A stretch of DNA of 64,000 nucleotides, from assembly GCA_016704525.1 (NCBI GenBank), contig JADIZX010000009.1, positions 42,625 to 106,624 of the forward strand. Reading direction: 5' to 3'. Shown in pieces: positions 1 to 64,000 of this stretch. The notes under the pieces are model-generated. The model was not told the DNA's origin, did no database searches, and saw nothing but the letters and a program-made list of their open reading frames with translations. The stretch comes from Myxococcales bacterium. Its GTDB lineage: Bacteria > Myxococcota_A > Polyangia > Polyangiales > Polyangiaceae. Both the position numbers and the translations under genes were made by a program. The stretch's first letter is position 1, and every line of letters begins with the position of its first letter.

Positions 1-585
1 GCGCTCGACCACCGCGAGGTCGCGCGCGCTGCGTTCGGCCTCCGCCACGAGGTCGGCCGTGAACATGGTGAGCCCCCAAATGCCGTTGTCGCGCCTACGA
101 AACGCGTACCGCGTGCCGCGCGCCGTGACGACGCTCGCGCGCTCGCCCTGCTCCTCGACCGAGACCGCGCCCGACAGATCACGCCGGAGGCGGCGGTCCC
201 AACCGCGCTCCTTCGCGTACAGGGTGAAGACGTCCGCGCCGTCGGCCGCGGCCGCATAGCGCGCGTAGTCGCGCTCGAGGGCGCCACGCTCCCCGTCCGG
301 ATACCAGCGCCGCGCGAGGGCGAGCGCCTTCCTCCGGTTCTCTCCCACCGTGAAGCAGGCCCACTGAGCCTCGGTCTCGAGGTAGGGAAACGCCACCTGG
401 ATCTGCCCGTCGGTCAGGCCGTGGGCGATGCGTACGTACGCCCCCTCGGGGGTGCGATCCGAGGGGAAGGGCCGGTGCACTTTGGCGACGACGCCCGCCG
501 CCACGACCGCGACGAGCACCGCGACGAGCGCGACGCGCCGCGCGCCCGACGCACCTCGCGGTCTCGCCTCCTCGCTCGGGCCCAT
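1..585 (-). CDS. Hypothetical membrane-anchored protein, 3' partial (runs off window start)
   Basis: Open frame from the ATG at 585 down to position 1 (195 codons, no stop). N-terminal hydrophobic segment VALVAVLVAVVAAGVVA followed by a non-repetitive, W/Y/F-containing sequence unlike the Arg/Ala-rich artefact ORFs. Confidence 0.4.
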   Translation of the reverse strand, partial: MGPSEEARPRGASGARRVALVAVLVAVVAAGVVAKVHRPFPSDRTPEGAYVRIAHGLTDGQIQVAFPYLETEAQWACFTVGENRRKALALARRWYPDGERGALERDYARYAAAADGADVFTLYAKERGWDRRLRRDLSGAVSVEEQGERASVVTARGTRYAFRRRDNGIWGLTMFTADLVAEAERSARDLAVVER

Positions 586-678
586 GCGCGCCCGACGCTA
601 GCACCTTCGCGGGCGGGTCGTCCCCTGGAGGCCGCAGAGCGGTCGCGGCGCGCGGCCGGCTTCGAGTACCCTGCGACC

Positions 679-1650
679 GTGCCGCTCGCTCCACTGCGCA
701 CGCGTTTTGCGCCCTCGCCCACGGGGGATCTGCACCTCGGCGGGCTCCTCTGCGCGCTCGTGTCGTTCGCGCTCGCCCGCGCCTCGGGCGGCGTCTTCGT
801 GCTGCGGATGGAGGACCTCGACGCTCCCCGAACGGTGAAGGGCAGCGCCGCCCGCATCGAGGCCGATCTCGCGCGGCTGGGTCTGGCCTGGGACGAGCCC
901 GCGGCGGACGGCGCCGGGCTCCATGCGCCCTACACGCAATCGGCCCGAGGCCCGCTGTACGAGGCGGCGCTGACCACGCTGGGCGAGGTCACGTACCCGT
1001 GCGACTGCTCCCGCTCCGAGCTGCTCGCGGCGAGCGCTCCACACGCGGGCGAGGACCGCGTCTACCCCGGCACCTGTCGGGAAAAAGATCCCGCGCGCGT
1101 GATGCGACGGCCACCCGCGCAGCGGCTCCGCGTCCCGGAGGGCGAGGTCGTCGAGCTCGTCGACCTCGCCGCGGGAACGCTCACGCAAGACGTCGGGCGC
1201 GAGGTGGGCGATTTCGTGCTGCGGCGTGGAGACGGCGTCTTCTCCTACCAGCTCGCCTGTGCGCTCGACGACCACGCGATGGCGATCGATCTCGTCGTCC
1301 GCGGGCGCGATCTCCTGACCTCCACGCCCCGGCAGCTCCTGCTCGGGCGGCTCCTCGGCGCGCGCGCGGCGCCGCGCACGCTCCACGTGCCGCTGCTGGT
1401 GAACGGCTCCGGCGAGCGGCTGGCGAAGCGCACCGGCGGCATCGCGGTCCGCGAGCTGCTCGCGCGCGGCGTGCCGATGGAGGCGCTGTTCGGCGTGCTC
1501 GCCCACGCGGCGCGCCTCGCGACGACGCCCGGCCCGCTCACGCTCGACGAGGTCGTCTCCCGCGCGGCCGCTCGCCTGCCCGCGCTGCTCCGCGGGGAGG
1601 TGCCCCTACCGGAGCGCGCGACAGTGCCCGACGCGCTCCAGGGGTGCTGA
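679..1650 (+). CDS. gluQ: Glutamyl-Q tRNA(Asp) synthetase (truncated GluRS paralogue)
   Basis: Class I aaRS HIGH-region RFAPSPTGDLHLGG, followed by VFVLRMEDLD, closely matching YadB/GluQRS. About 320 aa with no anticodon-binding domain. LAKR (KMSKS-like) motif near the C-terminus. GTG start at 679 chosen just upstream of the motif; start uncertain. Confidence 0.75.
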   Translation: MPLAPLRTRFAPSPTGDLHLGGLLCALVSFALARASGGVFVLRMEDLDAPRTVKGSAARIEADLARLGLAWDEPAADGAGLHAPYTQSARGPLYEAALTTLGEVTYPCDCSRSELLAASAPHAGEDRVYPGTCREKDPARVMRRPPAQRLRVPEGEVVELVDLAAGTLTQDVGREVGDFVLRRGDGVFSYQLACALDDHAMAIDLVVRGRDLLTSTPRQLLLGRLLGARAAPRTLHVPLLVNGSGERLAKRTGGIAVRELLARGVPMEALFGVLAHAARLATTPGPLTLDEVVSRAAARLPALLRGEVPLPERATVPDALQGC

Positions 1651-1660
1651 GCGGACCGGC

Positions 1661-1821
1661 CTAGAGCGCCGAACCGCTTGATGACCGAGGATTTTCGCCG
1701 AGTTGCGAGCCGTGCGAGGCGCGACGACGAGTCCTACTGCTGCTAGGCGAGGAGGAGCAACGAAAGTACGGCGACGTAAATCGGCGAAAAGCCGACCGAA
1801 TCAAGCGGTTCGGCGCTCTAG
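1661..1821. repeat. MITE-like element with perfect 22-bp terminal inverted repeats (CTAGAGCGCCGAACCGCTTGAT) and subterminal TTTTCGCCGA/TCGGCGAAAA repeats
   Basis: Left TIR at 1661-1682 and its exact reverse complement at 1800-1821. It fills the gap between the convergent stop codons of gluQ and the kinase. The right half recurs at 41124-41190. Confidence 0.6.
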
Positions 1822-1822
1822 G

Positions 1823-3061
1823 TCAGCGGAGCCCGAGCGCTACGCCGACGACCACGCTCCCGCCGACCACGATGATCCACGCGAGCGTCCAGCCGAGCGC
1901 CCGACGCGGCGGAGTGACGGGCCGCTTCGACACGGTCTGCGACACCCGCGACCGGCTCGGGCGCTCGCGATCGGCGTCGCCCGTGCGGCGGCTATTCGGG
2001 GGGCGCGGCGAGAGCGAGGGCTCGGTGGTGCTCGCTTCGGCGGCGAACGGACCGGCGCTCGACGGCGTCGGCCCCGTGCGCTTGGTCTCGGGCACCGGCT
2101 CCTCGGGCGCCGGAGCCGGCGGGGTCTCCGGCGGGAGCGCGGCGCGCTCGGGCACGTCGTCGGGCTCGTCGGGGAAGATCTCGGCGCGCTCGAGCGAGGC
2201 CCGCATGGCGCCGGCCGACGAGTAGCGGTTGTTCGGGTCCTTCGACAGCGCGCGGAGCACGATCGCGGTCACGGCGGGCGAGAGGCCAGGCACCTTCGCC
2301 GCGGGCGAGGGCGGCGGCTCGGTGAGGTGGGCCGTGAGCACGGCGAGCGGCGTCTCCCCGCCGAAGGGCAGGGCGCCGGTGAGCATTTCGTAGAGCATCA
2401 CCCCGCACGCGTAGAGATCGCACCGGCCGTCGAGCTCGTCGCCTTGGGCTTGCTCCGGAGACATGTACTCCGGCGTGCCAAACACCATGTTGAGGGTGGT
2501 GAGGTTGGTCGTCCCGGTGCCGCTGCCGCCGTTGACGATCTTCGAGAGGCCGAAGTCGACGACGGTGGCCCGCTCGGCGGCGTCGACGAGCACGTTGTGC
2601 GGCTTCAGGTCGCGGTGGATCACCCCCTGTCCGTGAGCGCACTCGAGCGCCTCGAGCACCTGCTTGGCGATGGCCACTGCGCGCGCCTCCGGGAGCTTGC
2701 CGTCTGCGATGAGTCGGTCGAGCGGCCGGCCATCGATGCGGGGCAGCGCGAGGCAGAGGAGGGGCACGCCGCCGGCCGGGTTCTCGACCTCGCCGACCTC
2801 GAGGATGCGGCACACGTGAGGCCCTTCGAGGCGGCGCAGGATGGCGCCCTCGCGCATGAAGCGGCCGCGGATCTGCACCTCGCTCGCGAGGTGGGGGTGC
2901 ATGACCTTGAGCGCGACGGACTCGCCGCTCGCGGTATCGCGTGCAGAATACACGACGCCCGTGCCGCCTTCGCCAAGTACGCCTTCGACCTCGTACTTGC
3001 CGAGCACGACCGCGCCCCGCCGGAGGCGCTCTTCGCTGGTGGTGCTCGCCGGGCCGTCCAT
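1823..3061 (-). CDS. Ser/Thr protein kinase with C-terminal transmembrane helix
   Basis: Hanks kinase motifs: GEGGTGVVY glycine loop, VALK, HRDLKPHNVL catalytic loop, DFG, and GTPEYMSPE activation segment. Pro-rich linker and C-terminal TM segment WTLAWIIVVGGSVVVGVALGL. Start placed at the internal Met (MDGPASTT) of the 464-aa ORF. Confidence 0.8.
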   Translation of the reverse strand: MDGPASTTSEERLRRGAVVLGKYEVEGVLGEGGTGVVYSARDTASGESVALKVMHPHLASEVQIRGRFMREGAILRRLEGPHVCRILEVGEVENPAGGVPLLCLALPRIDGRPLDRLIADGKLPEARAVAIAKQVLEALECAHGQGVIHRDLKPHNVLVDAAERATVVDFGLSKIVNGGSGTGTTNLTTLNMVFGTPEYMSPEQAQGDELDGRCDLYACGVMLYEMLTGALPFGGETPLAVLTAHLTEPPPSPAAKVPGLSPAVTAIVLRALSKDPNNRYSSAGAMRASLERAEIFPDEPDDVPERAALPPETPPAPAPEEPVPETKRTGPTPSSAGPFAAEASTTEPSLSPRPPNSRRTGDADRERPSRSRVSQTVSKRPVTPPRRALGWTLAWIIVVGGSVVVGVALGLR

Positions 3062-3273
3062 CGCCGCGGCAGGATACCCGACACGCGAGCGGGCGCGAGC
3101 CTGGCGCTCCGTGCGCCAACGGTGCGTTACCCCGCACCGAGCCTGGTGCGACGCGGGTCGTCCGCAACACGCCGGACGGCGCGGCGAGCCCCGCCTCCGC
3201 CATCGCCGTCCTGCCATCGTCGGGAGTCACGAGACGCCCGGAGGGGACGATCCACCTGACGCGGGGCGCAATC

Positions 3274-3711
3274 GTGGTCACCACGTTGCCCCCGGCCAAG
3301 CAGCTCATCGAGACCGACGCGGGCACGGTGGAGCTCGGCTCGCAGGCGCGCGTCGCGCTAGTCGACGGCGCCGTGGACGTGGCGCTGCTGGCAGGGAACG
3401 CCACACTCCGACCGCGAAGTGGGCCCGAGCTCCGGCTCTCCGCGGGGCAGTCGGTCCGCTTCACAGCGAAGGGGGCGATGGCCCCGCCGGCGGCGATGTC
3501 GCCCACGGAGGTCGGCGACGCCGTGCGCGCCCTGGTCGACCCCAAGGCGGCCGCGGCGACGGCCGGCTCCGAGGAGGAGCTCCACCCGCTCCTGCGCGAC
3601 CGGCGGCTGTGGATGGCCCTCGGCGCCGGGGTGGCGATCGCCGCAGCCGTCATGGCGGCGGTGGTGCTCGCCCTCGCGAGCAGGCGCAAGGGCGGACCCG
3701 CGGCCCGGTGA
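3274..3711 (+). CDS. FecR-like domain protein with C-terminal membrane anchor; N-terminus undefined
   Basis: FecR-type region TDAGTVELGSQARVALVDGAVDVALLAGNATL...LSAGQSVRF, plus C-terminal TM ALGAGVAIAAAVMAAVVLALA. Divergent from the kinase. There is no in-frame ATG/GTG/TTG between 3061 and the GTG at 3274, so the true start is unclear. Confidence 0.4.
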   Translation: MVTTLPPAKQLIETDAGTVELGSQARVALVDGAVDVALLAGNATLRPRSGPELRLSAGQSVRFTAKGAMAPPAAMSPTEVGDAVRALVDPKAAAATAGSEEELHPLLRDRRLWMALGAGVAIAAAVMAAVVLALASRRKGGPAAR

Positions 3712-3771
3712 GACCCGTGGTGATCGAGCGATGCAGGTTGACACCCGCGCTCAGACTGCAACCTTCTGCGG

Positions 3772-5418
3772 ATGCGCCTCCGCACGCCCGCTCTTCCGCC
3801 ACGCTTGCCACGCTTGCCACGCTTGCCACGCTTGCCACGCTTGCCACGCGCCCTCGGCGCGCTCGGCTTCGCGGCGGCCGTCACCTCCTCCGCGACCCTC
3901 GCCCGCGCCGCCACGCTGGAGGTAGGGCCGGGCAAGCAGTACGCGGAGCTGTCGGCCATCGCCCGCATCGTGAAGCCGGGCGACGTCGTGGAGGTGCAGG
4001 GCGACCACACCTACGCGCCCGTCGAGTTCAACGTGAACGCCACGCAGGCGGCGCCGATCACCATCCGCGGGGTCCGCGTGAACGGCAAGCGCCCGATCGT
4101 GAAAGGCGGCGAGAACACGGTGCTCTTGCACGGAAACTTCTACACTTTCGAGGGCTTCGAGGTCACGGGCGGCACCGGAATCTGCGTGGTCCACAGCGCC
4201 AACGGGGTAACCCTCCGCGACGACGTGATCCACGACTGCCCGCGCCACGGCATCCTCGGGACCGACAGCGAGGCCGGCTCGCTCCTCATGGAGTACGTGG
4301 AGGTGTACGCGGCCGGCAGCGAGCGCGCCGGCGAGGCGCTGAAGCACCCGGTGTACATCGCGACCAACGAGAGGATGTACCCGAAGTCGGTCTTCCGCAT
4401 GCAGCACTGCTACGTGCATGACGCGAACGGCGGCAACTCGGTCAAGTCGCGCGCCGAGCGCAACGAGATCTACGGCAACTGGCTCGAGGGCGCGCAGTAC
4501 TACGAGCTCGAGCTGATCGGCCCCGACGACGACAGCGGCGACACGGTCACCGCCCCGCGCGAAGACGGGGACGTCGTGGGCAACGTGCTCCTCCAGACCA
4601 AGTCGACCTCGTACGTCGTGCGCGTCGGCGGCGACGGCACGGGCCGCACTGGCGGGCGCTACCGCTTCGTGAACAACACGTTCATCGTCGGCAGTCACGC
4701 GAACAACGCGGGCGCGATGCGGGCCTCGTACGCGCTCGACTCGCTCGAGCTCTACAACAACGTCTTCTCCAGGGCCTCCGGCCGGATGGACTACCTCGTC
4801 CGCGAGACCGATCTCACCTGGATCGCGGGCCGCCAAATCGCCGGCGCGAACAACTACATCACCCAGGGCTCGGGCAACATCCCCGCTACCCTCACCGGGA
4901 ACATCTTGGGCACCAACCCCGGATTCGTGGACCTCGCGAAGAAGGACCTGCGCCTCGCCGCCGGGAGCCCGCTCATCGACAAGGGCACCGCGACGACGGC
5001 GCGCACCGACGCGTTCGCGTTCCCCTCCCCCCTCGCCAAGGCCACCCATACGCCACCGCTTCGGGTGCTCGCGGCCGTGGGGCGCGCGTCGCCGCGGCTC
5101 GCCGTGGGCGCGCTCGACGTCGGCGCGTTCGAGGTCGGGAGCCCCACGGAGGAGCCCGGAACGCCCGGCACCGAGCCCCCGCCCGGGCCGTCCACCCCCG
5201 CGCCGGGTACGCCCGAGCCGCCGCCCGGGGTGGTGCCCGGATTGCCGGGGCTGCCGGGGGCGAGCGACGACGGGGGACCCGGCAGCACGGCCACCACGAG
5301 CTCGGGATGCGGCTGCGGCGCGGTGGGCACTCCAACCCACTCGCTGCTCGCCGGGGCAAGCCTCGTCGCAGCGCTTGGACTGCTCAGCCGCGCGCGCGCG
5401 CGGCGACGCGGTCGCTGA
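3772..5418 (+). CDS. Secreted right-handed parallel beta-helix (pectate-lyase fold) protein with MYXO-CTERM sorting domain
   Basis: Signal-like N-terminus. Repeated beta-helix turn motifs (NVxxxN, GxxGILG, VHDxxGGN). Pro/Gly-rich linker. C-terminal SSGCGCGAVG, then a hydrophobic stretch, then RARARRRGR, which is the MYXO-CTERM pattern. Confidence 0.7.
   Translation: MRLRTPALPPRLPRLPRLPRLPRLPRALGALGFAAAVTSSATLARAATLEVGPGKQYAELSAIARIVKPGDVVEVQGDHTYAPVEFNVNATQAAPITIRGVRVNGKRPIVKGGENTVLLHGNFYTFEGFEVTGGTGICVVHSANGVTLRDDVIHDCPRHGILGTDSEAGSLLMEYVEVYAAGSERAGEALKHPVYIATNERMYPKSVFRMQHCYVHDANGGNSVKSRAERNEIYGNWLEGAQYYELELIGPDDDSGDTVTAPREDGDVVGNVLLQTKSTSYVVRVGGDGTGRTGGRYRFVNNTFIVGSHANNAGAMRASYALDSLELYNNVFSRASGRMDYLVRETDLTWIAGRQIAGANNYITQGSGNIPATLTGNILGTNPGFVDLAKKDLRLAAGSPLIDKGTATTARTDAFAFPSPLAKATHTPPLRVLAAVGRASPRLAVGALDVGAFEVGSPTEEPGTPGTEPPPGPSTPAPGTPEPPPGVVPGLPGLPGASDDGGPGSTATTSSGCGCGAVGTPTHSLLAGASLVAALGLLSRARARRRGR
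3799..3847 (+). repeat. Perfect 9-bp tandem repeat (CCACGCTTG x5) in frame, encoding an (LPR)n tract in the N-terminal leader of the beta-helix protein
   Basis: Read directly from the sequence at 3799-3847; the encoded protein reads PRLPRLPRLPRLPRLPR. Confidence 0.8.
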
Positions 5419-5508
5419 CAGACTCCGAGCCCTGCCCGGTGCCGCGGCTCGTGCCACGTGGGCCGCTCGGGTCTTGCGCACTCGGGCGCATCGGCCATAC
5501 TCCGCCGA

Positions 5509-6459
5509 ATGCGCGCCCTCTTCCTTGCACTGCCGCTGATTCTCGCACCATTCGCCACCTTCGCGTGCTCCAGCGACGATCCGGGCGATTCGGGCACCTC
5601 GCCGACGTCCACGTCCACCACCACGACGCCCGTGCCCTCCGTGCTCCCCGACGGCGCCCCCAACCCCGACGCCACGGCGACGACCGACGGCGGGGGCCCC
5701 GGTCCCGACGGCACGGTGCCCCCGACCGACAGCGGCAACCCGTCCACGCCCGGCGTCGTCGGAGCGAACGGCATCGCCGACTGGGACGCGCTCGGCGACA
5801 AGGCCCAGGTCAAGGTGTTCCGCAGCTTCTTCTTGCACCAGTCGGTGGGCGGCGACCTGGAGGACGGCGCGCAGTTCAACGGCTACAAGTTCGAGTACGC
5901 GACGAGCGGCTCCACGAACCTCAGGCCGGGGCTCAACGGCGGGCTGTTCTCCACCAGCAACGGCAACCCGGCGGGCAAAATCGCCGAGTTTCGCTCGATG
6001 GCGCTGGCCAACAAGTCGAACCTCCGCGTGGCGATCATGAAGTTCGGCTACGCCGACATCGTCGCCGGCAAGGTCGCGGGCGCGCAGACCGCCTACGAGG
6101 CGGCCGTCGCCGCCGTGAAGGCCGAGGGCGTGCGCGTGCTCCACGTCACGCCGCCGTTCGTCTACAACGTGCCCGCAGAGAACGCGCCCAAGCAGGCGAT
6201 GCGCACGTGGATGATGACCACGTTCCCGAACGACATCATCTTCGACCTGCAAGACATCGAGAGCACCGAGCCCGGGAGCGGCACGCGCTGCGAGCGCGGC
6301 GGCTCGTGGGAGATCTGCAACTCGATCCGCTCGACGAGCGGCTGTGCGAGCCTCAATCAGGGCGTCGACTCGGCCTCGGGTCAGGGCCACCTCTGCTACA
6401 CGCACGCCAAGCGCATCTCGAAGGCGTTCCTTTACGCGATCTACCTCGCGGGCAAGTGA
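5509..6459 (+). CDS. Hypothetical lipoprotein with Thr/Pro/Gly-rich linker
   Basis: Lipoprotein signal with lipobox MRALFLALPLILAPFATFAC. Low-complexity TSTSTTTTP linker, then a globular C-terminal domain of unknown family. Confidence 0.6.
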   Translation: MRALFLALPLILAPFATFACSSDDPGDSGTSPTSTSTTTTPVPSVLPDGAPNPDATATTDGGGPGPDGTVPPTDSGNPSTPGVVGANGIADWDALGDKAQVKVFRSFFLHQSVGGDLEDGAQFNGYKFEYATSGSTNLRPGLNGGLFSTSNGNPAGKIAEFRSMALANKSNLRVAIMKFGYADIVAGKVAGAQTAYEAAVAAVKAEGVRVLHVTPPFVYNVPAENAPKQAMRTWMMTTFPNDIIFDLQDIESTEPGSGTRCERGGSWEICNSIRSTSGCASLNQGVDSASGQGHLCYTHAKRISKAFLYAIYLAGK

Positions 6460-6514
6460 GGGCACCCACGCGGGCTGTGGCTCGGCGCGGGAGAGCGCCC
6501 GCCACGCATCGCCT

Positions 6515-7042
6515 TTAGCGCGCACGCGGGAGGGGCACGCGCACCTCGCGACGGGCCGCGCCCGCGTCGGCGACGTCGCTCACGAGGAACGGCATCTCGA
6601 GGCGGCGCTTTACCGGCACGCACACCGCGTGGGTCGCCTCGTCGCACACCACGAGGTCCACGGTGCCAGCCAGGCCGGCCTCGGGGGCGCCGCGTGCGGC
6701 GACCACCCGCACGTCGAACCCACGGGAGACCTCCCGCCCCTTCCCACGCAGCTCGGGCGGCACCTCGGCGAGGCCTTCGCTCGTCGTCCACCTCACGTGA
6801 AAAGGGGCGTCGTCGTTCACCGCCGTTCCCAGCGGCGCCTCCCACGCGACGTGGATGGTCGTCGCGGCGCGCGACGAGATCGTGACGGCCGGCACGACCA
6901 CGCTCACGGCGGCCGCAGGCGGCGGCGGGGATGGGGATGGGGCGCCCGCGTCGGGAGGATGGACGTCGGGCTTGGGGCCCCCGGCGCGCGAGCACCCGAC
7001 GACGAGCGCGAGCACCGCCGCCAGGCCCCGACGCGCCCGCAC
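6515..7042 (-). CDS. Hypothetical lipoprotein, last gene of the kinase-STAND/patatin operon
   Basis: Lipobox LAAVLALVVGCS. Pro-rich linker (PSPSPPPP). Lies 38 bp downstream of the patatin stop on the same strand. Start chosen at the GTG giving VRARRGL; uncertain. Confidence 0.45.
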   Translation of the reverse strand: MRARRGLAAVLALVVGCSRAGGPKPDVHPPDAGAPSPSPPPPAAAVSVVVPAVTISSRAATTIHVAWEAPLGTAVNDDAPFHVRWTTSEGLAEVPPELRGKGREVSRGFDVRVVAARGAPEAGLAGTVDLVVCDEATHAVCVPVKRRLEMPFLVSDVADAGAARREVRVPLPRAR

Positions 7043-7080
7043 GCGCGAGGCGCGCGAACCGCAGAGTGCCGAGCGCGCGA

Positions 7081-8382
7081 TCACGTGCCTAGGGGAATGC
7101 CGAGCGATTTTCGATCCCACAGGCCGCTGTCGCCCCCACCGCCGTCGGGCGCGTGCGTACCGCCGCCGTCGTCCGAGGCGCGCCCGAAGAACTCGAGCAG
7201 CTCGTCACGGCGCGCCTGGGCGTCCGCGCGCCCCATCTCGATGAGCTGCCGGCAGAACGGCCCGTCGAACAGCAGGTAGCTCGCGAGGTCGGCCTCGTCG
7301 CCGCCTCCGATGTCCAGGAGCGAGAAAAGACGCTTCGTAAGTAATGGATTTCCCTGAAACTTTCCCTTCCGCACGTGGACGGCGGCGAGCTTCCCGATGT
7401 CCTCGCTCGGCCTCACCGTGAGCGCCGTCACGTGGCGGTAGGGGCGCGCGCCGCGGCGCTCGGCCTCGACGCTCATCGCTCGCGTGAAGTCGGGCCCGTA
7501 GACCTTCGTGCCGTCGGCGACGACGTGGTTCACGCGGTTCAGCATCTCGATGTCGACGTCGACGTGGTCGAGCAGGAACGCGTTCAGGAGCTTCCCGAGC
7601 AGGAACGCGGCACCGGGCGAGCGCGCGCTCTCCTTGGCCGGCTCGACGACGCCGCGGACCTCACGCGAGCTCGCGATGGCGAAGATGTGGGTCGCGCCGA
7701 GGGCGAGGGCGGGCGCGATGGGCGTGTTCTGGCGGAGCCCTCCGTCGAGGTAGAGGTCGTGATCGATGCGCACCGGCGGGAACAGCAGCGGGATCGCCGC
7801 GCTCGCGAGCGCGTGCACCGGCCCGATGTGCGCCTGGCGGAAGAGGGTCCGCGGGGGCACGACGTCGGGCATCGCGACGTTCGGTGCAGTCTGCACAAAA
7901 ATCACCGTGCGGCCCGTCGCGACCTCGGTCGTCGACACGGTCAGCGCGCGGAGCTTGTTCTTGCGGAGCGAGCGGGCGACGGCGCGCCAGGAGATCTCTC
8001 GCCCGACGAGATCGGCCATCGGGCTCACGTCGAAGAGGCCCGTCCCCGCGCCCCCGCCCATCACCACGCTGGGGAGCCCGGCGAACTGGCGGAGCCCGAA
8101 GCCCAGCACGCGGGTGATCTCGAGCTCGGACCACAGGTGCACGAGCCGGCGCAGGCCTAGCACCGGATCGGCGAGGTGCGCGGCGAGGTAGCACGCGTTG
8201 ATCGCGCCCACGCTGGTGCCAGAGAGCACGTCGACGCGAGGCGGCCCGCCGCGCATCCGCGTGAGCTCCTCGAACACGTAGGAGAGGACGCCCACCTCGT
8301 ACGCGCCGCGGGCGCCGCCGCCCGAGAAGATCATGCCGACGCGCTTCGGCGTGGGCTCGCCCCCGCTGGTGATGCTGGTCAT
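7081..8382 (-). CDS. Patatin-like phospholipase
   Basis: Oxyanion hole GGGARG, nucleophile elbow GTSVG, and catalytic-Asp motif LYLDGGLRQNTP. 433 aa. ATG at 8382-8380 overlaps the upstream TGA at 8381-8379 (ATGA). Confidence 0.85.
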   Translation of the reverse strand: MTSITSGGEPTPKRVGMIFSGGGARGAYEVGVLSYVFEELTRMRGGPPRVDVLSGTSVGAINACYLAAHLADPVLGLRRLVHLWSELEITRVLGFGLRQFAGLPSVVMGGGAGTGLFDVSPMADLVGREISWRAVARSLRKNKLRALTVSTTEVATGRTVIFVQTAPNVAMPDVVPPRTLFRQAHIGPVHALASAAIPLLFPPVRIDHDLYLDGGLRQNTPIAPALALGATHIFAIASSREVRGVVEPAKESARSPGAAFLLGKLLNAFLLDHVDVDIEMLNRVNHVVADGTKVYGPDFTRAMSVEAERRGARPYRHVTALTVRPSEDIGKLAAVHVRKGKFQGNPLLTKRLFSLLDIGGGDEADLASYLLFDGPFCRQLIEMGRADAQARRDELLEFFGRASDDGGGTHAPDGGGGDSGLWDRKSLGIPLGT

Positions 8383-11300
8383 TTCTTCTCCGACGGCGGC
8401 AACGAGCGGGCGCCAAGCATGGCGGTGAGCTCGCTCGGAAGCAGCGCGCTCTGCAAGGTCTGGCGGAAGGGAGCCCCTCGCGTTGGGTCGATCCGCGCGA
8501 CGACCAGCGGCGAGGGCGTGGTGTCGAAGAGCGCGGCCACCATCGAGCGCTGCGAGTAGAGCTTCCGCAGGCGCATGTTCCGGATGGTCTCCATCACGCC
8601 GGTCGCGTAGTCGACGGCGCGCTGTCGCGTGGCGGCCGCCTGGGGGGAGCCCGCGCGCTTCAGCGCGTCGGCGCACAAGGTGCGCACGTCGAGCCCGTAC
8701 TCGCTGCCTTGGAGCGCCTCGACCGCGCCGAGGGCGGTGGTCGCGAGCAGGGTGGCCGAGTGCACCTCGCCCGCGTCGACGCGGGCCGAGGCCTCGATCG
8801 CGAACGCGTAGAAATGATAGGCCACGAGCGCCTGCTTCTCGGCCATCCGCCGGGCCTCGATCGCGAGCTCGATGGCCTTCTGAGGCTCGCGGCGCGCCTG
8901 CGCGATCGCCGCGCCCACGACCAGCCCGTGCGCCCGATCGTAGGCGCTCTCGCTCCTGGTCAGGGCCTCGAGCGCCTCGGCGTGCCAAGCCACCGCCTCT
9001 TCGAGAGCGCCGTTGTCGAGAGCGACCTCGGCGCTCACGAGCAGCGTGTCGGTGCGACCGTCTTTGTCGGCGTAGCGCTCGTGGGCATCGCGCGCGCGCT
9101 GGAGGTAGGCCGCCGCGCGTGGCACGTCGCCGAGGCGCGAGTAGGCGTGCCCGATGTTGGCGAGCGTCTTGGCGAGCTGGAACCGGCCGCCCACGGAGAG
9201 GTCGATTTGGATCGACTCGAACGCGAGCGCGATGGCGTCTTCGTAGCGACCTTGCACGAACATGGCGTAGGCGAGCGCGTTCTTGGCCCGCGCCTCTTGG
9301 CGATGCGCGCCGCTCTTGCGGTAGATCGCGATCGCCTGCACGTAGTCGTCCACGGCCTCGCGCACTCGCCCCACACGACGGAGCAGCACCCCGCGAGAGC
9401 GCAGCGCGTCGGCGCGCAGCCGCGGCGGCACGTTGGCGTTCACGTCGGGGTTCGCGGCGGCGAGCGCGCGGTCGGCCGCCGCGAGCGCCGCCTGCACGTC
9501 GCCGAGCTCGCGCGACAGCTCGCTCGTGAGCGACTCGGCCTCGATCTCCAGCTGAAGGAAGCCGGAGCCGCGGGCGATTTGGGCGGCCTTCCGGGCGATC
9601 GGCAGGCCGTGGGGCAGCCGCCCTTCGTCGAGATCGAAGCGGGCCGTACGGAGGAACGCGAGGCACACGCTTCGAGGCGTACCGACGTGGCGCGCGCACG
9701 CGCGCATGCCCTCGAGCTGCGCGACGCGATCGCGCTTGCGGCCGAGCATCCGGTAGATGCCCTCGAGCGCCTCGTGCGCGACGAGCCTTCGCGGGTCGTC
9801 GATGGTGAGCTGGAGGAGGGCGCGCTTGTAATAACGGACGGCGAGCGGCGTCTGGTAGGTCGTGCGCGCCGCGGTGGCCGCCTCGATGTAGTAGTGCGCC
9901 GCGCGCTCGCCGTCGTCGCCGCGGGCAAAATGGCTGGCCACGATCGCCGCGGAGACACCCCTCGCGAGCGGGGTGCCGGTGAGGTGCTCGCCGAGCGCCT
10001 TGTGCATTCGGGCTCGCGCGGTGGCAGAGAGCGCTCCGTAGGCGACGTCGCGCGTGAGCGGGTGGCGGAAGTCGAGGTCGCTCCCGCGCCGATCGCAGAG
10101 CCCCCGCTCGCAGAGGCGGGCGGCGGGCTCGGTGGCCACGCTCGGGACGGAGCTCCCCTCAGCGAGCAACCGCTCCAGGTCGGGGACGGCGAGCGGACCG
10201 CCCGCGATCGCGAGCCAGTCCACGATGCGCCGCTCACGAGGCGGGAGCTCCTCGATGCGGTCGGCGAGGAGCTGCTCGAGCGTCTGGGGGAGGAAGAACT
10301 CGCGCTCGCCCTCCTCGGCGCGGACCAGGGCATCCTCCCGGATCTCGAGGACGCCCCGCTCGAGGAGCGCGTCGACGAGCTCGAGCAAGAAGAACGGATT
10401 GCCCCCCACGCGCGGGAGCAGCTCGGCGCACACCTCGCGGACCCCCTCCTTCACGCCGATGCGTGTCTCGACGAGCCGCACCTGCTGGTCGCCCGAGAGG
10501 CCGTGCAGCTCGATGCGCACCTTGCCCTCGAGGAGGGGGGCGAGACGCTCGTCGGGTCGGGTCACGAGGACCACCAAAATAGGCAGTGGATCCGTGGATT
10601 TCAGCAGATCCGCGAGGACGTCGAGGCTCGGCTTGTCGGCCCACTGCAGGCCCTCGGCGACGAGCACGACGGGGCCATCGGCGGCGAACGCGCCGAGGAG
10701 GTTGCGCACGCTCGTGACGAGCAGGCGCTTCTGGTAAGCCGCGTCGTCGTTGTCGCCCTGTCCAGACGGGCGGTTCGTCACGAGCTCGGCGAGCCGCGCG
10801 ACCATGGGGTTGTCCCCCTTCGCGCCGGGTCCGCCCGCGGGCCCGAGCACCTCGACGACCTCCGCGTAGCTCTCCTCGCCCGTGAGCGCGGCGGCCGATC
10901 GGACGAGCTCGGCGATCGTCGCGAACGGCACCTCCATCCGCACCGGCGAGCACTCGGCGCGCACGATCCGCGCGTTCGGCGGCAGCTCGGCGAGGAAGCT
11001 GTGGACGAGCGCGGTCTTGCCGATACCGAGCTCACCGACGACGGCGCGCGCGCTCATCTTGTCGTGGCTCGTGGCGTTCATCGCCGCGTGGTACGCCGCG
11101 ACCAGCTCGGCCTTCTCCGCGTCCCGCCCGACCAAATCGTGCGGCGACGCCCCGAGCTCCGACTCGCGCTCCTCGCGCGAGAGGCTGCGCTCGAGCGTGT
11201 AGATGCGCATCGTCGGCGGGAGGTTTGGGACGTCGGTGTCGCTCGGGAAGTCGAGGCTCGGCGCGTCGCCCCAGCGAAACTCCCGGCGCACGAGGCGGTA

Positions 11301-12848
11301 GAGCCCGCCCGCGACCCACGTGGTGTTCGGCGGGGTCTTCCGGCTGAGCGTGTCGGCCAGGTAGGTGACCGGATCGTGCAACGTGTACCGGACGAGGTTC
11401 CCGCTCGCGTCGCGGATGCCCGAGGCGATCCCGCGGACCAGCGTCATCGTGGCCGACACGGGCGCGGGGAGATCGTCCGCCAGCGCGGCGAGGGCCTCGT
11501 GGGTCTCCAAGGCCAGCCACGCGGAGTCGGAGGGGGCGCGCGCGTGCCGCGCGGTGAGGCCTACGACGGCGCGGGCCTGGAAGTCGGAGGTCCACTGCCA
11601 CCGCGCACCGCGCTTGTAGGCCATATCGTCGAGCATCGGGCGGAGCCGCAGGATCGCCCGCGCGAGGCGCGCGCGTTCGCCTTCGGTGAGCACCTGCTGC
11701 GGGGCGAGCTCGAGCGTCACGAGCGCGATGTGCCGCACCTCGCGGTGCTCGCCGCCGCGCTTGTTGGGCCTCGACGACGCGGGCGCGCGATCGCTCGCGA
11801 TCGCCACCGGCGCCGCGGGGTTCGTGAGCTCGGGCCCAGGCGCGGGGGACCCGCCGCGATCGCCGCGACGATCGCTCGGCCGCGGGAGGAACGCGTGGAT
11901 CGTCGCCTCGAGGGCCGCGCCGTCCACCAGCTCTTGGCGCGACAGGAGCGCTCGACCGATGGCCGCCACGAGCTCCCTCCCCGTCGCGTAGCGGCCCTCG
12001 GGCCGCGGCGCGAGGAGCTTCATCACGATCTGCTCGAGCTCGGCGGGCAGATCCATCGCGAACGTGCTCGGCGGCTCGACGCGGCCCGTGCGGACCACCT
12101 CGAGGAGCGCCGTCCCGGTGGCGCTGCCATGGAGCGGCCGGCCGGAGAGGCACTCCCAGAGGATGACGCCGAGCGAGTAGAGATCGCTGCGGCGGTCGAC
12201 CCGCTCCCCGCGGGCCTGCTCGGGCGACATGTACCCGTACTTGCCCTTGATGACCCCCTGCTCGTCCTGCAGGAAGCGCGCGCTCGCGATGCCAAAATCC
12301 GCAATCTTTACGCTGCCGTCGTAGGAGAGCAGCACGTTCTGGGGCGACACGTCGCGGTGAACGATCTCGAGCGACGCGCCGCCGTCGTCTTTCTTCTCGT
12401 GCGCGTAGTGGAGGCCCTTGGCCACCTCGGCGATGACGTAGGCGCTCACCCAGGGCGGCAGGCGCACGCCGGCCGCGCGGGCGGCCGCGACGATCATGCC
12501 GAAGTCCGGGCCCTCGACGTACTCCATCGCGAGGATGTGCCCCTCGGCCCCCTCGTTCGAGAAGTCGTAGACCTGCACCACGTTCGGGTGGTTCAGGCGG
12601 GTGGCGAGCTGCGCCTCGTCGATGAACATCGTGCGAAAGCGCCGCGACGCCCCGAACGAGGGCAGGATGCGCTTGACGACGACGATCTTCGAGGTGCCCT
12701 CGGCGCCGCTCTTGCGCGCCAGGAACACCTCGGCCATGCCGCCCGCGCCGAGGCGCCGAAGCACGTCGTACTGCGCCAACTTTTCGGGGAAAGATTCAGT
12801 CACGGCGTGCGCGGTGTCGATGGACGGGCTTGGCCCCGTAGCCCCCAC
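8379..12848 (-). CDS. Multidomain Ser/Thr kinase, cyclase-homology-like region, STAND/AAA+ NTPase and TPR protein
   Basis: N-terminal Hanks kinase (GAGGMAEVF, VVVK, HRDVSPQNVLL, DFG, GYMSPE). Middle region resembles a class III cyclase homology domain (possibly degenerate). P-loop GELGIGKTAL with NB-ARC/MalT-like spacing. Long C-terminal TPR-like helical repeats. 1489 aa. The first 200 bp of the initially parsed ORF was discounted because it overlaps the patatin start. Confidence 0.85.
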   Translation of the reverse strand: MGATGPSPSIDTAHAVTESFPEKLAQYDVLRRLGAGGMAEVFLARKSGAEGTSKIVVVKRILPSFGASRRFRTMFIDEAQLATRLNHPNVVQVYDFSNEGAEGHILAMEYVEGPDFGMIVAAARAAGVRLPPWVSAYVIAEVAKGLHYAHEKKDDGGASLEIVHRDVSPQNVLLSYDGSVKIADFGIASARFLQDEQGVIKGKYGYMSPEQARGERVDRRSDLYSLGVILWECLSGRPLHGSATGTALLEVVRTGRVEPPSTFAMDLPAELEQIVMKLLAPRPEGRYATGRELVAAIGRALLSRQELVDGAALEATIHAFLPRPSDRRGDRGGSPAPGPELTNPAAPVAIASDRAPASSRPNKRGGEHREVRHIALVTLELAPQQVLTEGERARLARAILRLRPMLDDMAYKRGARWQWTSDFQARAVVGLTARHARAPSDSAWLALETHEALAALADDLPAPVSATMTLVRGIASGIRDASGNLVRYTLHDPVTYLADTLSRKTPPNTTWVAGGLYRLVRREFRWGDAPSLDFPSDTDVPNLPPTMRIYTLERSLSREERESELGASPHDLVGRDAEKAELVAAYHAAMNATSHDKMSARAVVGELGIGKTALVHSFLAELPPNARIVRAECSPVRMEVPFATIAELVRSAAALTGEESYAEVVEVLGPAGGPGAKGDNPMVARLAELVTNRPSGQGDNDDAAYQKRLLVTSVRNLLGAFAADGPVVLVAEGLQWADKPSLDVLADLLKSTDPLPILVVLVTRPDERLAPLLEGKVRIELHGLSGDQQVRLVETRIGVKEGVREVCAELLPRVGGNPFFLLELVDALLERGVLEIREDALVRAEEGEREFFLPQTLEQLLADRIEELPPRERRIVDWLAIAGGPLAVPDLERLLAEGSSVPSVATEPAARLCERGLCDRRGSDLDFRHPLTRDVAYGALSATARARMHKALGEHLTGTPLARGVSAAIVASHFARGDDGERAAHYYIEAATAARTTYQTPLAVRYYKRALLQLTIDDPRRLVAHEALEGIYRMLGRKRDRVAQLEGMRACARHVGTPRSVCLAFLRTARFDLDEGRLPHGLPIARKAAQIARGSGFLQLEIEAESLTSELSRELGDVQAALAAADRALAAANPDVNANVPPRLRADALRSRGVLLRRVGRVREAVDDYVQAIAIYRKSGAHRQEARAKNALAYAMFVQGRYEDAIALAFESIQIDLSVGGRFQLAKTLANIGHAYSRLGDVPRAAAYLQRARDAHERYADKDGRTDTLLVSAEVALDNGALEEAVAWHAEALEALTRSESAYDRAHGLVVGAAIAQARREPQKAIELAIEARRMAEKQALVAYHFYAFAIEASARVDAGEVHSATLLATTALGAVEALQGSEYGLDVRTLCADALKRAGSPQAAATRQRAVDYATGVMETIRNMRLRKLYSQRSMVAALFDTTPSPLVVARIDPTRGAPFRQTLQSALLPSELTAMLGARSLPPSEKK

Positions 12849-13019
12849 CCCGGGAAAGTGCTGTCACCAGCGCCGCCCAGTGTACCCGCGTTCACGAGGG
12901 CGGCGCTCAGGAAAACCACGCGCGGAGGGGCGACGCGAGGGCGACGCAGGGGCGAGCCACGCGGCGATCGCCGCCCGCGACGGTTTCACGCTCGCCTCGG
13001 CTGGTGATGCAGGATATTT

Positions 13020-14747
13020 TTGAGCCTGATGGAAGCCTTGCCCCCGCCGACGGCTGCCGGTCTGCTCGCAAAGACGCCGCTGGCGCACCTTTTCACCTAC
13101 GTGATGGAGCGACGCCTCTCGGGCTCGCTCGTCCTCCGCCGCCCCGACGGCTGGGGCGGGGCCATCGTCTTCTTCGAGGGCCTGCCCCGAAAGGCCGACG
13201 CGCCGCCAGAGATCGCCCCGTCCGATCCCGGGGCGCTGGCAGCGCTCGAGGCGCAGGTGCAGTGCCTCTTCACCTTCCCGCCGGCCACGCAGTTCGCGTT
13301 CTACGAGGGGCGCGACACGCTGCAAGAGCGCGGGCCTGGCTTCGTCGAGGCCGATCCCCTGCGGCTCTTGTGGGCCGGGGTCCGCATGAACCCCTCGTGG
13401 GATCACGCGAACGCGGCGCTCGCGCGCCTGCAGACCGTGGCGATCCGCCTGAAGGCGTCCGCGGCCCCCGAGCGGTGCGGTTTCGACGCGAGCGAGCTGC
13501 AGATCGTGGAGCTGCTGCGGCATCGCCCGCTGTTCCTCGGCGACCTCACCGCGGCGCGCCTGGTCCCGCCGGCCCTGGCTCACTTGTTCGTCTATTTCAT
13601 GCTGATCACGAAGCAGCTCGACCTGCTCGAGGCGCCGCCGGGGATGAAAGCACCTCCGATCGTGCCGCTGGGGCCGCAGGCGCACCCGCAGCAGCCGCCG
13701 CAGCCCTCGTTTCACCCGCACGCCGCGCATGCCCCACACGCGCATGCCCAGCACGCCGCCCCGCCTCCCGGCATGAGCCCGATGCCCCAGGCCTACGCGG
13801 TCCCCGGCGCGCCGCCCGCGACGCGTCAGCACCCGCCTTCGGACGCGCCGTTCAACCCGTTCTCCGACCTCTCGCTTGGCCCGCCCCCGCCCGTCCCGGC
13901 GACCCCGTTCGCGCCCACCTCGAGCCCGAAGCTCCCGCCGAACGGCGCGGCCGGCGTGGCGGCGGCCCCCGACGCGCCACGCAAGCCGACGCTGAGCGAC
14001 GCTGACAGCGCCCTGTGGGACAAGGTCGTCGCCAAGGCGGCCTCGATCGACGAAGAGGACCACTACCAGGCGCTCGGGATCGCGCCGGCGACCCTGAAGG
14101 AAGACATCCAGAAGGCCTTCTTCGCCCTCGCCAAGACGTGGCACCCGGACAAGCTGCCGTCGACGCTCGGCGAGCTCCGCGACGCGTGCAGCAAGGTGTT
14201 CGCGCGCATCACCGAGGCGCACGCGGTCCTGACCGACGTGGCCCGGCGCGAGGAGTACGACAAGAACCTGCGCGACGGCACGGGCGGCGCGGCCGAGCAG
14301 GCGGAGGTCCAGCGCGCCCTCGAGGCGGCCAACAATTTCCAGAAGGCCCTCGTCTACTTGAAGCGCAACGACACCGCGACGTGCGAAGAGCTCGCGCGGA
14401 AGGCGCTCGAGGCCGACTCGACGCAGGCCGACTACCTCGCGCTCGTCACCTGGCTCGACGCCCAGAAGCCCCACAACCTGAACTTCGAGCGCACCCGCGA
14501 GCTCATTCTCAAGCTCGACAACGCGATCGCCATGAACGGCAGCTGCGAGCGCGCCCACTTCTATCGAGGCATGCTCCACAAGCGCACGGAGAACCCGAAG
14601 CAGGCCCTGAAGGACTTCAAGCGCGCGGTGGAGCTGAACCCCCACAACCTCGACGCCGCCCGCGAAATTCGCCTCCACGGCATGAGGCAGCCGTCCAAGG
14701 GAGAAGAGGGCGTCGGGGGGCTCCTGGGCCGCTTCTTCAAGAAGTAG
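13020..14747 (+). CDS. DUF4388-like N-terminal domain, Pro/His-rich linker, J-domain (DnaJ) and TPR protein
   Basis: J-domain with HPD motif (HYQALGIAPATLKEDIQKAFFALAKTWHPDKLP). C-terminal TPR-like repeats. N-terminal domain typical of myxobacterial DUF4388 proteins. Confidence 0.75.
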   Translation: MSLMEALPPPTAAGLLAKTPLAHLFTYVMERRLSGSLVLRRPDGWGGAIVFFEGLPRKADAPPEIAPSDPGALAALEAQVQCLFTFPPATQFAFYEGRDTLQERGPGFVEADPLRLLWAGVRMNPSWDHANAALARLQTVAIRLKASAAPERCGFDASELQIVELLRHRPLFLGDLTAARLVPPALAHLFVYFMLITKQLDLLEAPPGMKAPPIVPLGPQAHPQQPPQPSFHPHAAHAPHAHAQHAAPPPGMSPMPQAYAVPGAPPATRQHPPSDAPFNPFSDLSLGPPPPVPATPFAPTSSPKLPPNGAAGVAAAPDAPRKPTLSDADSALWDKVVAKAASIDEEDHYQALGIAPATLKEDIQKAFFALAKTWHPDKLPSTLGELRDACSKVFARITEAHAVLTDVARREEYDKNLRDGTGGAAEQAEVQRALEAANNFQKALVYLKRNDTATCEELARKALEADSTQADYLALVTWLDAQKPHNLNFERTRELILKLDNAIAMNGSCERAHFYRGMLHKRTENPKQALKDFKRAVELNPHNLDAAREIRLHGMRQPSKGEEGVGGLLGRFFKK

Positions 14748-14762
14748 CCCGCGCCCCGCCCC

Positions 14763-15764
14763 ATGTCCTCCACCACTCCGACCCCGGCGCCCACGCACTC
14801 GTCCGCGAGCGCCGCGGGGCGCGCGGGCGTCGTCCTCGGCACCATGAATTTCGGGGCGCGGACGCCCGCCCGCGACGCTGAGCGCCTCGTCGCGCTCGCG
14901 CTCGAGCGGGGCGTCACGCGCGTCGACACCGCGAACCTGTACGCGGGCGGCGAGGCCGAGCGAATCCTAGGGCGCACGCTCGCGAGCGTCGCCGGGGCTC
15001 GCGACCGCGTGCACCTCGCGAGCAAGGTCGGCGCGCAGCCCACCGGCGGCGCGGGCCGCGGGGCCGAGGGCCTCTCCCACGCGCGGGTGCTCGCGGCGGT
15101 CGACGAGAGCCTCACGAGGCTCCGCACCGAACGAATAGACCTGCTCTATCTCCACGTACCCGACCCCGCGGTGCCCATCGCCGAGACGCTCTCGGCCATC
15201 GCGCACCTGCTCGAGCGCGGGAAGATCCTCGCGTGGGGCGCCTCGAACTACGCGGCGTGGCAGCTCGTGGAGCTCTTCGCAGCAGCGGAGGCCGCCGGGA
15301 TCCCGCCGCCCGCGCGCGCGCAGCAGCTCTACAACGCGCTCGTGCGGCAGCTCGACGTCGAGTACCTCCCGTTCGCCGCCCGGTACGGGCTCGCCACCGA
15401 GGTCTACAACCCGCTGGCGGGCGGGCTCCTCACCGATCGGCACGCCGACGTCACCGCCGATCGGCGCGGATCGCGCTTCTGGAAGAACAGCCGCTACGAG
15501 CGCCGCTACTGGAGCGCTCCTCTGTTCGCGCGGCGCGCCGAGCTCGCCGCGCTGGCCGAGTCGCTCGGGGTCTCGCTGGTCACGCTCGCGTACCGCTTCC
15601 TGCTCGCGCGGGGCGTGGCCGGGGTCGTGGTGGGCCCGGCCACGGCCGCTCACCTCGACGCGGCGCTCGACGCGCTCACCGCGCCGCTCGACCCCCCGGC
15701 GATGGCGGCCATCGACAAGCTGCATACCGCATGGATCGGGACCGATGCCTGCTACGCCCGGTGA
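14763..15764 (+). CDS. Aldo/keto reductase family oxidoreductase
   Basis: AKR signatures (VDTANLYAGGEAE, LHVPDP, WGASNY). About 330 aa. Confidence 0.85.
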   Translation: MSSTTPTPAPTHSSASAAGRAGVVLGTMNFGARTPARDAERLVALALERGVTRVDTANLYAGGEAERILGRTLASVAGARDRVHLASKVGAQPTGGAGRGAEGLSHARVLAAVDESLTRLRTERIDLLYLHVPDPAVPIAETLSAIAHLLERGKILAWGASNYAAWQLVELFAAAEAAGIPPPARAQQLYNALVRQLDVEYLPFAARYGLATEVYNPLAGGLLTDRHADVTADRRGSRFWKNSRYERRYWSAPLFARRAELAALAESLGVSLVTLAYRFLLARGVAGVVVGPATAAHLDAALDALTAPLDPPAMAAIDKLHTAWIGTDACYAR

Positions 15765-16554
15765 TCCGTCGACCCTCCCGTACGACCTCGACGGCGCGCT
15801 CGCGCACTACCGGGCCCACGGCTACGCGCGGCTCGGGCGCCTGCTGGAGGAGCCCACGCTCGCGGCGCTCCGCGCGCGCATCGACGCGCTGATGCTCGGC
15901 GAGATCACCTACCCGGGCGTCTTCTTCCAGCGCGACACCGAGACCGGCGAGTACGACGACCTCGCCTACGGGCGCGGGTACGAGGGGCCGTCGCTCAACT
16001 ACCGCAAGGTCGAGAAGCTCGAGAAAGATCCGCTCTTTCTTGCGTGGATCGCGCACCCGTGGCTCGAGCCGCTCGCGCGCGCGGTGTACGGCGGCGACGT
16101 CACGCTCTACCGCGCGCTCGTGTTCAACAAGGCGGCGGCGACCGGGGGCTCGCGCCTGCCTTGGCACCAAGACGGCGGCGCGTTCTGGGGCCTCGACCGC
16201 GAGCCGGGGCTCCAGGTGTGGACGGCCCTGGACGACGCGCCGGAAGACGGCGGCTGCCTCGAGGTCGTGCCGGGGAGCCACGCCGCGGGCCTCGTGACGC
16301 CTCTCGGAGGCGTGGTGCCGGCGGAGGCCATCGCACGCGAGCGCCCCGAGGCGCGTTCGCTCCTCTTGCCCGCGGCGGCGGGCGAGGTGCTGCTCGTGCA
16401 CAACCACCTCTGGCACCGCTCGGCGCGGAGCACCACGGGCAAGCCGCGCCGCGCCCTCACGGTCTGCTACCTCGACGCCCGCACCACGTGCCGCCGCAAG
16501 AAGCGCGCGCCGCGCGAGTTCTTCAAGGTGTTCCCGCGCGACCCGCGCGAGTAG
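15745..16554 (+). CDS. Phytanoyl-CoA dioxygenase (PhyH) family Fe(II)/2-oxoglutarate oxygenase
   Basis: HxD...H facial-triad context (WHQDG ... HNHLWHRS). PhyH-like length. Overlaps the AKR gene end by 20 bp, so probably an operon. Confidence 0.8.
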
Positions 16555-16612
16555 TTTCGCGTCCCGCACGATTCCCCCTTTACGTCCGGGCGGCGCGGCG
16601 CGATACCCGCGG

Positions 16613-17138
16613 CATGAGCGAGCGCCTCGTCCCGATGATCACCGCCGATGAAATCCGAGCCCGCACCGCGGAGCTCGGCAAGCAGCTCACCGAAGACTAC
16701 AAGGACAAGGCTCTCGTGCTCGTGTCGGTGCTGAAGGGGAGCTTCATCTTCGCGGCCGACCTGATGCGCGCCATCGACCTGCCGTGCCGCATCGACTTCC
16801 TGGGCGTGCGCTCCTACGGCGCGGGCACCGAGACCAGCGGCGTCGTGCAGATCACGAGCGACCTCACGCGCCCCATCGACGGCCAGGACGTGCTCATCGT
16901 CGAGGACATCGTCGACACCGGGCTCACCATCGCGCACCTCATGGATCTCTTCCGAACGCGCAACCCGCGCAGCGTGAAGGTGTGCGCCCTCCTCCATAAG
17001 CCAGCGCGCGCGCGGGTCTCGGTGCCCGTCGACTACCTGGGCTTCACGATCGAAGACAAGTTCGTGGTCGGCTACGGCCTCGATTTCGACGAGAAATACC
17101 GCAACTTGCCCTACGTCGGCGTGATCGAGCGCGACTGA
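16613..17138 (+). CDS. hpt: Hypoxanthine-guanine phosphoribosyltransferase
   Basis: PRPP-binding motif [13 protein letters not shown] and the conserved YVVGYGLDF(D)[12 protein letters not shown]-terminus. 175 aa. The ATG at 16613 is in frame with the track ORF 16044..17138, whose first ~190 codons are an Arg-rich artefact extension. Confidence 0.85.
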
Positions 17139-17168
17139 GACGGCGAGGGTCCACGCCCTCGCGCTCCG

Positions 17169-17948
17169 CTACTGCGCGGCCCAGCCGCCGTCCATGTTCC
17201 AGGCCACGCCGCGCACCTGGCTCGCGGCGTCGCTGCACAAAAACCCGACCAGCTGCGCCAGCTGCGACGTAGTCACGAAGTCGCCCGACGGCTGCTTCTC
17301 GCAGAGCAGGGCGCGCTTCGCGGTCTCCTTGTCGGTGTCGTCCTTCGCCGCGCGCGCGTCGACCTGCGCCTCGACGAGCGGCGTGAGCACCCAGCCGGGG
17401 CACACCGCGTTGCACGTCACGCCGGTGCGCGCGGTCTCGAGCGCCGTCACCTTCGTGAGCCCCACGAGGCCGTGCTTGGCGGCCACGTACGCGGCCTTCT
17501 GCGGCGAGGCCACGAGGCCGTGCACCGACGCGACGTTGACGATTCGCCCCCAGTCGTTCCGCTTCATGTGGGGCAGCGCGAGCCGCGTCGTGTGGAACGC
17601 GGAGGTGAGGTTCACCGCGAGGACCGAGTCCCAGCAGTCGACCGGGAAGTCCTCCACGCTCGCCACGTGCTGGATGCCGGCGTTGTTCACGAGCACGTCG
17701 ATGCCGCCGAACTCGACCTCGGCGTACCGCGCGAGGTCCTCGATGTCGGACGCGCGGCTCATGTCGGCGCCGTGATACCCCACGCGCGCGCCGGGCCGCG
17801 CCGCGGCCTCCACCTCGCGCCGCGGCCGGCTCTCTTCGCCGAAGCCGTTCAGCACCACGTGCGCGCCGTGCGCCGCCAGCACCCTCGCGATGCCAAGGCC
17901 AATGCCGCTGGTCGAGCCCGTGACGACCGCTGTCTTCCCGGATAGCAT
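17169..17948 (-). CDS. bdhA: 3-hydroxybutyrate dehydrogenase (SDR family)
   Basis: TGSTSGIG Rossmann motif, NNAG, and YxxxK (YVAAKHG). Strong similarity to BdhA-type SDRs. 259 aa. Confidence 0.8.
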   Translation of the reverse strand: MLSGKTAVVTGSTSGIGLGIARVLAAHGAHVVLNGFGEESRPRREVEAAARPGARVGYHGADMSRASDIEDLARYAEVEFGGIDVLVNNAGIQHVASVEDFPVDCWDSVLAVNLTSAFHTTRLALPHMKRNDWGRIVNVASVHGLVASPQKAAYVAAKHGLVGLTKVTALETARTGVTCNAVCPGWVLTPLVEAQVDARAAKDDTDKETAKRALLCEKQPSGDFVTTSQLAQLVGFLCSDAASQVRGVAWNMDGGWAAQ

Positions 17949-17953
17949 GCAGC

Positions 17954-19237
17954 TTACACCCTTTCCTGAGCGTGGTCCCTACCGCTGCGCGCACCGACGA
18001 AATCGCGCACGATGGGGTAGATCGACTCGCGCCATCGCCGCCCGGAGAACACTCCGTAGTGGCCACACCCGGCCGCCACGTGGTGGCGCCGGTGCTCGTC
18101 GGGCACGCCCGCGCACAGCGCGTGGGCGGCCTGGGTCTGCCCGAGGCCGGCGATGTCGTCGTCGGCGCCTTCGATGGTGAGCAGCGCCGTATCGCGGATG
18201 GCGGCGGGCCTGACGCGCTCGCCGGCCACGTCCCACGTGCCCCGCGCGAGCGCGAACTCCTGGAACACGAGCCGCACGGTCTCCAGGTAATAGGGCGCGT
18301 CCATGTCGAGCACGGCGTTGTAGTCGTCGTAGAAGCGCTCGTGCGACGCGCGCTTCGCGTCGCCGTCGCTCCCCGTGAGGTGCCCGAGCCAGTACTCGAC
18401 GTGGGCGTCGATGTGCCGCGACGGGTTCATCGCCACGAACGCGGAGAGCTGCAAAAACCCCGGGTAAACGCGGCGCCCGCGGCCCGGATAGCGCCCCGGG
18501 ACGGTCTTGATGAGGGTGCGCTCGAACCACGCCAGCGATCGCTCGGTCGCGAGCCGGTTCACCTCGGTCGGGTTCCGGCGCGCGTCGACCGGGCCGCCCA
18601 TGAGGGTGAGGGAGCGGGGCGTGGCCTCGCCGGCCTGCGCGAGCAGGGCGATCGCGGCGAGCACCGGCACGGTGGGCTGGCACACGGCGACGACGTGGAG
18701 TGTTGCCGCGCCGAGCAGACGCACGAGCCGCTGCACCGTGTGCACGTAGTCGTCGAGGCTGAACGACCCCTGCGCCACGGGCACCTCGCGGGCGCAGACC
18801 CAGTCGGTGACGTAGACGTCGTGGTCGGCGAGCAGCGAGCGCACCGTGTCGCGCAAGAGCGTCGCGTGGTGCCCCGAGAGCGGGGCGCAGAGCAGCACCT
18901 TCGGCTGGGCGCGGAGGCGCTCCGCCAGCGCGGGGTCGGCGGTCTCGCGGACGAACCGCACGAGCCGGCAGAACGGCTCGGCGTGCACGACCTCCTCGGT
19001 GACGCGCACCTCGCCGGCGGCGGCGCCGCCGACCGAGACGCGGTCGAGGCCGAACGCGGGCTTCTCGTAGCGCCTCGTCAGCCGGTGGAGCAGCGCGTGC
19101 CCGGCCCCGACCACGCGCGCGCCGGGCACATGAGAGAGCGGGCTCTTCTCGTGGGTGAGGAGGCGGGCGGTAGCGAAAGAGACGCGCGCCACCGGGTCGA
19201 GGCACGTGCGCTGGAGCTCATGAAGGCGGTAGAGCAT
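17954..19237 (-). CDS. phaZ: Intracellular poly(3-hydroxybutyrate) depolymerase (PhaZ family)
   Basis: ~427-aa protein matching the intracellular PHB depolymerase family (Ralstonia PhaZ1 type) along its length. Sits directly upstream of bdhA on the same strand. Confidence 0.7.
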   Translation of the reverse strand: MLYRLHELQRTCLDPVARVSFATARLLTHEKSPLSHVPGARVVGAGHALLHRLTRRYEKPAFGLDRVSVGGAAAGEVRVTEEVVHAEPFCRLVRFVRETADPALAERLRAQPKVLLCAPLSGHHATLLRDTVRSLLADHDVYVTDWVCAREVPVAQGSFSLDDYVHTVQRLVRLLGAATLHVVAVCQPTVPVLAAIALLAQAGEATPRSLTLMGGPVDARRNPTEVNRLATERSLAWFERTLIKTVPGRYPGRGRRVYPGFLQLSAFVAMNPSRHIDAHVEYWLGHLTGSDGDAKRASHERFYDDYNAVLDMDAPYYLETVRLVFQEFALARGTWDVAGERVRPAAIRDTALLTIEGADDDIAGLGQTQAAHALCAGVPDEHRRHHVAAGCGHYGVFSGRRWRESIYPIVRDFVGARSGRDHAQERV

Positions 19238-19419
19238 GGTCTGGGTGGCGCGGGGTCTCGCGCAGAACCCAGTATGTGCACCTGCAACAATTTGTGCAAC
19301 GCAATATTTTTGCGCGCCTTCACAGACAGGGTCCGTTCATCACGTGCGCACGCACGTGTGCTGCGGCGCACAAGCACAGCGGCGGCCGCGCGTCGGCGCG
19401 GCCGCCTCCGCGACCGGCC

Positions 19420-20379
19420 TCAGCTCGCTTGCAGCGCCCCCAGGTAGTCGCTGAGGTTCCCCAGGTGCTGACGCCCGCCCTCGATCGCGAAGCCCGAGAC
19501 CTTCTCGTCGCGCAGCTCGCGCGAGGTGCACACGAGCCGCATCGAGACGCGCGTCTTGGCGTCACGCCCGTCACGCCCGTCACCTTCCGCGGTGAGCGTG
19601 ATCTCGGCGCGGAACATCACGGTCTCCCAGTCGCCGTGGTCGTACACGATGCGCTCGGGCTCGGTGAGCTCGACGTACGTCGCCTTGTTCGGCCAGCGCT
19701 TGCCGTCGGGACCTACCATCTCGAACTTCCACACGCCGCCCACGCGCACGTCTTGCTCGACGCCCACGTTGGTGAACCCGTTGGGCCCCCACCACTTGTT
19801 CACGTGCTCCGGATCGGTGAACACCTTCCACACGAGGGCGCGCGGCGCGGCGACCACCCGCTCGAGGCGGATCTCGCGCTCGGTCTCGTCGAGGTAGCGA
19901 TCGAGGCTCGCGAACATGCCGCCGAACCCCTGCGTCATGCCGCCTCGCGCGCCGTCGAACATGGCCAAGGCCTCGGCCTCGGCCTCGTAGGGCTGCCAGG
20001 TGACCGTGACCTTGGTCTCGCCGGGCCCCGCGTCTTCGAAGGTGGTGGTGGCCATCATTTGCAGTGGCCACGTCGCAGCCATCGGGTGACGGCAGAGGGC
20101 GCCGTGCTCGTCGGAGAAGCTCTGGAGGAAGACGAGCTTCTGGTCGGGGACGACCTCGCGGTAGAGCTGCTTGCCCCAGGTCTTCTCGCCCTTCTCGTCC
20201 GTGTACCCGTAGTGGCACTCGCCGCCCGGCCGGATGTCGAGGTCGAGCTTGATGACCTTCGCGCCCGCGGGCCCCATCCAGCGCGCGAGGTGCAGGGCGT
20301 CGGTGTGCATTTGGTAGACGAGCGGGCGGGGCGCGCGGAAGACGCGGGAGATGCTGAAGGGATTGGTCGGATCGCTCAT
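19420..20379 (-). CDS. SRPBCC superfamily protein with tandem Aha1/AHSA1-like (activator of Hsp90 ATPase homologue) domains
   Basis: Two repeats of the AHSA1-like pattern (RVFRAPRPLVYQMHTD... and RVVAAPRALVWKVFTDPEHVNKWWGP...). Start at the internal Met MSDPTNPF, which overlaps the arsR stop by 4 bp. Confidence 0.75.
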   Translation of the reverse strand: MSDPTNPFSISRVFRAPRPLVYQMHTDALHLARWMGPAGAKVIKLDLDIRPGGECHYGYTDEKGEKTWGKQLYREVVPDQKLVFLQSFSDEHGALCRHPMAATWPLQMMATTTFEDAGPGETKVTVTWQPYEAEAEALAMFDGARGGMTQGFGGMFASLDRYLDETEREIRLERVVAAPRALVWKVFTDPEHVNKWWGPNGFTNVGVEQDVRVGGVWKFEMVGPDGKRWPNKATYVELTEPERIVYDHGDWETVMFRAEITLTAEGDGRDGRDAKTRVSMRLVCTSRELRDEKVSGFAIEGGRQHLGNLSDYLGALQAS

Positions 20380-20765
20380 GGGCTCTCTTTCGGATCGGGC
20401 GTGTCGAGTGGCGTGGGGGGCGTGGCCGCGGGGGCCGGTGATGTGCGCTGGAGCTCGTGCAGGTAGGCGTCGAGCCGATCGAAGCGAGCCTCGAGCTCGC
20501 GGCGGGTGTGCTCGATCCAGTCGACCGCCTCGTCGAGCGGGCGCGCGTCGAGCCGGCACGGGCGCCACTGGGCGTTTCGGCCGCGAGTGATGAGCCCGCT
20601 CTCCTCGAGCACCTTGAGGTGCCGCGAGATGGCGGGCGCGCTCAGGTCGAAGGGCCGCGCCAGCTCCTGCACCGACGCCTCGCCCTGGCCGAGGCGCGCC
20701 AGAATGGCCCGCCGCGTGGGGTGCGCGAGGGCGGCGAACGTGCGGCTGAGGGGGTCGGAGGACAT
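20376..20765 (-). CDS. ArsR/SmtB family transcriptional regulator
   Basis: Winged-HTH region ALAHPTRRAILARLGQGEASVQELARPFDLSAPAISRHLKVLEESGLI. 129 aa. Confidence 0.85.
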   Translation of the reverse strand: MSSDPLSRTFAALAHPTRRAILARLGQGEASVQELARPFDLSAPAISRHLKVLEESGLITRGRNAQWRPCRLDARPLDEAVDWIEHTRRELEARFDRLDAYLHELQRTSPAPAATPPTPLDTPDPKESP

Positions 20766-20766
20766 A

Positions 20767-20799
20767 GTTAACCTATCTGTTAATTAACAAATAGGTTAA
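20767..20799. promoter_or_regulatory. AT-rich near-perfect palindrome (TTAACCTATCTGTTAA/TTAACAAATAGGTTAA) abutting the arsR start; candidate ArsR operator
   Basis: 16-bp arms with one mismatch, beginning 2 bp upstream of the arsR ATG. A conspicuously AT-rich island in ~70% GC DNA. Confidence 0.55.
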
Positions 20800-20841
20800 A
20801 TACAGCACCGGGTCAAGCCCGCGCGGCCGGACCGCTCGCGT

Positions 20842-22056
20842 TCACGTGGTGGGCAGGGGCCCCGGGCTCCAAATGTGCACGTCCTGGGCGACGCCCTTCA
20901 GGCGCTGCGCGCCGAGGTCCTCGCACGCGACGCCGGTCGCGTCGACGAACGCCTGGCTCACCAGGAGCGGCCGGTCGAGCGCACGACACAACCCCTGGAT
21001 ACGGCTGGCCAGGTTCACCGCCGGCCCGATCACAGTGAAGTCGAGGCGGTCGGGGCCGCCGATGTTCCCGTACATCACCTCGCCGAGGTGGATCGACGTT
21101 CCGAACTCGAGGAGCGCGCTCCCGGCGCGCGCGGCGTTCTTCGCCTGCGCGCGCTCGAAGGCCTCTCGCGCCGCGGCGAGGGCGGCGAGGCACGCGCGGC
21201 GCTCGTCGCCCACCGAAGAGCGGAACACCGCGAGCACCGCGTCGCCGACGAACTTCAGCACCTCGCCACCGTGCGCCTGCACCGCGCCCACGACGCAGTC
21301 GAAGTAGTCGTTCAGCAGCGCCAGGAGCTCGGCGCTCGCGAGGCGGTCGGAGAGGACCGTGAAGTCGCGCAAATCGGTGAACGAGACCGCCGCGTGGATG
21401 GGCTCGCCGTCGCCGCGCTTCACCGCGCCTCGCAGCACCCGCGCGCCCGCGTCGGCGCCGAGGTAGGTCGTGAGGAGGGTGCGCGCGATGCGGGCCATCA
21501 CGTGGGCGTCGAGGATGGGCTCGAGCCACCCGACGGTCGACAGCACGAGCGCGAGCGCCTCGTCGGTGAAGCCGCCCGGCGCGCGCGTGGCCACGCTCAC
21601 CGCGCCGAACCCCGCGCTCACCGTGTGGCGCGTGCCCGCGATCAGGTAGTCGGTGAAGCCGTCCGCCCGGAGATCACCGACGATCGCGAAGTCGGCGGGG
21701 CACGCGGGGTCGGCGAGCGGCCGGCGGATCACGGCGTGGGTGCCGAGCTGGATGCTGCGGAGCGGGCTCGCGGCGAACTCGGCGCCAAGGACCGCAGCCC
21801 ACGCGCGGGCGATCTCGCGGACGGGCCGGCCCTCGCCCTCCCACACGAAGTTCCACGCGGCGACCTGCGGGTGCAGCGTGGGGATGACATAGAACGCCCG
21901 GTCGACGGGGACACCGTCGGCGCGAAGCGCGCGCACGTACCCCTCGATCAGCGCCGCGGTCGCGGGGGTCGCGCGAGCCTCGCCGTGCAAGTAGTGGAGG
22001 GTCGCCCCAGGCTCGACGCTGCCGAGCGGCGGCAACGGGACGTCGTAGATGGCCAT
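20842..22056 (-). CDS. Class III adenylate/guanylate cyclase with N-terminal domain of unknown function
   Basis: C-terminal cyclase homology domain (VSFTDLRDFTVLSD, VLKFVGDAVLAVF, IHLGEVMYGNIGGPDRLDFTVIGPAVNLASRIQ). 404 aa. Confidence 0.8.
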   Translation of the reverse strand: MAIYDVPLPPLGSVEPGATLHYLHGEARATPATAALIEGYVRALRADGVPVDRAFYVIPTLHPQVAAWNFVWEGEGRPVREIARAWAAVLGAEFAASPLRSIQLGTHAVIRRPLADPACPADFAIVGDLRADGFTDYLIAGTRHTVSAGFGAVSVATRAPGGFTDEALALVLSTVGWLEPILDAHVMARIARTLLTTYLGADAGARVLRGAVKRGDGEPIHAAVSFTDLRDFTVLSDRLASAELLALLNDYFDCVVGAVQAHGGEVLKFVGDAVLAVFRSSVGDERRACLAALAAAREAFERAQAKNAARAGSALLEFGTSIHLGEVMYGNIGGPDRLDFTVIGPAVNLASRIQGLCRALDRPLLVSQAFVDATGVACEDLGAQRLKGVAQDVHIWSPGPLPTT

Positions 22057-22268
22057 CGGGCCGATGCTACCTCACCGCCCCCGCGCCGTGCCGCCGCGCG
22101 ATCGCGTGAAGCCGCGAGGAGGGCCGGCGAGGCCTCGTGCAAGCCCCGACACAGCGTCCGCCGAGGCCGCCGGGCGAGTGTGGGCTTGCGCTCGCGGCGG
22201 GGAGTGACCATTCATCGCGAAGACCTGCCGCGTCCTCGAGGCGCGACGTACCCCAAGAGACGAAGGCG

Positions 22269-22880
22269 ATGACCACCCGCGAAGACCACTGGAACACGAT
22301 TTACCGCACCAAGCCGGCCGACAGGGTGTCGTGGTACCAGGCCGACGTCTCCACCTCGCTCGACCTCGTGCGCGCGTGCGGTCTCCCTCCCGGCGCGCCG
22401 CTCCTCGACGTGGGGGCCGGGGCCTCGCTGCTGGTCGATGGCCTCCTCGGCGCGGGCTTCACCGACGTCACCCTGCTCGACCTCGCGAGCGAGGCGCTGG
22501 CCGTCACCCGGGCCCGCCTCGGCGACGAGCCGCGCGTGCGGGAGGTCGTGGCCGACGTGGCGGCGTGGTCACCGACCCGCACCTACGCGCTCTGGCATGA
22601 TCGCGCCGTGTTCCACTTCCTCGTCGAGCCCGAGGCGCGCGCGGGGTACTTGCGGGCGCTCGGCGCGGCCCTCGCGCCCGGTGCGCACGCCATCGTGGGC
22701 ACCTTCGCCCTCGACGGCCCCGAGCGCTGCAGCGACCTGCCCGTGCGGCGGTACTCGGCCGAGGGGCTGGCGGAGGAGCTCGCCCCCGTGCTCGAGCACG
22801 TGGAGTCGCGCCACCTCCTGCACACGACCCCGTGGGGCTCGTCGCAGTCGTTCGTGTTCGGCCGCTTTCGCGCGCGTTGA
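22269..22880 (+). CDS. Class I SAM-dependent methyltransferase
   Basis: Motif I LLDVGAGASLL and the usual downstream acidic residue (DVTLLDL). 203 aa from the internal Met MTTREDHW. Confidence 0.7.
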   Translation: MTTREDHWNTIYRTKPADRVSWYQADVSTSLDLVRACGLPPGAPLLDVGAGASLLVDGLLGAGFTDVTLLDLASEALAVTRARLGDEPRVREVVADVAAWSPTRTYALWHDRAVFHFLVEPEARAGYLRALGAALAPGAHAIVGTFALDGPERCSDLPVRRYSAEGLAEELAPVLEHVESRHLLHTTPWGSSQSFVFGRFRAR

Positions 22881-22954
22881 AGGCGACCGATCACGCAGCG
22901 CGTGCGTGCCTCGCGCAGAGTCTGCGCCACACACACCGCCCGCGCGATGTCGCC

Positions 22955-23989
22955 TCACGGCCGGCGCGAGGCGCCCGCGGTCTGCGCGATGGCCTCCCAG
23001 TCGATCGGGACGCGGGGCACGTAGCCGAGCACGTCACGCGCCCGCCGCCCGTCCAGGACGCCGCTCAGGTGGAAGCGCAGCGCGTTCGAATCGTACCGAA
23101 ACTCCGCGTGGATCGCCCGCTGGCGCAGGCCGTAGAGCGGCCGCAGGAGCGGCCCCGGGACCGGGATCGACACGCGGCGCGCGAGCTCCACGGCGCGGGA
23201 GAGCGGCAACACGTCCCGACCGACGATGTTGAAGATGCCGGTCGGGCGCGGCCCCTCGCCAAGCCCCCCGCGCGGCGCCGCGCCGTCGACCGCGCGAGGC
23301 GACCGCAACGCCGCGAGCGTCGCCGACACAGCGTCGTCGATCGAGAGCAGCGAGAGCATCGGGTCGAAGCCGATGGGACGAAAGCACACCTTGGACGACA
23401 GGTAGTCGAAGAGCTGGCTGCCCGAGGCGGGCGCGAGCAACTCGGCGAAGCGGAGCACCGCGATCGACAGCCGTGACATGCCCATGCGCATGCACACCGT
23501 CACGTCGGCCTCGAGGCGATCGCGCTCGATCTGCGGCATCCCGCCGACGAGGCGCAGCGGGTGCTCTTCGGCGATCAGCACCGGTTCGTCGGGGTCGATG
23601 CGGTAGACGTCGGCGTAGCTGCGAAAGACGAAGTGGTCGATCGTGGGGTGCTCTTCGGAGAGCCGCAGCAGCTCCCGCGTCGAGTCCACGTTGAGCTGCC
23701 TGATCTTCCGGCCCGCGTCGGCCGCGCGCCGGTGCCATGCGCCATGCACGACGGCGCGTAGCCCGAGCTCGCGGGCCGGTCCGCCGAGCAAGGTCTGGAG
23801 GTCCCGCGGCCGGGTGAGATCCGCACGCACGTAGGTGAGCCGCGGATCGGCCGGCAAGAGCCGCGCGGCCTCCTCATTCGACTCGGCCCCCACCGCGAGC
23901 ACGGGGCAGAGCCCTGGCTCCGCCAGCAGTCCCCGCGCGAGGGCGCGCCCGTAGGGCGTGGTCGCCCCTGTCAGCAACACCCCGCTCAC
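22955..23989 (-). CDS. NAD-dependent epimerase/dehydratase family protein
   Basis: N-terminal Rossmann motif VLLTGATTPYGRAL. Extended SDR architecture. GTG start overlaps the upstream acyltransferase stop (GTGA). Confidence 0.65.
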   Translation of the reverse strand: MSGVLLTGATTPYGRALARGLLAEPGLCPVLAVGAESNEEAARLLPADPRLTYVRADLTRPRDLQTLLGGPARELGLRAVVHGAWHRRAADAGRKIRQLNVDSTRELLRLSEEHPTIDHFVFRSYADVYRIDPDEPVLIAEEHPLRLVGGMPQIERDRLEADVTVCMRMGMSRLSIAVLRFAELLAPASGSQLFDYLSSKVCFRPIGFDPMLSLLSIDDAVSATLAALRSPRAVDGAAPRGGLGEGPRPTGIFNIVGRDVLPLSRAVELARRVSIPVPGPLLRPLYGLRQRAIHAEFRYDSNALRFHLSGVLDGRRARDVLGYVPRVPIDWEAIAQTAGASRRP

Positions 23990-24879
23990 TGGAACACGCC
24001 CTTCCGTTCCCGCAGGCCCCGCGCGATGAGGGCCTCGACGGCCGCGCGCGTCCGGTCGGCGGCGCGCTGCACGATCTCGGGCCGGCGCGCGTCCTCCGGG
24101 GCGTAGCCGAAGTGGATCGGGGCTCCGTAGTGGATGTGGTAGCGGACCGGCAGCGGGAGCGGCGTCGCGGGCACGGGCAGGTAGGGCGCGCCGAGCACGC
24201 GTATCGGGAGGCGGGCGAGCTGCGGCCACTGCTCCTCCGCGCCGATCACCGCGACCGGGACGATGGGCACCCCGTGGGCGATCGCCGTCTCGGCGTGGCC
24301 CACCCGCCAGCCCTGCAAGCGGTAGCGCTCACGGAAGCGCTTGCCCACGCCCGGCGTGCCCTCGGGGAAGATGAGCACGAGCTCGCCCGCCTCGAGCAGG
24401 AAGCGCAGGTTTTCGCGGGTGCCAGGCGCCGCGCCCGCGCGCGCAAAGAAGAGGCCCGCGAAGGGCAGCAGCGGCACGAAGCGATCGACGATGGTCCGCG
24501 GCACGCGCGGCGGCTCGGTGTGGCGCTGCACGTCGAGGTAGATCATCGCGCCGTCGAGCGGGAGGGTGCCGCTGTGGTTGGAGACCAGGATCGCCGGGCC
24601 ACGCGCCGGCAGGTGCTCGGTGCCGTGGGACTCGACTCGAAAATACGACTCGTAGAGGAACCGGAAGGCGCCGAGGCCCGCGGCGACCCAGTCGGGGTGG
24701 AGCCCGAGGGCGTCGTAGCCGTGACCCGCGTCGTCGTACTGAAGCCTCGCGACGCGCTCGCGCTGGGCCTCGGGCAGCAGCACGCGCGCGAGGGCGCGCG
24801 CGAACGGGCGCGGCGCGGGGCGCGGCGCACCCGACGCGGGGCGCGACGCAGGGCACGAAGATGGGGGCTTGGGGGTCAT
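23986..24879 (-). CDS. 1-acyl-sn-glycerol-3-phosphate acyltransferase-like (PlsC/LPLAT family)
   Basis: HX4D acyltransferase motif (VSNHSGTLPLDG), FPEGT motif (IFPEGTPGVGKR), and a proline box. Start at the internal Met MTPKPPSS. Confidence 0.75.
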   Translation of the reverse strand: MTPKPPSSCPASRPASGAPRPAPRPFARALARVLLPEAQRERVARLQYDDAGHGYDALGLHPDWVAAGLGAFRFLYESYFRVESHGTEHLPARGPAILVSNHSGTLPLDGAMIYLDVQRHTEPPRVPRTIVDRFVPLLPFAGLFFARAGAAPGTRENLRFLLEAGELVLIFPEGTPGVGKRFRERYRLQGWRVGHAETAIAHGVPIVPVAVIGAEEQWPQLARLPIRVLGAPYLPVPATPLPLPVRYHIHYGAPIHFGYAPEDARRPEIVQRAADRTRAAVEALIARGLRERKGVFQ

Positions 24880-24990
24880 CGGGTGCGCTGTCAGGGAGCA
24901 AGAACCGAGCCCACTCGTTCGCGTGGGCTGGGGCGACGCGGAGACCGGCGCCCGCGCCTCGTCGCCGCGCTCCGTGGTACCGTGGACGCC

Positions 24991-25860
24991 GTGAGCGCTC
25001 CGCTTCTCGCCGCGACCGATCTGCGCCTCGACGAGGGCGCGAGCGTCGTCGTCGAGGGGCTCACGTTCGAGACCCAGGGCGACAAGGTGCTCGTCTTCGG
25101 TGGGTCCTGGCCGGTGCTGCGCGCGGCCCTCCGCGAGCTCGCGCCGCGCCGCGGGGCCCTTCTGCTGGGCGGCCACACGCCCGAGCACGCGGCCCGCGCG
25201 TCGACCGTCGCGATCGCGCCGCTCGATCCGCCGCTGCCCCCAGAGCTCACGCCCCGAGCCTACATCGAGTGGAGCGCGCGGCTCGCCACGACCAACGCCG
25301 GCCTCGCGCGGAAGCGGGCCGCGGAGGCGCTGGGCGCGCTCGGGCTCGAGCCCGTCGCCGGCTCGCCGCTCGGCCGGTGCGCCCTCGCGGGCAGGCGCGC
25401 GACGGTCGTGGCAGCGGCCCTCGCGACCGGCGCCCCCGCGCTGCTCGTGGCCGATCCCACCGCGGGGCTCGCCGACGACGAGGCGCGGGGGTTCGCGCGC
25501 ATACTGGTCAAGTCACTTGACAATATACGCTGGGCGCTGTTCGCCCCTCGCCTCGCCCTCGAGAGCCCGCTCGCCCTCGCCGCCGACGAGGCGCTCGTCC
25601 TCGGCGCGAGCGAGGTCCTCGCGCAGGGCGCGCCCGGCGATGTGGCCGCGCGCGAGCGGCGCTTCGCGATGCGTGTCCATGGCGAGGCCGAGGCGTTCGC
25701 GGCCGCGCTCGCAGCGCGCGGCTTCACGACGTCGGGCTCCCCGCCCCGCCTCTTCGTGGAGCTCACGGGCTCGCAGGGCACGCGCGACCTCTTTGCGCTC
25801 GCCCTCGAGCACCGCGCGATCATCGTGGAGCTCTCCCCGGTCGCGGGTGCGCTCGCGTAG
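24991..25860 (+). CDS. Degenerate ABC-ATPase-like protein lacking Walker A
   Basis: ABC-like signature and Walker-B remnants (LLVADPTAGLADDEA) but no GxxGxGKS/T P-loop. Function unclear; may not be an active ATPase. Confidence 0.35.
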   Translation: MSAPLLAATDLRLDEGASVVVEGLTFETQGDKVLVFGGSWPVLRAALRELAPRRGALLLGGHTPEHAARASTVAIAPLDPPLPPELTPRAYIEWSARLATTNAGLARKRAAEALGALGLEPVAGSPLGRCALAGRRATVVAAALATGAPALLVADPTAGLADDEARGFARILVKSLDNIRWALFAPRLALESPLALAADEALVLGASEVLAQGAPGDVAARERRFAMRVHGEAEAFAAALAARGFTTSGSPPRLFVELTGSQGTRDLFALALEHRAIIVELSPVAGALA

Positions 25861-25930
25861 ACTCGCGCGACGGACCCACCCGACTGCTCCGACAGACCGA
25901 CGAGACGACGAGACGAGGAGACGCGAAGGA

Positions 25931-26587
25931 ATGGCGAACGACGACGAAGCGCTCGAGCCCCGTGAGGGCGCAGGCACGCTGGCCGCGCGGAGCCTCGGGC
26001 CGAGCCGTATGGGGGTATACACCGCGCTCGGCACGCTGAGCGGCGTCGTGCCCCTGCCCTGGGTGCCCGACGCTGTGGCCCGTCGCATTCGAGGGGCGCT
26101 CGCCCACGAGATCGTGAGCCGCCACGGGCTGTCGCTCACGCCCGAGGCGAGGCGCATCCTCGCGAGCACGGGCGGCGTCGAGGGCCCGCGCGGCGTCGTC
26201 GCCGAGGCCGTGGTGTTCGCCACGACCAAGGTGCTCGGGCGCTTCGGGCCGCTCGCGTTCCTCGCGCCGGTGCGCCTCGGCGTGACCACGTTCCTCCTCG
26301 GGCACCTGCTGCAGCGCTACCTCGAGACCGCCCGCAAGGGGCGCGCCGTGAGGGTCGACGCCGAGGAGGCGCGCCGCGTGCGCCGGGCCATCGACCAGGC
26401 CGTGCTCTACGTGTTCACGACCGAGGGCGAGGGCGAGAAGTTTCAGATCCCACGCGCGCCGGAAGACCTCCGCGACGGCACGACCCAGCTCATCGACAGC
26501 GTGCTCATCTCCGCCGCCAACGTGCCGGCGTGGCTCGTGCGCAGGGTCGAGACCGCCTTCGACGAGCTGCTCACGACGCTCGCCTGA
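25931..26587 (+). CDS. Hypothetical protein
   Basis: 218-aa ORF beginning MANDDEALEP with balanced, non-repetitive composition and a predicted TM/amphipathic stretch. No recognisable family. Confidence 0.5.
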   Translation: MANDDEALEPREGAGTLAARSLGPSRMGVYTALGTLSGVVPLPWVPDAVARRIRGALAHEIVSRHGLSLTPEARRILASTGGVEGPRGVVAEAVVFATTKVLGRFGPLAFLAPVRLGVTTFLLGHLLQRYLETARKGRAVRVDAEEARRVRRAIDQAVLYVFTTEGEGEKFQIPRAPEDLRDGTTQLIDSVLISAANVPAWLVRRVETAFDELLTTLA

Positions 26588-26717
26588 CCGGCGCCGCCGA
26601 GGCGACAAAAGAGGAATCGTGTCAGGCGCTTGCGCGTGGCCTGTCTCGCCCACGCGCGTGGCCGCGCGGCGCGACGCGTGGGCCGCCTTCGTCCGTCGCC
26701 GTGCTAACAAGCGGCCC

Positions 26718-27851
26718 ATGAGGCAGCTCGTCCAGAAGGCCCGGCGCGTCGTGGTGAAGGTGGGCTCGCGCACGCTCGCGAGCGACCGCGAGGTGTTCGG
26801 GCGGCTCGCCGACGCCGTCGCCCGCGCCCAGGCCGGCGGGCGCTCGGTCGTGCTGGTGTCGAGCGGGGCCATCGCTCTCGGCGCGAAGAAGCTCGGCTAC
26901 CCTACCCGCCCCAAGGAGATGGCCAAGCTGCAGGCGGCCGCCGCGGCGGGGCAGAGCCTGCTCATGCGCGCCTACGAGGAGGCCTTCGGCGCGCGCGGAC
27001 TCGCGGTCGCCCAGGTGCTGCTCACCCACGCCGATCTCGCCGATCGCGCGCGGGTCAACAACGCACGCGCGGCGCTGTCCGCGCTGCTCGACGCGCGCGC
27101 GGTGCCCGTCCTGAACGAGAACGACTCGGTCTCGGTGGAGGAGATCAAGTTCGGCGACAACGACCAGCTCTCGGCGCTGGTCGCGCCCCTCGTCGACGCG
27201 GAGCTCCTCGTGCTCTTGTCCGACATCCCGGGGCTGCTCGACGCGGAGGGCGAGCGCGTGCCCGAGGTGCGCGACATCACGAACGAGGCGATGCGCCTCG
27301 TGCGGAGCGGGAAGAGCGCCGAGGGCACGGGCGGCATGGCGAGCAAGCTCGAGGCCGCGCGCCTCGCGACGCTCACGGGCGCGCAGGTGGTCATCGCCGA
27401 CGCGCGCGCGCGCGACGTGCTCGATCGCGTGCTCGCGGGCGACGACGTGGGCACGTGGTTCGTGGCGCCCGAGAAGCGCATCTCCGCGAAGCGCGCGTGG
27501 ATCGCGTTCACTCTTCGGCCGCGCGGCGCGCTCGTGCTCGACCCTGGCGCCGCCCGGGCTGTCACCGAGAAAGGCAAGAGCGTGCTCAGCGTGGGTGTGC
27601 TGGGCGTGCGCGGCGACTTCCGCGCGGGCGACGCCGTGCGCCTCTTGTCGCACGAGGGGGTGGAGCTCGGCCGCGGCCTGTCTCGGCTCGCGGTGGAGGC
27701 GGCCACCCGCGTCGCGGGCACCAAGGCGAGCGCGCCCGTCACGCCGAAGGCGGGCGGGGGCAAGGTCGCGTCGAAGCCCGACGATGACCGCGACGTGCTC
27801 GTGCACCGCGACGAGCTCGTGGTGTTCGCGAAGGCGAGCGCCGTCGGCTAG
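26718..27851 (+). CDS. proB: Glutamate 5-kinase with C-terminal PUA domain
   Basis: Amino-acid kinase fold (VVKVGS, VLVSSGA, NENDSV, FGDNDQLSA). C-terminal PUA region. 377 aa. Confidence 0.9.
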   Translation: MRQLVQKARRVVVKVGSRTLASDREVFGRLADAVARAQAGGRSVVLVSSGAIALGAKKLGYPTRPKEMAKLQAAAAAGQSLLMRAYEEAFGARGLAVAQVLLTHADLADRARVNNARAALSALLDARAVPVLNENDSVSVEEIKFGDNDQLSALVAPLVDAELLVLLSDIPGLLDAEGERVPEVRDITNEAMRLVRSGKSAEGTGGMASKLEAARLATLTGAQVVIADARARDVLDRVLAGDDVGTWFVAPEKRISAKRAWIAFTLRPRGALVLDPGAARAVTEKGKSVLSVGVLGVRGDFRAGDAVRLLSHEGVELGRGLSRLAVEAATRVAGTKASAPVTPKAGGGKVASKPDDDRDVLVHRDELVVFAKASAVG

Positions 27852-28153
27852 CTAGTCCCCTGGAGTCGTGGTTCGTATCAGAAGTCCGGTCTTCGGTGTC
27901 ATGCCGAGGAGCGAGGGGGTGCCCCGTTTTCGGCGGCGGCGGGCCCGTCCTCAACTCGGACGTCGTTCCGCGCGGTGGAGGCGGCGCTTTGCGCTCAGGG
28001 GACAGTGGTTTCGGGTGTGACCGCGCGAGAACGCCGACCCTCGAACATGAGTATCCTCCCACCGCCGCCGAAAACGGGACACCCCCTCGCGCCCTTGTGG
28101 CGAAAGGCCGAGCCGCGCGACTTCTGGAAGGGATCACGCTTCCAGGGGACTAG
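27852..28153. repeat. ~300-bp imperfect long palindrome with nested inverted repeats, lying between proB and the protease gene
   Basis: Outer perfect inverted repeat CTAGTCCCCTGGA (27852-27864) against TCCAGGGGACTAG (28141-28153). Inner 28-bp inverted repeat GGGGGTGCCCCGTTTTCGGCGGCGGCGG (27915-27942) against its complement at 28059-28087, with one mismatch. Further partial complementarity lies between. Mirror-image peptides (PPPPKTGHPLAP) appear in ORFs on both strands. Confidence 0.55.
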
Positions 28154-28226
28154 GTCTGACCTCATTTTGGCGTCCTCTCGCCCCGCCGCGACTCGCGCGC
28201 GGCGCGCGAGCTGCTACATCCCTGAA

Positions 28227-29099
28227 GTGAGCCCGCTTCGCTCGCTTGGGCCTTCGACGGTCGCGAAGATCCTGACCGCGGGGAGCCTGCTCGCGCTCAC
28301 CGGGTGCGCGTACCCATTCTCGGCGCTCTCGCCATTCTCGCGCACGAACGCGCGCGTCCTCGAGGAGACCTCGCTCGGCGGCGTGAGCGCGGGCAACGCG
28401 CGACCCGGCGACGCCGTGGTGCGCGTGTGGATAGGACGCGGCACCTGCTCTGGCGTGCTCGTCGCGCCGCGCGTCGTGCTGACGGCGCGGCACTGCATCA
28501 CCGAGACCACCGCGAGCCGCGAGGCGACCTCGCGGCCGAAGGTGCCCGGCGCGCTCCACGTCGAGCTCGGCGGCGACTACCTCCCGTGGGGGCGCGTCGC
28601 GGTCACCGGCGTCCACGTGTGCGAAGCTTCACCGAACGAAGAGCGCGATCTCGCCGCGCTGCTCCTCGACCGGCCCGTGCCCCCCGACGTGCCGCTCTTG
28701 GCCCTCGGGAGCCCCCGCGACGACGGGCGCTACGCGGTGCTCGGGTTCGGGTCCGACGTGTGGCCCAAGACCGTGGGCGGGATCACGGCGGAGGCCAAGC
28801 GGCGGCACGTCACGCGCGGGTCCGTAAAATCCACCAGCCCCGACACGGTTACGGTGCACGCCGCGACGCTGCACGGCGACTCGGGCGGCGCGGTGGTCGA
28901 CCTCGAGACGCGCGCGCTCGTCGCCGTGGTCTCGCGCGGCGACTACGCCGAGCGGGCGATGGACAACGTGCGCTACGGCGACATCACCGTGGGCGCGCGG
29001 GTCGACCGCTGCGAGCACGCGGTGCGCGCGGCGCTGGTCGCCGCGGAGCCCGCTGGGGCCGCCAGCCGCGCGCGGCGGGTGGCGACGGTCCGCGACTGA
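28227..29099 (+). CDS. Trypsin-like (S1 family) serine protease lipoprotein
   Basis: Catalytic His in TARHC, Ser in GDSGG, lipobox LLALTGC. GTG start uncertain. Confidence 0.75.
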   Translation: MSPLRSLGPSTVAKILTAGSLLALTGCAYPFSALSPFSRTNARVLEETSLGGVSAGNARPGDAVVRVWIGRGTCSGVLVAPRVVLTARHCITETTASREATSRPKVPGALHVELGGDYLPWGRVAVTGVHVCEASPNEERDLAALLLDRPVPPDVPLLALGSPRDDGRYAVLGFGSDVWPKTVGGITAEAKRRHVTRGSVKSTSPDTVTVHAATLHGDSGGAVVDLETRALVAVVSRGDYAERAMDNVRYGDITVGARVDRCEHAVRAALVAAEPAGAASRARRVATVRD

Positions 29100-29120
29100 G
29101 CGCGGTCAGGCGCGGGCGAA

Positions 29121-30338
29121 TTAGATGTAGTGCACCTTGATCGTCTCGACGATGGTCTTCAGGGCGCGCTTGACCACGTCGGTGCTCGGATCGCGGACGA
29201 TGACGTACCCGTCGCCCTCGTAGCCGTCGCTCTTCGGGGCCCCCTCCTTCGGGAGGTCGGCCTCGACGACGAGGCGCCCCACGGCGGCGTGTGTCTCCCG
29301 CACGCCCGAGACCCCCACCACGCGCCCGCGGCCCATGCCCCGGAGGAAGGCGCAGCCGACCGCGTACTTGCGGTGCCACGGGGCGTCGAGCTCGCCGTCC
29401 ACCACGGCGCGCGCCCAGCCGCGGTACGGGTCGATGTCGTGCGCGAGGCCGGTCATGCGCGAGATGTTCGCGCCCGGCGGACGCTGCGCGATCTCGCCGA
29501 TCGCGAGGGTGCCGTCGCCGCGCTGGAACCACTCCATGTGCGTGAACCCGTCGTCGAGGCCGAGCGCCTCGACCGCGGCGAAACCGAGCGTGCGCGCGCC
29601 GTCGTACTCGGGCCCCTCGATGTCGCGCGGCAAGAGACACGACCACTGGATCCACGGATTCTCCAGGACCTCGAGGCAGCTCGGCAGGTAGTGCGAGAGC
29701 GAGTACACGCGTGGCTTGCCCCCGAGCGTGATGGTCTCGAAGCTGAACTCGCGGCCGCGCAGGAACTCCTCGGCGAGCACGGGCTGCTCGGCGGACACGC
29801 GCAGCCCCGCGAGCGCGGCGGACAGCTCCTCGTTCGAGCCCACGCGGAACGTGGCCTTGGCGCCCATACCCGCCGGCGGCTTCAGCACGATGGGGAAGCC
29901 CACGTCGGCCGCGAACGCGCGGGCGTCTGCCTCGTTCGTGGCGAGCTTGTGCCGCGCGACGGGCAGGCCGGCGGCGCGGAGCGCGTCCTTCATGCGCGCC
30001 TTGTCGCGGAAGAGGTCGGCCGTGCGAGGCGAGGTGCCGGGCACGTTGAACGCCGCGCGCGCCTCGGCGAGCTGCACCATCAGCGCCTCCAGAATGCCCA
30101 CGATGCGCGCCGGCTGACCGTGGCGACGCCGCAGCACCTCGACGGCCTCGAGCAGCTCGCGGCCCGAGAGCGGATCGGAGACCCGCACGAGGTCGTGGTA
30201 GAGGCGCGCGTCCGCGCCCTGCGGCGGCGTGTGCACGACGCCGAGCACCCGCACGTCGTGCAGGCCGGCGACGGCGCGGAGGAAGCGCATGGTGGTCTCG
30301 GCCGGGAAGGGCGCGACGAAGACGATGTTGCGAGGCAT
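29121..30338 (-). CDS. ATP-grasp domain protein (paralogue A)
   Basis: ATP-grasp architecture (GFPIVLKPPAGMGAKATF, EEFLRGREFSFE, FTHMEWF). 405 aa. Confidence 0.75.
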   Translation of the reverse strand: MPRNIVFVAPFPAETTMRFLRAVAGLHDVRVLGVVHTPPQGADARLYHDLVRVSDPLSGRELLEAVEVLRRRHGQPARIVGILEALMVQLAEARAAFNVPGTSPRTADLFRDKARMKDALRAAGLPVARHKLATNEADARAFAADVGFPIVLKPPAGMGAKATFRVGSNEELSAALAGLRVSAEQPVLAEEFLRGREFSFETITLGGKPRVYSLSHYLPSCLEVLENPWIQWSCLLPRDIEGPEYDGARTLGFAAVEALGLDDGFTHMEWFQRGDGTLAIGEIAQRPPGANISRMTGLAHDIDPYRGWARAVVDGELDAPWHRKYAVGCAFLRGMGRGRVVGVSGVRETHAAVGRLVVEADLPKEGAPKSDGYEGDGYVIVRDPSTDVVKRALKTIVETIKVHYI

Positions 30339-30526
30339 GGCGCGCAGGGTGGTCCGCCGAGGGCCGCGGCGTCAACCGCCTCCGTGCGAGGCGGCCCCGC
30401 CGTCCGCCGCGCCGGCGCTCCGGGCGCAGAGCTCGCGCGAGTCGCGGTCTCGGACACGCAGAGGTTGCGTGGCGGTCTGCCTCATCGGCCGGCCCCGCGC
30501 GACCGCGGCCGTGGTACATCCTCCGG

Positions 30527-31744
30527 ATGCGCGTCGTCTTCCTTGCGCCCCTCTATCCGCCGGAGATGCAGCAGTACACGCGCGGGCTCGCCGAGGTGGG
30601 CGCCGAGGTGTACGGCGTCGCCGACACCCCGCGCGAGGCCGTGCCGCCTTCGCTGCGTCCCTACCTGCGCGACTACCTCCAGGTGCCTCGCATCATGGAC
30701 GAGGACGACGTCATCGCGCGCGTGTCGCGGTGGCTCCGCGGGAAATCGATCGATCGCGTCGTGACCAACTGGGAGCCCCTCGTCGTCACCGCGGCGCGGC
30801 TCCGCGAACGCTGGGGAATGCCCGGCATGAGCGTCGACACCGCGCGCGGGTTCCGCGACAAGCAGCTCATGAAGGACCGTGTCCGCGCGGCGGGCCTCCG
30901 CGTGCCGCGGTCGCGGCGCGTGCGTGGGGAGCGCGAGATCCGCGCCGCCGCGGAGGAGATAGGCTATCCGCTCATCGTCAAGCCGATCGACGGCGCCGGC
31001 AGCGCCAACACCTACAAAGCGACGACCGACAAGGAGCTAGACGACCTCATCCCGCGCATGCGCGGCGTGCCCGAGTGCATCTGCGAGGAGTTCATCGAAG
31101 GCGAGGAGTTCACCTTCGACACCGTCTGCATCGAGGGGCGCCCCGCGTTCGAGAACATCGCGGCCTATCTCCCCAAGCCGCTCGAGATGCGCACGGTCGA
31201 GTGGATAAGCCCGGTCATCATCACCGTGAAAGACATGTACCAGCCGCGCCTCCGCGGGGGCGTCACGCTCGGCCGCAAGGTGCTCGGCGCGCTCGGCATG
31301 GACGACGGCTTCACGCACATGGAGTGGTACCTCACCTCGAAGGGCGAGGCGGTGTTCGGCGAAATCGGGTGTCGCCCAGGCGGCGCGTGCCTCGTCGACC
31401 AGATGAACTACACGTGCGACATCGACCTGTTTCGCGAGTGGGCGCGCGTGGTCTGCTACGGGCGCTTCGAGGCGAGCACCAAGCGCAAGTACAACGCGGG
31501 CATCGTGTTCAAGCGCGCGCTCGGCGAGGGGCGTATCACGCGCATCGAGGGGCTCGACGCGTGGCTTCGCGCGTGCGGCGACTGGGTGACCGACGAGCAG
31601 CTGCTCCGGCCCGGCACCCCCCGTCGAAACTGGAAGAACACCTTGCTGTCGGACGGGTGGGTGCATGTGCGCCATCCCGACTGGGCCGAGGCGCACCGCA
31701 TGGCCTTCGCGGCGGCCTCCGGCATTAAAATGTTCGCGGAGTAG
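30527..31744 (+). CDS. ATP-grasp domain protein (paralogue B)
   Basis: Same architecture and length as paralogue A (GYPLIVKPIDGAGSANTY, EEFIEGEEFTFD, FTHMEWY). Colinear similarity along the whole protein; divergent orientation. Confidence 0.75.
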   Translation: MRVVFLAPLYPPEMQQYTRGLAEVGAEVYGVADTPREAVPPSLRPYLRDYLQVPRIMDEDDVIARVSRWLRGKSIDRVVTNWEPLVVTAARLRERWGMPGMSVDTARGFRDKQLMKDRVRAAGLRVPRSRRVRGEREIRAAAEEIGYPLIVKPIDGAGSANTYKATTDKELDDLIPRMRGVPECICEEFIEGEEFTFDTVCIEGRPAFENIAAYLPKPLEMRTVEWISPVIITVKDMYQPRLRGGVTLGRKVLGALGMDDGFTHMEWYLTSKGEAVFGEIGCRPGGACLVDQMNYTCDIDLFREWARVVCYGRFEASTKRKYNAGIVFKRALGEGRITRIEGLDAWLRACGDWVTDEQLLRPGTPRRNWKNTLLSDGWVHVRHPDWAEAHRMAFAAASGIKMFAE

Positions 31745-31803
31745 CCGCGCTGCGCTCGGGGGGGAACGCGGGGCGGCCGGTACCGCGCTCCCCGCCGGGT
31801 CGC

Positions 31804-32745
31804 TCAGAAGTGCTCCATCCACTTCCACATGGGCACTCGGTACACGTCGCGCAGATCGTGCTTGTAGGGGCTCGTCGCCGTGTCTTCGCACCAGAGCACG
31901 GGCGCGGCGCCGGGGCAGCCGTCGTAGGCGACACAGCCCTTCGCGTCGAGCCCCCACTGCGTGACGGGCTTCGAGGCCTTGGAGCACCCGTTGATGGCGA
32001 TCCATTTGTCGCGCGCCGCGACGCCGTTCGCCACCGGCTCGTCGTCGTCCTCGCGGCGGTGATAGACGAGGGCGGACGTCTTGCCGCACCCGCTCTCCTT
32101 GTCCGCGAAGCCGCCGTCGGCGGCGACGATCGCGCGCACCGCCGATGAACGCCTGCAGCCCAGGTGGTTCGTCATGTACGCGCCGTAGCTGAAGCCGAGC
32201 GCGAACACCCGCTGCGGGTTCACGCACAGCGTGGCGCCCAGGCTCTTCTGCATAGCGTCGAAGAAGAGCAGGTCTTGCTCGCCCTCGATGTCCCAACGCC
32301 CGCCCGCGCCGTCGGGGAACACGACGATGGCGTTGCCCGCGGAGTAGTCTTGCATCTTTACGAACTGGGACATCTGCGTGCCGTTGGCGCCGATCCCGTG
32401 GAACACGAAGACCACGGGGTAGGCGCGCGATGGGTCGTACCCGGCGGGCACGTAGAGCACGTACGAGCGCTTCGCCGCGCCCACGTCGACGGTCTTCTTG
32501 TCGCCGGCGGCTGGGCTCGGCTTCGCCGCCACACCACACCCGGGCGTCGTGGTGGGTAAGCCGCTCCCGCCGTCGTCGCCGGGCGCGGTGCCCGTGCCGG
32601 TCGCGGTGGCCGTGGCGGTGGCCGTGGCGGTGGGCGCGTCGGCCCCCTGCGCGCCGCCGTCGCCGGACGCGCCAGGGTCGTCACCGCCGCAGCGTATCAG
32701 GAAGGGTGCGAGCGCCCCCAAGAGCGCGAGCCGTGCGAACCTCAT
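31804..32745 (-). CDS. Secreted alpha/beta-hydrolase esterase lipoprotein (esterase/PHB-depolymerase-like family) with (TA)n linker
   Basis: Lipobox LGALAPFLIRCGG. GFSYGA nucleophile elbow. Family resemblance to LpqC/esterase_PHB proteins. In-frame Thr-Ala repeat encoded by a GTGGCC/GTGGCG tandem repeat at ~32596-32635. Confidence 0.7.
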   Translation of the reverse strand: MRFARLALLGALAPFLIRCGGDDPGASGDGGAQGADAPTATATATATATGTGTAPGDDGGSGLPTTTPGCGVAAKPSPAAGDKKTVDVGAAKRSYVLYVPAGYDPSRAYPVVFVFHGIGANGTQMSQFVKMQDYSAGNAIVVFPDGAGGRWDIEGEQDLLFFDAMQKSLGATLCVNPQRVFALGFSYGAYMTNHLGCRRSSAVRAIVAADGGFADKESGCGKTSALVYHRREDDDEPVANGVAARDKWIAINGCSKASKPVTQWGLDAKGCVAYDGCPGAAPVLWCEDTATSPYKHDLRDVYRVPMWKWMEHF

Positions 32746-33023
32746 CCCTCGACTCTCCCAGGCTTCGGGCGGATCGTCGAGCAGAGAGAGCGCACGACCT
32801 CACGTGGAGGCGCATGACGCCATCCCCCCCGCAGCCCCCGCAGCCCGAACCCGGGGCGGCGCGCGAGCCGCGCGGGCAACATGTTAGTGCAATATACACA
32901 CAACGCGGCCCCGAAGGCGCCGCGCGCTCGCGCACGGGAAGCGTCCGAGGTCACGCGGCTACGCCTCCAGGGTGTCCCTCGCCAGCCACGCGAGGGCGGC
33001 GGCGAGGCGCGCCGATCCGACGC

Positions 33024-33278
33024 CTACTTGACGAGGCGATCGACCAACGCGACGTACGCCGTCATGGCGCTGTCCTTCGAGGTGCCCTTCTTGGCCGCCC
33101 ATGCGTCGAACTTCGCGCGCCCCTTGAAGTCCATCATGCCGGGGCGCGAGCCCGTCACGTCGCCCGCCGAGGCCTGCTTGTAGAGCGCATAGAGCTCAAG
33201 CAGTTGGTCGTTCGAGGGGGCCTGAGTGAGGGTCTTCACGCGGGCCTGGGCGTCTTGGAAGGAGGCAGCGAGATCCAT
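33024..33278 (-). CDS. Acyl-CoA-binding protein (ACBP)
   Basis: 84 aa with the ACBP signature (LYALYKQASAGD, PGMMDFKGRAKFDAW). Confidence 0.8.
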   Translation of the reverse strand: MDLAASFQDAQARVKTLTQAPSNDQLLELYALYKQASAGDVTGSRPGMMDFKGRAKFDAWAAKKGTSKDSAMTAYVALVDRLVK

Positions 33279-33361
33279 TGCGCGGGAGCCTATCAGGATC
33301 CCGCGCGGCGCGGTGGGAGCGGTGCCCGGCGCCTAAATAGGTCGCCTTTCCGACGCTGGGC

Positions 33362-34828
33362 CTACTCGCTCGGCGGCTGGATGCTGCGGTAGATGCGCTC
33401 GTAGCTCGCGACGCGTTCGGCCCACCCGAAGCGGAGCCGCATGCCGTTCTGTTGGAGCCTCCGCCAGCGCGCGCGGTCCTCACCGCGGCCGGTGCCCCAG
33501 GTGCGGAGCGCCTGGTCGACGCCGTACGCGAAGCCGGGCTCATCGAAGTGATCGAACACGAAGCCGTTGCCCTCGCCGCTGCGTCGGTCGAAGGCCGTGA
33601 CGGTGTCGGCGAGGCCGCCCGTGCGATGCACGACGGGCGGGGTGCCGTAGCGCAGGCTGTACATCTGGTTCAGACCGCAGGGCTCGTAGCGCGAGGGCAT
33701 GAGGAAGCAGTCGGAGCCGGCCTCCACTTTGTGCGCGATAGGCTCGCTGAACGCCGCGCGATAGGCCACCTGGTTCGGGAACCGGCGGGAGAGACCGCGA
33801 AAAAACTCCTCGTATTTCGGCTCACCGGTGCCGAGCACCACGAGCTGCACGGGGCGACGCGCCAGCACGCGAGGCAGCACGCCGAAGCAGAGGTCGAAGC
33901 CCTTCTGCCAGGCGAGGCGCGACACGATGCCGAACACGAGGACGTGCGCGTGGTACCTGAGCCCCGCGGAGCGCACGAGGTCGCGCTTGCACACCTCCTT
34001 GCCCTCGAGCGAGTCGATCGCGTAGCGCTGGGCGAGGTGCGGATCGGTCTCGGGGCTCCAGTCGTTCTCGTCGACGCCGTTCAGGATGCCGAACAGCACG
34101 TTTTCGCGCTCACGCAGGAAGGCGTCGAGCCCGGCGCCGTGCTCCGGTCGCTGGATCTCCTTCGCGTACGTGGGGCTCACCGTGGTGAGCGCGTTCGCGT
34201 AGAGAATGCCCGTGAGCAGGAAGTTGATGCGCCCCTCGCGGAGCTGGTCTTGGTGGAAGTGGTGGGCGGCCGCGCCGAGGCCCGTCTCCCCCAAGATGCG
34301 CGCGTCGAAGGAGCCCTGGTGGCCGATGTTGTGAATCGTGAGCACGCAGCGGGTGCGCTCGAAGAGGCGATCCCACGCGAACGCGGTCTTCAGGAGCAAC
34401 GGCAAGAGGGCCGTCTGCCAGTCGTTCGCGTGGACGATGTCGGGCGCGAACCCGAGGCGCTGGCAGAGCAGCAGCGACGCCCACGACAAGACGATGAAGC
34501 GAAGGTGCTCGTCGGCGTCTTGGGTGTAGATCGAGGGGCGGTCGTAGAGCCCCGGACAACGCACGAAGTAGACGGGCGCGCGGGTCCCCGGGAACACGCC
34601 CTCGAGGATCGACACGATCACCCGCGTGCCGCCGAGCTCGATCGAGAGCTCGCTCACGGCGGTCGTGAGGTCGGGCGCGTGCGCGTGCACTCGCGGGTAA
34701 AGCGGCATCACGACGCGTACGTCGTGACCACGCTCCGCGAGCCGCTGCGGCAGCGCGCCGGCCACGTCGCCGAGGCCCCCGGTCTTCGCGAAGGGGGCGA
34801 CCTCCGAGGCGACGAAGAGCACCCTCAC
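33362..34828 (-). CDS. glgA: Glycogen synthase (ADP-glucose type, GT5)
   Basis: N-terminal KTGGLGDV motif and GT-B fold motifs throughout. GTG start chosen at VRVLFVASE; 489 aa. Confidence 0.85.
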   Translation of the reverse strand: MRVLFVASEVAPFAKTGGLGDVAGALPQRLAERGHDVRVVMPLYPRVHAHAPDLTTAVSELSIELGGTRVIVSILEGVFPGTRAPVYFVRCPGLYDRPSIYTQDADEHLRFIVLSWASLLLCQRLGFAPDIVHANDWQTALLPLLLKTAFAWDRLFERTRCVLTIHNIGHQGSFDARILGETGLGAAAHHFHQDQLREGRINFLLTGILYANALTTVSPTYAKEIQRPEHGAGLDAFLRERENVLFGILNGVDENDWSPETDPHLAQRYAIDSLEGKEVCKRDLVRSAGLRYHAHVLVFGIVSRLAWQKGFDLCFGVLPRVLARRPVQLVVLGTGEPKYEEFFRGLSRRFPNQVAYRAAFSEPIAHKVEAGSDCFLMPSRYEPCGLNQMYSLRYGTPPVVHRTGGLADTVTAFDRRSGEGNGFVFDHFDEPGFAYGVDQALRTWGTGRGEDRARWRRLQQNGMRLRFGWAERVASYERIYRSIQPPSE

Positions 34829-35017
34829 GAGCGAGGGTCCCAGGTGGGAGCGGGGGCGCCGCGCGAGGCGGCGGGACGCGGTACGGGAGACGAAGGCGAG
34901 ACGGAGTGGGCACACGCGCGCGGGGCGCGGGCGAGAGAGGAGGCGTCGCTCATGGGCGGCCGGAGCATCGCACAGAGTCGCGCCCCCTCTCACCGAAACC
35001 CGCAGTAAGCGCGCCGA

Positions 35018-35491
35018 TCAGGGCTTCCTTTTCGGCGCGGCGGCCTTCTTCTTCGGCGCGGCCTTCTTCGGCGCGGCGGCCTTCTTCGGCGCGGCGGCCT
35101 TCTTCGGCGCGGCGGCCTTCTTCGGCGCGGCCGCCGGCGCGGCTTGCTCCCATATGCCGAGCGCCGCGCCCGAGGGATCGAGGAAGACGCCGAGCGCCCC
35201 CATGTTGGGGATGGGCTGGTACTCGACCAGGATCGTGGCGCCGCGCTTCTTCGCCTTCGCGATGGTCTTCTTCACGCTGTCGACCTGCACGTATGGCAAC
35301 CACTGCTTCGGCGCGCCGGGCGTCGGGTTCGGGCCCATACCGCCCCCAGCCCCGGGGCCGTTGCCGACGCCGAGCATGGTGTAGCCCGGCATAGGCGACG
35401 TGAACTCCCACGCGAAGAGGCCCTTGTAGAACTTCTTCGAGGCGGCGAGGTCGGAGGTGTTGAGCTCGATGTGAACGAATGCATTCGGCAT
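35018..35491 (-). CDS. VOC (glyoxalase/bleomycin-resistance fold) protein fused to a histone-H1-like AKKAAAP repeat tail
   Basis: VOC-domain start MPNAFVHIELNTSDLAASKKFYKGLF. The C-terminal about 45 aa is (A/P)KKAAA repeats encoded by a 15-bp in-frame tandem repeat at ~35030-35130. Confidence 0.65.
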   Translation of the reverse strand: MPNAFVHIELNTSDLAASKKFYKGLFAWEFTSPMPGYTMLGVGNGPGAGGGMGPNPTPGAPKQWLPYVQVDSVKKTIAKAKKRGATILVEYQPIPNMGALGVFLDPSGAALGIWEQAAPAAAPKKAAAPKKAAAPKKAAAPKKAAPKKKAAAPKRKP

Positions 35492-36185
35492 GGTGTCTCC
35501 CCTTCCAAAAATGGACCCCGAAACGTACGCAAGACCCGACCGGCCGTCCATGGTGGCCTCGCGCGGCGCGGCGCGGGAGCGCCCGGCGTGCGATGGCGGC
35601 CACCGTTCATGGACGACACCTCGCCTTGGGCTCGGGGCGTGTCTCCACGGTCTCCACGAGGTCACCGCGCGAACGCCGATCGCCGAGCTCAGCAATCACG
35701 AGCACCTTCGTGAATGACTAGCGCTACTGCGAGACTTCGCACGAAGCGCGCCAAGTCGATCCACGCGCCGATCACGCTTGGCTTACGAGGGAGAACCATT
35801 CGAGTGTTCGAAGTCCGTACACGGGATGTTCGGAAGCGGTACGTACGCGCGCTCTCCGTTCAGGGGTGTGGCGTGGAAAGACCAGCTCGTCATGCAGCGG
35901 AGCTCGCCCCTCCGGCTTGCGAGCGCGAGTCGCGCCGGATCGCTCTTGCTCGCACGGCGCCGATGTCTGGGGTCCCCGAGCGACGAGGGGGCGGACGGAA
36001 CGCGGCCATCGAGCGCGGCGCGGGAGCGCCCGGCGTGCGATGGCGGCCACCGGGCGTGTCTCCAGGAGGTCACCGCGCGCGCGAACCCCGGGCCCCAAGA
36101 CTCGACAATACCCTGTCACATCAAACACTTGCGGAGCCTCACGCGCGCGCCGTTCGCCTGGCACTCGCCGTGCTCATGGAGGCGC

Positions 36186-37397
36186 ATGCACAAACACGCC
36201 GCCCTCGCCCTCGTGCTCGTCTCCACCTTCGCGTGCTCGCTCGCGTCGCTGCCGGAAGGCGGGCCGTCCGTCGAGCCCGAGGCGACCGCGACCGAAGCGC
36301 GCGGAGAGGCCGAGGCCGACGCGGCGGCTCCAGACGTCGCGCCCGCGCCAGCGGCTGAGCTCACCGGAGCCGAGCCCGCGACGCTCCCGGTCGTGCACGC
36401 GGGCAAGCGCGCCTTCGTGGTGCTGAAGGCGAGTGGCGCGCGCGACGACGCCGGCGGGGCGCTCGCCGAGGGCCCGCCTCGGCTCGTCGAGACCGACACC
36501 GAGGGTGCGTTCGCGGCCCAGCGCGCGGTAGCGGTGGGGAGGCTCGCCCCCGCGTCGCGAGGGCTGGTCGGCCGGCGGGTGCGCCTCGTCGGTGAAGGCG
36601 GCGCCGTGTGCGAGGCTGTGCTCGGGGAGATCTCGCTGCTCGAGCGGGTCTACCCCGACGGCGAAGACTACGCGCGGTGGTCGGGCACGGCGCTGGACGA
36701 CCGCGGTCGAGCGCGCCCTCGCCTCGCCTCGGAGACGATCGCCCTCGAGCTCTGGCGCAGCACGGACGCCGATCCGTCGGCCGAGCACCCGCTCGTGGCC
36801 GCGGTGCGGGCCGTGTCGGGCGACTGCGACGGCGCGGTCGCCGCCCGCGTCGACGATGCCGCCGCGCTCTCGGCGACGGAGCGCGCGAGCGACGCGCTCG
36901 AGTCCCGCGCGCTGCGCGCCTTCCGCGCGCTGCCCGAGCACACGCGCGTGGGCGTCGACTACGAGACGCGGTGGCTCGACGAGGTGCGCGCGCTCGAAGG
37001 GGCGACGGCGCGGCCTGGCGAGCTCGCGCTCGGTGGAGAGCGCGCCGACGCCCCCACGCGGAGCGCCACCTGGGACACCCACGCCGAGGCGAGCCCGTCG
37101 GTGCGCACGATCGTGGTCGGCGGCGAGACCCTGGTGTGGGTCTCCGCGAGCGTAGGCGAGGGGTGCGGGGACTTCTCCGCGCAGCTCTCCGCGCTGTTCC
37201 GGCGCTCCGAAGACGGGGAGCTCACGGTCGTGCGGGTGTTCGACGGCTTCGCCGCCGAGCTCGGCGCGGTCGGCGCGCGCGCGGCGGGCTCGCGAAGCGC
37301 GCGCGGCTACTCGCTGTACTTCCCCGAAGCGACCGCGGAGACCGTCGACGGCGAGGTGACCTCGCTCGCGCCCCGAACGTTCGGCTGCGGCTGCTGA
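36186..37397 (+). CDS. Hypothetical lipoprotein
   Basis: Lipobox ALALVLVSTFACS. Acidic Ala/Glu-rich linker. C-terminal ...RTFGCGC. 403 aa from the internal Met. Confidence 0.6.
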   Translation: MHKHAALALVLVSTFACSLASLPEGGPSVEPEATATEARGEAEADAAAPDVAPAPAAELTGAEPATLPVVHAGKRAFVVLKASGARDDAGGALAEGPPRLVETDTEGAFAAQRAVAVGRLAPASRGLVGRRVRLVGEGGAVCEAVLGEISLLERVYPDGEDYARWSGTALDDRGRARPRLASETIALELWRSTDADPSAEHPLVAAVRAVSGDCDGAVAARVDDAAALSATERASDALESRALRAFRALPEHTRVGVDYETRWLDEVRALEGATARPGELALGGERADAPTRSATWDTHAEASPSVRTIVVGGETLVWVSASVGEGCGDFSAQLSALFRRSEDGELTVVRVFDGFAAELGAVGARAAGSRSARGYSLYFPEATAETVDGEVTSLAPRTFGCGC

Positions 37398-37406
37398 GCG
37401 CGACAG

Positions 37407-37444
37407 ACAAAAAAAAGAAGAGCCCGCGATCGCTCGCGGGCTCA
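37407..37444 (-). terminator. Rho-independent terminator for the small lipoprotein gene (A-run on the + strand makes it partly bidirectional)
   Basis: Perfect hairpin AGCCCGCGA-TCGC-TCGCGGGCT followed on the minus strand by TTCTTTTTTTT. Sits between the convergent stops at 37397 and 37467. Confidence 0.65.
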
Positions 37445-37466
37445 ACCTGCCGTACGGCGCAGCGGC

Positions 37467-37793
37467 TCAGTTGCCGTTGACGACCGTGCAGCCCTGCTGC
37501 CAGATGCCGAGGATGTTGGTGCCGTGGAACTCCACCGAGTGGACGTCCGTGACGCCAGCGGCCTTCTTGGCGGCGCCGAGCGAGCCGTCGCCCCAGGACG
37601 CGATCCCGAGGACGCCCGACACGCAGGCCTCGCCGTTCTTCGCGCCGGTCTTGGCCGCGCCCGCGGTCTCGTTGCGGGCCATGCCGTGCGGGATGGTGGA
37701 GCCGTTGTACGCGGAGCCGTTGGGGTAGCCGGCGCCACAGCCAACGACGACCGCGAGAATGCTGCCACACGCGAAAAGTCCGAGCTTGTTCAT
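37467..37793 (-). CDS. Small secreted lipoprotein (~108 aa)
   Basis: Signal and lipobox MNKLGLFACGSILAVVVGCG. Gly/Ala-rich mature region. AT-richer promoter-like region just upstream. Clean terminator downstream. Confidence 0.55.
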   Translation of the reverse strand: MNKLGLFACGSILAVVVGCGAGYPNGSAYNGSTIPHGMARNETAGAAKTGAKNGEACVSGVLGIASWGDGSLGAAKKAAGVTDVHSVEFHGTNILGIWQQGCTVVNGN

Positions 37794-37838
37794 TCGATAT
37801 CTCCCTAGGTTCTTCTTCACGAAAACTTGCCTGGCGTT

Positions 37839-38516
37839 TTAAGGACTCTCCGACCGCCCCGAGGTGTCTGCCGGTTTCGGCAGGGCCGGGACCAGGTCGA
37901 ATCGAAATGAGATCGTCAGGCCCTGAGCGGTGTACCCCATCCCGAAGAGTCTCCACAAGTACTCGGTGTGCGCGCCCACAGCCAAACGAAATCTACCCGT
38001 GTGCACCGCGACAGCGAGCCCCGCGCGGGGTGCGAAAATGTCGACGCTCCATTCGCCACGCGCCGCGCTAACCCCGAGCAATCCCAGGCCTATTTGGGCC
38101 TCCATTTCCAGGGGGCCGGCCTTGATCCCGCTGGCGTATCCCAGCTGGACGAGCGTCCAAAGGTATGTCTTGGAGTCGAAGGCGCGAAATACGGTACGCA
38201 GCGAGCCGGCCAGGTAGAGGTGCTCTGTCGCGGCGGTGGTGGTCTGCCCCGCCCCGAGCTCGACCGTGCCTAGGCGCAGCGGCTCGCCGCGCGCGCGGTA
38301 CCACACGGGGCCGCCGTCAGCCTCGAGCCCCACGGTCGTGTTGGAAGCGTCGAAGAGCCCCGCGCGCTTCGTGGTGCTCTTCTTCGGCAACGCGCGAGGA
38401 TCTTCCTCCGCGGGCGGCACGCCGGGCACGCGCGTCCAGTCGACGCCCTGCGCGCGGGCGGGCCGCGGCGCGAGGCCGAGCGCCAGAAGGCACAGCCCCG
38501 CCAGCGCTCGCTTCAC
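37839..38516 (-). CDS. Hypothetical secreted protein (possible small beta-barrel/OMP-like)
   Basis: Signal peptide VKRALAGLCLLALGLAPRPARAQG. C-terminal alternating hydrophobic pattern. GTG start overlaps the upstream stop (GTGA), so probably an operon with the lipoprotein at 38513. Confidence 0.5.
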   Translation of the reverse strand: MKRALAGLCLLALGLAPRPARAQGVDWTRVPGVPPAEEDPRALPKKSTTKRAGLFDASNTTVGLEADGGPVWYRARGEPLRLGTVELGAGQTTTAATEHLYLAGSLRTVFRAFDSKTYLWTLVQLGYASGIKAGPLEMEAQIGLGLLGVSAARGEWSVDIFAPRAGLAVAVHTGRFRLAVGAHTEYLWRLFGMGYTAQGLTISFRFDLVPALPKPADTSGRSESP

Positions 38517-39520
38517 GGGCGGCCCGCGCCGCGGTCGAGGGCGTCGGGGAAGGGACCAAAGCGCTGGTCGGCGAGCGCGCGGACGGCCCGCGCGATGCGC
38601 GGATCGCCGGGCTGGGGCGGCGCCGGATCGCGGTCGAAGAGGCGCGTGGCTTCGGACGCGAACGCGAGGATCTCGGGCCGAACGCTGAGCTCGCCGTTGC
38701 CGCTGACGGCGAGGACCGCGCCGATGCGCTGGTCGGCGGTGAAGCGACGGTACACCTCGCGCTTGGCCTCGAAATACGCCCACGCCGCGCCGCGGTTCGG
38801 CAGCGGTCCGAGCGCCGCGACGTAGCGCGACGGCTCGGCGAAGAGCCCCACCGGGTAGGCCTCGCCGCGCGGCACGCCGAGGTAGGTCATGATGGTGCTG
38901 ATCGAGGGCAGGTTGCTCGCGGGCCCCACGGGCGGCGGCTTGCCCCCGCCCGCCTCGACGGAGAGCGCCACGAGCTCGGAGCAATAGAGCGCCGAGTGGT
39001 CGTGCGTGTCGAAGTGCGTGTCGAACTTCACATCGCCGCGCGCGTAGAGAGAGCGCGCGTACGCCGCCATTTTCTCGCCGTCGGTGCCGGGTGGCGGATC
39101 GTAGATCTCGGTGTGGATGTTCGGGCTCGCGTACTCGAAGAGCGGCCGGCGGTACATCTTGCCCGAGATGTTGTCGAGCATGCGCGAGTGGAGCGGCACC
39201 GACGCCACCTCGCCGGTCACGTCGTACACGTACGGCTCGTCGTCCTCGATCGAGAGCACGGCCGCGTGCGTGAACGGGTAGAACTTGTCGGGCAGCATGA
39301 GGAACGCGTAGCTGGTCGCGTCCGGCGACTCGGTGAGCACGATCTGCCCCGAGCGGAGCGGCATCCCGAGGTAGTTGTTCTTGGGCGGCTTCACCCCCGC
39401 GGGCACGCCCCGGTCGATGATGTTCACACGACCCACCGGGCGCGCCATCGCGCAGCCGCTCGCGAGCGCGAGGACCGCTACGCCCAGCACCAGGGCCCCA
39501 AGACCTGGCCGACGGCTCAT
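38513..39520 (-). CDS. Lipoprotein, possibly permuted papain-like amidase (YiiX/C92-like)
   Basis: Lipobox LALASGCA. Candidate catalytic Cys in HSALYCSELV. Globular domain with conserved aromatic residues. Family assignment tentative. Confidence 0.5.
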   Translation of the reverse strand: MSRRPGLGALVLGVAVLALASGCAMARPVGRVNIIDRGVPAGVKPPKNNYLGMPLRSGQIVLTESPDATSYAFLMLPDKFYPFTHAAVLSIEDDEPYVYDVTGEVASVPLHSRMLDNISGKMYRRPLFEYASPNIHTEIYDPPPGTDGEKMAAYARSLYARGDVKFDTHFDTHDHSALYCSELVALSVEAGGGKPPPVGPASNLPSISTIMTYLGVPRGEAYPVGLFAEPSRYVAALGPLPNRGAAWAYFEAKREVYRRFTADQRIGAVLAVSGNGELSVRPEILAFASEATRLFDRDPAPPQPGDPRIARAVRALADQRFGPFPDALDRGAGRP

Positions 39521-39938
39521 CGCCCCCCCCCGTCGGCGGGCTGGGAGACGGGCGCCGCGACGGACCCGACCGGCGCGACGGATGCAGCGGGCGGCGCAGA
39601 AGCCTCCGGGGCTGCGCTGTCGGGGCTGCCCTCTCCGGCGTCGCGAGTGAGCGACGGCATCGGCCCCACGAGATCGCGCCCCTTCGCCGTGCCGTGCGCC
39701 CCGGCTCGGAAGTTCGAGCGCTCGCCCGGCCCTACCTCGCGGAAGTCGGCCCGCAGCGAGTCAGGAATGTGAACGCACGCGAGCGCCCCACACGACACCA
39801 CCCCTGCCAACGCCAGCCCTCGCACACCCATGCGCGCCACATACTCCAAAACCCCACCCGACGTCATGCGCCGCGCGCGCCGCGGCGACCGCTCGGGCAC
39901 GGATCTGACCGCGGCGGTTTGCTGTACGCTTCTGCCAC

Positions 39939-41036
39939 GTGACGCGAGCCTGCGCCTTCCCCGTGGCGGTCCTCGCCGCCGCCCTCGCGTGCGCCACTGT
40001 CGGCGCGGAGAAGCGGGCGTTCGCCGACGAGCCGAAGCCCCGTTCCACCCTCCTGCAGCGCGCCCGCGCGAGCTCCGACCTGCTCGACACGGCGCCCACC
40101 ATCGCGGCGGTCGAGGGCACATGGTCGATCATGCTCCAGGCCGGCACCCTCATGAGCACGCGGGCGTGGCTCGGCCCGTACCCGCGCGGGCTCGCAGCCC
40201 ACGTCGCCACGCGCGCCCTCTACGGCACCACGTGGTCGGTGATGCTCGCCTCGGAGACCCTCCTCGCCCTCACCGTCTCGGGCGGCAGCTTCGCGTGGCT
40301 CGGCGAGGCCCACTACCGGGCCGATCAGCTCTTCGGCGTCGGCGTGCCCGCGGGGTGCGGCTCGTTCGGCGCGAACGGCGGCTGCGGGGTGGGGCTGGGC
40401 GGCTTCGCGGGGCTCCACGCGCGCCTCTCGGGCTCGCCGGTTTGGGTCGAGGTGTCGGGCGGCTGGATCCAGCAGCGCGTGGGCACCGACGCCCAGCGCA
40501 CGCTCGGCGAGTCGACCTGGGTGATGACCCCGATCGGGATCACCGCCGAGGGCGTGGTGAACCGGGGCGGCGCGGTCGAGCTCCGCGCGACCGGCGGACC
40601 CCACCTCCAGTTCGGCATGCACAACGGGCACGTGCACCCCACGGCGCTCGGCGACGAGACCCTCTCGGTCCCCTGGACCGAGCTCTTCCCCATGCACATG
40701 GGCCTCGGGCCGGGCGCGCGCGCCGAGGTGCGGCTCGTGCTTGGCCAGCGGGTCTCCCTCGACCTCGAGGGCGTCTTCACGCCGCTGCTGCTCTCCAGCA
40801 CCGAGGAGCACCCGCGGGCCGTCCTCGCGCCGCTCGGCCCCACGGCCGGCCAGGGATTGCCCACGTGGCGCCGCCTCGCGATAGGTGCAAGCTACATCGA
40901 TCGCGCCGTCCGCGTGGGCCTCTCGTTCTTCGGCGCGGAGCTGTCGGGGCGCCCGGTGACCACGCTCGGACACCAGGCGATCGCCCTGCGGCTCGACTTC
41001 CCGCTCGGGCTCGACTCCCGCGAATCCAGGCGCTAG
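39939..41036 (+). CDS. Hypothetical secreted protein
   Basis: Signal peptide MTRACAFPVAVLAAALACATVGA. Gly-rich, beta-strand-like composition. No recognisable motifs. Confidence 0.5.
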   Translation: MTRACAFPVAVLAAALACATVGAEKRAFADEPKPRSTLLQRARASSDLLDTAPTIAAVEGTWSIMLQAGTLMSTRAWLGPYPRGLAAHVATRALYGTTWSVMLASETLLALTVSGGSFAWLGEAHYRADQLFGVGVPAGCGSFGANGGCGVGLGGFAGLHARLSGSPVWVEVSGGWIQQRVGTDAQRTLGESTWVMTPIGITAEGVVNRGGAVELRATGGPHLQFGMHNGHVHPTALGDETLSVPWTELFPMHMGLGPGARAEVRLVLGQRVSLDLEGVFTPLLLSSTEEHPRAVLAPLGPTAGQGLPTWRRLAIGASYIDRAVRVGLSFFGAELSGRPVTTLGHQAIALRLDFPLGLDSRESRR

Positions 41037-41123
41037 CGCTCCGCGGCCACTGGCGCGAGCCTCGGGCAAGCCTCGCTCCGACGAGGCCGCCGAGCCTCTG
41101 GCTCGTCGAGCAACTCGGGTAGC

Positions 41124-41190
41124 TGCCGAGGAGGAGCGTCGAAGCGCGGCGACGCAAATCGGCGGAAAGCCGACCGAATCAAGCGGTTCG
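41124..41190. repeat. Partial (right-half) copy of the CTAG-terminated MITE-like element
   Basis: About 67 bp roughly 90% identical to 1755-1821 (GGCGAGGAGGAGC...CGGCGACG-AAATCGGCG-AAAGCCGACCGAATCAAGCGGTTCGG-GCTCTAGG). The left TIR is absent here. Confidence 0.5.
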
Positions 41191-41280
41191 GTGCTCTAGG
41201 CAGCCAGGGGTGGGCTGGTGTAACCTCGGCCCGGCCACTCGGCCCTCCGAGCCACGCCCACGCCACCCAGAAAGAGCTCT

Positions 41281-42522
41281 GTGATCTCCTCGAAACTCCC
41301 CCGCACCAAAGAAGACCGCGCGATCTTCTTCGACGAAAAGGCCTGGCTGAACCGCTGGGACCGGCTGACCGAGGAGGGGAAGAAGCTCAAGCGCTGCAAG
41401 CGCTGCCTGTACGGCGAGGATCTCCCGTCCATCAAGTTCGACGAGCTCGGCGTCTGCAACTACTGCGCGATGCACGACAAGCTCGAGGCCGAGTACCAGA
41501 CCGGCTCCGAGGCGGCTTCGCGCCGGTTCTCGGAGATCGTGCAGAGCATCAAGGACGAGGGCCGGGGAAAACCCTACGATCTGGTGGTCGGGGTGAGCGG
41601 CGGCGCCGATTCGTCGTACCTCATCCACCTCGCGAAGGAGCGCGGCCTCCGCCCGCTCGCTGTTCACTACGACAACACGTGGAACTCCACCATCGCGGTG
41701 GAGAACATCCATAGCGTGCTGAAGAAGCACGACGTGGAGCTCAACACCTACGTGGTCGACAACGAGGAGTACGACGAGATTTACCGCGCGTTCCTGCGCT
41801 CTGGCACGATCGACCTCGACTGCCCGACCGATCTCGCCCTCGCGACCGTGCTCAATCGCGTCGCTGAAGAGGTGGGGACGCGCTTCATCTTCGAGGGCCA
41901 CTCCTTCCAGAGCGAGGGCCTGTTCCCCATCGGCTGGCTCTACATGGACGCTCGCTACGTCCAGAGCGTCGTCACGCGCCATGGAAACGTGAAGCTCGAC
42001 ACGTATCCGAGCCTCTGGTTGAAAGACCAACTCCGCTGGATGCTCGCGCGGCGAATCAGGAAGGTACGACCGCTCTGGTATCTCCGGTACGACAAGCCGG
42101 CCGTCAAGGAGATGCTCATCCGAGACTACGGCTGGAAGTGGTACGGCGGTCACCACCTCGAGAACCGGATCACCTCTTTCTGGCACACCTACTTCGCCCC
42201 CCGCAGGTGGAGCATCGACGCCCGCATCGTCGGGCACTCCGCGCACGTTCGCTCGGGCCTCCTGGGCCGCGACGAGGCGGCGGCCGATATCGAGGGACCT
42301 CCGCCTTGCTCCATGGACCAAGTGTTCATGATCATGAAGCGCTGGGGGTTCGACCAGGCCCAATTCGAAGACTTGATGACGCTTCCGTTCCACGGGTATC
42401 GTGAATACGACACGTACAAGACCGTCTTCGAGAGGGGGCGCCCGTTCTTCTACATGCTCGCCAAGCTCGAGCTCATTCCGATGAGCTTCTACGTAAAGTA
42501 CACGTCGAAGGACAACATCTGA
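41281..42522 (+). CDS. N-acetyl-sugar amidotransferase (PP-loop ATPase family, LPS/glycan biosynthesis)
   Basis: Zn-ribbon CKRCLYGEDLP...CNYC and PP-loop SGGADSS, matching the N-acetyl sugar amidotransferase family along its length. Markedly lower GC and different codon usage from its neighbours. Confidence 0.8.
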   Translation: MISSKLPRTKEDRAIFFDEKAWLNRWDRLTEEGKKLKRCKRCLYGEDLPSIKFDELGVCNYCAMHDKLEAEYQTGSEAASRRFSEIVQSIKDEGRGKPYDLVVGVSGGADSSYLIHLAKERGLRPLAVHYDNTWNSTIAVENIHSVLKKHDVELNTYVVDNEEYDEIYRAFLRSGTIDLDCPTDLALATVLNRVAEEVGTRFIFEGHSFQSEGLFPIGWLYMDARYVQSVVTRHGNVKLDTYPSLWLKDQLRWMLARRIRKVRPLWYLRYDKPAVKEMLIRDYGWKWYGGHHLENRITSFWHTYFAPRRWSIDARIVGHSAHVRSGLLGRDEAAADIEGPPPCSMDQVFMIMKRWGFDQAQFEDLMTLPFHGYREYDTYKTVFERGRPFFYMLAKLELIPMSFYVKYTSKDNI

Positions 42523-42654
42523 GGAACGAGATCTCGTGAAGTTGGGTTGGTCCTATTCCCACATGGAGTCGACGCAGATCGCCTGCGTCGAGCAGCTCGC
42601 GTCCACGGGGACCGTGCGCGACGGCGCTGCGCAGCGCGATTCGAGAGGTAGCAA

Positions 42655-43662
42655 GTGAGCGACGCAGGTCTTTCTGAACACTGGAGCGCGGACCGCCTCA
42701 AGCTTCCGTCGCAAATCGCCCCCGACGACTACGTGAAGGCCCTCCTCGCGTCCGTGCCCGAGGAACGATACGACCACTATCGGCTCTACCCTGCGACGGA
42801 CAAGAAGGGCTGGCAGGAGTTCCGGCGAGAGCGCCTGAGAGACGCGCTCGCCGACGAGGAGACCGTCTTCTTCGGCGACATCGTAGATGGCTTGGCGCTG
42901 GCCGTTGGCTGCAAGCTGCCCAGCTGGGACCTGAACCACTTCGGCTTCCCCATCGCGAAGATCACCTGGATGGTCTCGTACAACTTGGCGGGCGCCTCGC
43001 GAGTCATGGCGCGCCTCATGGACGAGTGCATGGCGTTCCTCGCGAGCCGCGGCGTCAAGCTCATCGTCACGAGGGTGGACGGGGACGATCTCGCGAACCT
43101 CCACCTGCTCGAAGATCAGGGGTATCGGTACTACGAGAACTCGCTCTGGTCCGTCATGGACTACTCGAAGATGCCGGCGTCGTTCGAGCGTCCCAACGTT
43201 CGCTTCATCGAAGACGCGGACATCGAGCGGGTGCTCGATCTCGCGGGGCGCTACCAGTACTCGCGCAGCCACTACTACTGCGACGAGCGCATGGATCGCG
43301 CCCGGATCGACGACATGTACCGGGAGTGGTTCAAGACCAGCCTTCGGCGCAAAGAGCCCGTCATGGTCGTCCTCGACGAGGGCGAGGTCATCGGGGGCAT
43401 CGTCTACCGGTTCCAGCCTTCGCTCTCGAAGCATCTGGGCCACAACTACGGCCAGCCCCACCTCATGATGATCGAGCCCCGCTCGCGCGGGAAGGGGCTC
43501 GGCATGGCGATGTTCCAGGGGAGCATGTACCTCATGTCGACCCTCGGCTCCACGTGGCTCGACACGGGCCTCGCGAGCAGGAATCACCCCTCCGCGCGCA
43601 CCACGATCACCTCGGGCTTCCGCCCCGTCTACGAGGAGATCACCTTCCACCGTTGGCTCTGA
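42655..43662 (+). CDS. GNAT-family N-acetyltransferase with extra N-terminal domain
   Basis: GNAT motif A (IGGIVYRF...PRSRGKGLGMAMFQGSM). 335 aa. Lower GC like the upstream amidotransferase. Confidence 0.65.
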   Translation: MSDAGLSEHWSADRLKLPSQIAPDDYVKALLASVPEERYDHYRLYPATDKKGWQEFRRERLRDALADEETVFFGDIVDGLALAVGCKLPSWDLNHFGFPIAKITWMVSYNLAGASRVMARLMDECMAFLASRGVKLIVTRVDGDDLANLHLLEDQGYRYYENSLWSVMDYSKMPASFERPNVRFIEDADIERVLDLAGRYQYSRSHYYCDERMDRARIDDMYREWFKTSLRRKEPVMVVLDEGEVIGGIVYRFQPSLSKHLGHNYGQPHLMMIEPRSRGKGLGMAMFQGSMYLMSTLGSTWLDTGLASRNHPSARTTITSGFRPVYEEITFHRWL

Positions 43663-43941
43663 GCGGCGGCAGCTCGCGAGGTGGCGCGGCTCCGCGCGGG
43701 CGTGGCGGCATCGGCCCGTGTATCAACGGGCTTAGCAGCCCGCGGCGGGCTCGTCAGCCCACCTGCCCCGCGCACTCGACGCGAAAATCCCCCGAGCCGT
43801 CGAACCACACGTCGAAGATGGGGAGGCCATTTCCAAGGACGAACAATGTACGTGCAAGTTGCACGGACGCGAGCTGACTGATCTCTTCGGTGAGCGCCGC
43901 CGCTAGCTTCGCCTCCACGAGGCCCAGGCGTATCAACAGCT

Positions 43942-45141
43942 TCACGGTGAAGCCGCGCGTCGCGACGGCGACCTCGGGGTGGGCCACGAACATCTGCGTC
44001 CCGTAGGCGAGGGTGAGATCAGCGGCACTTGCGAGAAGGGTCCGAGCGCGTCGTCGAGCCTCACGCGAAGCACGGCCCCCTCCACGTGCCCCCCCGGGAG
44101 CGCCGCGTAGAGGGCCTCCGTCGACCCGCTCCAGCGTGCGCTGAAGAACGTCCGCAGGAAGGCGCGCACGAGGTCTCGCCGGGTGCCGTAGTCGTCCGCG
44201 TGGAGCATCGACAACTTGAGATGGCCACAGCCAAGGAGCTCGGGGGTCGACAGCATGTCGAGCAGATGCGGCACCGCCTCGGGAGGGGGGGCCGTGAAGA
44301 ACCTCCGCCACTCCCAGGTCTCGGAGATGCCCTCGACGTGCCGCGCGAGGTCTGGGTGGGCGCGTGCCGCCGCGATGGTCCTATTCCCTGCGGTCGTGTC
44401 CGTGTGCAGGCCACACGCCCCGAAGTCGTCGAGGCGTGCCTCCAGCACGGCGCCCACCTCGGCCTCGGTCATCGCGCGCTTGCGGAGGCTCTCGAGCGCC
44501 GAGAGCGCGAGGAGGATCTCGCCGCCGTCGCCGCCGGGCGTGCCCCAGAGGGCCCCGTGGTCACGCCCGTCGACACACGAGAGGTGCCCGCCCATGAGCA
44601 GGGCGCCGAGCTTCTGCCGGTGGATCGCCCGCGGATCGCCGAGGTGTTCGCGAATGTCTTCCAGGGAGAGCCGTCGACGCTCGGCCTCGAAGTGGGGAGC
44701 GATGCGGGCGATCTTGCCGAGGCGGAGGGGGAGCGCGCGGGTCGTCGCGTAGCCCCGAGAGCGCCACTCCGAGATGCCGCCCCACATGTAGGCGACAAAG
44801 CGCATTCCGCGCCCCTCGAGGGCCTTCGCGAGCGCGGGGGCGCGCTCGTTGGCGCGGTCGACCAGGAGCACCGGGTCGTCGCGATCGAGCGCCTCGACGA
44901 CCTGTCCGAGGTCCTCGGGGCACACCGAGAAAGAGCCAGGGACCCGGCCCATCGGCCCCGAGAGCTCGGCCGCGTCGCGCACGTCGACGAAGTGAAGGAG
45001 GCGGGCGTGCTTCGCGGCGAACGCGGCCGTCAGCGCCGGCTCCTGGCTCGCGCTGCGCACGATGGACTCCGCCCAGGTGAGGCGGAAGCTCCGGAGAGAC
45101 GGCGGGACCGAGCCTATCTCTGGCACGAGGGACGTATCCAT
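43942..45141 (-). CDS. Rhodanese-like (catalytic Cys replaced) domain protein with C-terminal domain of unknown function
   Basis: Rhodanese fold pattern (VDVRDAAEL...GRVPGSFSV...LLVDRANERAPALAKAL...AYMWGGISEW) with Asp in place of the active-site Cys. The C-terminal ~40 aa of this frame is Pro/Ser/Arg junk while an overlapping frame (43754..44311) looks protein-like, so a frameshift is possible. Confidence 0.5.
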   Translation of the reverse strand: MDTSLVPEIGSVPPSLRSFRLTWAESIVRSASQEPALTAAFAAKHARLLHFVDVRDAAELSGPMGRVPGSFSVCPEDLGQVVEALDRDDPVLLVDRANERAPALAKALEGRGMRFVAYMWGGISEWRSRGYATTRALPLRLGKIARIAPHFEAERRRLSLEDIREHLGDPRAIHRQKLGALLMGGHLSCVDGRDHGALWGTPGGDGGEILLALSALESLRKRAMTEAEVGAVLEARLDDFGACGLHTDTTAGNRTIAAARAHPDLARHVEGISETWEWRRFFTAPPPEAVPHLLDMLSTPELLGCGHLKLSMLHADDYGTRRDLVRAFLRTFFSARWSGSTEALYAALPGGHVEGAVLRVRLDDALGPFSQVPLISPSPTGRRCSWPTPRSPSRRAASP

Positions 45142-45348
45142 CCGCAAAGAGTACGCCGCCCCGCGCGGGCCCCCGCGAGAATTGCGGGCTTCGCAGCCCG
45201 ATCGCCGGGGCGCCGGGGCGCCGCCGCGGACACGACCGCCGGGGACCTGGGCACGTGCCCACCGTCCGCGCACGCCTGCCACCGGGGCCGCCTCGCGCGG
45301 GCGTTCCTCCTCACGCTCGGCCGGATTGTGGCCTATAGAGACGGCTCG

Positions 45349-45963
45349 ATGGGTCTCTCGCCTGCCCTCCCGGGTTCGTCACGGTCACGCGCGGCGCGTC
45401 CGGCTACGCCGCGCGCGAGCGCCCACCTGCTCCTCGGCGCCATCGCGCCCATGCTGCTCACGGGCTGCATTCGCGGCTTCACGCGCGCGGAGACCGGCGC
45501 CGCGTACAACCTCGCCGCGCGCGACGGCCACTCGGGGCAGGTGTTCTCGGTCGACACCGCGATCGGGGTGGACGCCAAGACCGTCAAGTGGATCGACGGG
45601 GGGCCGCTGCCGTTCGCGGTGCACACGTCAGGCACGGCGATCCTCGCGCCGGATCGCAAGGTGTTCGGCTGGGGCACGGGGCTCGCGTACTACGGCTCGC
45701 CGCGGCCAATCTCCGGCTACCTGCTCGGCGGCACGTCGCTCCACTTCGACGAGATCAATGGCAAGTTCAGCTTCGGCAACGTGAGCCCGTACGGCGAGGT
45801 CGGTATCCTCACGTCGGTCCCGGCGCGCCACCGGCCCGAGGGCAACGGGCTCATCTTGAGCTTAGGCCTCCAGGGCGCGACGTACTTCAACTATCTCGTC
45901 AAGGGCAACGAGGTCGACGGCTTCCTCCTCGTGAAGCTGGGAGTCGGCTGGGAAGTGAACTGA
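45349..45963 (+). CDS. Hypothetical lipoprotein
   Basis: Lipobox LGAIAPMLLTGC. Gly/aromatic-rich beta-type composition. 204 aa. Confidence 0.6.
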   Translation: MGLSPALPGSSRSRAARPATPRASAHLLLGAIAPMLLTGCIRGFTRAETGAAYNLAARDGHSGQVFSVDTAIGVDAKTVKWIDGGPLPFAVHTSGTAILAPDRKVFGWGTGLAYYGSPRPISGYLLGGTSLHFDEINGKFSFGNVSPYGEVGILTSVPARHRPEGNGLILSLGLQGATYFNYLVKGNEVDGFLLVKLGVGWEVN

Positions 45964-46375
45964 GCGCGCGCCCGCGGTCGAGACCTTTCGCGTCTTCGCG
46001 TGAGGCGAGCGACCGCGACCCGGTCCGGGTAGCGCTCTAGCTAGCTAAGCTAGTCGCTGCGCTTTCGGCTCCGGGACCGCTTGCTCCGGGTCCGGCACCT
46101 CAGGCTTGGGGCCGGTCACTTTTTCCCTTTCTCGGCCGCCTCTCGCTCCCGCTCCGCGCGCTTTGCCATGGCCTCCGCGGGCGGGCCTCACTTCCAGGTT
46201 CGCCATCGCCCGTGGTGAAGCGGTTGAAGCGGTCGCCGCGGTGGAGATCGCCGCACACGCGGGGGACGCCACCCAAGAAGCGGCCGACCGATGCGTCGTC
46301 CTCGGGGATCGGTTGGTGGCGCTCCTCACGGGCCTCATCCGCCGCTGAGGGTTCGCGCTCGCCGCCCGCGGCTTC

Positions 46376-46441
46376 GGGTCGCGGTCGCGGTCGGGGGTCG
46401 GGGTCGCGGTCGGGGGTCGCGGGTCGGGGTCGCGGTCGGGT
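46376..46441. repeat. GC-rich tandem repeat (GGTCGCGGTCGGGG-like units, ~5 copies) in a gene-poor intergenic region
   Basis: Read directly from the sequence. Confidence 0.7.
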
Positions 46442-46470
46442 GGCGTTGGTCTTTTCCCGACACACTCTAG

Positions 46471-47385
46471 CTAGAGCGACGTGTTCATCACCGCGCGCGT
46501 GACGGTGTCGGCCACGAGGGGGTACTTGTTCGCGCTCAAGGGCACCGGGAACGCCACCCCGGTGAGCTTGCAGCCGGCCTTCGCGCCGGCGAACTCCACC
46601 AGCCCGGTGCCGGGCGTGACATTGGAGATGAACACGTTGGCGCCGCGATCGCCGGCGCTGGCGGTGAGCGCGAGGTTCGGGTTGAAGGAGCCCGAGTCGG
46701 CGTACTGAACCACGGCCTCCGGGTGGCCCGGGATCGTCACGACGAAGCCGCTCGCGTCGCAGGTGGGCTCGGCCCTGTTGATCACCAGGTAGAAATGGGC
46801 CTTCGCGGCGTTGTAGGTGGCGTCGAAGGACCCCATGGTCGTCTTCGCGAACACGGAGACGTCGGTGTCGGTCCGCACGCCGGGGGGGAAGTTGTAGACG
46901 ACGCTCGCGCTCTTGTAGAAATCCGCGGGGTTCGTGGACGTCACGAGCAGGTAGTGGTTCACGCCAGTGGTCGGAGTGAAGCGCACGCGCGAGCCGGCGT
47001 AGGGGAGGGGCGCGCTCGTCCCCTGGCACGCGTCCACGAGCTGGATCGAGGTCTTGCCGCTGGGGTCGGTCCCGCTGTTCGCGGGGTTGAGCTTCACATC
47101 GGTCGCGCCCTTGTCGGTGCACGCGCCGGCCTCCGTAGGAGCGTCGGGCGAGGCGTCGACTGGCGGGGGTGCATCGGGCGTGGCAGCGTCCGTCGCCGTC
47201 GCTGACGCGTCGGGGGTCGGCGTGGTGGTCGTCGTCGTCGCCGTCGTCGTGGTCGTCGTGGTCGGCGCGGGGCCCGCGTCGGTCGCGGCCGGATCGCTGC
47301 TGCAGGCGCCGAGGGGCGCGAGGGGCGCGATCGCGCCGACGGCGAGGAGGGCGAGCAGCGGACGCTTCAGGGTGAAGTTGTGCAT
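46471..47385 (-). CDS. Secreted lipoprotein with poly-Thr linker
   Basis: Lipobox LAPLGACSS. The run TTTTTTTATTTTTTPTP is encoded by GTC/GTG-rich repeats. Cys-containing C-terminal domain. Confidence 0.6.
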   Translation of the reverse strand: MHNFTLKRPLLALLAVGAIAPLAPLGACSSDPAATDAGPAPTTTTTTTATTTTTTPTPDASATATDAATPDAPPPVDASPDAPTEAGACTDKGATDVKLNPANSGTDPSGKTSIQLVDACQGTSAPLPYAGSRVRFTPTTGVNHYLLVTSTNPADFYKSASVVYNFPPGVRTDTDVSVFAKTTMGSFDATYNAAKAHFYLVINRAEPTCDASGFVVTIPGHPEAVVQYADSGSFNPNLALTASAGDRGANVFISNVTPGTGLVEFAGAKAGCKLTGVAFPVPLSANKYPLVADTVTRAVMNTSL

Positions 47386-47561
47386 GAGGCCTAGCTAGGG
47401 GGGGGCGAGTGAAGGTGGGTACAAGCATACGCGGCCGAGGCGGAGAGGCAACCGAACATCGAGCGCCCGCGAGGAGCGGCGAACGCAGCGATGCGAGGCG
47501 GGCCGGGCGCGGCGAGCTTGGAGATTGCGTCACGCCTCGCGCGGCGCTACGAGGTCCGGGG

Positions 47562-48329
47562 TTGCCCACGGCCATCGACATACGCGGGGTGCACCGGCGC
47601 TTCGTGACGGGCGGGGGCACTCTCGCCACGCGCGCGACGGTCACCGCTCTCGACGGCGTCGACCTCGCCATCGAGGAGGGCAGCTTCGTGGCGCTCATCG
47701 GCCCCTCCGGCTGCGGCAAATCGACCTTGCTCCGCATCATCGCCGGGCTCGACGCGCCCAACGAAGGGACCGTACGGCTCGACCCGGACCACGCGCGCGC
47801 CATCGCCTACGTGTTCCAGGACGCGCACCTCATGCCGTGGCGCACGGTGGCCGAGAACGTGGGGCTGCCGCTCGAGCTGCGCGGTGTGCCGCGCTCCGAG
47901 CGCGAGGCGGCGGTGGCAGCCGCGCTGGAGCAGGTGGAGCTCGCGGACGCGGCGACGCGCTACCCGGCCGCGCTCTCGGGCGGCATGCGCATGCGCGCGT
48001 CGATCGCGCGGGCGCTCGTCACGCGGCCTCGCCTGTTGCTCATGGACGAGCCGTTCGCGGCGCTCGATGAGCTCACCCGCCAGCGCCTCGACGAGCGCCT
48101 CCTCGCGCTCTGGCGCGAGCACCGCTTCACGGCCCTGTTCGTGACGCACGCGATCTTCGAGGCGACGTTCCTCGCGGAGCGCGCCGTCGTGCTCTCCGGT
48201 CGACCCGCGCGGGTGCTCCACGACGCCGCGATCGACCTACCGCCAGAGCGTACGGCCGCCCTCCGCGGCGAGCCCGCCTTCGCGCGCGAGGCCGCGAGGC
48301 TCCTCGCCGCGCTCGACGAGGGCGCGTGA
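47562..48329 (+). CDS. ABC transporter ATP-binding protein (aliphatic sulfonate/nitrate/taurine NitT/TauT family)
   Basis: Walker A GPSGCGKST, Q-loop, LSGGMRMR signature, Walker B LLLMDEPFAALD. TTG start chosen at LPTAIDIRGV; the stop overlaps the permease GTG start. Confidence 0.8.
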   Translation: MPTAIDIRGVHRRFVTGGGTLATRATVTALDGVDLAIEEGSFVALIGPSGCGKSTLLRIIAGLDAPNEGTVRLDPDHARAIAYVFQDAHLMPWRTVAENVGLPLELRGVPRSEREAAVAAALEQVELADAATRYPAALSGGMRMRASIARALVTRPRLLLMDEPFAALDELTRQRLDERLLALWREHRFTALFVTHAIFEATFLAERAVVLSGRPARVLHDAAIDLPPERTAALRGEPAFAREAARLLAALDEGA

Positions 48330-49099
48330 CGCGAGCGACGCGCGTCGTGCTCCCACCGCTCCTCGCCGCGGCGGTGGGCCTCGCGCTGTGGGAGGGCGCG
48401 GCGCGCGGGCTCGCGATCCCCGCGTACCTCCTCCCGCCGCCGAGCGCCGTGGCGCGCGCGCTGGTCAGCGAGGCCTCGGTGCTCGCGGCGGCGACGGCCA
48501 CCACAGCGGCGGCCGCGCTGGCCGGCTTCGTCGCGAGCGCCGTGCTCGGCGTCGCGTTCGGCTTCCTCCTCGCCTCCTCGCGCACGATCGAGCGCGGCCT
48601 CTACCCCTACGCCGTGATCCTCCAGACCGTCCCGATCGTCGCGATCGCCCCGCTGCTCGTGCTCTGGTGCGGCGTGGGCTCGCGCGCCGTCGCGGCCTCG
48701 GCGTTCATCGTCTCGGTCTTCCCCGTGATCACGAGCTCGCTCGCAGGCGTACGAGCTGTGGACCCCTCGCTCCGCGCGCTGTTCGCGCTCTATCGGGCCT
48801 CTCGCTTTCAAGTGCTCGTGAAGCTCGAGCTGCCCGGGGCAGCCCCACAGATCGCCACGGGTCTCCGCGTCGCGTGCGGCCTCGCGGTGATCGGCGCGAT
48901 CGTCGGCGAGTTCGTCGCCGGCTTCTCCGAGGGGAGCCCAGGGCTCGGCATCCTCGTCATGACCTCGTACCGACAGCTCCGCACCGACCTCCTGTTCGCG
49001 GCGGTGGGCTGCTCCTCGCTGCTCGGCATGGCGATGCTCGGGGCGGTCTCGCTGGTGTCGCATGGCCTCCTGCGTCGCTGGTGCGCGCCCGCGCGCTGA
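48326..49099 (+). CDS. ABC transporter permease (SsuC/TauC-like)
   Basis: Six predicted TM segments and the EAA-like loop typical of BPD-type permeases. GTGA overlap with the ATPase gene. Confidence 0.8.
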   Translation: MTRATRVVLPPLLAAAVGLALWEGAARGLAIPAYLLPPPSAVARALVSEASVLAAATATTAAAALAGFVASAVLGVAFGFLLASSRTIERGLYPYAVILQTVPIVAIAPLLVLWCGVGSRAVAASAFIVSVFPVITSSLAGVRAVDPSLRALFALYRASRFQVLVKLELPGAAPQIATGLRVACGLAVIGAIVGEFVAGFSEGSPGLGILVMTSYRQLRTDLLFAAVGCSSLLGMAMLGAVSLVSHGLLRRWCAPAR

Positions 49100-49120
49100 G
49101 CGCGCTGATCGGGTATGTAG

Positions 49121-50125
49121 GTGGGTATGCGCCGCCGCCTCGCCCTCGGGCTCCTCGCCGCCATGCCGCTCGTCCTGCTCGGCTGCAAGGGCGGCTCGAA
49201 GCCGGACCCTCAGGGACACGCCGCGGGCTCCGACGCCGCGCGGGTGACGAGGGTAAAGGTCCAGCTGAACTGGGTCCCCGAGCCCGAATTCGGTGGGCTC
49301 TACGCCGCGAGAGAGAGCGGCGCCTACGCGCGTGCCGGACTCGACGTCGACATCCTCGGCGGCGGGCCTGGCTCGCCGGTCGTGCAGCTCGTCGCGAGCG
49401 GCCAGGCCGACTTCGCGGTGGCGGGCGCCGACGACGTGGTCCTCGCGCGCTCGCGAGGCGCGGACCTCGTCGCCGTCTTCGGCACGTTCCAGACCTCGCC
49501 GCAGGGCATCATGGTGCACGCGGGCAAGCACCTCGCGTCGCTGGCCGACCTCAAGTCCGGCACCCTCGCGCTCGAGCCCGGGCTCCCCTTCGGGATGTAC
49601 CTGAAGAAGAAGTTCGGGTTCGCCGGAGCGAAGCTCGTGCCGTACGACGGGGGCATCGCCAAGTTCCTGGCTGATCCGACCTATGCGCAGCAGTGCTACG
49701 TGACCTCGGAGCCGCTCGCGGTGAAGAAGAAGGGCGAGACCCCGCAGGTGTTCCTCGGAGCCGACGCCGGCTTCAACCCGTACACGAACATCCTCGTCAC
49801 GCGGGGCGCGATGCTGAAGGAGAAGCTGCCGCTCGTCCGGGCCTTCGTCGCCGCCTCCGCCGAGGGCTGGCGCGCCTACTTGAAGGACCCGGCCCCGGCG
49901 AACGCGGTGATGCAGCGCCTGAACACCGCGATGGACGCCGAGACGTTCGCCGCGGCCGCGGCCGCGCAGCGCCCGCTCATCGAGACCGCGGAGACCGCGA
50001 AGGCCGGCCTCGGCGTCATGACCGAGGCCCGCTGGGCCACGCTCGCGTCTCAGCTCGCCGACCTCGGCGTCGTCCCGAAGGCGCTCCCGGCCGCCGAATA
50101 CTTCGCGATCGTCGCCGCGCCGTAG
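49121..50125 (+). CDS. ABC transporter substrate-binding lipoprotein (NMT1/THI5/SsuA-like)
   Basis: Lipobox LVLLGCKG. SsuA/NMT1-type periplasmic binding fold (VQLNWVPEPEFGGLY). Confidence 0.8.
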   Translation: MGMRRRLALGLLAAMPLVLLGCKGGSKPDPQGHAAGSDAARVTRVKVQLNWVPEPEFGGLYAARESGAYARAGLDVDILGGGPGSPVVQLVASGQADFAVAGADDVVLARSRGADLVAVFGTFQTSPQGIMVHAGKHLASLADLKSGTLALEPGLPFGMYLKKKFGFAGAKLVPYDGGIAKFLADPTYAQQCYVTSEPLAVKKKGETPQVFLGADAGFNPYTNILVTRGAMLKEKLPLVRAFVAASAEGWRAYLKDPAPANAVMQRLNTAMDAETFAAAAAAQRPLIETAETAKAGLGVMTEARWATLASQLADLGVVPKALPAAEYFAIVAAP

Positions 50126-50292
50126 CAGCCCGTCGAGAGGCACGCCGCTGCGCGTCGTGCGACCGCGCTGAGCGCGCAAACGTGGCGCCGGCGCGCGCGA
50201 CGAATGTGAGCGAACGGACCCCGCGGAGGCCCCTGCGCGGCACAACAAAGCCTGGGCGGTGCCGGCTCGCGCGTGCCATCCTTCCCCCCGTC

Positions 50293-51735
50293 ATGCTTGC
50301 CGCGCTTTCGAAGCTGTCGATCAGCGACTTCATCGAGCCGGGGTCGACGTTCGCCGATCGGTACATCGTGGAGCGCGAGCTGGGGCGCGGAGGCATGGGC
50401 GCGGTCATCCTCGTGAAGCACCCGCAGCTGGGGAAGCAGTTCGCGCTGAAGGTGATGTTGCCCGAGCTCGCGGAGGACGAGCGGCTCGTGGAGCGCTTCC
50501 TGCGCGAAGGCAGGGCGACCGCCCGCCTCACGAGCGAGCACGTGGCGAGGGTCTTCGACGCGGGCCGCCACCCCGCGGGCTTCCCGTTCCTCGTCATGGA
50601 GTACCTGCAGGGGAAGAGCCTGCACGAGGTCCTCCATCGCGGCACCTCGCTCGACATCCCGACGGCGGTCGACCTGCTGCTCCAGGCCTGCGAGGGTGTC
50701 GCCCACGCGCACGCCGCGGGCATCGTTCATCGCGACCTGAAGCCCGCGAACCTGTTCCTCACCACGAAGGCCGACGGCGCGCCCTGCCTCAAGGTCCTCG
50801 ATTTCGGGATCGCCAAGGAGATCGGCGGCGCGAGCCCGATGACGGCGACGGCCGAGAGCTTCGGCTCACCCGAGTACATGTCGCCGGAGCAGGTGCGCGC
50901 GGCGAAGAACGTCGATCCCCGCTCCGACGTGTGGTCGCTCGGCGTCGTGTTCTTCGAGCTCCTGACACGCCGCGTGCCCTTCGAGAGCGCGTCGGTCTTC
51001 GAGGTCGCGTCGCTCATTCTCTCGGGCGCTCCCCACGACCTTCAGGCGCTCCGCCCCGACGCCCCGCGCGGCCTCGCCGACGTCGTCGCGCGCTGCTTCG
51101 AGAAGGAGCCCGGCCGTCGATGGCCTGACGTGAGCGCCCTCGCGGCTGCGCTCGCCCCTTACGGGCCCCCGGGCTCCGAAGCGCGCGCCGCGACCGTCGC
51201 GCAGATCCTCGGCACGACCGGGGGCGCGCTGTTCGCCCAAGTTTCCCTCGCGAAAGTGGACCCGCTCGGGGAAGCGGCGACCGAGCGCTCCGTGCCAGGA
51301 CGCAGCACCGGGTTCTCCTCTCGGCGGACCTTGAGCCGGGTCGCGCTTGGCCTGCTGGTCGTCTCCTTTGGCGCGGCGGCGTTCTCGGCCTGGGCGTTTC
51401 ATTCGTCGCGGCAGGCACCCGGCGGCGCAGGCCCCGATCCGCACGCCGCGGGGACAGGCGCGGCGACCGCGGCGGTGAGCCTCCCGTCCCCTCCACCCAG
51501 CTTGGCGCCCCTGACCGCCACGCCGCCACCGGCGACCGCGTCGGCGCCTGTGAGCGTCGCGACAACACCGGGGAGCGCGGGGCGCGCGCTCGTCCCCTCG
51601 CACGCAACGACCGCGAAGCCGGCCCCCTCGGCTTCGGCGCCGCCCCACGCGGCGTCTTCCGCTCCCGGCCCTACGGCGCCCGCCCCCTCGGCCTCCGCGC
51701 CGCGCGGGCCCGGGCTGTCGCGCCACGGCGAGTGA
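50293..51735 (+). CDS. Ser/Thr protein kinase with TM segment and Ala/Pro-rich C-terminal tail
   Basis: GRGGMGAVI, ALKVM, HRDLKPANLFL, DFGIAK, GSPEYMSPEQ. TM segment VALGLLVVSFGAAAFSAWAF. Start at the internal Met MLAALSKL. Confidence 0.8.
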   Translation: MLAALSKLSISDFIEPGSTFADRYIVERELGRGGMGAVILVKHPQLGKQFALKVMLPELAEDERLVERFLREGRATARLTSEHVARVFDAGRHPAGFPFLVMEYLQGKSLHEVLHRGTSLDIPTAVDLLLQACEGVAHAHAAGIVHRDLKPANLFLTTKADGAPCLKVLDFGIAKEIGGASPMTATAESFGSPEYMSPEQVRAAKNVDPRSDVWSLGVVFFELLTRRVPFESASVFEVASLILSGAPHDLQALRPDAPRGLADVVARCFEKEPGRRWPDVSALAAALAPYGPPGSEARAATVAQILGTTGGALFAQVSLAKVDPLGEAATERSVPGRSTGFSSRRTLSRVALGLLVVSFGAAAFSAWAFHSSRQAPGGAGPDPHAAGTGAATAAVSLPSPPPSLAPLTATPPPATASAPVSVATTPGSAGRALVPSHATTAKPAPSASAPPHAASSAPGPTAPAPSASAPRGPGLSRHGE

Positions 51736-51842
51736 AGCTCACCGTCACGGCGCCGTTGCGCCCCGCCGAGCGAAGATCGGCGCGGCTCAGCGTCGGAGAC
51801 GGTCGTGAAGACCTATCGCGCCCATCTATGAGACTGAATTAG

Positions 51843-53099
51843 TTAGAAGTGCTGGGTGATCCCGAACTGCGCGAACCAGGTCGCGATCGGGTGATGGATC
51901 CGTGCGACGTCGACGCGCAGCAGGGTGTCGACGAGCGCTGTCGGGAGGAGGCGCAGGCCGGCGCCGGTCGACCACGCCGTCATCGCCGGGGTGGAGGCTC
52001 CGCGCGCGTCCATCGGCTCGAACACCGCCGCGTCCGTAAACAGCACGCCTTGCACGTACCAGCGGCGCGCGATCTCGATGGCGTGTCGAACCTCCAGGTT
52101 GGCATACGCCTGCGACCGATTCCGGTAGAGCGAGTCGGGCAGACCTCGCACGCCCGCCTGGCTGCCGAGCAGGGCGCTGTGGTTCGGGTTCCCGCCGTTC
52201 ACCGCGCTCGCGCTCGCATTGAGCATGAGAACGGTCTTGTTCCCCAGCGGCAGCCCCGCGATCGCCTTGGCCCTGAGCTCATGCCGAGGTTCGGCCGGTC
52301 CGACGAAGATGCCGGGCCGCAGCTCGAGCGCCGCGCGGAAGCCCCGGGGAGTGAGGTCGTTCCAGGTATACCGGTCATAGACAAGCTCGCTCGTCGTACC
52401 GAGGTAGGTGCCGTCGCGTGGCTGCGAGGGCCCGGACGCGCCGGTGAGGGTCTCTTGATAGGCGTTCAGCTGAAACTCGTATCGCCACTTCGTCGTGTAG
52501 AACGAGGGCGAGAGAAACTCCACCTCCGCGCCCAGGCGGTTTCGCTGCCACGTGTGTTGCGCGTCCGCACCCTCGAAACGGAAGCCGGAGCCTGCGTAGT
52601 AGATCTCCTGCTCGCGCGCCCAGCTGCGCGGGCGGTACGGGTGCTCGTGGAGCCAGAGGATGAAGTTGAGGCCTCGCTCACTGTAGCTCGCCTTTCCACC
52701 CAGGCGCGTCCCGTGGCCGTCCACGTCATGCTGAATCGCACCGAGCGTGAGCTTCGAGTCGGCCAGCGTCTTGCCCGTGGAGAGATCGAAGATCGGTGAG
52801 AGGGTGAACTTCCTGCGGACGCGGACGAGCAGCGTCGTGCCCGTGTGGTCGACCTCGACCTGGTCGAAGAGCGCGAGGGTCCTGATACGTCGCCGCAGCT
52901 CGACGAGCTCGGCGCCAGTGAACGACGAAGGCAGCGGCCTCGGCAGCAGCTCGCTGATCGTCTCTGGCTCGGTCTTCTCCAGACCTTCGCTCCGCAGGGT
53001 CTCGATCGCGTAGGTGGCGGACGGGTCGAGGTCAGCCCCCGCGGGGGTCGCGTACATCAGCGAGGCGAGTCCACACGCGAGGAGGAGTGGACGCTTCAT
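51843..53099 (-). CDS. Outer-membrane beta-barrel protein of the bacterial surface antigen (Omp85/ShlB-like) family
   Basis: Signal peptide. POTRA-like N-terminal region. C-terminal barrel with alternating residues ending in an aromatic residue (…GITQHF). Its start overlaps the BlaR1-like gene stop. Confidence 0.6.
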   Translation of the reverse strand: MKRPLLLACGLASLMYATPAGADLDPSATYAIETLRSEGLEKTEPETISELLPRPLPSSFTGAELVELRRRIRTLALFDQVEVDHTGTTLLVRVRRKFTLSPIFDLSTGKTLADSKLTLGAIQHDVDGHGTRLGGKASYSERGLNFILWLHEHPYRPRSWAREQEIYYAGSGFRFEGADAQHTWQRNRLGAEVEFLSPSFYTTKWRYEFQLNAYQETLTGASGPSQPRDGTYLGTTSELVYDRYTWNDLTPRGFRAALELRPGIFVGPAEPRHELRAKAIAGLPLGNKTVLMLNASASAVNGGNPNHSALLGSQAGVRGLPDSLYRNRSQAYANLEVRHAIEIARRWYVQGVLFTDAAVFEPMDARGASTPAMTAWSTGAGLRLLPTALVDTLLRVDVARIHHPIATWFAQFGITQHF

Positions 53100-53917
53100 G
53101 GGCTTCCCGCGAGGATCGCGACGTACGGCGCGGACGCGACGACCCCGAAGACGAACGCGGCGATCGCGAGGCTCACCGCGAAGGGCGCCAGGAACGAACG
53201 GCGCCCCTCGGGGTGCGGCGCCGGTGGGGAGAGCAACCGGCGGACACGGATCTCGAGGAGCGTCGCGTCGTCTGCCAGGGCCGCCCCCGCCCTGGTCCGC
53301 CCCTGGGCAAGGCTCGCCGCCTTGACGAGGGCGCTCGCGAGGTCGGCCGCGTCGACGTTCGGGTCCTGGACGGCCTCGTCATCGCGCGCGAGCTCGAGCG
53401 CCGCGAGCCAGGCGCGCTGTCGGAGTCGTGGGCGAGAGAAGGGCCATTGGAGATCCGTCAGGAGCTGCACGATCCAGATCCAGCGCGGATCGCAGTGACG
53501 GACGTGCGCCTCCTCGTGAGCCATCACGGCACGGAGCTCGCCGGGGCGCAGCATCGCGAGCAGCTCCGCGCTGAGCTTGACCGTGGGACGGAACAGACCG
53601 ACGGTCAGCGCCGGCCCCTCGACCTCGGCGAACACCGCGAGGACGGCCCGCACGCCCGCGCGTAGCCATACGAGTCCAAAAGGCACCGCGGCGATGAGGC
53701 GCGTGACGTTCAATCCCTGCGGGCCCTCGGGATCGGCGACCGCAAAGCCGAGCAGGACGAACAACGGCAGCGACGCGGGCAGCGCTGGAAGCCAGAGACG
53801 GCGCCACGCGACTCGCTCCCCCGCATCCGGCGGAGTGGGCACGAGCGCCCCGAAGAGCCATATGAGCGCGCCGCTCAGGAGGACGATGAGCAGCTCCGCG
53901 ACTTCGTCACGATCCAC
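53096..53917 (-). CDS. BlaR1-type M56 family membrane metalloprotease signal transducer
   Basis: Four TM segments with the HExxH zinc motif (AVMAHEEAHVRH) in the cytoplasmic loop. Overlaps the blaI stop. Confidence 0.75.
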   Translation of the reverse strand: MDRDEVAELLIVLLSGALIWLFGALVPTPPDAGERVAWRRLWLPALPASLPLFVLLGFAVADPEGPQGLNVTRLIAAVPFGLVWLRAGVRAVLAVFAEVEGPALTVGLFRPTVKLSAELLAMLRPGELRAVMAHEEAHVRHCDPRWIWIVQLLTDLQWPFSRPRLRQRAWLAALELARDDEAVQDPNVDAADLASALVKAASLAQGRTRAGAALADDATLLEIRVRRLLSPPAPHPEGRRSFLAPFAVSLAIAAFVFGVVASAPYVAILAGSP

Positions 53918-54293
53918 GACGACTCCTCCGGCGGGCGGCGATCTCCTCGGCGAGACGGTCGAGCAGGGCGGGATCGTACGTCTCGACCGCGTCGACGAGC
54001 CTGGCCACCGCGGGCTCGGGATCGCCTCCGAAGATGCGGCTCACCAGGTCGCGAACGCGTGAGCGCTCCACGGCGCGTTCCGGCCTCGCAGGTCGAAACA
54101 CGAGCGCCCTGCCGTCCCGCTCGCGGGTCACGAACCCCTTCTTGTGGAGCCGATCGAGGACGGTCGAGATGGTCGTGTAGGCGAGCCCTCGTGGCACGCC
54201 GACTCGCTCGTGCACCTCGCGCACGGTGCACGTGCCAAGCTGCCAAACGGCGGAGAGGATCTCGTGCTCTTGCTCACCCAGCGTCGACGTCAT
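53907..54293 (-). CDS. BlaI/MecI/CopY family transcriptional repressor
   Basis: Winged-helix Penicillinase_R family (EILSAVWQLGTCTVREVHERV...GLAYTTISTVLDRLHKKGFV). 128 aa from the Met at MTSTLGEQ. Confidence 0.8.
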   Translation of the reverse strand: MTSTLGEQEHEILSAVWQLGTCTVREVHERVGVPRGLAYTTISTVLDRLHKKGFVTRERDGRALVFRPARPERAVERSRVRDLVSRIFGGDPEPAVARLVDAVETYDPALLDRLAEEIAARRRSRRGS

Positions 54294-54314
54294 GTTGGGT
54301 TCAGCGTCTACTAC

Positions 54315-54350
54315 TACATCTGTAGAATGAGTCAACTACACGTGTAGAAG
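54315..54350 (-). promoter_or_regulatory. Two TACA-N2-TGTA dyads (BlaI/MecI-type operators) overlapping a TTGACT -35-like hexamer upstream of blaI
   Basis: On the minus strand: TTCTACACGTGTAG-TTGACT-CATTCTACAGATGTAG...ATG. Dyads TACACGTGTA and TACAGATGTA lie 25-55 bp upstream of the start. Confidence 0.6.
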
Positions 54351-54384
54351 GTGGGCGCCATCCAGCGCGCAGGCCATCGCCCGC

Positions 54385-55299
54385 TCAGGCTCGAGGTCGG
54401 GCCGAGAGCACGGAGGGTCCCTGCAGCACGCGCTCGCTGTCTCCCTCGATCGCCCTCACCCAGGCCTCCCAGCGAATGGGCTGGCGTGCGAAGACGAGCT
54501 CCTCCGCGGTCACGCTCGGGTGCTCGCCCTCCGCGCGGCCCCCCCTCACGACCGGCGCGAGAGAGCCGGTGCCACGGAGATCGTAGACGAGCTCCGTCCG
54601 AAAGCCCTCCTCGGGCCAGACGATGAGCCCCTCGTCCGCGATGTCATAGCGGGCCCCCTCTCCGATGAGCGCCTCGATCTGCTCGCGCACGAGATCGACC
54701 GCCGCGAGCTTGTAGAGCCCAGACAAGACCGTCTCCATGATCGCCCGCTGTTCGGGCGAAAGGACCGCGAAGAAGCCCGGCTCGCCCACGCTCGCGACGA
54801 GCCAGCCCGACTGCTCCTCGAAGTGAAGCCACGCCACGTCGCTGGCTTCCCGCTCACCCTGTTCATGGGGCGACGCGCGCAGCTCGAGGCCGACGCGGAT
54901 TCGGTTCGATCCGACCCTCACCGCGTGCACGAGGACCTCGCCCGAGGTCCACCGCCGGACACGACGCAGGAGCCCCGCGAGCTCACGCTCGACGAACGTC
55001 GTGAGACCGCGCTCGACCTCGCGGACTCCCTCTCGGTGCGCGTTCACCGAGCGCGCCCCACGTCGCGCCGCGAGCCTCAGCTTCGCGAAGAGCTTCGGGA
55101 CCGTGCCCGAGTGAAAGCCGACCACGAGCAAGCCGTTCATCGTCTCGCCGTGATGGCCAATCCGAACAGGCTCGAGCGACTCGGCGCGATTGTGTGCGTA
55201 GAGCTCCCAGTTCTCGTTGAGCTCCCACACCAAGAAGCCGAAGACGCCGGGCAGCAGGAACACCGTGGTGCCCGCGACGGTGTTCGCCACGACGGCCCC
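54385..55299 (-). CDS. C-terminal ~300-aa continuation of the same membrane protein in the +1 frame (possible frameshift or pseudogene)
   Basis: Protein-like sequence (TVFLLPGVFGFLVWELNENWELYAHNR...) begins exactly where the upstream frame degenerates. The two frames switch at a C5 (G5 on the coding strand) homopolymer at ~55296-55300. Confidence 0.45.
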   Translation of the reverse strand, partial: GAVVANTVAGTTVFLLPGVFGFLVWELNENWELYAHNRAESLEPVRIGHHGETMNGLLVVGFHSGTVPKLFAKLRLAARRGARSVNAHREGVREVERGLTTFVERELAGLLRRVRRWTSGEVLVHAVRVGSNRIRVGLELRASPHEQGEREASDVAWLHFEEQSGWLVASVGEPGFFAVLSPEQRAIMETVLSGLYKLAAVDLVREQIEALIGEGARYDIADEGLIVWPEEGFRTELVYDLRGTGSLAPVVRGGRAEGEHPSVTAEELVFARQPIRWEAWVRAIEGDSERVLQGPSVLSARPRA

Positions 55300-57806
55300 C
55301 GGAGAGGGACGAGGGGCGTCCGCATCGCCTCGAGGAGGGTCGGGGCCATCGGGAGCAAGATCTTGTGCGAGACCGTGACGACCGGAAAATGTTTGATCGG
55401 GTTCACCTGCGGCTCGATGAGCAGGTTCACGTACACACGCACGAGGTAGGTCACGAAGAACCACACGAGCCCGAACGCGCCCTTCATGACGACGGCGAGG
55501 GTGCCCTGCCCGTCCCGGAAGGTGAGCCACTCGTCGACCGTGTAGATGCCCCGCTCCACGCGCTCGACGGCGCGCCGAGAGACATCGAGCGCGAGCGCGA
55601 CGAGCCCTGGGATCACGTGGCGCCGAAGGTTACCAATGCCGCGCAGGACGAGGTCGCTCGCCGACTCCTCCATCCGCGCGCCGAACGGGGTCCCGAAGAA
55701 GAGCGCCGCGACGACGAAGACGCCACCGGCCGCCGCCGCGCTGCCCGGAGCGGCGAGACCGTGACGCCGGGCGAACAGGAAACCGGGCGCCCCGAGGACG
55801 AGCGGCTTCAGCACCAACCGCGAGAAGAGCGCGAAGGGCGCGCTGCGAAGGAAGGCCTTCACGACGGGGCGGCTGAGGACCCACGAGGGAATGCCCACGA
55901 AGACGGTCCGCACCGCGGAGCCCGCAGAGGACAGCGCGCCGAGCGCGGCCCGCCGAAAGGGGAGACTGTGAAGCAGTCCATAGACGATGAGCGCCACCAC
56001 GGCCATTGAGAGGGTGGTGCGAATCGGAACGTGCGGATGACCGACTTTCTTGCCTATCCCGTGGGCCAGGTGCTGGAGAGCTTCGAGGAAGACGAACGCC
56101 GCGAGCAGGGGGATGACGGCGTGCAACGTGATCTTGCGGCCAAGAGAGGTACCAAAGGCCACTCCGCTCGCCTTCTGCAGCCCCCGAAGATAGACCTCGC
56201 CGGGTCGGTACACGCCATCGAGGCGAAGCGACAGCTGCCGATCCGCGCGGAGCAGCGCGTCCCCGCCGGTCAAGGCGGCGAGGGTGAGATTCCCCATCTT
56301 GAGGTTGCTCCGAGAGAGCGCGTCGCGAAGCTCTGACAGCCCCAGGAATCCCCGTTCCAAGATCTGGTCCAAGATCTCCGCGCAGAGCTTCTCTCGCGCG
56401 ACCTCCTCCGGCACGTTGGAGGGGCGCAAGCCGACCTCGTCGAGCACCGCTGTGAGGACCGGGAGGACCGAGCGCTCCACGTTCGTTCGAGCGCGGGAGA
56501 CGGCCGAGCGAAAGGTCGTCTCCAGGTCGCGCCTGTCGCCCGCCCCGATCTCGGCGCGGTGCGAGGTCACGAACGCGTGATGGAGGCGGCGCGCGATCCT
56601 GACGCGCGTGGCCATCGGCAGCGGACGCACGATCCGGCGTCGAAAGCCGGACGTCACCCAGGTGATCACGTCGACCGCGCGGCGCTCGCGCTCATGCTCC
56701 ACGCAGGCCTTCTGGAGGTCGAAGAGGACCCTCGCCTCGAGCGACCGCGGTGACCATGCGCCCGCCGCCCGCTCGGCGAGCGGCGCGAGGGTGCGCTCCC
56801 ACTCCGCCGCTATGGGGCCCGCCGGGCCCGCCTGCTCCGCCGGGTCGTCGTGCTCGGGTCGGAGCGCGGCCACGAGGCGAGCCGCGAGGGTCGAGAGGTC
56901 GGCGGTCGCGCCCGCGCGCGCTTCGGGAGTATCCAGCTGGAGCTGCAAGATCGCGGCGCGTGCGTGGTTCCCGTCGCTCCTGACGCGTTCGGCGAGCGCC
57001 CGGAGCACCCCGACGCGCGCCCCGGCTTGGGCCGCCGCGCGAGCGTCCCCGGCGAGCACCCGGCCGCTCTGCCGACGAGGCTCGCCGTCGCGCTCATCGC
57101 GCGGTGCGGGCGGCGCCCCCGCGGGACGCGAGCGGGCGAGCAGCGCGGCCGCGTCGAGCTCGAGGGCGAGCGCAGCTTCGACACGCGCCGTGTCCTCGAG
57201 GGTGGGGAAATACTTCGCGAGGTCTTGGGCCGCGAAGTGCCGCAGCTCGAGGAAGAAGGCGGCAAACTCGATATAGGCCTCCGCGTCGTCCCCTGGCGAA
57301 AACAGGAGGTGCTCGCCCTCGAGGACGGCGCGTATTTCGTCGAACTCGGTCTGACCGATTTGGTCAATCTTCGCCTTGAGCTCCGCGCTCCCCAGCGCGC
57401 CGCTTCGCACGCGGCTCTCGAGCTCGGCGTGCACGTGGCCATGGAACGCCGCCCGCCAAACGGCAGGGGCTCGATCGAGCTCCGGGAGGTCTGGCCGGGC
57501 GACGAGGATCACGCTCTCCGGGAGCTCGGCGACGCCGAGGTCCTCGAGACGGACGAGGCCCTCGAGGGCGGCGCGCGGCAGGACGATCACGTGCCCGTGC
57601 GGGACCTGGAGGCCCATGCCCGTGATTCCCCGATAGCGCTTCACCACGCGGCGCACGAGCCTCGCGTCCGCGACGACGGCCCGCGCCGTAGCCGCCTGCG
57701 TGGGCCCCCCTCGCCGCTCGGCGCCGTCGTCCGAAGGCGTGTCGACCATGGCCCACTCTACCGCGAAGACGCGAGTCATCGCAGCTCGCGGCGCGGCGGC
57801 GCGCAC
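55137..57806 (-). CDS. Large polytopic membrane protein, N-terminal ~830-aa fragment (frame breaks at ~55300)
   Basis: Long ORF with multiple TM helices in its C-terminal half and no recognisable catalytic motifs. Sequence quality collapses into Ser/Cys/Arg junk for the last ~54 codons. Confidence 0.55.
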   Translation of the reverse strand: MRAAAPRAAMTRVFAVEWAMVDTPSDDGAERRGGPTQAATARAVVADARLVRRVVKRYRGITGMGLQVPHGHVIVLPRAALEGLVRLEDLGVAELPESVILVARPDLPELDRAPAVWRAAFHGHVHAELESRVRSGALGSAELKAKIDQIGQTEFDEIRAVLEGEHLLFSPGDDAEAYIEFAAFFLELRHFAAQDLAKYFPTLEDTARVEAALALELDAAALLARSRPAGAPPAPRDERDGEPRRQSGRVLAGDARAAAQAGARVGVLRALAERVRSDGNHARAAILQLQLDTPEARAGATADLSTLAARLVAALRPEHDDPAEQAGPAGPIAAEWERTLAPLAERAAGAWSPRSLEARVLFDLQKACVEHERERRAVDVITWVTSGFRRRIVRPLPMATRVRIARRLHHAFVTSHRAEIGAGDRRDLETTFRSAVSRARTNVERSVLPVLTAVLDEVGLRPSNVPEEVAREKLCAEILDQILERGFLGLSELRDALSRSNLKMGNLTLAALTGGDALLRADRQLSLRLDGVYRPGEVYLRGLQKASGVAFGTSLGRKITLHAVIPLLAAFVFLEALQHLAHGIGKKVGHPHVPIRTTLSMAVVALIVYGLLHSLPFRRAALGALSSAGSAVRTVFVGIPSWVLSRPVVKAFLRSAPFALFSRLVLKPLVLGAPGFLFARRHGLAAPGSAAAAGGVFVVAALFFGTPFGARMEESASDLVLRGIGNLRRHVIPGLVALALDVSRRAVERVERGIYTVDEWLTFRDGQGTLAVVMKGAFGLVWFFVTYLVRVYVNLLIEPQVNPIKHFPVVTVSHKILLPMAPTLLEAMRTPLVPLRGPSWRTPSRAPRCSCCPASSASWCGSSTRTGSSTHTIAPSRSSLFGLAITARR

Positions 57807-57842
57807 CGCCGAGCCGAGGCGAACGCTTGGACGCGCGCAAAC

Positions 57843-59243
57843 TTAGGCCCAGATCGTGCGCTCGAGCTCGTCCATGAGGGACGCGGCGAGCGCGGGAGAC
57901 GGCACCCCCGCTCGCTTCGCGAGCTCGGCCTCCGGCGCGACACGAAGCTCCGCCCGAAGCGCCGACACGGCCTCGGTCATCGCCCGACGGACGTCGTCGC
58001 GCTGGGTCCCGGTGAGGTTCCGGAGCGACCACCGGTGCAGGCGCCACGACAGCTCCGCGTGGCGGGTCTCGTCCGCGGCGATCGCGGACATCGCGGCGCG
58101 GATCGTGGGGTCTTCTGCGCGCGCGGCCTGCACATGCGCGACGACCGCGCCGTACGTCTCGCGCACGCACCCCTCGACCGCGTTCTCGCGCGCGACGGCG
58201 TTCAGTCCCCGAGCCCCCACGCCCTCGACGCGGGGGCGGAGAGGCGAGACCCCGTGGCGGCGCGCGAGCCGCGCGGTGACGCGTGCGTGCCGCACCTCGT
58301 CCCGAGCGGCGCGCTTCGCGCGACGAACGAGGCGCTGCGGCGCCCCGGCGCGCGCGAGCTCCCCCGCGAGCCTCCGGAAGGAGACGACGCTCGCGCCCTC
58401 GAGCTCGGCCGCGCGCGCGAAGAAGCGCCCCACGGAGGGCGCGCCCGCGGCGTCCGGCTGGGCGACGAGCCCCTCGGGGCGCCGGCCGATCGCGCACGGA
58501 TCCGCGGGCAGCGACTTTCGCGCGACCGGGGTCACGGTGCCGTCCGTGGCGACCTTCACCGAGACCTCCTCCTCGACGAAGCAGTTCGCGTAAGGGAACG
58601 ACAGGTCGTAGCCGGTGGCCGTCGCGGTCGCGCGCGGCACGAGGTTCGGGTACTTGGTGCTGCAGAGCGGACTGCCGCCTCCGAAGAAGCGAGACATGAG
58701 CCACGCCTCGCCCGGGGTGTCGATCGGTCCAAAGAGCGCCTTCGCCTCGGCGAGCGTCGACGCCTTGCCGACCGTGTCTCCCCGCGTGAACACGATGTAG
58801 GACGTCAGACACCCCTCCGGCGGCCCAGCCTGATTCTGGCGACACGACGCGGGATCGGCGGGCTCGGGCAAGATGCGCAGCGCCGCGAGGGCGGCTTGGC
58901 ACTTCGCGGGGTCCGTCGCCGTTCCGCACGGTGTGCCCGCACCCTCGCTCTGGCTCGCTTTCCATTGCGCCACGAGGCCCGCGTCCGGGAGTGGGCCGCC
59001 GTCGCCTTGGGGCGTCGTCGCGTCAATGGCCTCCCTCCTCGCGCCGATGTAGTCGACCGCGACGGGGAGGCGCACGTCTTCGAAGGTGGCGGGGGGCCGG
59101 CAGGGGCCGCCGGGTGTTCCGCCCTCGGACGTACCGCCGTCGGAGGTGCCGCCGTCGGACGTTGATCCGACCGACCCACACCCCGCGCCGAGGACAGCCA
59201 GCGCCACCCCACGAATGACCGTCGACAACGCGCGTCTTTGCAT
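57843..59243 (-). CDS. Lipoprotein with Gly/Ser/Thr/Asp repeat linker and C-terminal ferritin-like helical domain
   Basis: Lipobox LAVLGAGCGS. TSDGGTSDGGTSEGGT is encoded by a 15-bp tandem repeat at ~59118-59172. C-terminal helical region with E/H-rich pairs resembling the ferritin-like superfamily. Confidence 0.55.
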   Translation of the reverse strand: MQRRALSTVIRGVALAVLGAGCGSVGSTSDGGTSDGGTSEGGTPGGPCRPPATFEDVRLPVAVDYIGARREAIDATTPQGDGGPLPDAGLVAQWKASQSEGAGTPCGTATDPAKCQAALAALRILPEPADPASCRQNQAGPPEGCLTSYIVFTRGDTVGKASTLAEAKALFGPIDTPGEAWLMSRFFGGGSPLCSTKYPNLVPRATATATGYDLSFPYANCFVEEEVSVKVATDGTVTPVARKSLPADPCAIGRRPEGLVAQPDAAGAPSVGRFFARAAELEGASVVSFRRLAGELARAGAPQRLVRRAKRAARDEVRHARVTARLARRHGVSPLRPRVEGVGARGLNAVARENAVEGCVRETYGAVVAHVQAARAEDPTIRAAMSAIAADETRHAELSWRLHRWSLRNLTGTQRDDVRRAMTEAVSALRAELRVAPEAELAKRAGVPSPALAASLMDELERTIWA

Positions 59244-59392
59244 CCGCGCAGTATGCGGCACTTCGGATCTGCCGGCACGCGCGGAATCACGCGCCGCGGC
59301 GAACCCGCTCGCCGAGCTGACTTATCGACCGGCGAAGCGTGGGGGCGAGACAGAGACAAGGCGCCATGCCATCGCGCATCGCGCGGGGTCGC

Positions 59393-59836
59393 TCACTCCT
59401 CGATGGCTTCGATGCCCTGCTCCGCCAGACGCGCCAGGCCGTCCTTCATGGCCTGCAGCTGCGCGGGCGCGTGTCCCTTCCACTCGGTGAGCTCGCCGAT
59501 GACTCGGAGCGGGGCCCGCGTGCGGTACGACCTCGTCGGGTTGCCTGGGAACTTCCTGTCCGTGAGGTTGGGATCGTCCTCGATCGGCCCGGTCGGCTCG
59601 ACGATGTAGATCCGGCCCGGTTCGCCTCCGACGGCGAGCTCTGCGCCCCACGTCGCGGCGTCCAGGGTGGCGGTCAGGTACACGAAGGCCGCGTTCTTCC
59701 TCTCGCCGTAGTTCGAGGCGTGACCGGGCCGGATCAGGTCGCCCGGCGTCAAGGCGGCCTTCGTGCCGTGGAGGTACCCCGGCGCGCCGAGGCTATCCGT
59801 CCACACCTGGAACGGCTCTGGTGGCAGCGTCGTCAT
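59393..59836 (-). CDS. arr: NAD(+)--rifampin ADP-ribosyltransferase
   Basis: Colinear match to the Arr family including HGTKAxLxxGDxI, WGAEL, and GRIYIVEPTGPIEDDPNLTDRKFPGNPTRSYRTRAPLRVIG. 147 aa from the internal Met MTTLPPEP. Confidence 0.85.
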   Translation of the reverse strand: MTTLPPEPFQVWTDSLGAPGYLHGTKAALTPGDLIRPGHASNYGERKNAAFVYLTATLDAATWGAELAVGGEPGRIYIVEPTGPIEDDPNLTDRKFPGNPTRSYRTRAPLRVIGELTEWKGHAPAQLQAMKDGLARLAEQGIEAIEE

Positions 59837-60171
59837 TGGCCGCGACGTTACGCGAGTCGCCGGGGCCGCGCGCTCGATCTCAAGACCAAGCATGTCACCG
59901 ACGGCGGCGACTCCGGCGGGCCGCTCTTCATCGAAGGGACCCACAAGCTCGTGGGCACCGAGACGCGCTTCAACCCGACGACCAACAAGGACTTCTGGGC
60001 GCGCCTGGACGGCGCCGTCTACACGTGGATCGCGGGTCGAGTGACCACGCACGGCGGCTGGGGCGCGACGTCCTCGCGCTGGTAGCGCCGGCGGCCCCAC
60101 CGAGCGCGCGGCGACAGCCCTGCGCGCCGCGAGCCCCCGCGCGACCTTCGCGAATGGTAAGAAGGGCTTCG

Positions 60172-60771
60172 ATGGCGCCGGTCATTCCCGATCCCCAACG
60201 CGTCCGCAGCTTCGAGGACGGGCCCGCGTTCGAGGCGTGGCTCGCCACGCACCACGCGAGCGAGCGCGAGCTGTGGCTGAAGATCCACAAGAAGGGCTCT
60301 GGGCTCCCCACGGTGACCTACGCGGAGGCGCTGGACGTCGCGCTGTGTTGGGGCTGGATCGACGGCCTGAAGAAGTCGTTCGACGAGGCCTCGTTCCTGC
60401 AGCGCTTTACCCCTCGCAAGCCGCGGAGCGTGTGGAGCCAAGTCAACCGCGCCCACGTCGCGCGCCTCATCACCGCCGGGCGGATGACGGAGCACGGCCA
60501 GCGACACGTCGAGGCCGCCAAGGCGGACGGGCGCTGGGATTCGGCTTATGCCCCGAGCAGTCAGATGACCATCCCCGAGGACCTGGCGGCGGCCACCAAG
60601 GCCGTGCCGGAGGCGCTCGCGACGTTCGAGCAACTCACGAAGCAGAACGTGTACGCGCTCGCGTATCGCACGCGCAGCGTGAAGACCGCGTCGGCGCGCG
60701 CCGTGAAGATCCAAACCTTCGTGGCGATGCTGGCACGCGGCGAGACCATCTATCCGCAAAAGGCGCAGTAG
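60172..60771 (+). CDS. ydeI: YdeI/OmpD-associated family protein (DUF1801-type)
   Basis: Family-typical features along ~199 aa (FEAWLATHHASERELWLKIHKKGSGLPTVTYAEALDVALCWGWIDG, ...YPQKAQ C-terminus). Confidence 0.7.
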   Translation: MAPVIPDPQRVRSFEDGPAFEAWLATHHASERELWLKIHKKGSGLPTVTYAEALDVALCWGWIDGLKKSFDEASFLQRFTPRKPRSVWSQVNRAHVARLITAGRMTEHGQRHVEAAKADGRWDSAYAPSSQMTIPEDLAAATKAVPEALATFEQLTKQNVYALAYRTRSVKTASARAVKIQTFVAMLARGETIYPQKAQ

Positions 60772-60840
60772 ACCCGCGCGAAACTTCATGTCCACGTCGG
60801 AGTATCGGTGGCGACCTGCACGTGTACCGCGCGTCACGCG

Positions 60841-61620
60841 TCACCGGTACGGTGGCCCCAGCACCTTGCCCCGATGAAAGCGGATCAGGCAGAACCGCTC
60901 CGCCGCGTGCCGCGTGGCCTCCGCGAGGCGCTCCTCCGCGCGGGCGCGAGGGTAGGTCCCAACGTGTGCGCGCCCCCGGTAATGCGTGGTCAACATGCGG
61001 TGGTAGGCGCGACGCCCAGGCAGGTCGAAGCCGTGCGCCAGGATGTGTAGGACGTCCTCCATGGTCGACGTGTCGTCGTTGAGGACGTACACGGCCACTT
61101 CCGCGTCTTCGACCTCCGCCTCCTCGGGCAGATCGTCCCTCGGCGACACGTCCAGAACGGCGCGGAGCGCGCATCCGGCGAGGAGCCGCGCGGTCTCGCC
61201 CTCGGTGGCCCCAAGCCCGGCGACCAGGTCTCCGCGCGACATGACGGTCGCGCCTCGACGACGGGTGCGCTCGAACGCGTGCGACAGCATGTGGCCGACC
61301 CTCGGCGACGGAGCGCCCGCTCGGGCCTCGGCCGCGACCGCGGGGGAGGCCAAGACGGGGAGCAGGGCCTCGCGTGCGGCCTCGACGGCCCCGGGCGTGC
61401 CGTCGCGCAGCCAAGCCTCAACGGCCTCGTCCTCGAGCGCCGCGAGCAGCACGCGCTCGGGCGTCGCGTGGAGCTGGTCGTAGCCGAGCGCGTCCCCTGC
61501 GGCCAGCTGGAGGATGACCCGCGTCTCGGGGGCGAGCGGGTAGTTCTCCCACGGATGCGCGCGCTCCTGACGGGGAAGCAAGCGCGAGAGCCACCGTGCG
61601 ACCCACTGGACGGCGTTCAT
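60841..61620 (-). CDS. ClpS-like Clp protease adaptor fused to an N-terminal Clp_N-like repeat region
   Basis: C-terminal ClpS core (VAVYVLNDDTSTMEDVLHILAHGFDL...HYRGRAHVGTY). N-terminal helical repeats resembling Clp_N. Start at Met MNAVQWVA. Confidence 0.65.
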   Translation of the reverse strand: MNAVQWVARWLSRLLPRQERAHPWENYPLAPETRVILQLAAGDALGYDQLHATPERVLLAALEDEAVEAWLRDGTPGAVEAAREALLPVLASPAVAAEARAGAPSPRVGHMLSHAFERTRRRGATVMSRGDLVAGLGATEGETARLLAGCALRAVLDVSPRDDLPEEAEVEDAEVAVYVLNDDTSTMEDVLHILAHGFDLPGRRAYHRMLTTHYRGRAHVGTYPRARAEERLAEATRHAAERFCLIRFHRGKVLGPPYR

Positions 61621-61701
61621 GGTTCGAAGTACGCGCGGCGCGCCGCCTTCTTCCCTGATCTCCCGCGCCGCTGCCTGCGGCCCGCGCGAGCTGACGATCA
61701 T

Positions 61702-62127
61702 TCAGTGGACAGTGCGTGGTGGCCCCAGCGCGACGATTGGGTTCTGTGGAAACGGAGCCGCGCGATGCGAGCTCGAGACGACGAGGACGGCAAGCCGCCC
61801 CGCGATCTCGAAGGTCGCAACCGTGGCGGGCGCGCCGAAGTAGCGGATCGGCAGGAGGTCGACGCCGCTGTCCGTGGCTTCCGAGCACGTTGACGATTGC
61901 GTCGGCGCTTCGACGTGGTGGAGCGAGGAGAGGGCCTTCTGATAGCTCTCTCCCGTTCTCGCCATCCTCGCCCGCACCGCGAGGATGGCGAAGCGGGCAG
62001 CGCCCAGCTCGTGATCCGCCATGTGCGCCGTGGCGGCGGCGTGGCCTGCCGCGCGGGCTACCTCGCGGGCGGCGGCGTCGGATGCGCTCCTGGCGGCTGC
62101 GTGTGCGGCGAAGGCTGCCTCCCGCGC
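61702..62127 (-). CDS. Hypothetical protein (weak call)
   Basis: The C-terminal ~90 aa of track ORF 61702..62463 are protein-like (ESYQKALSSLHHVEAPTQSS...). The N-terminal part overlaps the tandem repeat and is probably not coding. Start guessed at the internal Met. Confidence 0.3.
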   Translation of the reverse strand, partial: AREAAFAAHAAARSASDAAAREVARAAGHAAATAHMADHELGAARFAILAVRARMARTGESYQKALSSLHHVEAPTQSSTCSEATDSGVDLLPIRYFGAPATVATFEIAGRLAVLVVSSSHRAAPFPQNPIVALGPPRTVH

Positions 62128-62182
62128 CATGCCCACCGTGGCCTCGCCCCTCGCCCACGCCCGGACGACCTCGCGGGGCTCA

Positions 62183-62355
62183 GGGGCGATGACCAAGAGC
62201 GGCGCGCAAGCGCCGCGAACAGGGTGGAGGCGCCGGGAATCGACCACCCCTGTACGGAGGCCTGGCGCAGTCCAGGGGCGCGATGACCAAGAGCGGCGCG
62301 CGAGCGCCGCGAACATTGTGGAGGCGCCGGGAATCGAAAACGGTTCCCGGCGTCC
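62183..62355. repeat. Tandem direct repeat, two copies of ~93 bp, each with a GC hairpin (GAGCGGCGCGCAAGCGCCGC) and a CGCCGGGAATCG motif
   Basis: Copy 1 at ~62183-62274 and copy 2 at ~62275-62355, over 85% identical. Repeated peptides in overlapping ORFs confirm the duplication. Confidence 0.6.
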
Positions 62356-62612
62356 AAAAAGACACCGGAAACCCCGAAGAAAGCGACCTTCGCGACCGGG
62401 ATACCCTACCAGCCGTTGCGATATTCGACGCTTCGCAACCGGCCGTTGCTGAACACGCGTCACGGGGACGGGTGGGCAGCGCCGAGGGTACCACGCCCGA
62501 CCCTCTCGAGGCCACCATCCGCGCTGGCCTCGACGCCCTCGTTCAGGCCGCCATCCGGGCGGAGCTCGAGCGCAGGCGCGGAGCCTCGGAGTAGAGCGCG
62601 ACGAGCCGGTGA

Positions 62613-62870
62613 AGGCTCAAGAGACGGCACCTCAACGAGTCGCAGAGGGGCATGGTCGCGCTCGCGGTGGAGAAGTTGTACGCGGCGGAGGCGAAGCCGA
62701 AGAGTACGGCCAATCTCAAGCGTGGGACAGAGAAGCCCGAGGTGGCAGATTTGCCACCTCGGGAATCGGGCGACCCGGTCAAGGCGAGAGAGAGGGCCGC
62801 CGCCGCCCTGAGCGTCTCACCCCGTCTCGTGCAAGACGCCAAGAAGGTCGACCGAGGCTCGCCAGGATGC
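62613..62870 (+). pseudogene. Remnant of a phage/plasmid ParB-like (ParB/Srx nuclease-associated) gene: internal fragment only
   Basis: Frame encodes ...ESQRGMVALAVEKLYAAEAKPKSTANLKRGTEKPEVADLPPRESGDPVKARERAAAALSVSPRLVQDAKKV, matching the conserved central region of phage ParB-like proteins. It is preceded by an in-frame stop, lacks the ParB N-domain, and degenerates afterwards. Local GC is lower. Confidence 0.4.
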
Positions 62871-63277
62871 CCCAGGACGCGCCCGCCGGCCGAGGGTGGC
62901 CGTTGGGTCACCCGGTGCGCGCGGAGGCCGCAGCGGGCAACGTGGCGAGGGTCAACTTGCCCCCGGATACAAGTTGCAGGCGCGCCAGCAACCCCGGCCG
63001 TCATGACCTCGGTTGCCCGGCGCGAACGGTTCGACGGCGCCGACCCTGGACCGTTCGCGCCGCTAACTACGCGGAATTGTTCGTTGCCGGATTCTCTGGC
63101 AGTGCTTTTCCTGCGGGTTTTCGACGGCGCCGTGCGCGCGGGAAAGTCGGGGGAAAGTCCCCACGTTCGTGCACCGCGACCTGTCGGAACTTCGCCCGAG
63201 CGCAGCGCCTCGAAGCCCTCGGAGTCGAGCCCAAGCCAGCCCTCCAGGGAGGCCGAAGGTGTTCCGCGACCTCTGAG

Positions 63278-63526
63278 TCAGGCCGCCGCGGAGGCGGTCG
63301 CGGGTTCGCTCCACAGGGCAACGTCGATCCCAAGGAGCACGTGGTACGCGGACACGAGGTCACCGCCCGGTGCTGTGCCCGTGAGCGCGCGCCCCACCGA
63401 CGACTGGGAGACCCGACGTCCGACGCGAGCGGAGAGCATGTCCGCGACCGCCTGCTGTGTGAGGTGCTTCGCCGTCATGATGCGCGCAAGCTCGACGGCC
63501 GCACGCGTGAGTTGTGTTCTACGCAT
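63278..63526 (-). CDS. XRE/cI-like helix-turn-helix transcriptional regulator
   Basis: 82-aa HTH core LTQQAVADMLSARVGRRVSQSSVGRAL. Divergent from a second HTH gene. Confidence 0.55.
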   Translation of the reverse strand: MRRTQLTRAAVELARIMTAKHLTQQAVADMLSARVGRRVSQSSVGRALTGTAPGGDLVSAYHVLLGIDVALWSEPATASAAA

Positions 63527-63606
63527 CGGACGATCATTCTAGCGCAGGATCGATCGTCGTCAACCGTCCTTGCGTGACGCGCGCATCGCTTCTAGGCTTC
63601 GGGCGC

Positions 63607-64000
63607 ATGACCAAGGGAGTGCACCCCGATGCAAGAGCCTACGTCCGGGAGGTGTTCGCGGAGCTCCTACGGAGCCGCTCGCAACGGGAGCTCGCCCACG
63701 AGCTGGACGTGCATCAGAGCCGTGTGAGCACCGCATTGAACGTGGGGCGCGTGGCTCCGGAGACGCTCGAGCGGGCTGCAGCACTTGCGGGGCGCTCGCC
63801 CGAGGAGGTGCGCGACGCGCTCTCCACGATCGGTCCGGGGCTCATTCAGCAGAATTTCCCGGGCGTACCGACGGCAGCTCGCGTGACCCGCCACGAACTG
63901 TCTCTTGAGCCCGCAGTGCTCGCGGTCAAAGCCTACGTGCCGAACGCCACCCCGGATGAGGCCGCGATTGTGGCAAGCGCCCTGCAGCGCTGGGGCATGC
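63607..64000 (+). CDS. Cro/XRE-like HTH protein, 3' partial (open to window end)
   Basis: ATG at 63607, no stop before 64000. HTH core SQRELAHELDVHQSRVSTALNVGRV. Divergent arrangement with the cI-like gene across an 80-bp intergenic region. Confidence 0.5.
   Translation, partial: MTKGVHPDARAYVREVFAELLRSRSQRELAHELDVHQSRVSTALNVGRVAPETLERAAALAGRSPEEVRDALSTIGPGLIQQNFPGVPTAARVTRHELSLEPAVLAVKAYVPNATPDEAAIVASALQRWGM

What the first reader, a model, noticed from the sequence alone, without database searches (positions are those of the whole stretch)
59393..61620. Rifampin ADP-ribosyltransferase (arr) with ydeI and a ClpN-ClpS fusion beside mobile-element debris
A full-length arr with all hallmark motifs sits back-to-back with a YdeI-family gene (often annotated as bacteriocin or antibiotic protection) and a ClpS-like adaptor carrying an unusual Clp_N-type N-terminal extension. 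This lies 1 kb from a tandem repeat, a ParB-like pseudogene and a cI/cro-like pair. It suggests an acquired or mobilisable resistance islet; arr in a rifamycin-producer-rich phylum is ecologically meaningful.
Basis: partly seen in the sequence, partly recalled or inferred. Interest (0 to 1): 0.5.

Follow-up and report, generated by a model that had tools for sequence, protein, structure and literature searches.

The report
Chromosomal rifampin-resistance gene in a myxobacterium
The stretch holds a normal-looking rifampin-inactivating gene (arr) in an uncultured myxobacterium, next to two unrelated genes in a part of the chromosome that differs between closely related strains; it is correctly read but largely ordinary, and the only unusual item is a ClpS protease adaptor fused to the kind of domain it normally docks onto.

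Summary
All three genes are real. arr is 59393-59836(-), 147 aa, 206 bits against NCBIfam's 130-bit cutoff, with the catalytic H/Y/D residues and NAD motifs intact. ydeI/OmdA is 60172-60771(+). The Clp_N-ClpS fusion is 60841-61620(-), supported by a confident AlphaFold model and Foldseek.

The organism is a Polyangiaceae-type myxobacterium, not an actinomycete. The exact proteins are already in NCBI, named Arr and ClpS.

The three genes are not a unit:
- ydeI is the stable anchor.
- arr abuts a 68-codon remnant of a trypsin-like protease gene that is longer in a 95-98% identical strain.
- The ClpN-ClpS segment (60774-61972) is present or absent among 99.7% identical genomes.
- Everything right of 62173 is a strain-specific insert. 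Just past the window it carries a phage-like primase, and arr-positive genomes lack it.

arr has native composition and no integrase, IS, attC or flanking repeats. Its nearest relatives (82-89%) are other Polyangiaceae Arr, found in two unrelated contexts, one of them IS-rich.

Interest is low to moderate; the uncharacterised ClpN-ClpS family is the best lead.

The parts
59393..59836 (-). arr, NAD(+)--rifampin ADP-ribosyltransferase, 147 aa
   Evidence: NF033144 206.3 bits against a cutoff of 130. Pfam Arr-ms 1.6e-48. 56% identical to Arr-ms with H19/Y49/D84 equivalents conserved. Identical to NCBI MBK6463123.1.
59837..59890 (.). Rearrangement breakpoint upstream of arr. Homology to the arr-less contig L002 ends at about 59881-59890, 45-55 bp from the arr ATG.
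   Evidence: blastn of L002 against the window stops at 59881. The aligned sequences diverge after GTCTTG.
59882..60085 (+). 3' remnant (68 codons plus stop, with GDSGGP) of a trypsin-like serine protease gene; a pseudogene
   Evidence: In L002 the same ORF continues for at least 148 codons. tblastn gives 86% identity. Homologues P0275 and P0277 are 258-259-aa Trypsin proteins. GC3 of 0.94 is retained.
60172..60771 (+). ydeI / OmdA-family gene, 199 aa; the stable anchor of the locus
   Evidence: Pfam OmdA 50.8 bits. Present in every related contig, with or without arr and with or without ClpN-ClpS.
60774..61972 (.). Strain-variable segment carrying ClpN-ClpS. In L013, L014, L015 and L106 it is replaced by 219 bp.
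   Evidence: blastn coordinates and junction sequences.
60841..61620 (-). Clp_N-ClpS fusion protein, 259 aa. The Clp N-domain covers about residues 27-160 (61141-61542). The ClpS domain covers about residues 173-251 (60868-61104).
   Evidence: Identical to NCBI MBK6463125.1, which is annotated ClpS.
61705..62158 (-). Imm5-like immunity-family gene whose 3' end is replaced. A breakpoint at CTCGCGGTGCG (61973-61983) is shared by three structural variants.
   Evidence: Pfam Imm5_like 3.4e-19 / 2.5e-13. Junction comparison with L013 and L002.
62183..62337 (.). Two 61-nt direct repeats (93% identical, 94 bp apart) just upstream of the Imm5-like gene
62174..64000 (.). Left arm of a strain-specific insert of more than 7.6 kb, present in the window and L012 but absent from L013-L015. 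It has weak-HTH ORFs, decayed coding signal, and a phage-like primase/helicase just beyond the window end.
   Evidence: No homology to L013 left of 62173. phrog_29234 5e-62 and phrog_19930 3e-28 for L012:654-2357. Phage homologues at 25-35% identity. Frame plot.

Best explanation
This is a chromosomal arr gene of a Polyangiaceae-type myxobacterium (Myxococcota). It belongs to a Polyangiaceae-specific Arr clade.

By inference from full conservation of the Arr-ms catalytic and NAD-binding residues, the enzyme transfers ADP-ribose from NAD+ to the C23 hydroxyl of rifamycins. The modified drug no longer binds the RNA polymerase beta subunit.

In this species arr lies at a rearrangement scar. Its upstream region begins 45-55 bp from a breakpoint that removed the 5' part of a trypsin-like protease gene.

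Its neighbours are there by accident of location:
- ydeI is the conserved anchor gene.
- The Clp_N-ClpS gene lies in a separate 1.2-kb segment that is present or absent among 99.7% identical genomes and has one end inside an Imm5-like immunity gene.
- Everything right of 62173 belongs to a further strain-specific insert with phage-like replication genes.

The locus is therefore a hotspot of gene-sized replacements, not a mobile resistance island.

Shown: gene identities, motif conservation, structural variants, non-synteny of arr within the family.
Inferred: rifamycin resistance activity, and the direction of the arr/protease event (insertion against deletion).
For: Identity of arr. Motif definitions come from PMC8492726 and PMC13246000.

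Taxon:
- The only ClpN-ClpS loci in the GTDB representatives are two Polyangiaceae MAGs.
- The identical or 99% identical proteins are named 'Myxococcales bacterium', and the 83-84% identical Arr proteins 'Polyangiaceae bacterium'.

Same-species synteny: L012, L013 and L014 are 99.7% collinear from 49390 to 60773.

Scar: L002 is 95-98% identical over 59881-61983 but continues into a protease ORF where the window has arr.

Loss elsewhere: L021 keeps only 42 degenerate arr codons next to the same protease remnant and ydeI.

Non-synteny in the family: L018/L019 and L022-L025 (IS66, Fic, integrase, IS91 nearby) share only the ORF plus 0-17 bp with the window.

Native composition.

No repeats, tRNA, Rfam family, attC-like fold or defence-system hit.

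ClpN-ClpS presence/absence and junctions.
Against: - No contig of the arr-less type extends past the protease gene. arr could lie further upstream there, so the scar could be a simple deletion rather than an arr insertion.
- Resistance activity is untested. No promoter was recognised, although the scan only models sigma-70 consensus sites.
- Most comparison sequences are short metagenome contigs or MAGs, which can be chimeric. L032 shows a possibly chimeric arr.
Confidence: 0.75

Rival explanations
1. arr is an old resident of this chromosome region. The scar is a deletion between arr and the protease gene, so the arr-less-looking strain (L002) also has arr further upstream. Nothing was acquired here.
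For: Native GC and GC3. arr is fixed in all six contigs of the species. L002 ends inside the protease gene, so arr cannot be excluded there. L021 shows that deletions do occur at this spot.
Against: arr occupies three unrelated contexts within Polyangiaceae, with homology confined to the ORF. No 90-98% identical arr, as expected for an L002-type strain, appears among the top hits: there is a gap between 99% and 89%.
Confidence: 0.3
2. arr, ydeI and ClpN-ClpS form one acquired, mobilisable resistance islet.
For: The genes are adjacent. The region varies between strains. A phage-like primase element lies nearby.
Against: The three genes have different presence/absence patterns. Their orientations rule out a single operon (-, +, -). 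No mobility genes or boundary repeats surround them. Distant ClpN-ClpS loci and other arr loci lack the partner genes. The primase insert is absent from arr-positive L013-L015.
Confidence: 0.04
3. The Arr homologue serves a purpose other than rifamycin resistance in this myxobacterium, for example modifying another RNA-polymerase-targeting or endogenous metabolite.
For: The host is not known to meet rifamycin producers preferentially. The Polyangiaceae Arr proteins form a tight clade of their own. The rifampin-site residues differ slightly from Arr-ms, e.g. LTDRKFPGN against VTDKKLPGN.
Against: The equivalog-level HMM score is well above the cutoff. All functionally tested Arr proteins across the tree confer rifampin resistance (PMC8492726).
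Confidence: 0.08

Closest known systems
Arr-ms (Mycolicibacterium smegmatis rifampin ADP-ribosyltransferase, PDB 2HW2) and NCBIfam NF033144
   Same: Same length class (147 against 143 aa), 56% identity end to end. H19/Y49/D84, HGT and S[NH][YF] are conserved. The score is above the equivalog cutoff. Like Arr-ms it is chromosomal.
   Different: It scores below the allele-specific 'exception' models (176 and 174 bits against a cutoff of 250). Different phylum (Myxococcota). It belongs to a clade whose named members are all Myxococcales/Polyangiaceae.
Integron and plasmid arr alleles (arr-2, arr-3 and others)
   Same: Same enzyme family (PDB ARR-2 9iba, E = 1e-36).
   Different: At most 70% identical to any plasmid arr, and below 60% to nearly all of the 1715 matching plasmid records. 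No attC-like structure, integron integrase or IS next to it.
ClpS, the N-degron adaptor of ClpAP (E. coli ClpS, PDB 1MBX/3O2B)
   Same: The C-terminal 80 residues superpose at 1.3 A (TM 0.85-0.90). The N34/D35/D36/M40/H66 equivalents (N181, D182, D183, M187, H213) are kept, and T38 becomes S185 (alignment).
   Different: The short flexible N-terminal extension is replaced by a 170-residue Clp N-domain. The protein scores far below every NCBIfam ClpS equivalog cutoff (33 against 143 bits). E. coli E79 aligns with Ala and K84 with Arg; their role in ClpA binding is recalled from memory and was not tested.
N-domains of ClpA/ClpB/ClpC (Pfam Clp_N, the docking platform for ClpS and MecA)
   Same: The same double four-helix repeat fold (TM 0.60-0.72 to 1KHY, 2Y1R, 1R6O chain B, 6PBS). 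Profile hit to the ClpC1 NTD at E = 0.001.
   Different: It is not attached to an AAA+ module. The window protein itself fails the Pfam Clp_N model.
YdeI/OmdA family (PF13376)
   Same: C-terminal OmdA domain above the Pfam threshold.
   Different: No NCBIfam hit. No evidence here for any link to antibiotics.

Membership tests
Arr (NAD+--rifampin ADP-ribosyltransferase, NF033144 / PF12120) | Whole-protein HMM score above the curated cutoff | tested here: met
   206.3 bits against 130. Pfam 163.4 against 25.
Arr (NAD+--rifampin ADP-ribosyltransferase, NF033144 / PF12120) | Catalytic H-Y-D residues (Arr-ms H19, Y49, D84) | tested here: met
   H23, Y53 and D88 align to them. Residue definitions from PMC8492726 and PMC13246000.
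Arr (NAD+--rifampin ADP-ribosyltransferase, NF033144 / PF12120) | NAD-binding motifs HGT and S[NH][YF]; size 140-150 aa | tested here: met
   H23-G24-T25 and S41-N42-Y43; 147 aa.
Arr (NAD+--rifampin ADP-ribosyltransferase, NF033144 / PF12120) | ADP-ribosylates rifampicin and raises the MIC | not testable with these tools
   Needs expression and MIC or LC-MS measurement.
Mobile resistance element (integron cassette, transposon, ICE, genomic island) | Adjacent integrase/transposase, attC or terminal repeats, tRNA target | tested here: not met
   No tRNA. No meaningful repeats around arr. The downstream 149 nt fold no better than shuffles (z = 0.11). The neighbours are a lipoprotein and ydeI.
Mobile resistance element (integron cassette, transposon, ICE, genomic island) | Foreign base composition | tested here: not met
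   arr GC 0.696, GC3 0.905. Window GC 0.715; neighbours' GC3 0.88-0.905.
Mobile resistance element (integron cassette, transposon, ICE, genomic island) | Presence/absence among close relatives and different locations in the family | tested here: inconclusive
   Three contexts in Polyangiaceae. L002 has a protease ORF at the arr position, but that contig ends too early to prove absence.
ClpS (PF02617; NCBIfam ClpS equivalogs) | ClpS fold and Pfam domain | tested here: met
   52 bits against 23. Foldseek rmsd 1.3 A, TM 0.85-0.90.
ClpS (PF02617; NCBIfam ClpS equivalogs) | N-degron pocket residues (E. coli N34, D35, D36, T38, M40, H66; list recalled from memory) | tested here: met
   N181, D182, D183, S185, M187 and H213 in the alignment. 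N181, D182, S185 and M187 are invariant in the close family.
ClpS (PF02617; NCBIfam ClpS equivalogs) | Equivalog-level score and the free-standing ~100-aa architecture with a short flexible N-terminal extension | tested here: not met
   Best NCBIfam score 33 bits against a cutoff of 143. The protein is 259 aa with a folded N-domain.
ClpS (PF02617; NCBIfam ClpS equivalogs) | Binds the ClpA/ClpC N-domain and delivers substrates | not testable with these tools
Clp_N (PF02861) | Pfam HMM hit on the protein itself | tested here: not met
   No hit at E <= 1. The precomputed annotation marks it 'faint'.
Clp_N (PF02861) | Double-repeat helical N-domain fold, and homology through family members | tested here: met
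   Foldseek TM 0.60-0.72 to ClpB/ClpC/ClpA N-domains. ClpC1 NTD E = 0.001 with the family profile. 13 of 32 family members pass Clp_N.
YdeI/OmdA (PF13376) | Pfam domain above the gathering score | tested here: met
   50.8 bits against 25.6.

The most novel reading that the evidence does not exclude
The Clp_N-ClpS protein may be a self-docked adaptor decoy. In this reading, its ClpS domain keeps an intact N-degron pocket while its ClpA-binding face is occupied in cis by its own Clp N-domain. It would then sequester N-degron substrates, or compete for ClpS/ClpA contacts, and dampen ClpAPS proteolysis.

Three things make an immunity-like role in myxobacterial strain warfare conceivable:
- In Myxococcus xanthus, loss of clpA or clpS gives full resistance to the polymorphic toxin SitA6 (PMC8546572).
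- This gene sits directly downstream of an Imm5-like immunity gene.
- It lies in a segment that is present or absent between 99.7% identical strains.

The evidence does not exclude this. It rests only on adjacency, the high pTM of the model and one paper. No conserved partner gene was found in other loci.
Probability: 0.08. Interest if true: 0.6.

Novelty: new member of a known kind. Interest (0 to 1): 0.25.

Why it matters
It adds little for resistance surveillance. This is an environmental, chromosomal arr, at most 70% identical to any plasmid allele, and NCBI has already auto-annotated it.

It does show that Polyangiaceae carry their own Arr clade, which changes chromosomal position within the family without recognisable mobile-element machinery. 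That is relevant to how environmental resistomes are structured.

The more useful by-product is a family of Clp_N-ClpS fusion proteins with no published description that I could find. Dozens of 50%-identity clusters exist. Some members are membrane-anchored, and one also carries an SspB domain. A confident two-domain model is now available. If the fusion regulates or blocks N-degron proteolysis, that would be a new way of controlling ClpAPS.

Tried and rejected
- Exact-protein look-ups for the window's Arr and the lipoprotein found nothing. The source genome surfaced only through cluster members.
- Searching JGI metagenomes with the L002 protease fragment found nothing.
- Searching with the 466-aa lipoprotein gave 80 loci, all distant (35-53%) except L032. 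L032 carries a mosaic or possibly chimeric arr and did not resolve the second junction.
- The protease homologue search gave only 49-72% relatives in other contexts.
- The downstream boundary of the arr event therefore remains unknown.
- No Rfam family or tRNA in the whole window. No sigma-70-like promoter or intrinsic terminator in 59150-61800.
- No unusual RNA or DNA fold downstream or upstream of arr, so an attC site is rejected.
- No PADLOC hits for any gene of the region, so a known anti-phage defence system is rejected.
- The first AF2 run with 5 sequences was poor (pLDDT 61) and was discarded in favour of the 32-sequence run.
- The afdb50 fold library was unavailable, so the taxonomic spread of the fusion among cultured organisms was not obtained.
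- Literature searches found no description of a Clp_N-ClpS fusion and no paper on arr in myxobacteria. The library is limited, so this is absence of evidence only.
Full report
**1. What is there.**
The interval 59393-61620 holds three genes in a 70% GC background.

(i) arr, 59393-59836 on the minus strand, 147 aa.
- It matches Pfam Arr-ms (E = 1.6e-48) and the NCBIfam equivalog model NF033144 at 206.3 bits against a cutoff of 130.
- It aligns end to end with the solved M. smegmatis enzyme (2HW2, E = 1.4e-48) at 56% identity.
- The residues reported as needed for activity (Arr-ms His19, Tyr49, Asp84; PMC13246000; PMC8492726) correspond to H23, Y53 and D88.
- The NAD motifs HGT and S[NH][YF] are present as HGT and SNY.

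(ii) ydeI, 60172-60771 on the plus strand, 199 aa, with an OmdA domain (50.8 bits against 25.6).

(iii) A 259-aa gene, 60841-61620 on the minus strand, with a ClpS domain at residues 173-241.

The 259-aa start, rather than the 286-aa ORF, is supported by the homologue alignment.

**2. The Clp_N-ClpS fusion is real.**
- The window protein's N-terminal half does not hit Pfam Clp_N directly.
- Its four closest homologue clusters carry precomputed Clp_N + ClpS annotations.
- A profile of the family matches the N-domains of ClpC1 and ClpC in the PDB (E = 0.001-0.05).
- An exhaustive HMM search of 1.84 billion cluster representatives found 679 relatives. Dozens of them are 230-300-aa proteins matched across both domains.
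- 31 of 32 aligned members pass ClpS and 13 pass Clp_N. Some also carry SspB or a second ClpS, and many have an N-terminal hydrophobic helix.
- With that 32-sequence alignment AlphaFold gives pLDDT 94.6 and pTM 0.88. The first run with 5 sequences gave only pLDDT 61.
- Foldseek places the C-terminal domain on E. coli and Caulobacter ClpS (rmsd 1.3 A, TM 0.85-0.90). It places the N-terminal domain on the ClpB, ClpC and ClpA N-domains (TM 0.60-0.72).
- The residues I recall as forming the ClpS N-degron pocket (N34, D35, D36, T38, M40, H66) align with N181, D182, D183, S185, M187 and H213.
- The high pTM and the confidently modelled linker suggest that the two domains pack against each other. I could not inspect the coordinates, so whether this mimics the ClpA-N:ClpS complex remains inference.
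- The protein fails all NCBIfam ClpS equivalog cutoffs (33 against 143 bits). It is therefore not an orthodox ClpS.

**3. Whose genome.**
- The only relatives of the fusion among 185,579 GTDB representative genomes are two Polyangiaceae MAGs.
- The window's Arr and ClpN-ClpS proteins are identical to NCBI MBK6463123.1 and MBK6463125.1 from a 'Myxococcales bacterium' MAG. There they are already named NAD(+)--rifampin ADP-ribosyltransferase and ClpS.
- Three further MAGs of the same species are 99.7% identical to the window over 11-14.6 kb.
- Polyangiaceae belong to Myxococcota.

**4. The three genes have separate histories.**
The related contigs give at least four structural variants of the locus.

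(a) The window and L012: lipoprotein - arr - protease remnant - ydeI - ClpN-ClpS - chimeric Imm5-like gene - insert.

(b) L013, L014, L015 and L106:
- They are collinear with the window from 49390 to 60773.
- The 1.2 kb from 60774 to 61972, which holds ClpN-ClpS, is replaced by 219 bp that complete an intact Imm5-like gene.
- Everything right of 62173 is different.

(c) L002-L007 (95-98% identical):
- They have ydeI, ClpN-ClpS, an extra PhyH gene and 63 extra bp.
- Where the window has arr, they have a continuing trypsin-like protease ORF of at least 148 codons.
- The window keeps only the last 68 codons of that gene (59882-60085, with GDSGGP and GC3 0.94).
- Homology ends at about 59881-59890, 45-55 bp upstream of the arr ATG.

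(d) L021 (95% identical): ydeI, the same protease remnant, and only 42 degenerate arr codons, followed by an unrelated helicase fragment.

Across these variants ydeI is the constant. arr and ClpN-ClpS vary independently. One breakpoint (CTCGCGGTGCG, 61973-61983) inside the Imm5-like gene recurs in three variants.

More distant ClpN-ClpS loci have neither arr nor ydeI, and they share no conserved neighbour.

**5. Is arr acquired?**
- Its closest relatives (82-89% identity) are 147-aa proteins. The named ones are all Myxococcales or Polyangiaceae.
- These relatives lie in two other contexts. In L018/L019, arr is followed by a convergent 724-aa gene. In L022-L025, it sits after PNPOx and a 71-aa gene, at the edge of a region with IS66, Fic, a phage integrase, IS91 and rve genes.
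- Nucleotide similarity to the window stops at the stop codon on one side and within 0-17 bp of the ATG on the other.
- So arr is not syntenic across the family.
- Against a recent or foreign origin, arr has native composition: GC 0.696 and GC3 0.905, against 0.88-0.905 for its neighbours.
- It has no flanking repeats, tRNA, integrase or IS. There is no attC-like or otherwise exceptional fold beside it (z = 0.11 and -0.72).
- It is at most 70% identical to any plasmid-borne arr, and below 60% to nearly all of the 1715 matching plasmid records, which are dominated by clinical enterobacterial genera.
- The truncated protease shows that a rearrangement happened next to arr. L002 ends inside the protease gene, so I cannot tell whether arr was inserted or whether DNA between arr and the protease gene was deleted.
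- Attempts to find a longer arr-less contig failed.

**6. The 'mobile-element debris'.**
- Right of 62173 the window and L012 share no homology with L013-L015.
- In L012 this insert is more than 7.6 kb. Just beyond the window end it encodes a 567-aa protein matching phage primase/helicase families (phrog_29234 5e-62, phrog_19930 3e-28), with 25-35% identical homologues in Caulobacter, Ruegeria and Actinoplanes phages.
- Inside the window the insert shows a two-copy 61-nt repeat and a short strongly coding stretch at about 62440-62760 followed by decayed coding signal.
- It also has two divergent ORFs with sub-threshold HTH hits.
- 'ParB-like' found no support.
- So a strain-specific, phage-like integrated element does lie beside the finding. 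arr is not part of it: ydeI separates them, and arr-positive genomes lack the insert.

**7. Mechanism.**
- Arr (inferred from family membership): NAD+-dependent ADP-ribosylation of the rifamycin ansa-chain C23 hydroxyl, which prevents binding to the RNA polymerase beta subunit. This is established knowledge of the family; see PMC8492726.
- arr heads a same-strand string of genes: a lipoprotein, a 1120-aa gene and a BlaI/BlaR1-like pair. Its promoter must lie in the 335-bp stretch made of the protease remnant. No sigma-70 consensus site was found there.
- YdeI: function unknown, and nothing here links it to antibiotics.
- ClpN-ClpS: most likely an N-degron-binding protein whose access to ClpA/ClpC is altered by its own N-domain.
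- The most novel reading not excluded is a cis-docked decoy that dampens ClpAPS. This is interesting because M. xanthus clpA and clpS mutants are fully resistant to the SitA6 toxin (PMC8546572) and because the gene follows an Imm5-like immunity gene in a variable segment. I put this at under 10%.

**8. Verdict.**
- It is wrong on two points: the phylum, and the idea of a three-gene mobilisable islet.
- arr is a new member of a known kind, already auto-annotated in public records.
- The fusion protein belongs to an uncharacterised but not rare architecture.
- Interest 0.25.

Noticed in passing
window 59882-60085 (+): A 68-codon 3' remnant of a trypsin-like serine protease gene (GDSGGP motif) lies between arr and ydeI. 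The gene is longer in the related contig L002.
   Followed up: yes
window ~55301, within 54387-57749 (-): A 2-bp insertion relative to three 99.7% identical genomes (L012, L013, L014) splits the 1120-aa gene into two overlapping ORFs of 889 and 381 aa. This is either a real pseudogene or an assembly error.
   Followed up: partly
proteins P0005, P0012, P0045 (hits); not in the window: Many of the top Arr hits are ~240-aa proteins with two tandem Arr core domains in one chain, for example in the cyanobacteria Phormidium and Leptolyngbya. This tandem-Arr architecture outscores single-domain relatives.
   Followed up: partly
L032 1898-2410 (JGI Ga0209477_1019375): A mosaic arr. Its 3' half and the downstream lipoprotein are 99% identical to the window. 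Its 5' half is divergent and preceded by a TetR gene. The switch lies in the most conserved part of arr, so this is either real recombination or a chimeric assembly.
   Followed up: partly
window 61705-62158 (-) and 61973-61983: The Imm5-like immunity-family gene has had its 3' end replaced. The same 11-bp junction (CTCGCGGTGCG) is the breakpoint in three different structural variants, which suggests a recombination hotspot.
   Followed up: partly
L002 565-1345: A PhyH (phytanoyl-CoA dioxygenase family) gene lies between the ClpN-ClpS gene and the upstream ORF in L002-type contigs. It is absent from the window, where the two flanks overlap by 16 bp (61656-61671). This looks like a deletion or insertion at a short repeat.
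   Followed up: partly
L012 654-3298 (about 2.5-5.2 kb beyond the window's right end): Phage-like primase/helicase genes (phrog_29234, 5e-62) in a strain-specific insert of more than 7.6 kb. Its far end and its integrase were not found.
   Followed up: partly
window 53098-54295 (-): A BlaI/Penicillinase_R-like repressor and a BlaR1-like Peptidase_M56 sensor pair, downstream on the same strand as arr. Identified from Pfam annotations of the collinear loci L012-L014.
   Followed up: no
L022 and L025, 1766-2513: In the other Polyangiaceae arr context, a Leu/Phe-tRNA protein transferase (N-degron pathway enzyme) lies 3.5 kb from arr. This is probably coincidence, but it is notable given the ClpS-like gene in the window.
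   Followed up: no
proteins P0130, P0135, P0139, P0144, P0154: Distant members of the Clp_N-ClpS family often begin with a hydrophobic, probably transmembrane helix. One has SspB + Clp_N + ClpS and one has two ClpS domains.
   Followed up: partly

Follow-up and report, generated by a model that had tools for sequence, protein, structure and literature searches.

The final 1.8 kb (62183-64000) of the 64-kb stretch of DNA analysed here, which we call the window, holds short repeats related to the tmRNA gene ssrA, a terminator-like hairpin, a gene fragment and two divergent HTH genes. The locus was extended through assembly GCA_963852875.1, which matches the window at 99.67% identity (L001 and L010); the body of the island described below and ssrA itself were read from this near-identical assembly and not from the DNA of the window. 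From left to right, the features are as follows.

62149-62223, minus strand: second, partial unit after core 1 (CCTGTTC, hairpin 1 at 62199-62216, TCTTGGTCATCGCC, hairpin-2-like CGCCCCT...AGGGGCG)
62224-62317, minus strand: 94-nt core-bounded mini-unit (AATGTTC, hairpin 1, TCTTGGTCATCGC, hairpin 2, TGG, core 1)
62224-62243, minus strand: core 1, the second displaced 20-nt ssrA core, identical
~62245-62279, minus strand: hairpin 2 of the mini-unit
62293-62310, minus strand: hairpin 1 of the mini-unit
62318-62337, minus strand: core 2, the final 20 nt of ssrA (TCGATTCCCGGCGCCTCCAC) in a displaced copy, identical to the ssrA 3' end of L010
62342-62373, minus strand: 14-bp terminator-like hairpin, then GTTTTCG, abutting core 2
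62415-62426, plus strand: candidate integrase arm-type site GTTGCGATATTC
62613-62870, plus strand: internal pseudogene fragment from a gene of the ParB-N-domain family, preceded by TGA at 62610-62612
63278-63526, minus strand: gene for an 82-aa XRE/cI-like HTH protein
63536-63563, minus strand: sigma-70-like promoter TTGACG-16-TAGAAT (10 of 12 positions match; 0.1 expected in shuffles)
63607-64000, plus strand: HTH gene, first 131 codons of a 191-aa protein, rightward toward the replication module
L010 15405-16310: tyrosine integrase (PF00589, 30.9 bits against a cut-off of 27.1; PHROG_1, E=5.6e-22)
L010 16328-16685, window-equivalent ~76,000-76,357, minus strand: tmRNA gene ssrA (ARAGORN; Rfam RF00023, 170 bits)

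The initial annotation described two ~93-bp direct repeats with a GC hairpin, and these are present in a refined form: the two copies (62183-62243 and 62277-62337) are 61 nt long and 93% identical, with starts that lie 94 nt, not 93 nt, apart. Each carries a 7-bp GC stem (GCGGCGC/GCGCCGC) with a 4-nt loop, a fold that alone is unexceptional (z from -1.2 to -1.8). Similarity between the copies falls abruptly beyond the 61 nt, and the 33-nt spacer is unrepeated. Read on the minus strand, both copies open with the final 20 nt of ssrA. This core spans the T-loop through the acceptor 3' strand and is common, in direct orientation on that strand, to the intact ssrA of L010 and to both window repeats. 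The 64-kb window holds exactly two matches to a 34-nt pattern drawn from the repeat (two or more matches in 0 of 100 shuffles) and exactly two to its 19-nt tRNA-like end. ARAGORN and Rfam found no tRNA, tmRNA or other family in the window; the 20-nt fragments are too short. The exact core-plus-terminator pattern had zero matches in viral and metagenome contigs, unlike a shorter ssrA-end pattern, which did give matches. Judged by their sequence, the repeats are displaced ssrA 3' ends with a terminator and not generic hairpin repeats.

The related assembly has an intact ssrA ~13.7 kb rightward of the repeats; according to ARAGORN, it specifies the tag peptide ANDNAIALAA. The tyrosine integrase gene converges on ssrA and ends 18 nt from its 3' end. 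Its product is 48-49% identical to an intact integrase beside tRNA-Ser (L007) and to integrases beside ssrA (L121 and L046). Compared with homologs, the L010 gene is disrupted by the loss of 1 nt in a G-run at L010 16088, with a further frame change near 15340 and an in-frame stop upstream, and the catalytic H and Y appear only once the 1-nt frameshift is repaired. The element may be immobile, given this disruption. Assembly error is an equally possible source of the lesions because the two assemblies of the locus differ by seven indels in 13 kb, each of which breaks long ORFs. Past ssrA, the housekeeping genes HIT and DAO resume. No excisionase was recognized in the island, and in a search for an unoccupied ssrA by way of the adjacent HIT gene, the closest genome (79% HIT) had no ssrA beside HIT. 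The GC content of the island (70.5%) equals that of its flanks, and composition therefore gives no independent support for an island; the lower-GC patch remarked on initially is present as a modest effect (68.1% in 62338-64000 versus 71.5% in the whole window).

We conclude, with a probability of roughly 0.88, that these 1.8 kb form the attR end of a ~13.7-kb island in the ssrA 3' end of a Polyangia-like myxobacterium, with core 2 as the predicted attR junction. The initial annotation had placed here the attachment-site-proximal end of a mobile element with its body past 64000, and the related assembly supports that proposal, including the integrase, the tRNA or tmRNA target and the matching far-end repeat that it had suggested seeking. 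Its description of the element as degraded applies only to ~0.9 kb beside attR, the integrase lesions being open to the two explanations given above.

Two kinds of feature flank the junction. The 14-bp hairpin abutting core 2 is probably where leftward transcription stops at the edge of the island. Its 3' strand is the better explanation for GGACGCCGGG, upstream of core 2, which had been considered as an extended remnant of the tmRNA T-arm. The motif GCGATATTC occurs three times in the 20.7 kb of L010, in all three cases within ~100 nt of an att core, and is confined to both att arms.

The 94-nt segment at 62224-62317 has ssrA cores on both sides and no ORF of its own. The partial unit beyond core 1 has no further core and gives way to the start of an Imm5-like gene at ~62133. 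At least eight metagenomic loci (L032, L054, L077, L129, L033, L064, L096 and L107) have units of 89-119 nt, with ssrA 3'-end fragments at both bounds, that follow ssrA or displaced pieces of it. Their consensus order is TG(T/G)TC, a variable terminator hairpin, GCTTGGTCATCGCC, a conserved covarying hairpin, GG and an ssrA 3' fragment. A motif search of 0.9 Mb of DNA found the unit only between ssrA cores. The intervening 94 nt are a member of this recurrent unit, and the two repeat copies are not a simple duplication. Two other interpretations of the segment were rejected: a small antisense ORF from the conserved ATGACCAAG would have to run through the variable hairpin and the antisense strand of ssrA, and for a tRNA-like minihelix fold the T-stem and acceptor partner strands are absent.

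The segment could be a neutral scar, that is, the two ends of a larger island that has lost its interior, with no mobility or function of its own, and we regard this as a serious contender that falls short of even odds. It is well documented that tandem elements decay into att-bounded remnants (PMC5704250), in both the window and L129 the more distal unit is the more degenerate one, and the L054_u2 and L077_u1 pair looks vertically inherited. A scar is, however, harder to reconcile with the fact that the left part GGTCATCGCC joins hairpin 2 in the same way in all lineages, or with the compensatory changes through which the pairing of hairpin 2 is kept. The unit is also as conserved as ssrA itself (70-85% versus 71-79%), the L054 array holds two unit subtypes that appear to have been acquired at different times, and L028 and L052 are without the unit. 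We advance only tentatively, as a reading that is itself rather doubtful, that the 94-nt segment is a member of an undescribed family of ssrA-core-bounded miniature units of 89-119 nt. Such units may be MITE-like or mini-CIME hitch-hikers that island integrases spread at the ssrA of Polyangia-like Myxococcota; another possibility is that they persist because the hairpin module serves ssrA, for example, in termination or in insulation after islands come and go. The island itself is of a known kind, and the mini-unit is the only potentially novel part of the locus.

Between ssrA and the repeats, the island carries a replication module that consists of a primase gene (PHROG 3228/9765) and a helicase-like gene, with replication gene matches also to PHROG 29234/19930. 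Relatives of the helicase-like protein, 31-57% identical, lie near tRNA-Leu, Ser, Phe and Tyr genes in a contig scan. For 10 of the 16 island ORFs there is no detectable family, and PADLOC gave no match for these 10. Sequence searches of the PDB with the primase, the helicase-like protein and the 82-aa HTH protein gave no match, and a search with the 191-aa HTH protein gave three chance-level matches only (E 0.42-1.9). The geometry of the two HTH genes is as initially annotated, with divergent transcription across an 80-nt gap and the rightward gene running off the window; its product is 191 aa long in the related assembly. Support for the HTH assignments is weak: the HTH_3 and HTH_31 matches, at 19.5 and 18.9 bits, fall below the Pfam cut-offs. 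The sigma-70-like promoter in the gap is directed at the 82-aa gene, and no repeated operator was found there.

Between the HTH genes and attR lies the ParB-family remnant, which had been recognized as an internal ParB-like fragment after a stop and before decayed sequence, an assignment that both the TGA and the homolog profile bear out. The fragment itself has no match in Pfam, NCBIfam or PHROG, and tblastn against plasmids found none. It has 376 homologs at E<=1e-3, and the alignment begins at about homolog residue 80. Full-length homologs have an N-terminal ParB/Srx-type domain with a DGRNR motif; Pfam gives a single weak ParB_N match on the best of them, and the homolog profile matches Noc/Spo0J/ParB structures in the PDB (E=3e-6 to 1e-3). 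Because the homologs align from about residue 80 and their profile matches Noc/Spo0J/ParB, we assign 62613-62870 as an internal fragment of a ParB-N-domain family protein. The resemblance to ParB, Noc and Spo0J lies in the N-domain of the homologs and in the profile match, whereas the window copy is without the C-terminal part and has no N-terminal (Srx-like) domain with its arginine-rich motif in the coding frame. Its reading frame decays past about residue 80, and, starting as it does after a stop codon, it is unable to encode a functional protein.

A degraded temperate prophage, with a true cI/cro switch and structural genes that are lost or too divergent, would account for the divergent HTH genes with a promoter between them and for the decay of the ParB fragment. 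The AlphaFold model of the 82-aa protein (pLDDT 68.5) also has top folds that are all lambda-repressor-like, XRE or TP901-1 CI N-domain, at weak scores (E>=0.075), and the helicase-like protein has 30-32% relatives on viral contigs of 54-56 kb. We nevertheless consider a prophage improbable, and the description of the element as prophage-like is not supported. None of the 16 ORFs matches PHROG or Pfam families of capsid, terminase, portal, tail or lysis proteins, and no phage structural, packaging, lysis or conjugation genes were detected among them by PHROG and Pfam. At 13.7 kb, the island is too small for a tailed phage, and the related L007 element is more compact still, at ~4 kb from helicase to integrase. 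Less probable still are local tandem duplication or REP-like regulatory hairpins with no link to site-specific integration, which would suit two adjacent, hairpin-bearing copies at 93% identity but not the exact match of their opening, correctly oriented, to the 20 nt that end ssrA, the sharp drop in similarity outside the 61 nt with its unrepeated spacer, the recurrence of the core-bounded unit at ssrA in distant lineages with differing hairpin-1 sequences, or the lack of the dispersal that had been named as the refuting case, since the 64-kb window holds two adjacent copies only.

For the ssrA island, the following course of events may be proposed. The integrase would have recombined the attP core of the island with the T-loop-to-acceptor part of ssrA, and the new 3' end would have come from the island, so that ssrA stayed intact. 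The old 3' end and its terminator hairpin would have been pushed to the far side, where they now form attR (core 2), with the GCGATATTC motifs on both arms as candidate arm-type integrase sites. Core 1 would exist because ssrA already bore the older 94-nt mini-unit when the island arrived and displaced the unit, together with the DNA behind it, outward. The ParB-family fragment and ~0.9 kb around it would be decayed island DNA. The divergent HTH pair beside attR is probably an on/off switch for the rightward operon of small ORFs, primase and helicase-like protein, which would replicate the excised circle. Transfer would need a helper because no packaging or conjugation genes were detected.

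These results resolve an ambiguous patch of repeats, a pseudogene and a switch as an ssrA island with precise bounds, in a myxobacterial lineage that has been little studied; this is a textbook-type and unsurprising outcome. What they provide is a 20-bp att core, candidate arm sites and a clade of integrases with tRNA-Ser and ssrA among its targets elsewhere. These are of use in annotation and could potentially serve as an integration tool in Polyangia. If it is true that att-bounded units of ~100 bp are propagated by integrases or selected at ssrA, the CIME and accretion concept would reach the MITE-like scale, and the mini-units would explain orphan ssrA fragments that island finders now discard.

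A regenerated tDNA and a displaced fragment are the marks of island ends used by Islander and TIGER (Hudson, Lau & Williams 2015, PMC4383910), and Dehalococcoides has tandem ssrA-specific islands with 20-bp repeats (McMurdie et al. 2011, PMC3146451). The present island has the three elements of the Islander definition: an intact tmRNA gene at one end, read in the 99.67%-identical assembly and outside the window; a 3' fragment of that gene, displaced but in direct orientation, at the other; and an integrase gene (PF00589, PHROG_1) within the interval. As in the Islander and Dehalococcoides islands, the target gene is regenerated by the island with a displaced ~20-nt 3' fragment at the far end, the integrase gene adjoins the target, into which its reading frame runs, the crossover falls within the T-loop/acceptor part and core-bounded segments stand in tandem. 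Unlike those islands, it has a Myxococcota host and a cargo of a primase/helicase-like module and ORFs without an assigned family, and its recombinase is a tyrosine recombinase in place of the serine recombinase of the Dehalococcoides elements. The island also resembles P4-like satellites and PICI in combining an integrase with a primase/replicase module within 10-15 kb, in its divergent small HTH genes and in having no virion genes. It differs from them in that the HTH pair lies at the opposite end from int, ~12 kb apart and not adjacent; none of the 16 ORFs was recognized as a helper-exploitation or packaging gene (sid/psu/delta, terS, cpm and similar), and no sequence-level membership in either family was found. 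CIMEs are cis-mobilizable elements, att-bounded remnants without an integrase (Pavlovic 2004; Bellanger 2011; reviewed in PMC5704250), and the 94-nt unit likewise has attL/attR-type bounds and no integration or transfer genes. It is non-coding and stands between two att cores in tandem with an integrase-bearing island, which is the geometry of accretion. Unlike CIMEs, which are in the kilobase range, the unit measures 89-119 nt and is conserved across lineages with a covarying hairpin, and its mobilization is putative, suggested indirectly by its presence or absence among lineages and by the two subtypes within one array.

An identical copy of the ClpS-fusion protein encoded left of the repeats is found on an 814-kb contig of a second assembly, GCA_963852875.1 (L001). 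This contig matches the window's final 13 kb (50841–64000) at 99.67% identity, with 33 mismatches and 7 indels, and no difference falls within the repeats. The contig was walked rightward, via a protein from the homology search, to obtain L010, which has the orientation of the window (window position ≈ L010 position + 59672) and runs past its end. The features are listed below, with plain coordinates referring to the window; cores 1 and 2 are 20-nt sequences at 62224–62243 and 62318–62337 (minus strand).

60841–61701, minus: ClpS-domain fusion gene, left of the Imm5-like gene
61702–62133, minus: Imm5-like gene, left of the repeats
62373–62342, minus: 14-bp hairpin followed by GTTTTCG, abutting core 2
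62613–62870, plus: ParB-like fragment, RLKRRHLNESQRGMVALAVEKLYAAEAK...SPRLVQDAKKV, with a stop codon just before it
63278–63526, minus: 82-aa HTH gene
Divergent gap, pointing leftward: promoter TTGACG-16-TAGAAT
From 63607, plus: rightward HTH gene, 80 nt from the 82-aa gene, running off the window end
L010, first to the right: 191-aa HTH protein, the complete product of the gene starting at 63607
L010, next: ORFs of 202 and 56 aa
L010, after the 56-aa ORF: 314-aa primase-like protein (PHROG 3228 and 9765)
L010, after the primase-like protein: 567-aa helicase-like protein, similar to phage primase/polymerase-helicase families over their C-terminal half (PHROG 29234, E=5e-62; PHROG 19930)
L010, between the 567-aa protein and the integrase: eight ORFs with no detectable family
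L010, ending at 16310: tyrosine integrase (PF00589, 30.9 bits, above cut-off; PHROG_1, E=5.6e-22)
L010 16328–16685, strand opposite the integrase: intact tmRNA gene ssrA (ARAGORN tag ANDNAIALAA; Rfam, 170 bits)

The integrase ends 18 nt from the ssrA 3′ end in L010, and the housekeeping genes HIT and DAO lie past ssrA. The initial annotation had proposed the end of a mobile element whose body lies beyond 64000, and the integrase, ssrA, and matching core in L010 bear this out. Judged from its sequence, the element is an island of a well-known kind, integrated at ssrA and equipped with a replication module. It extends from ~62338 to ~76000 in window-equivalent coordinates, roughly 13.7 kb, and its overall GC content (70.5%) equals that of the flanks, the in-window part being slightly lower at 68.1%. 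Among named HIT homologs, that of Labilithrix luteola is the closest (74%), and we take the host to be a Labilithrix-related myxobacterial MAG.

The 61-nt direct repeat occupies 62183–62243 and 62277–62337; its copies are spaced 94 nt apart and mismatch at 4 positions. The repeat has only these two sites across the 64-kb window, and two matches were obtained in no shuffle. On the minus strand both copies begin with TCGATTCCCGGCGCCTCCAC, laid out as a T-loop remainder, the T-stem 3′ strand, and the acceptor 3′ strand with discriminator A; a hairpin with a 7-bp GC stem and a 4-nt loop follows in each, and then TCTTGG. This layout resembles a tRNA-like gene end with its terminator. ARAGORN and Rfam detect no tRNA, tmRNA, or other RNA family in the window. 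In L010, ssrA ends in ...GGGTTCGATTCCCGGCGCCTCCAC, and both repeats in the window begin with its last 20 nt, on that same strand. Because the island's own post-core sequence differs (TGTAACG...), the core-2 copy and its terminator would have been the ssrA end before the present island came in; the 94 nt running from core 2 up to core 1 would therefore represent an earlier core-bounded insertion of its own. The stretch at 62177–62197, which surrounds the GGCGATGACCAAG conserved in this kind of insertion (the mini-unit described below), is 76% alike to the start region of the 191-aa HTH gene (63595–63615; GGCTCAGGGGCGATGACCAAG / GGCTTCGGGCGCATGACCAAG), possibly by chance.

The island integrase shares 48–49% identity with the intact integrase of L007, which abuts tRNA-Ser, and integrases converging on ssrA in two other loci (L121 and L046) are similarly related to it. 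With one more G in the G-run at L010 16088, the frame again reads ...WCAVRGDDPLRIKQRAGHAAFTSTEVYIRE..., in alignment with the L007 protein. The N-terminal region carries a further change of frame, near 15340, plus an in-frame stop upstream (L010 15300–16330, window-equivalent ~74970–76000). These lesions can be read as decay or as assembly error, since window/L001 indels also break long ORFs. The repaired frame continues through the att core into ssrA antisense, as its L007 homolog does through tRNA-Ser. Three copies of the 9-mer GCGATATTC are present in L010 (20.7 kb), none farther than ~100 nt from an att core. The integrase arm has two of them, inverted relative to each other, and the opposite arm has one, at window 62418; all are candidate arm-type sites. 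Four other lineages (L028, L032, L052, and L064) share a sequence type downstream of their last core, CACGGGACC-hairpin-GTCGCTTTGTGGGGA.GCGTTG...GTTGTGCAACGCG, and GTTGC-type direct repeats lie beside the core in the studied island and in L096, L036, L050, and L071; these are probably integrase arm sites.

The leftward promoter and the hairpin at core 2 make it plausible that the 82-aa gene's transcription unit ends at the island edge. No island ORF matches capsid, terminase, portal, tail, lysis, relaxase, or coupling-protein families, or defence families, and helper-exploitation genes are not recognizable in the island. An integrase, a primase/helicase-type module, and a putative HTH switch share the 13.7 kb, and the element would accordingly behave as an island of the satellite or integrative-plasmid type. 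Relatives of the helicase-like protein adjoin tRNA-Leu, Ser, Phe, and Tyr genes. The label "prophage-like" is unsupported, because virion and lysis matches are absent and the gene content is of the satellite or integrative-plasmid type.

The repeats, ParB-like fragment, and divergent HTH genes reported in the initial annotation are all present, and its ParB assignment was right in substance. By itself the fragment matches no curated family, but its 376 homologs, which align from about their residue 80 and carry an N-terminal ...ILDGRNRxxAC domain, give a profile that matches Noc, Spo0J, and ParB structures (E=3e-6 to 1e-3). Only the middle ~80 residues are left in the window, behind the stop codon. 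A faint inverted trace of the N-domain motif at 62970–63041 (minus; VEPFAPGNRGHDGRGCWRAC vs EPIVLYEGRILDGRNRHRAC; 5/8 homologs, non-significant E-values) may be a rearranged remnant. P0061, a 295-aa gene call in the public assembly, is probably spurious because it starts within the fragment and runs antisense across the 82-aa gene. A perfect palindrome with a 12-bp stem, CCCGAGGTGGCA AATC TGCCACCTCGGG (62736–62763, minus strand), lies within the fragment's frame (PEVADLPPRE). The non-coding stretch from the fragment to the 82-aa gene holds a perfect 13-bp inverted repeat (63018–63030 / 63050–63062; CGGCGCGAACGGT / ACCGTTCGCGCCG) and, close by, a terminator-like hairpin (63082–63104).

Besides the Imm5-like immunity gene and the ClpS-domain fusion, the left flank (~59400–62133; L010 1–2458) holds OmdA/DUF8412 and Arr-ms (rifampin ADP-ribosyltransferase-type) genes, and the whole set could be cargo of an old island; within the window, the repeats have no additional ssrA fragment to their left. 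Window/L001 differences cluster at 58113–58236. The window's copy of a 1130-aa ORF is split at 55300 by a 2-nt indel, and indels near 58113–58360 break a 472-aa ORF in GCA_963852875.1; the differences reflect strain variation or else errors in long-read assembly.

The sole feature beyond the ordinary at this locus is the core-bounded segment itself, a mini-unit that recurs elsewhere and accounts for the tandem repeat. Metagenomes were scanned with the ssrA 3′ end and loci were ranked by ssrA similarity; units were located as follows.

Window: 62224–62317, minus
L032: two units, 427–651
L129: two units
L054: two units, 4926–5035 and 7841–7950
L077: 1947–2059
L096: ~8014–8121, between two islands
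L033, L064, L107: unit present

The unit is 89–119 nt long, follows ssrA or a displaced ssrA fragment, and has ssrA 3′ fragments at both bounds. In order, it comprises C(T/C)CTG(T/G)TC, a GC hairpin unrelated in sequence, GCTTGGTCATCGCC, a second hairpin (xxxCCTGTAC...GTACAGGxxx), GG, and TCGATTCCCGG...; the motifs TG.TC, GGTCATCGCC, and CCTCCGTACAGG are conserved, hairpin 1 is variable, and hairpin 2 covaries. Past core 1 in the window lies a second, partial unit (TGTTC-hairpin-TTGGTCATCGCC, a hairpin-2-like stem, and no further core). The unit is absent directly after the ssrA end in L028 and L052, and in L052 also after the displaced fragment. In L129, L033, and L107, no tmRNA lies upstream of the first core, and the units sit beyond a further insertion, the arrangement also seen in the window. 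Across 0.9 Mb of examined DNA the motif occurs between cores only, and it has no match in Rfam. The two L054 units are separated by a 2.8-kb core-bounded segment (5036–7820) with small ORFs and a 433-aa ORF that by eye looks like a putative transposase; unrelated cargo gathers in the same ssrA array.

In hairpin 2, 89% of cells are paired (25–45% in slid controls), both sides have changed in 6 of the 12 pairs, and its covariation score was reached by 0/500 shuffles. The right part of the unit is 70–85% identical between lineages whose ssrA genes are 71–79% identical. L054_u2 and L077_u1 are 98% identical, with ssrA genes at 92%, which fits vertical inheritance; L054_u1 is 94% identical to L129_u1 and fits a later arrival. 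The fixed internal join, the covarying hairpin, and its presence or absence among lineages make the ~100-nt unit more than a random scar. It may be a hitch-hiking mini-CIME, a selected terminator/insulator module for ssrA, or an ancient remnant in slow decay, readings that the data do not separate; the first two have a joint probability of about 0.3.

Tandem core-bounded segments are already known at ssrA (PMC3146451), and CIMEs are att-bounded remnants without an integrase that a neighboring element can carry along (PMC5704250). Membership of the island in the P4 or PICI families is not established, and its regulators, in difference from these, sit at the opposite end from int. tDNA islands are recognized by a target gene that has been regenerated, an integrase, and a 3′ fragment displaced from that gene (PMC4383910), and the locus has all three, as ssrA, the integrase, and the displaced 20-nt core.
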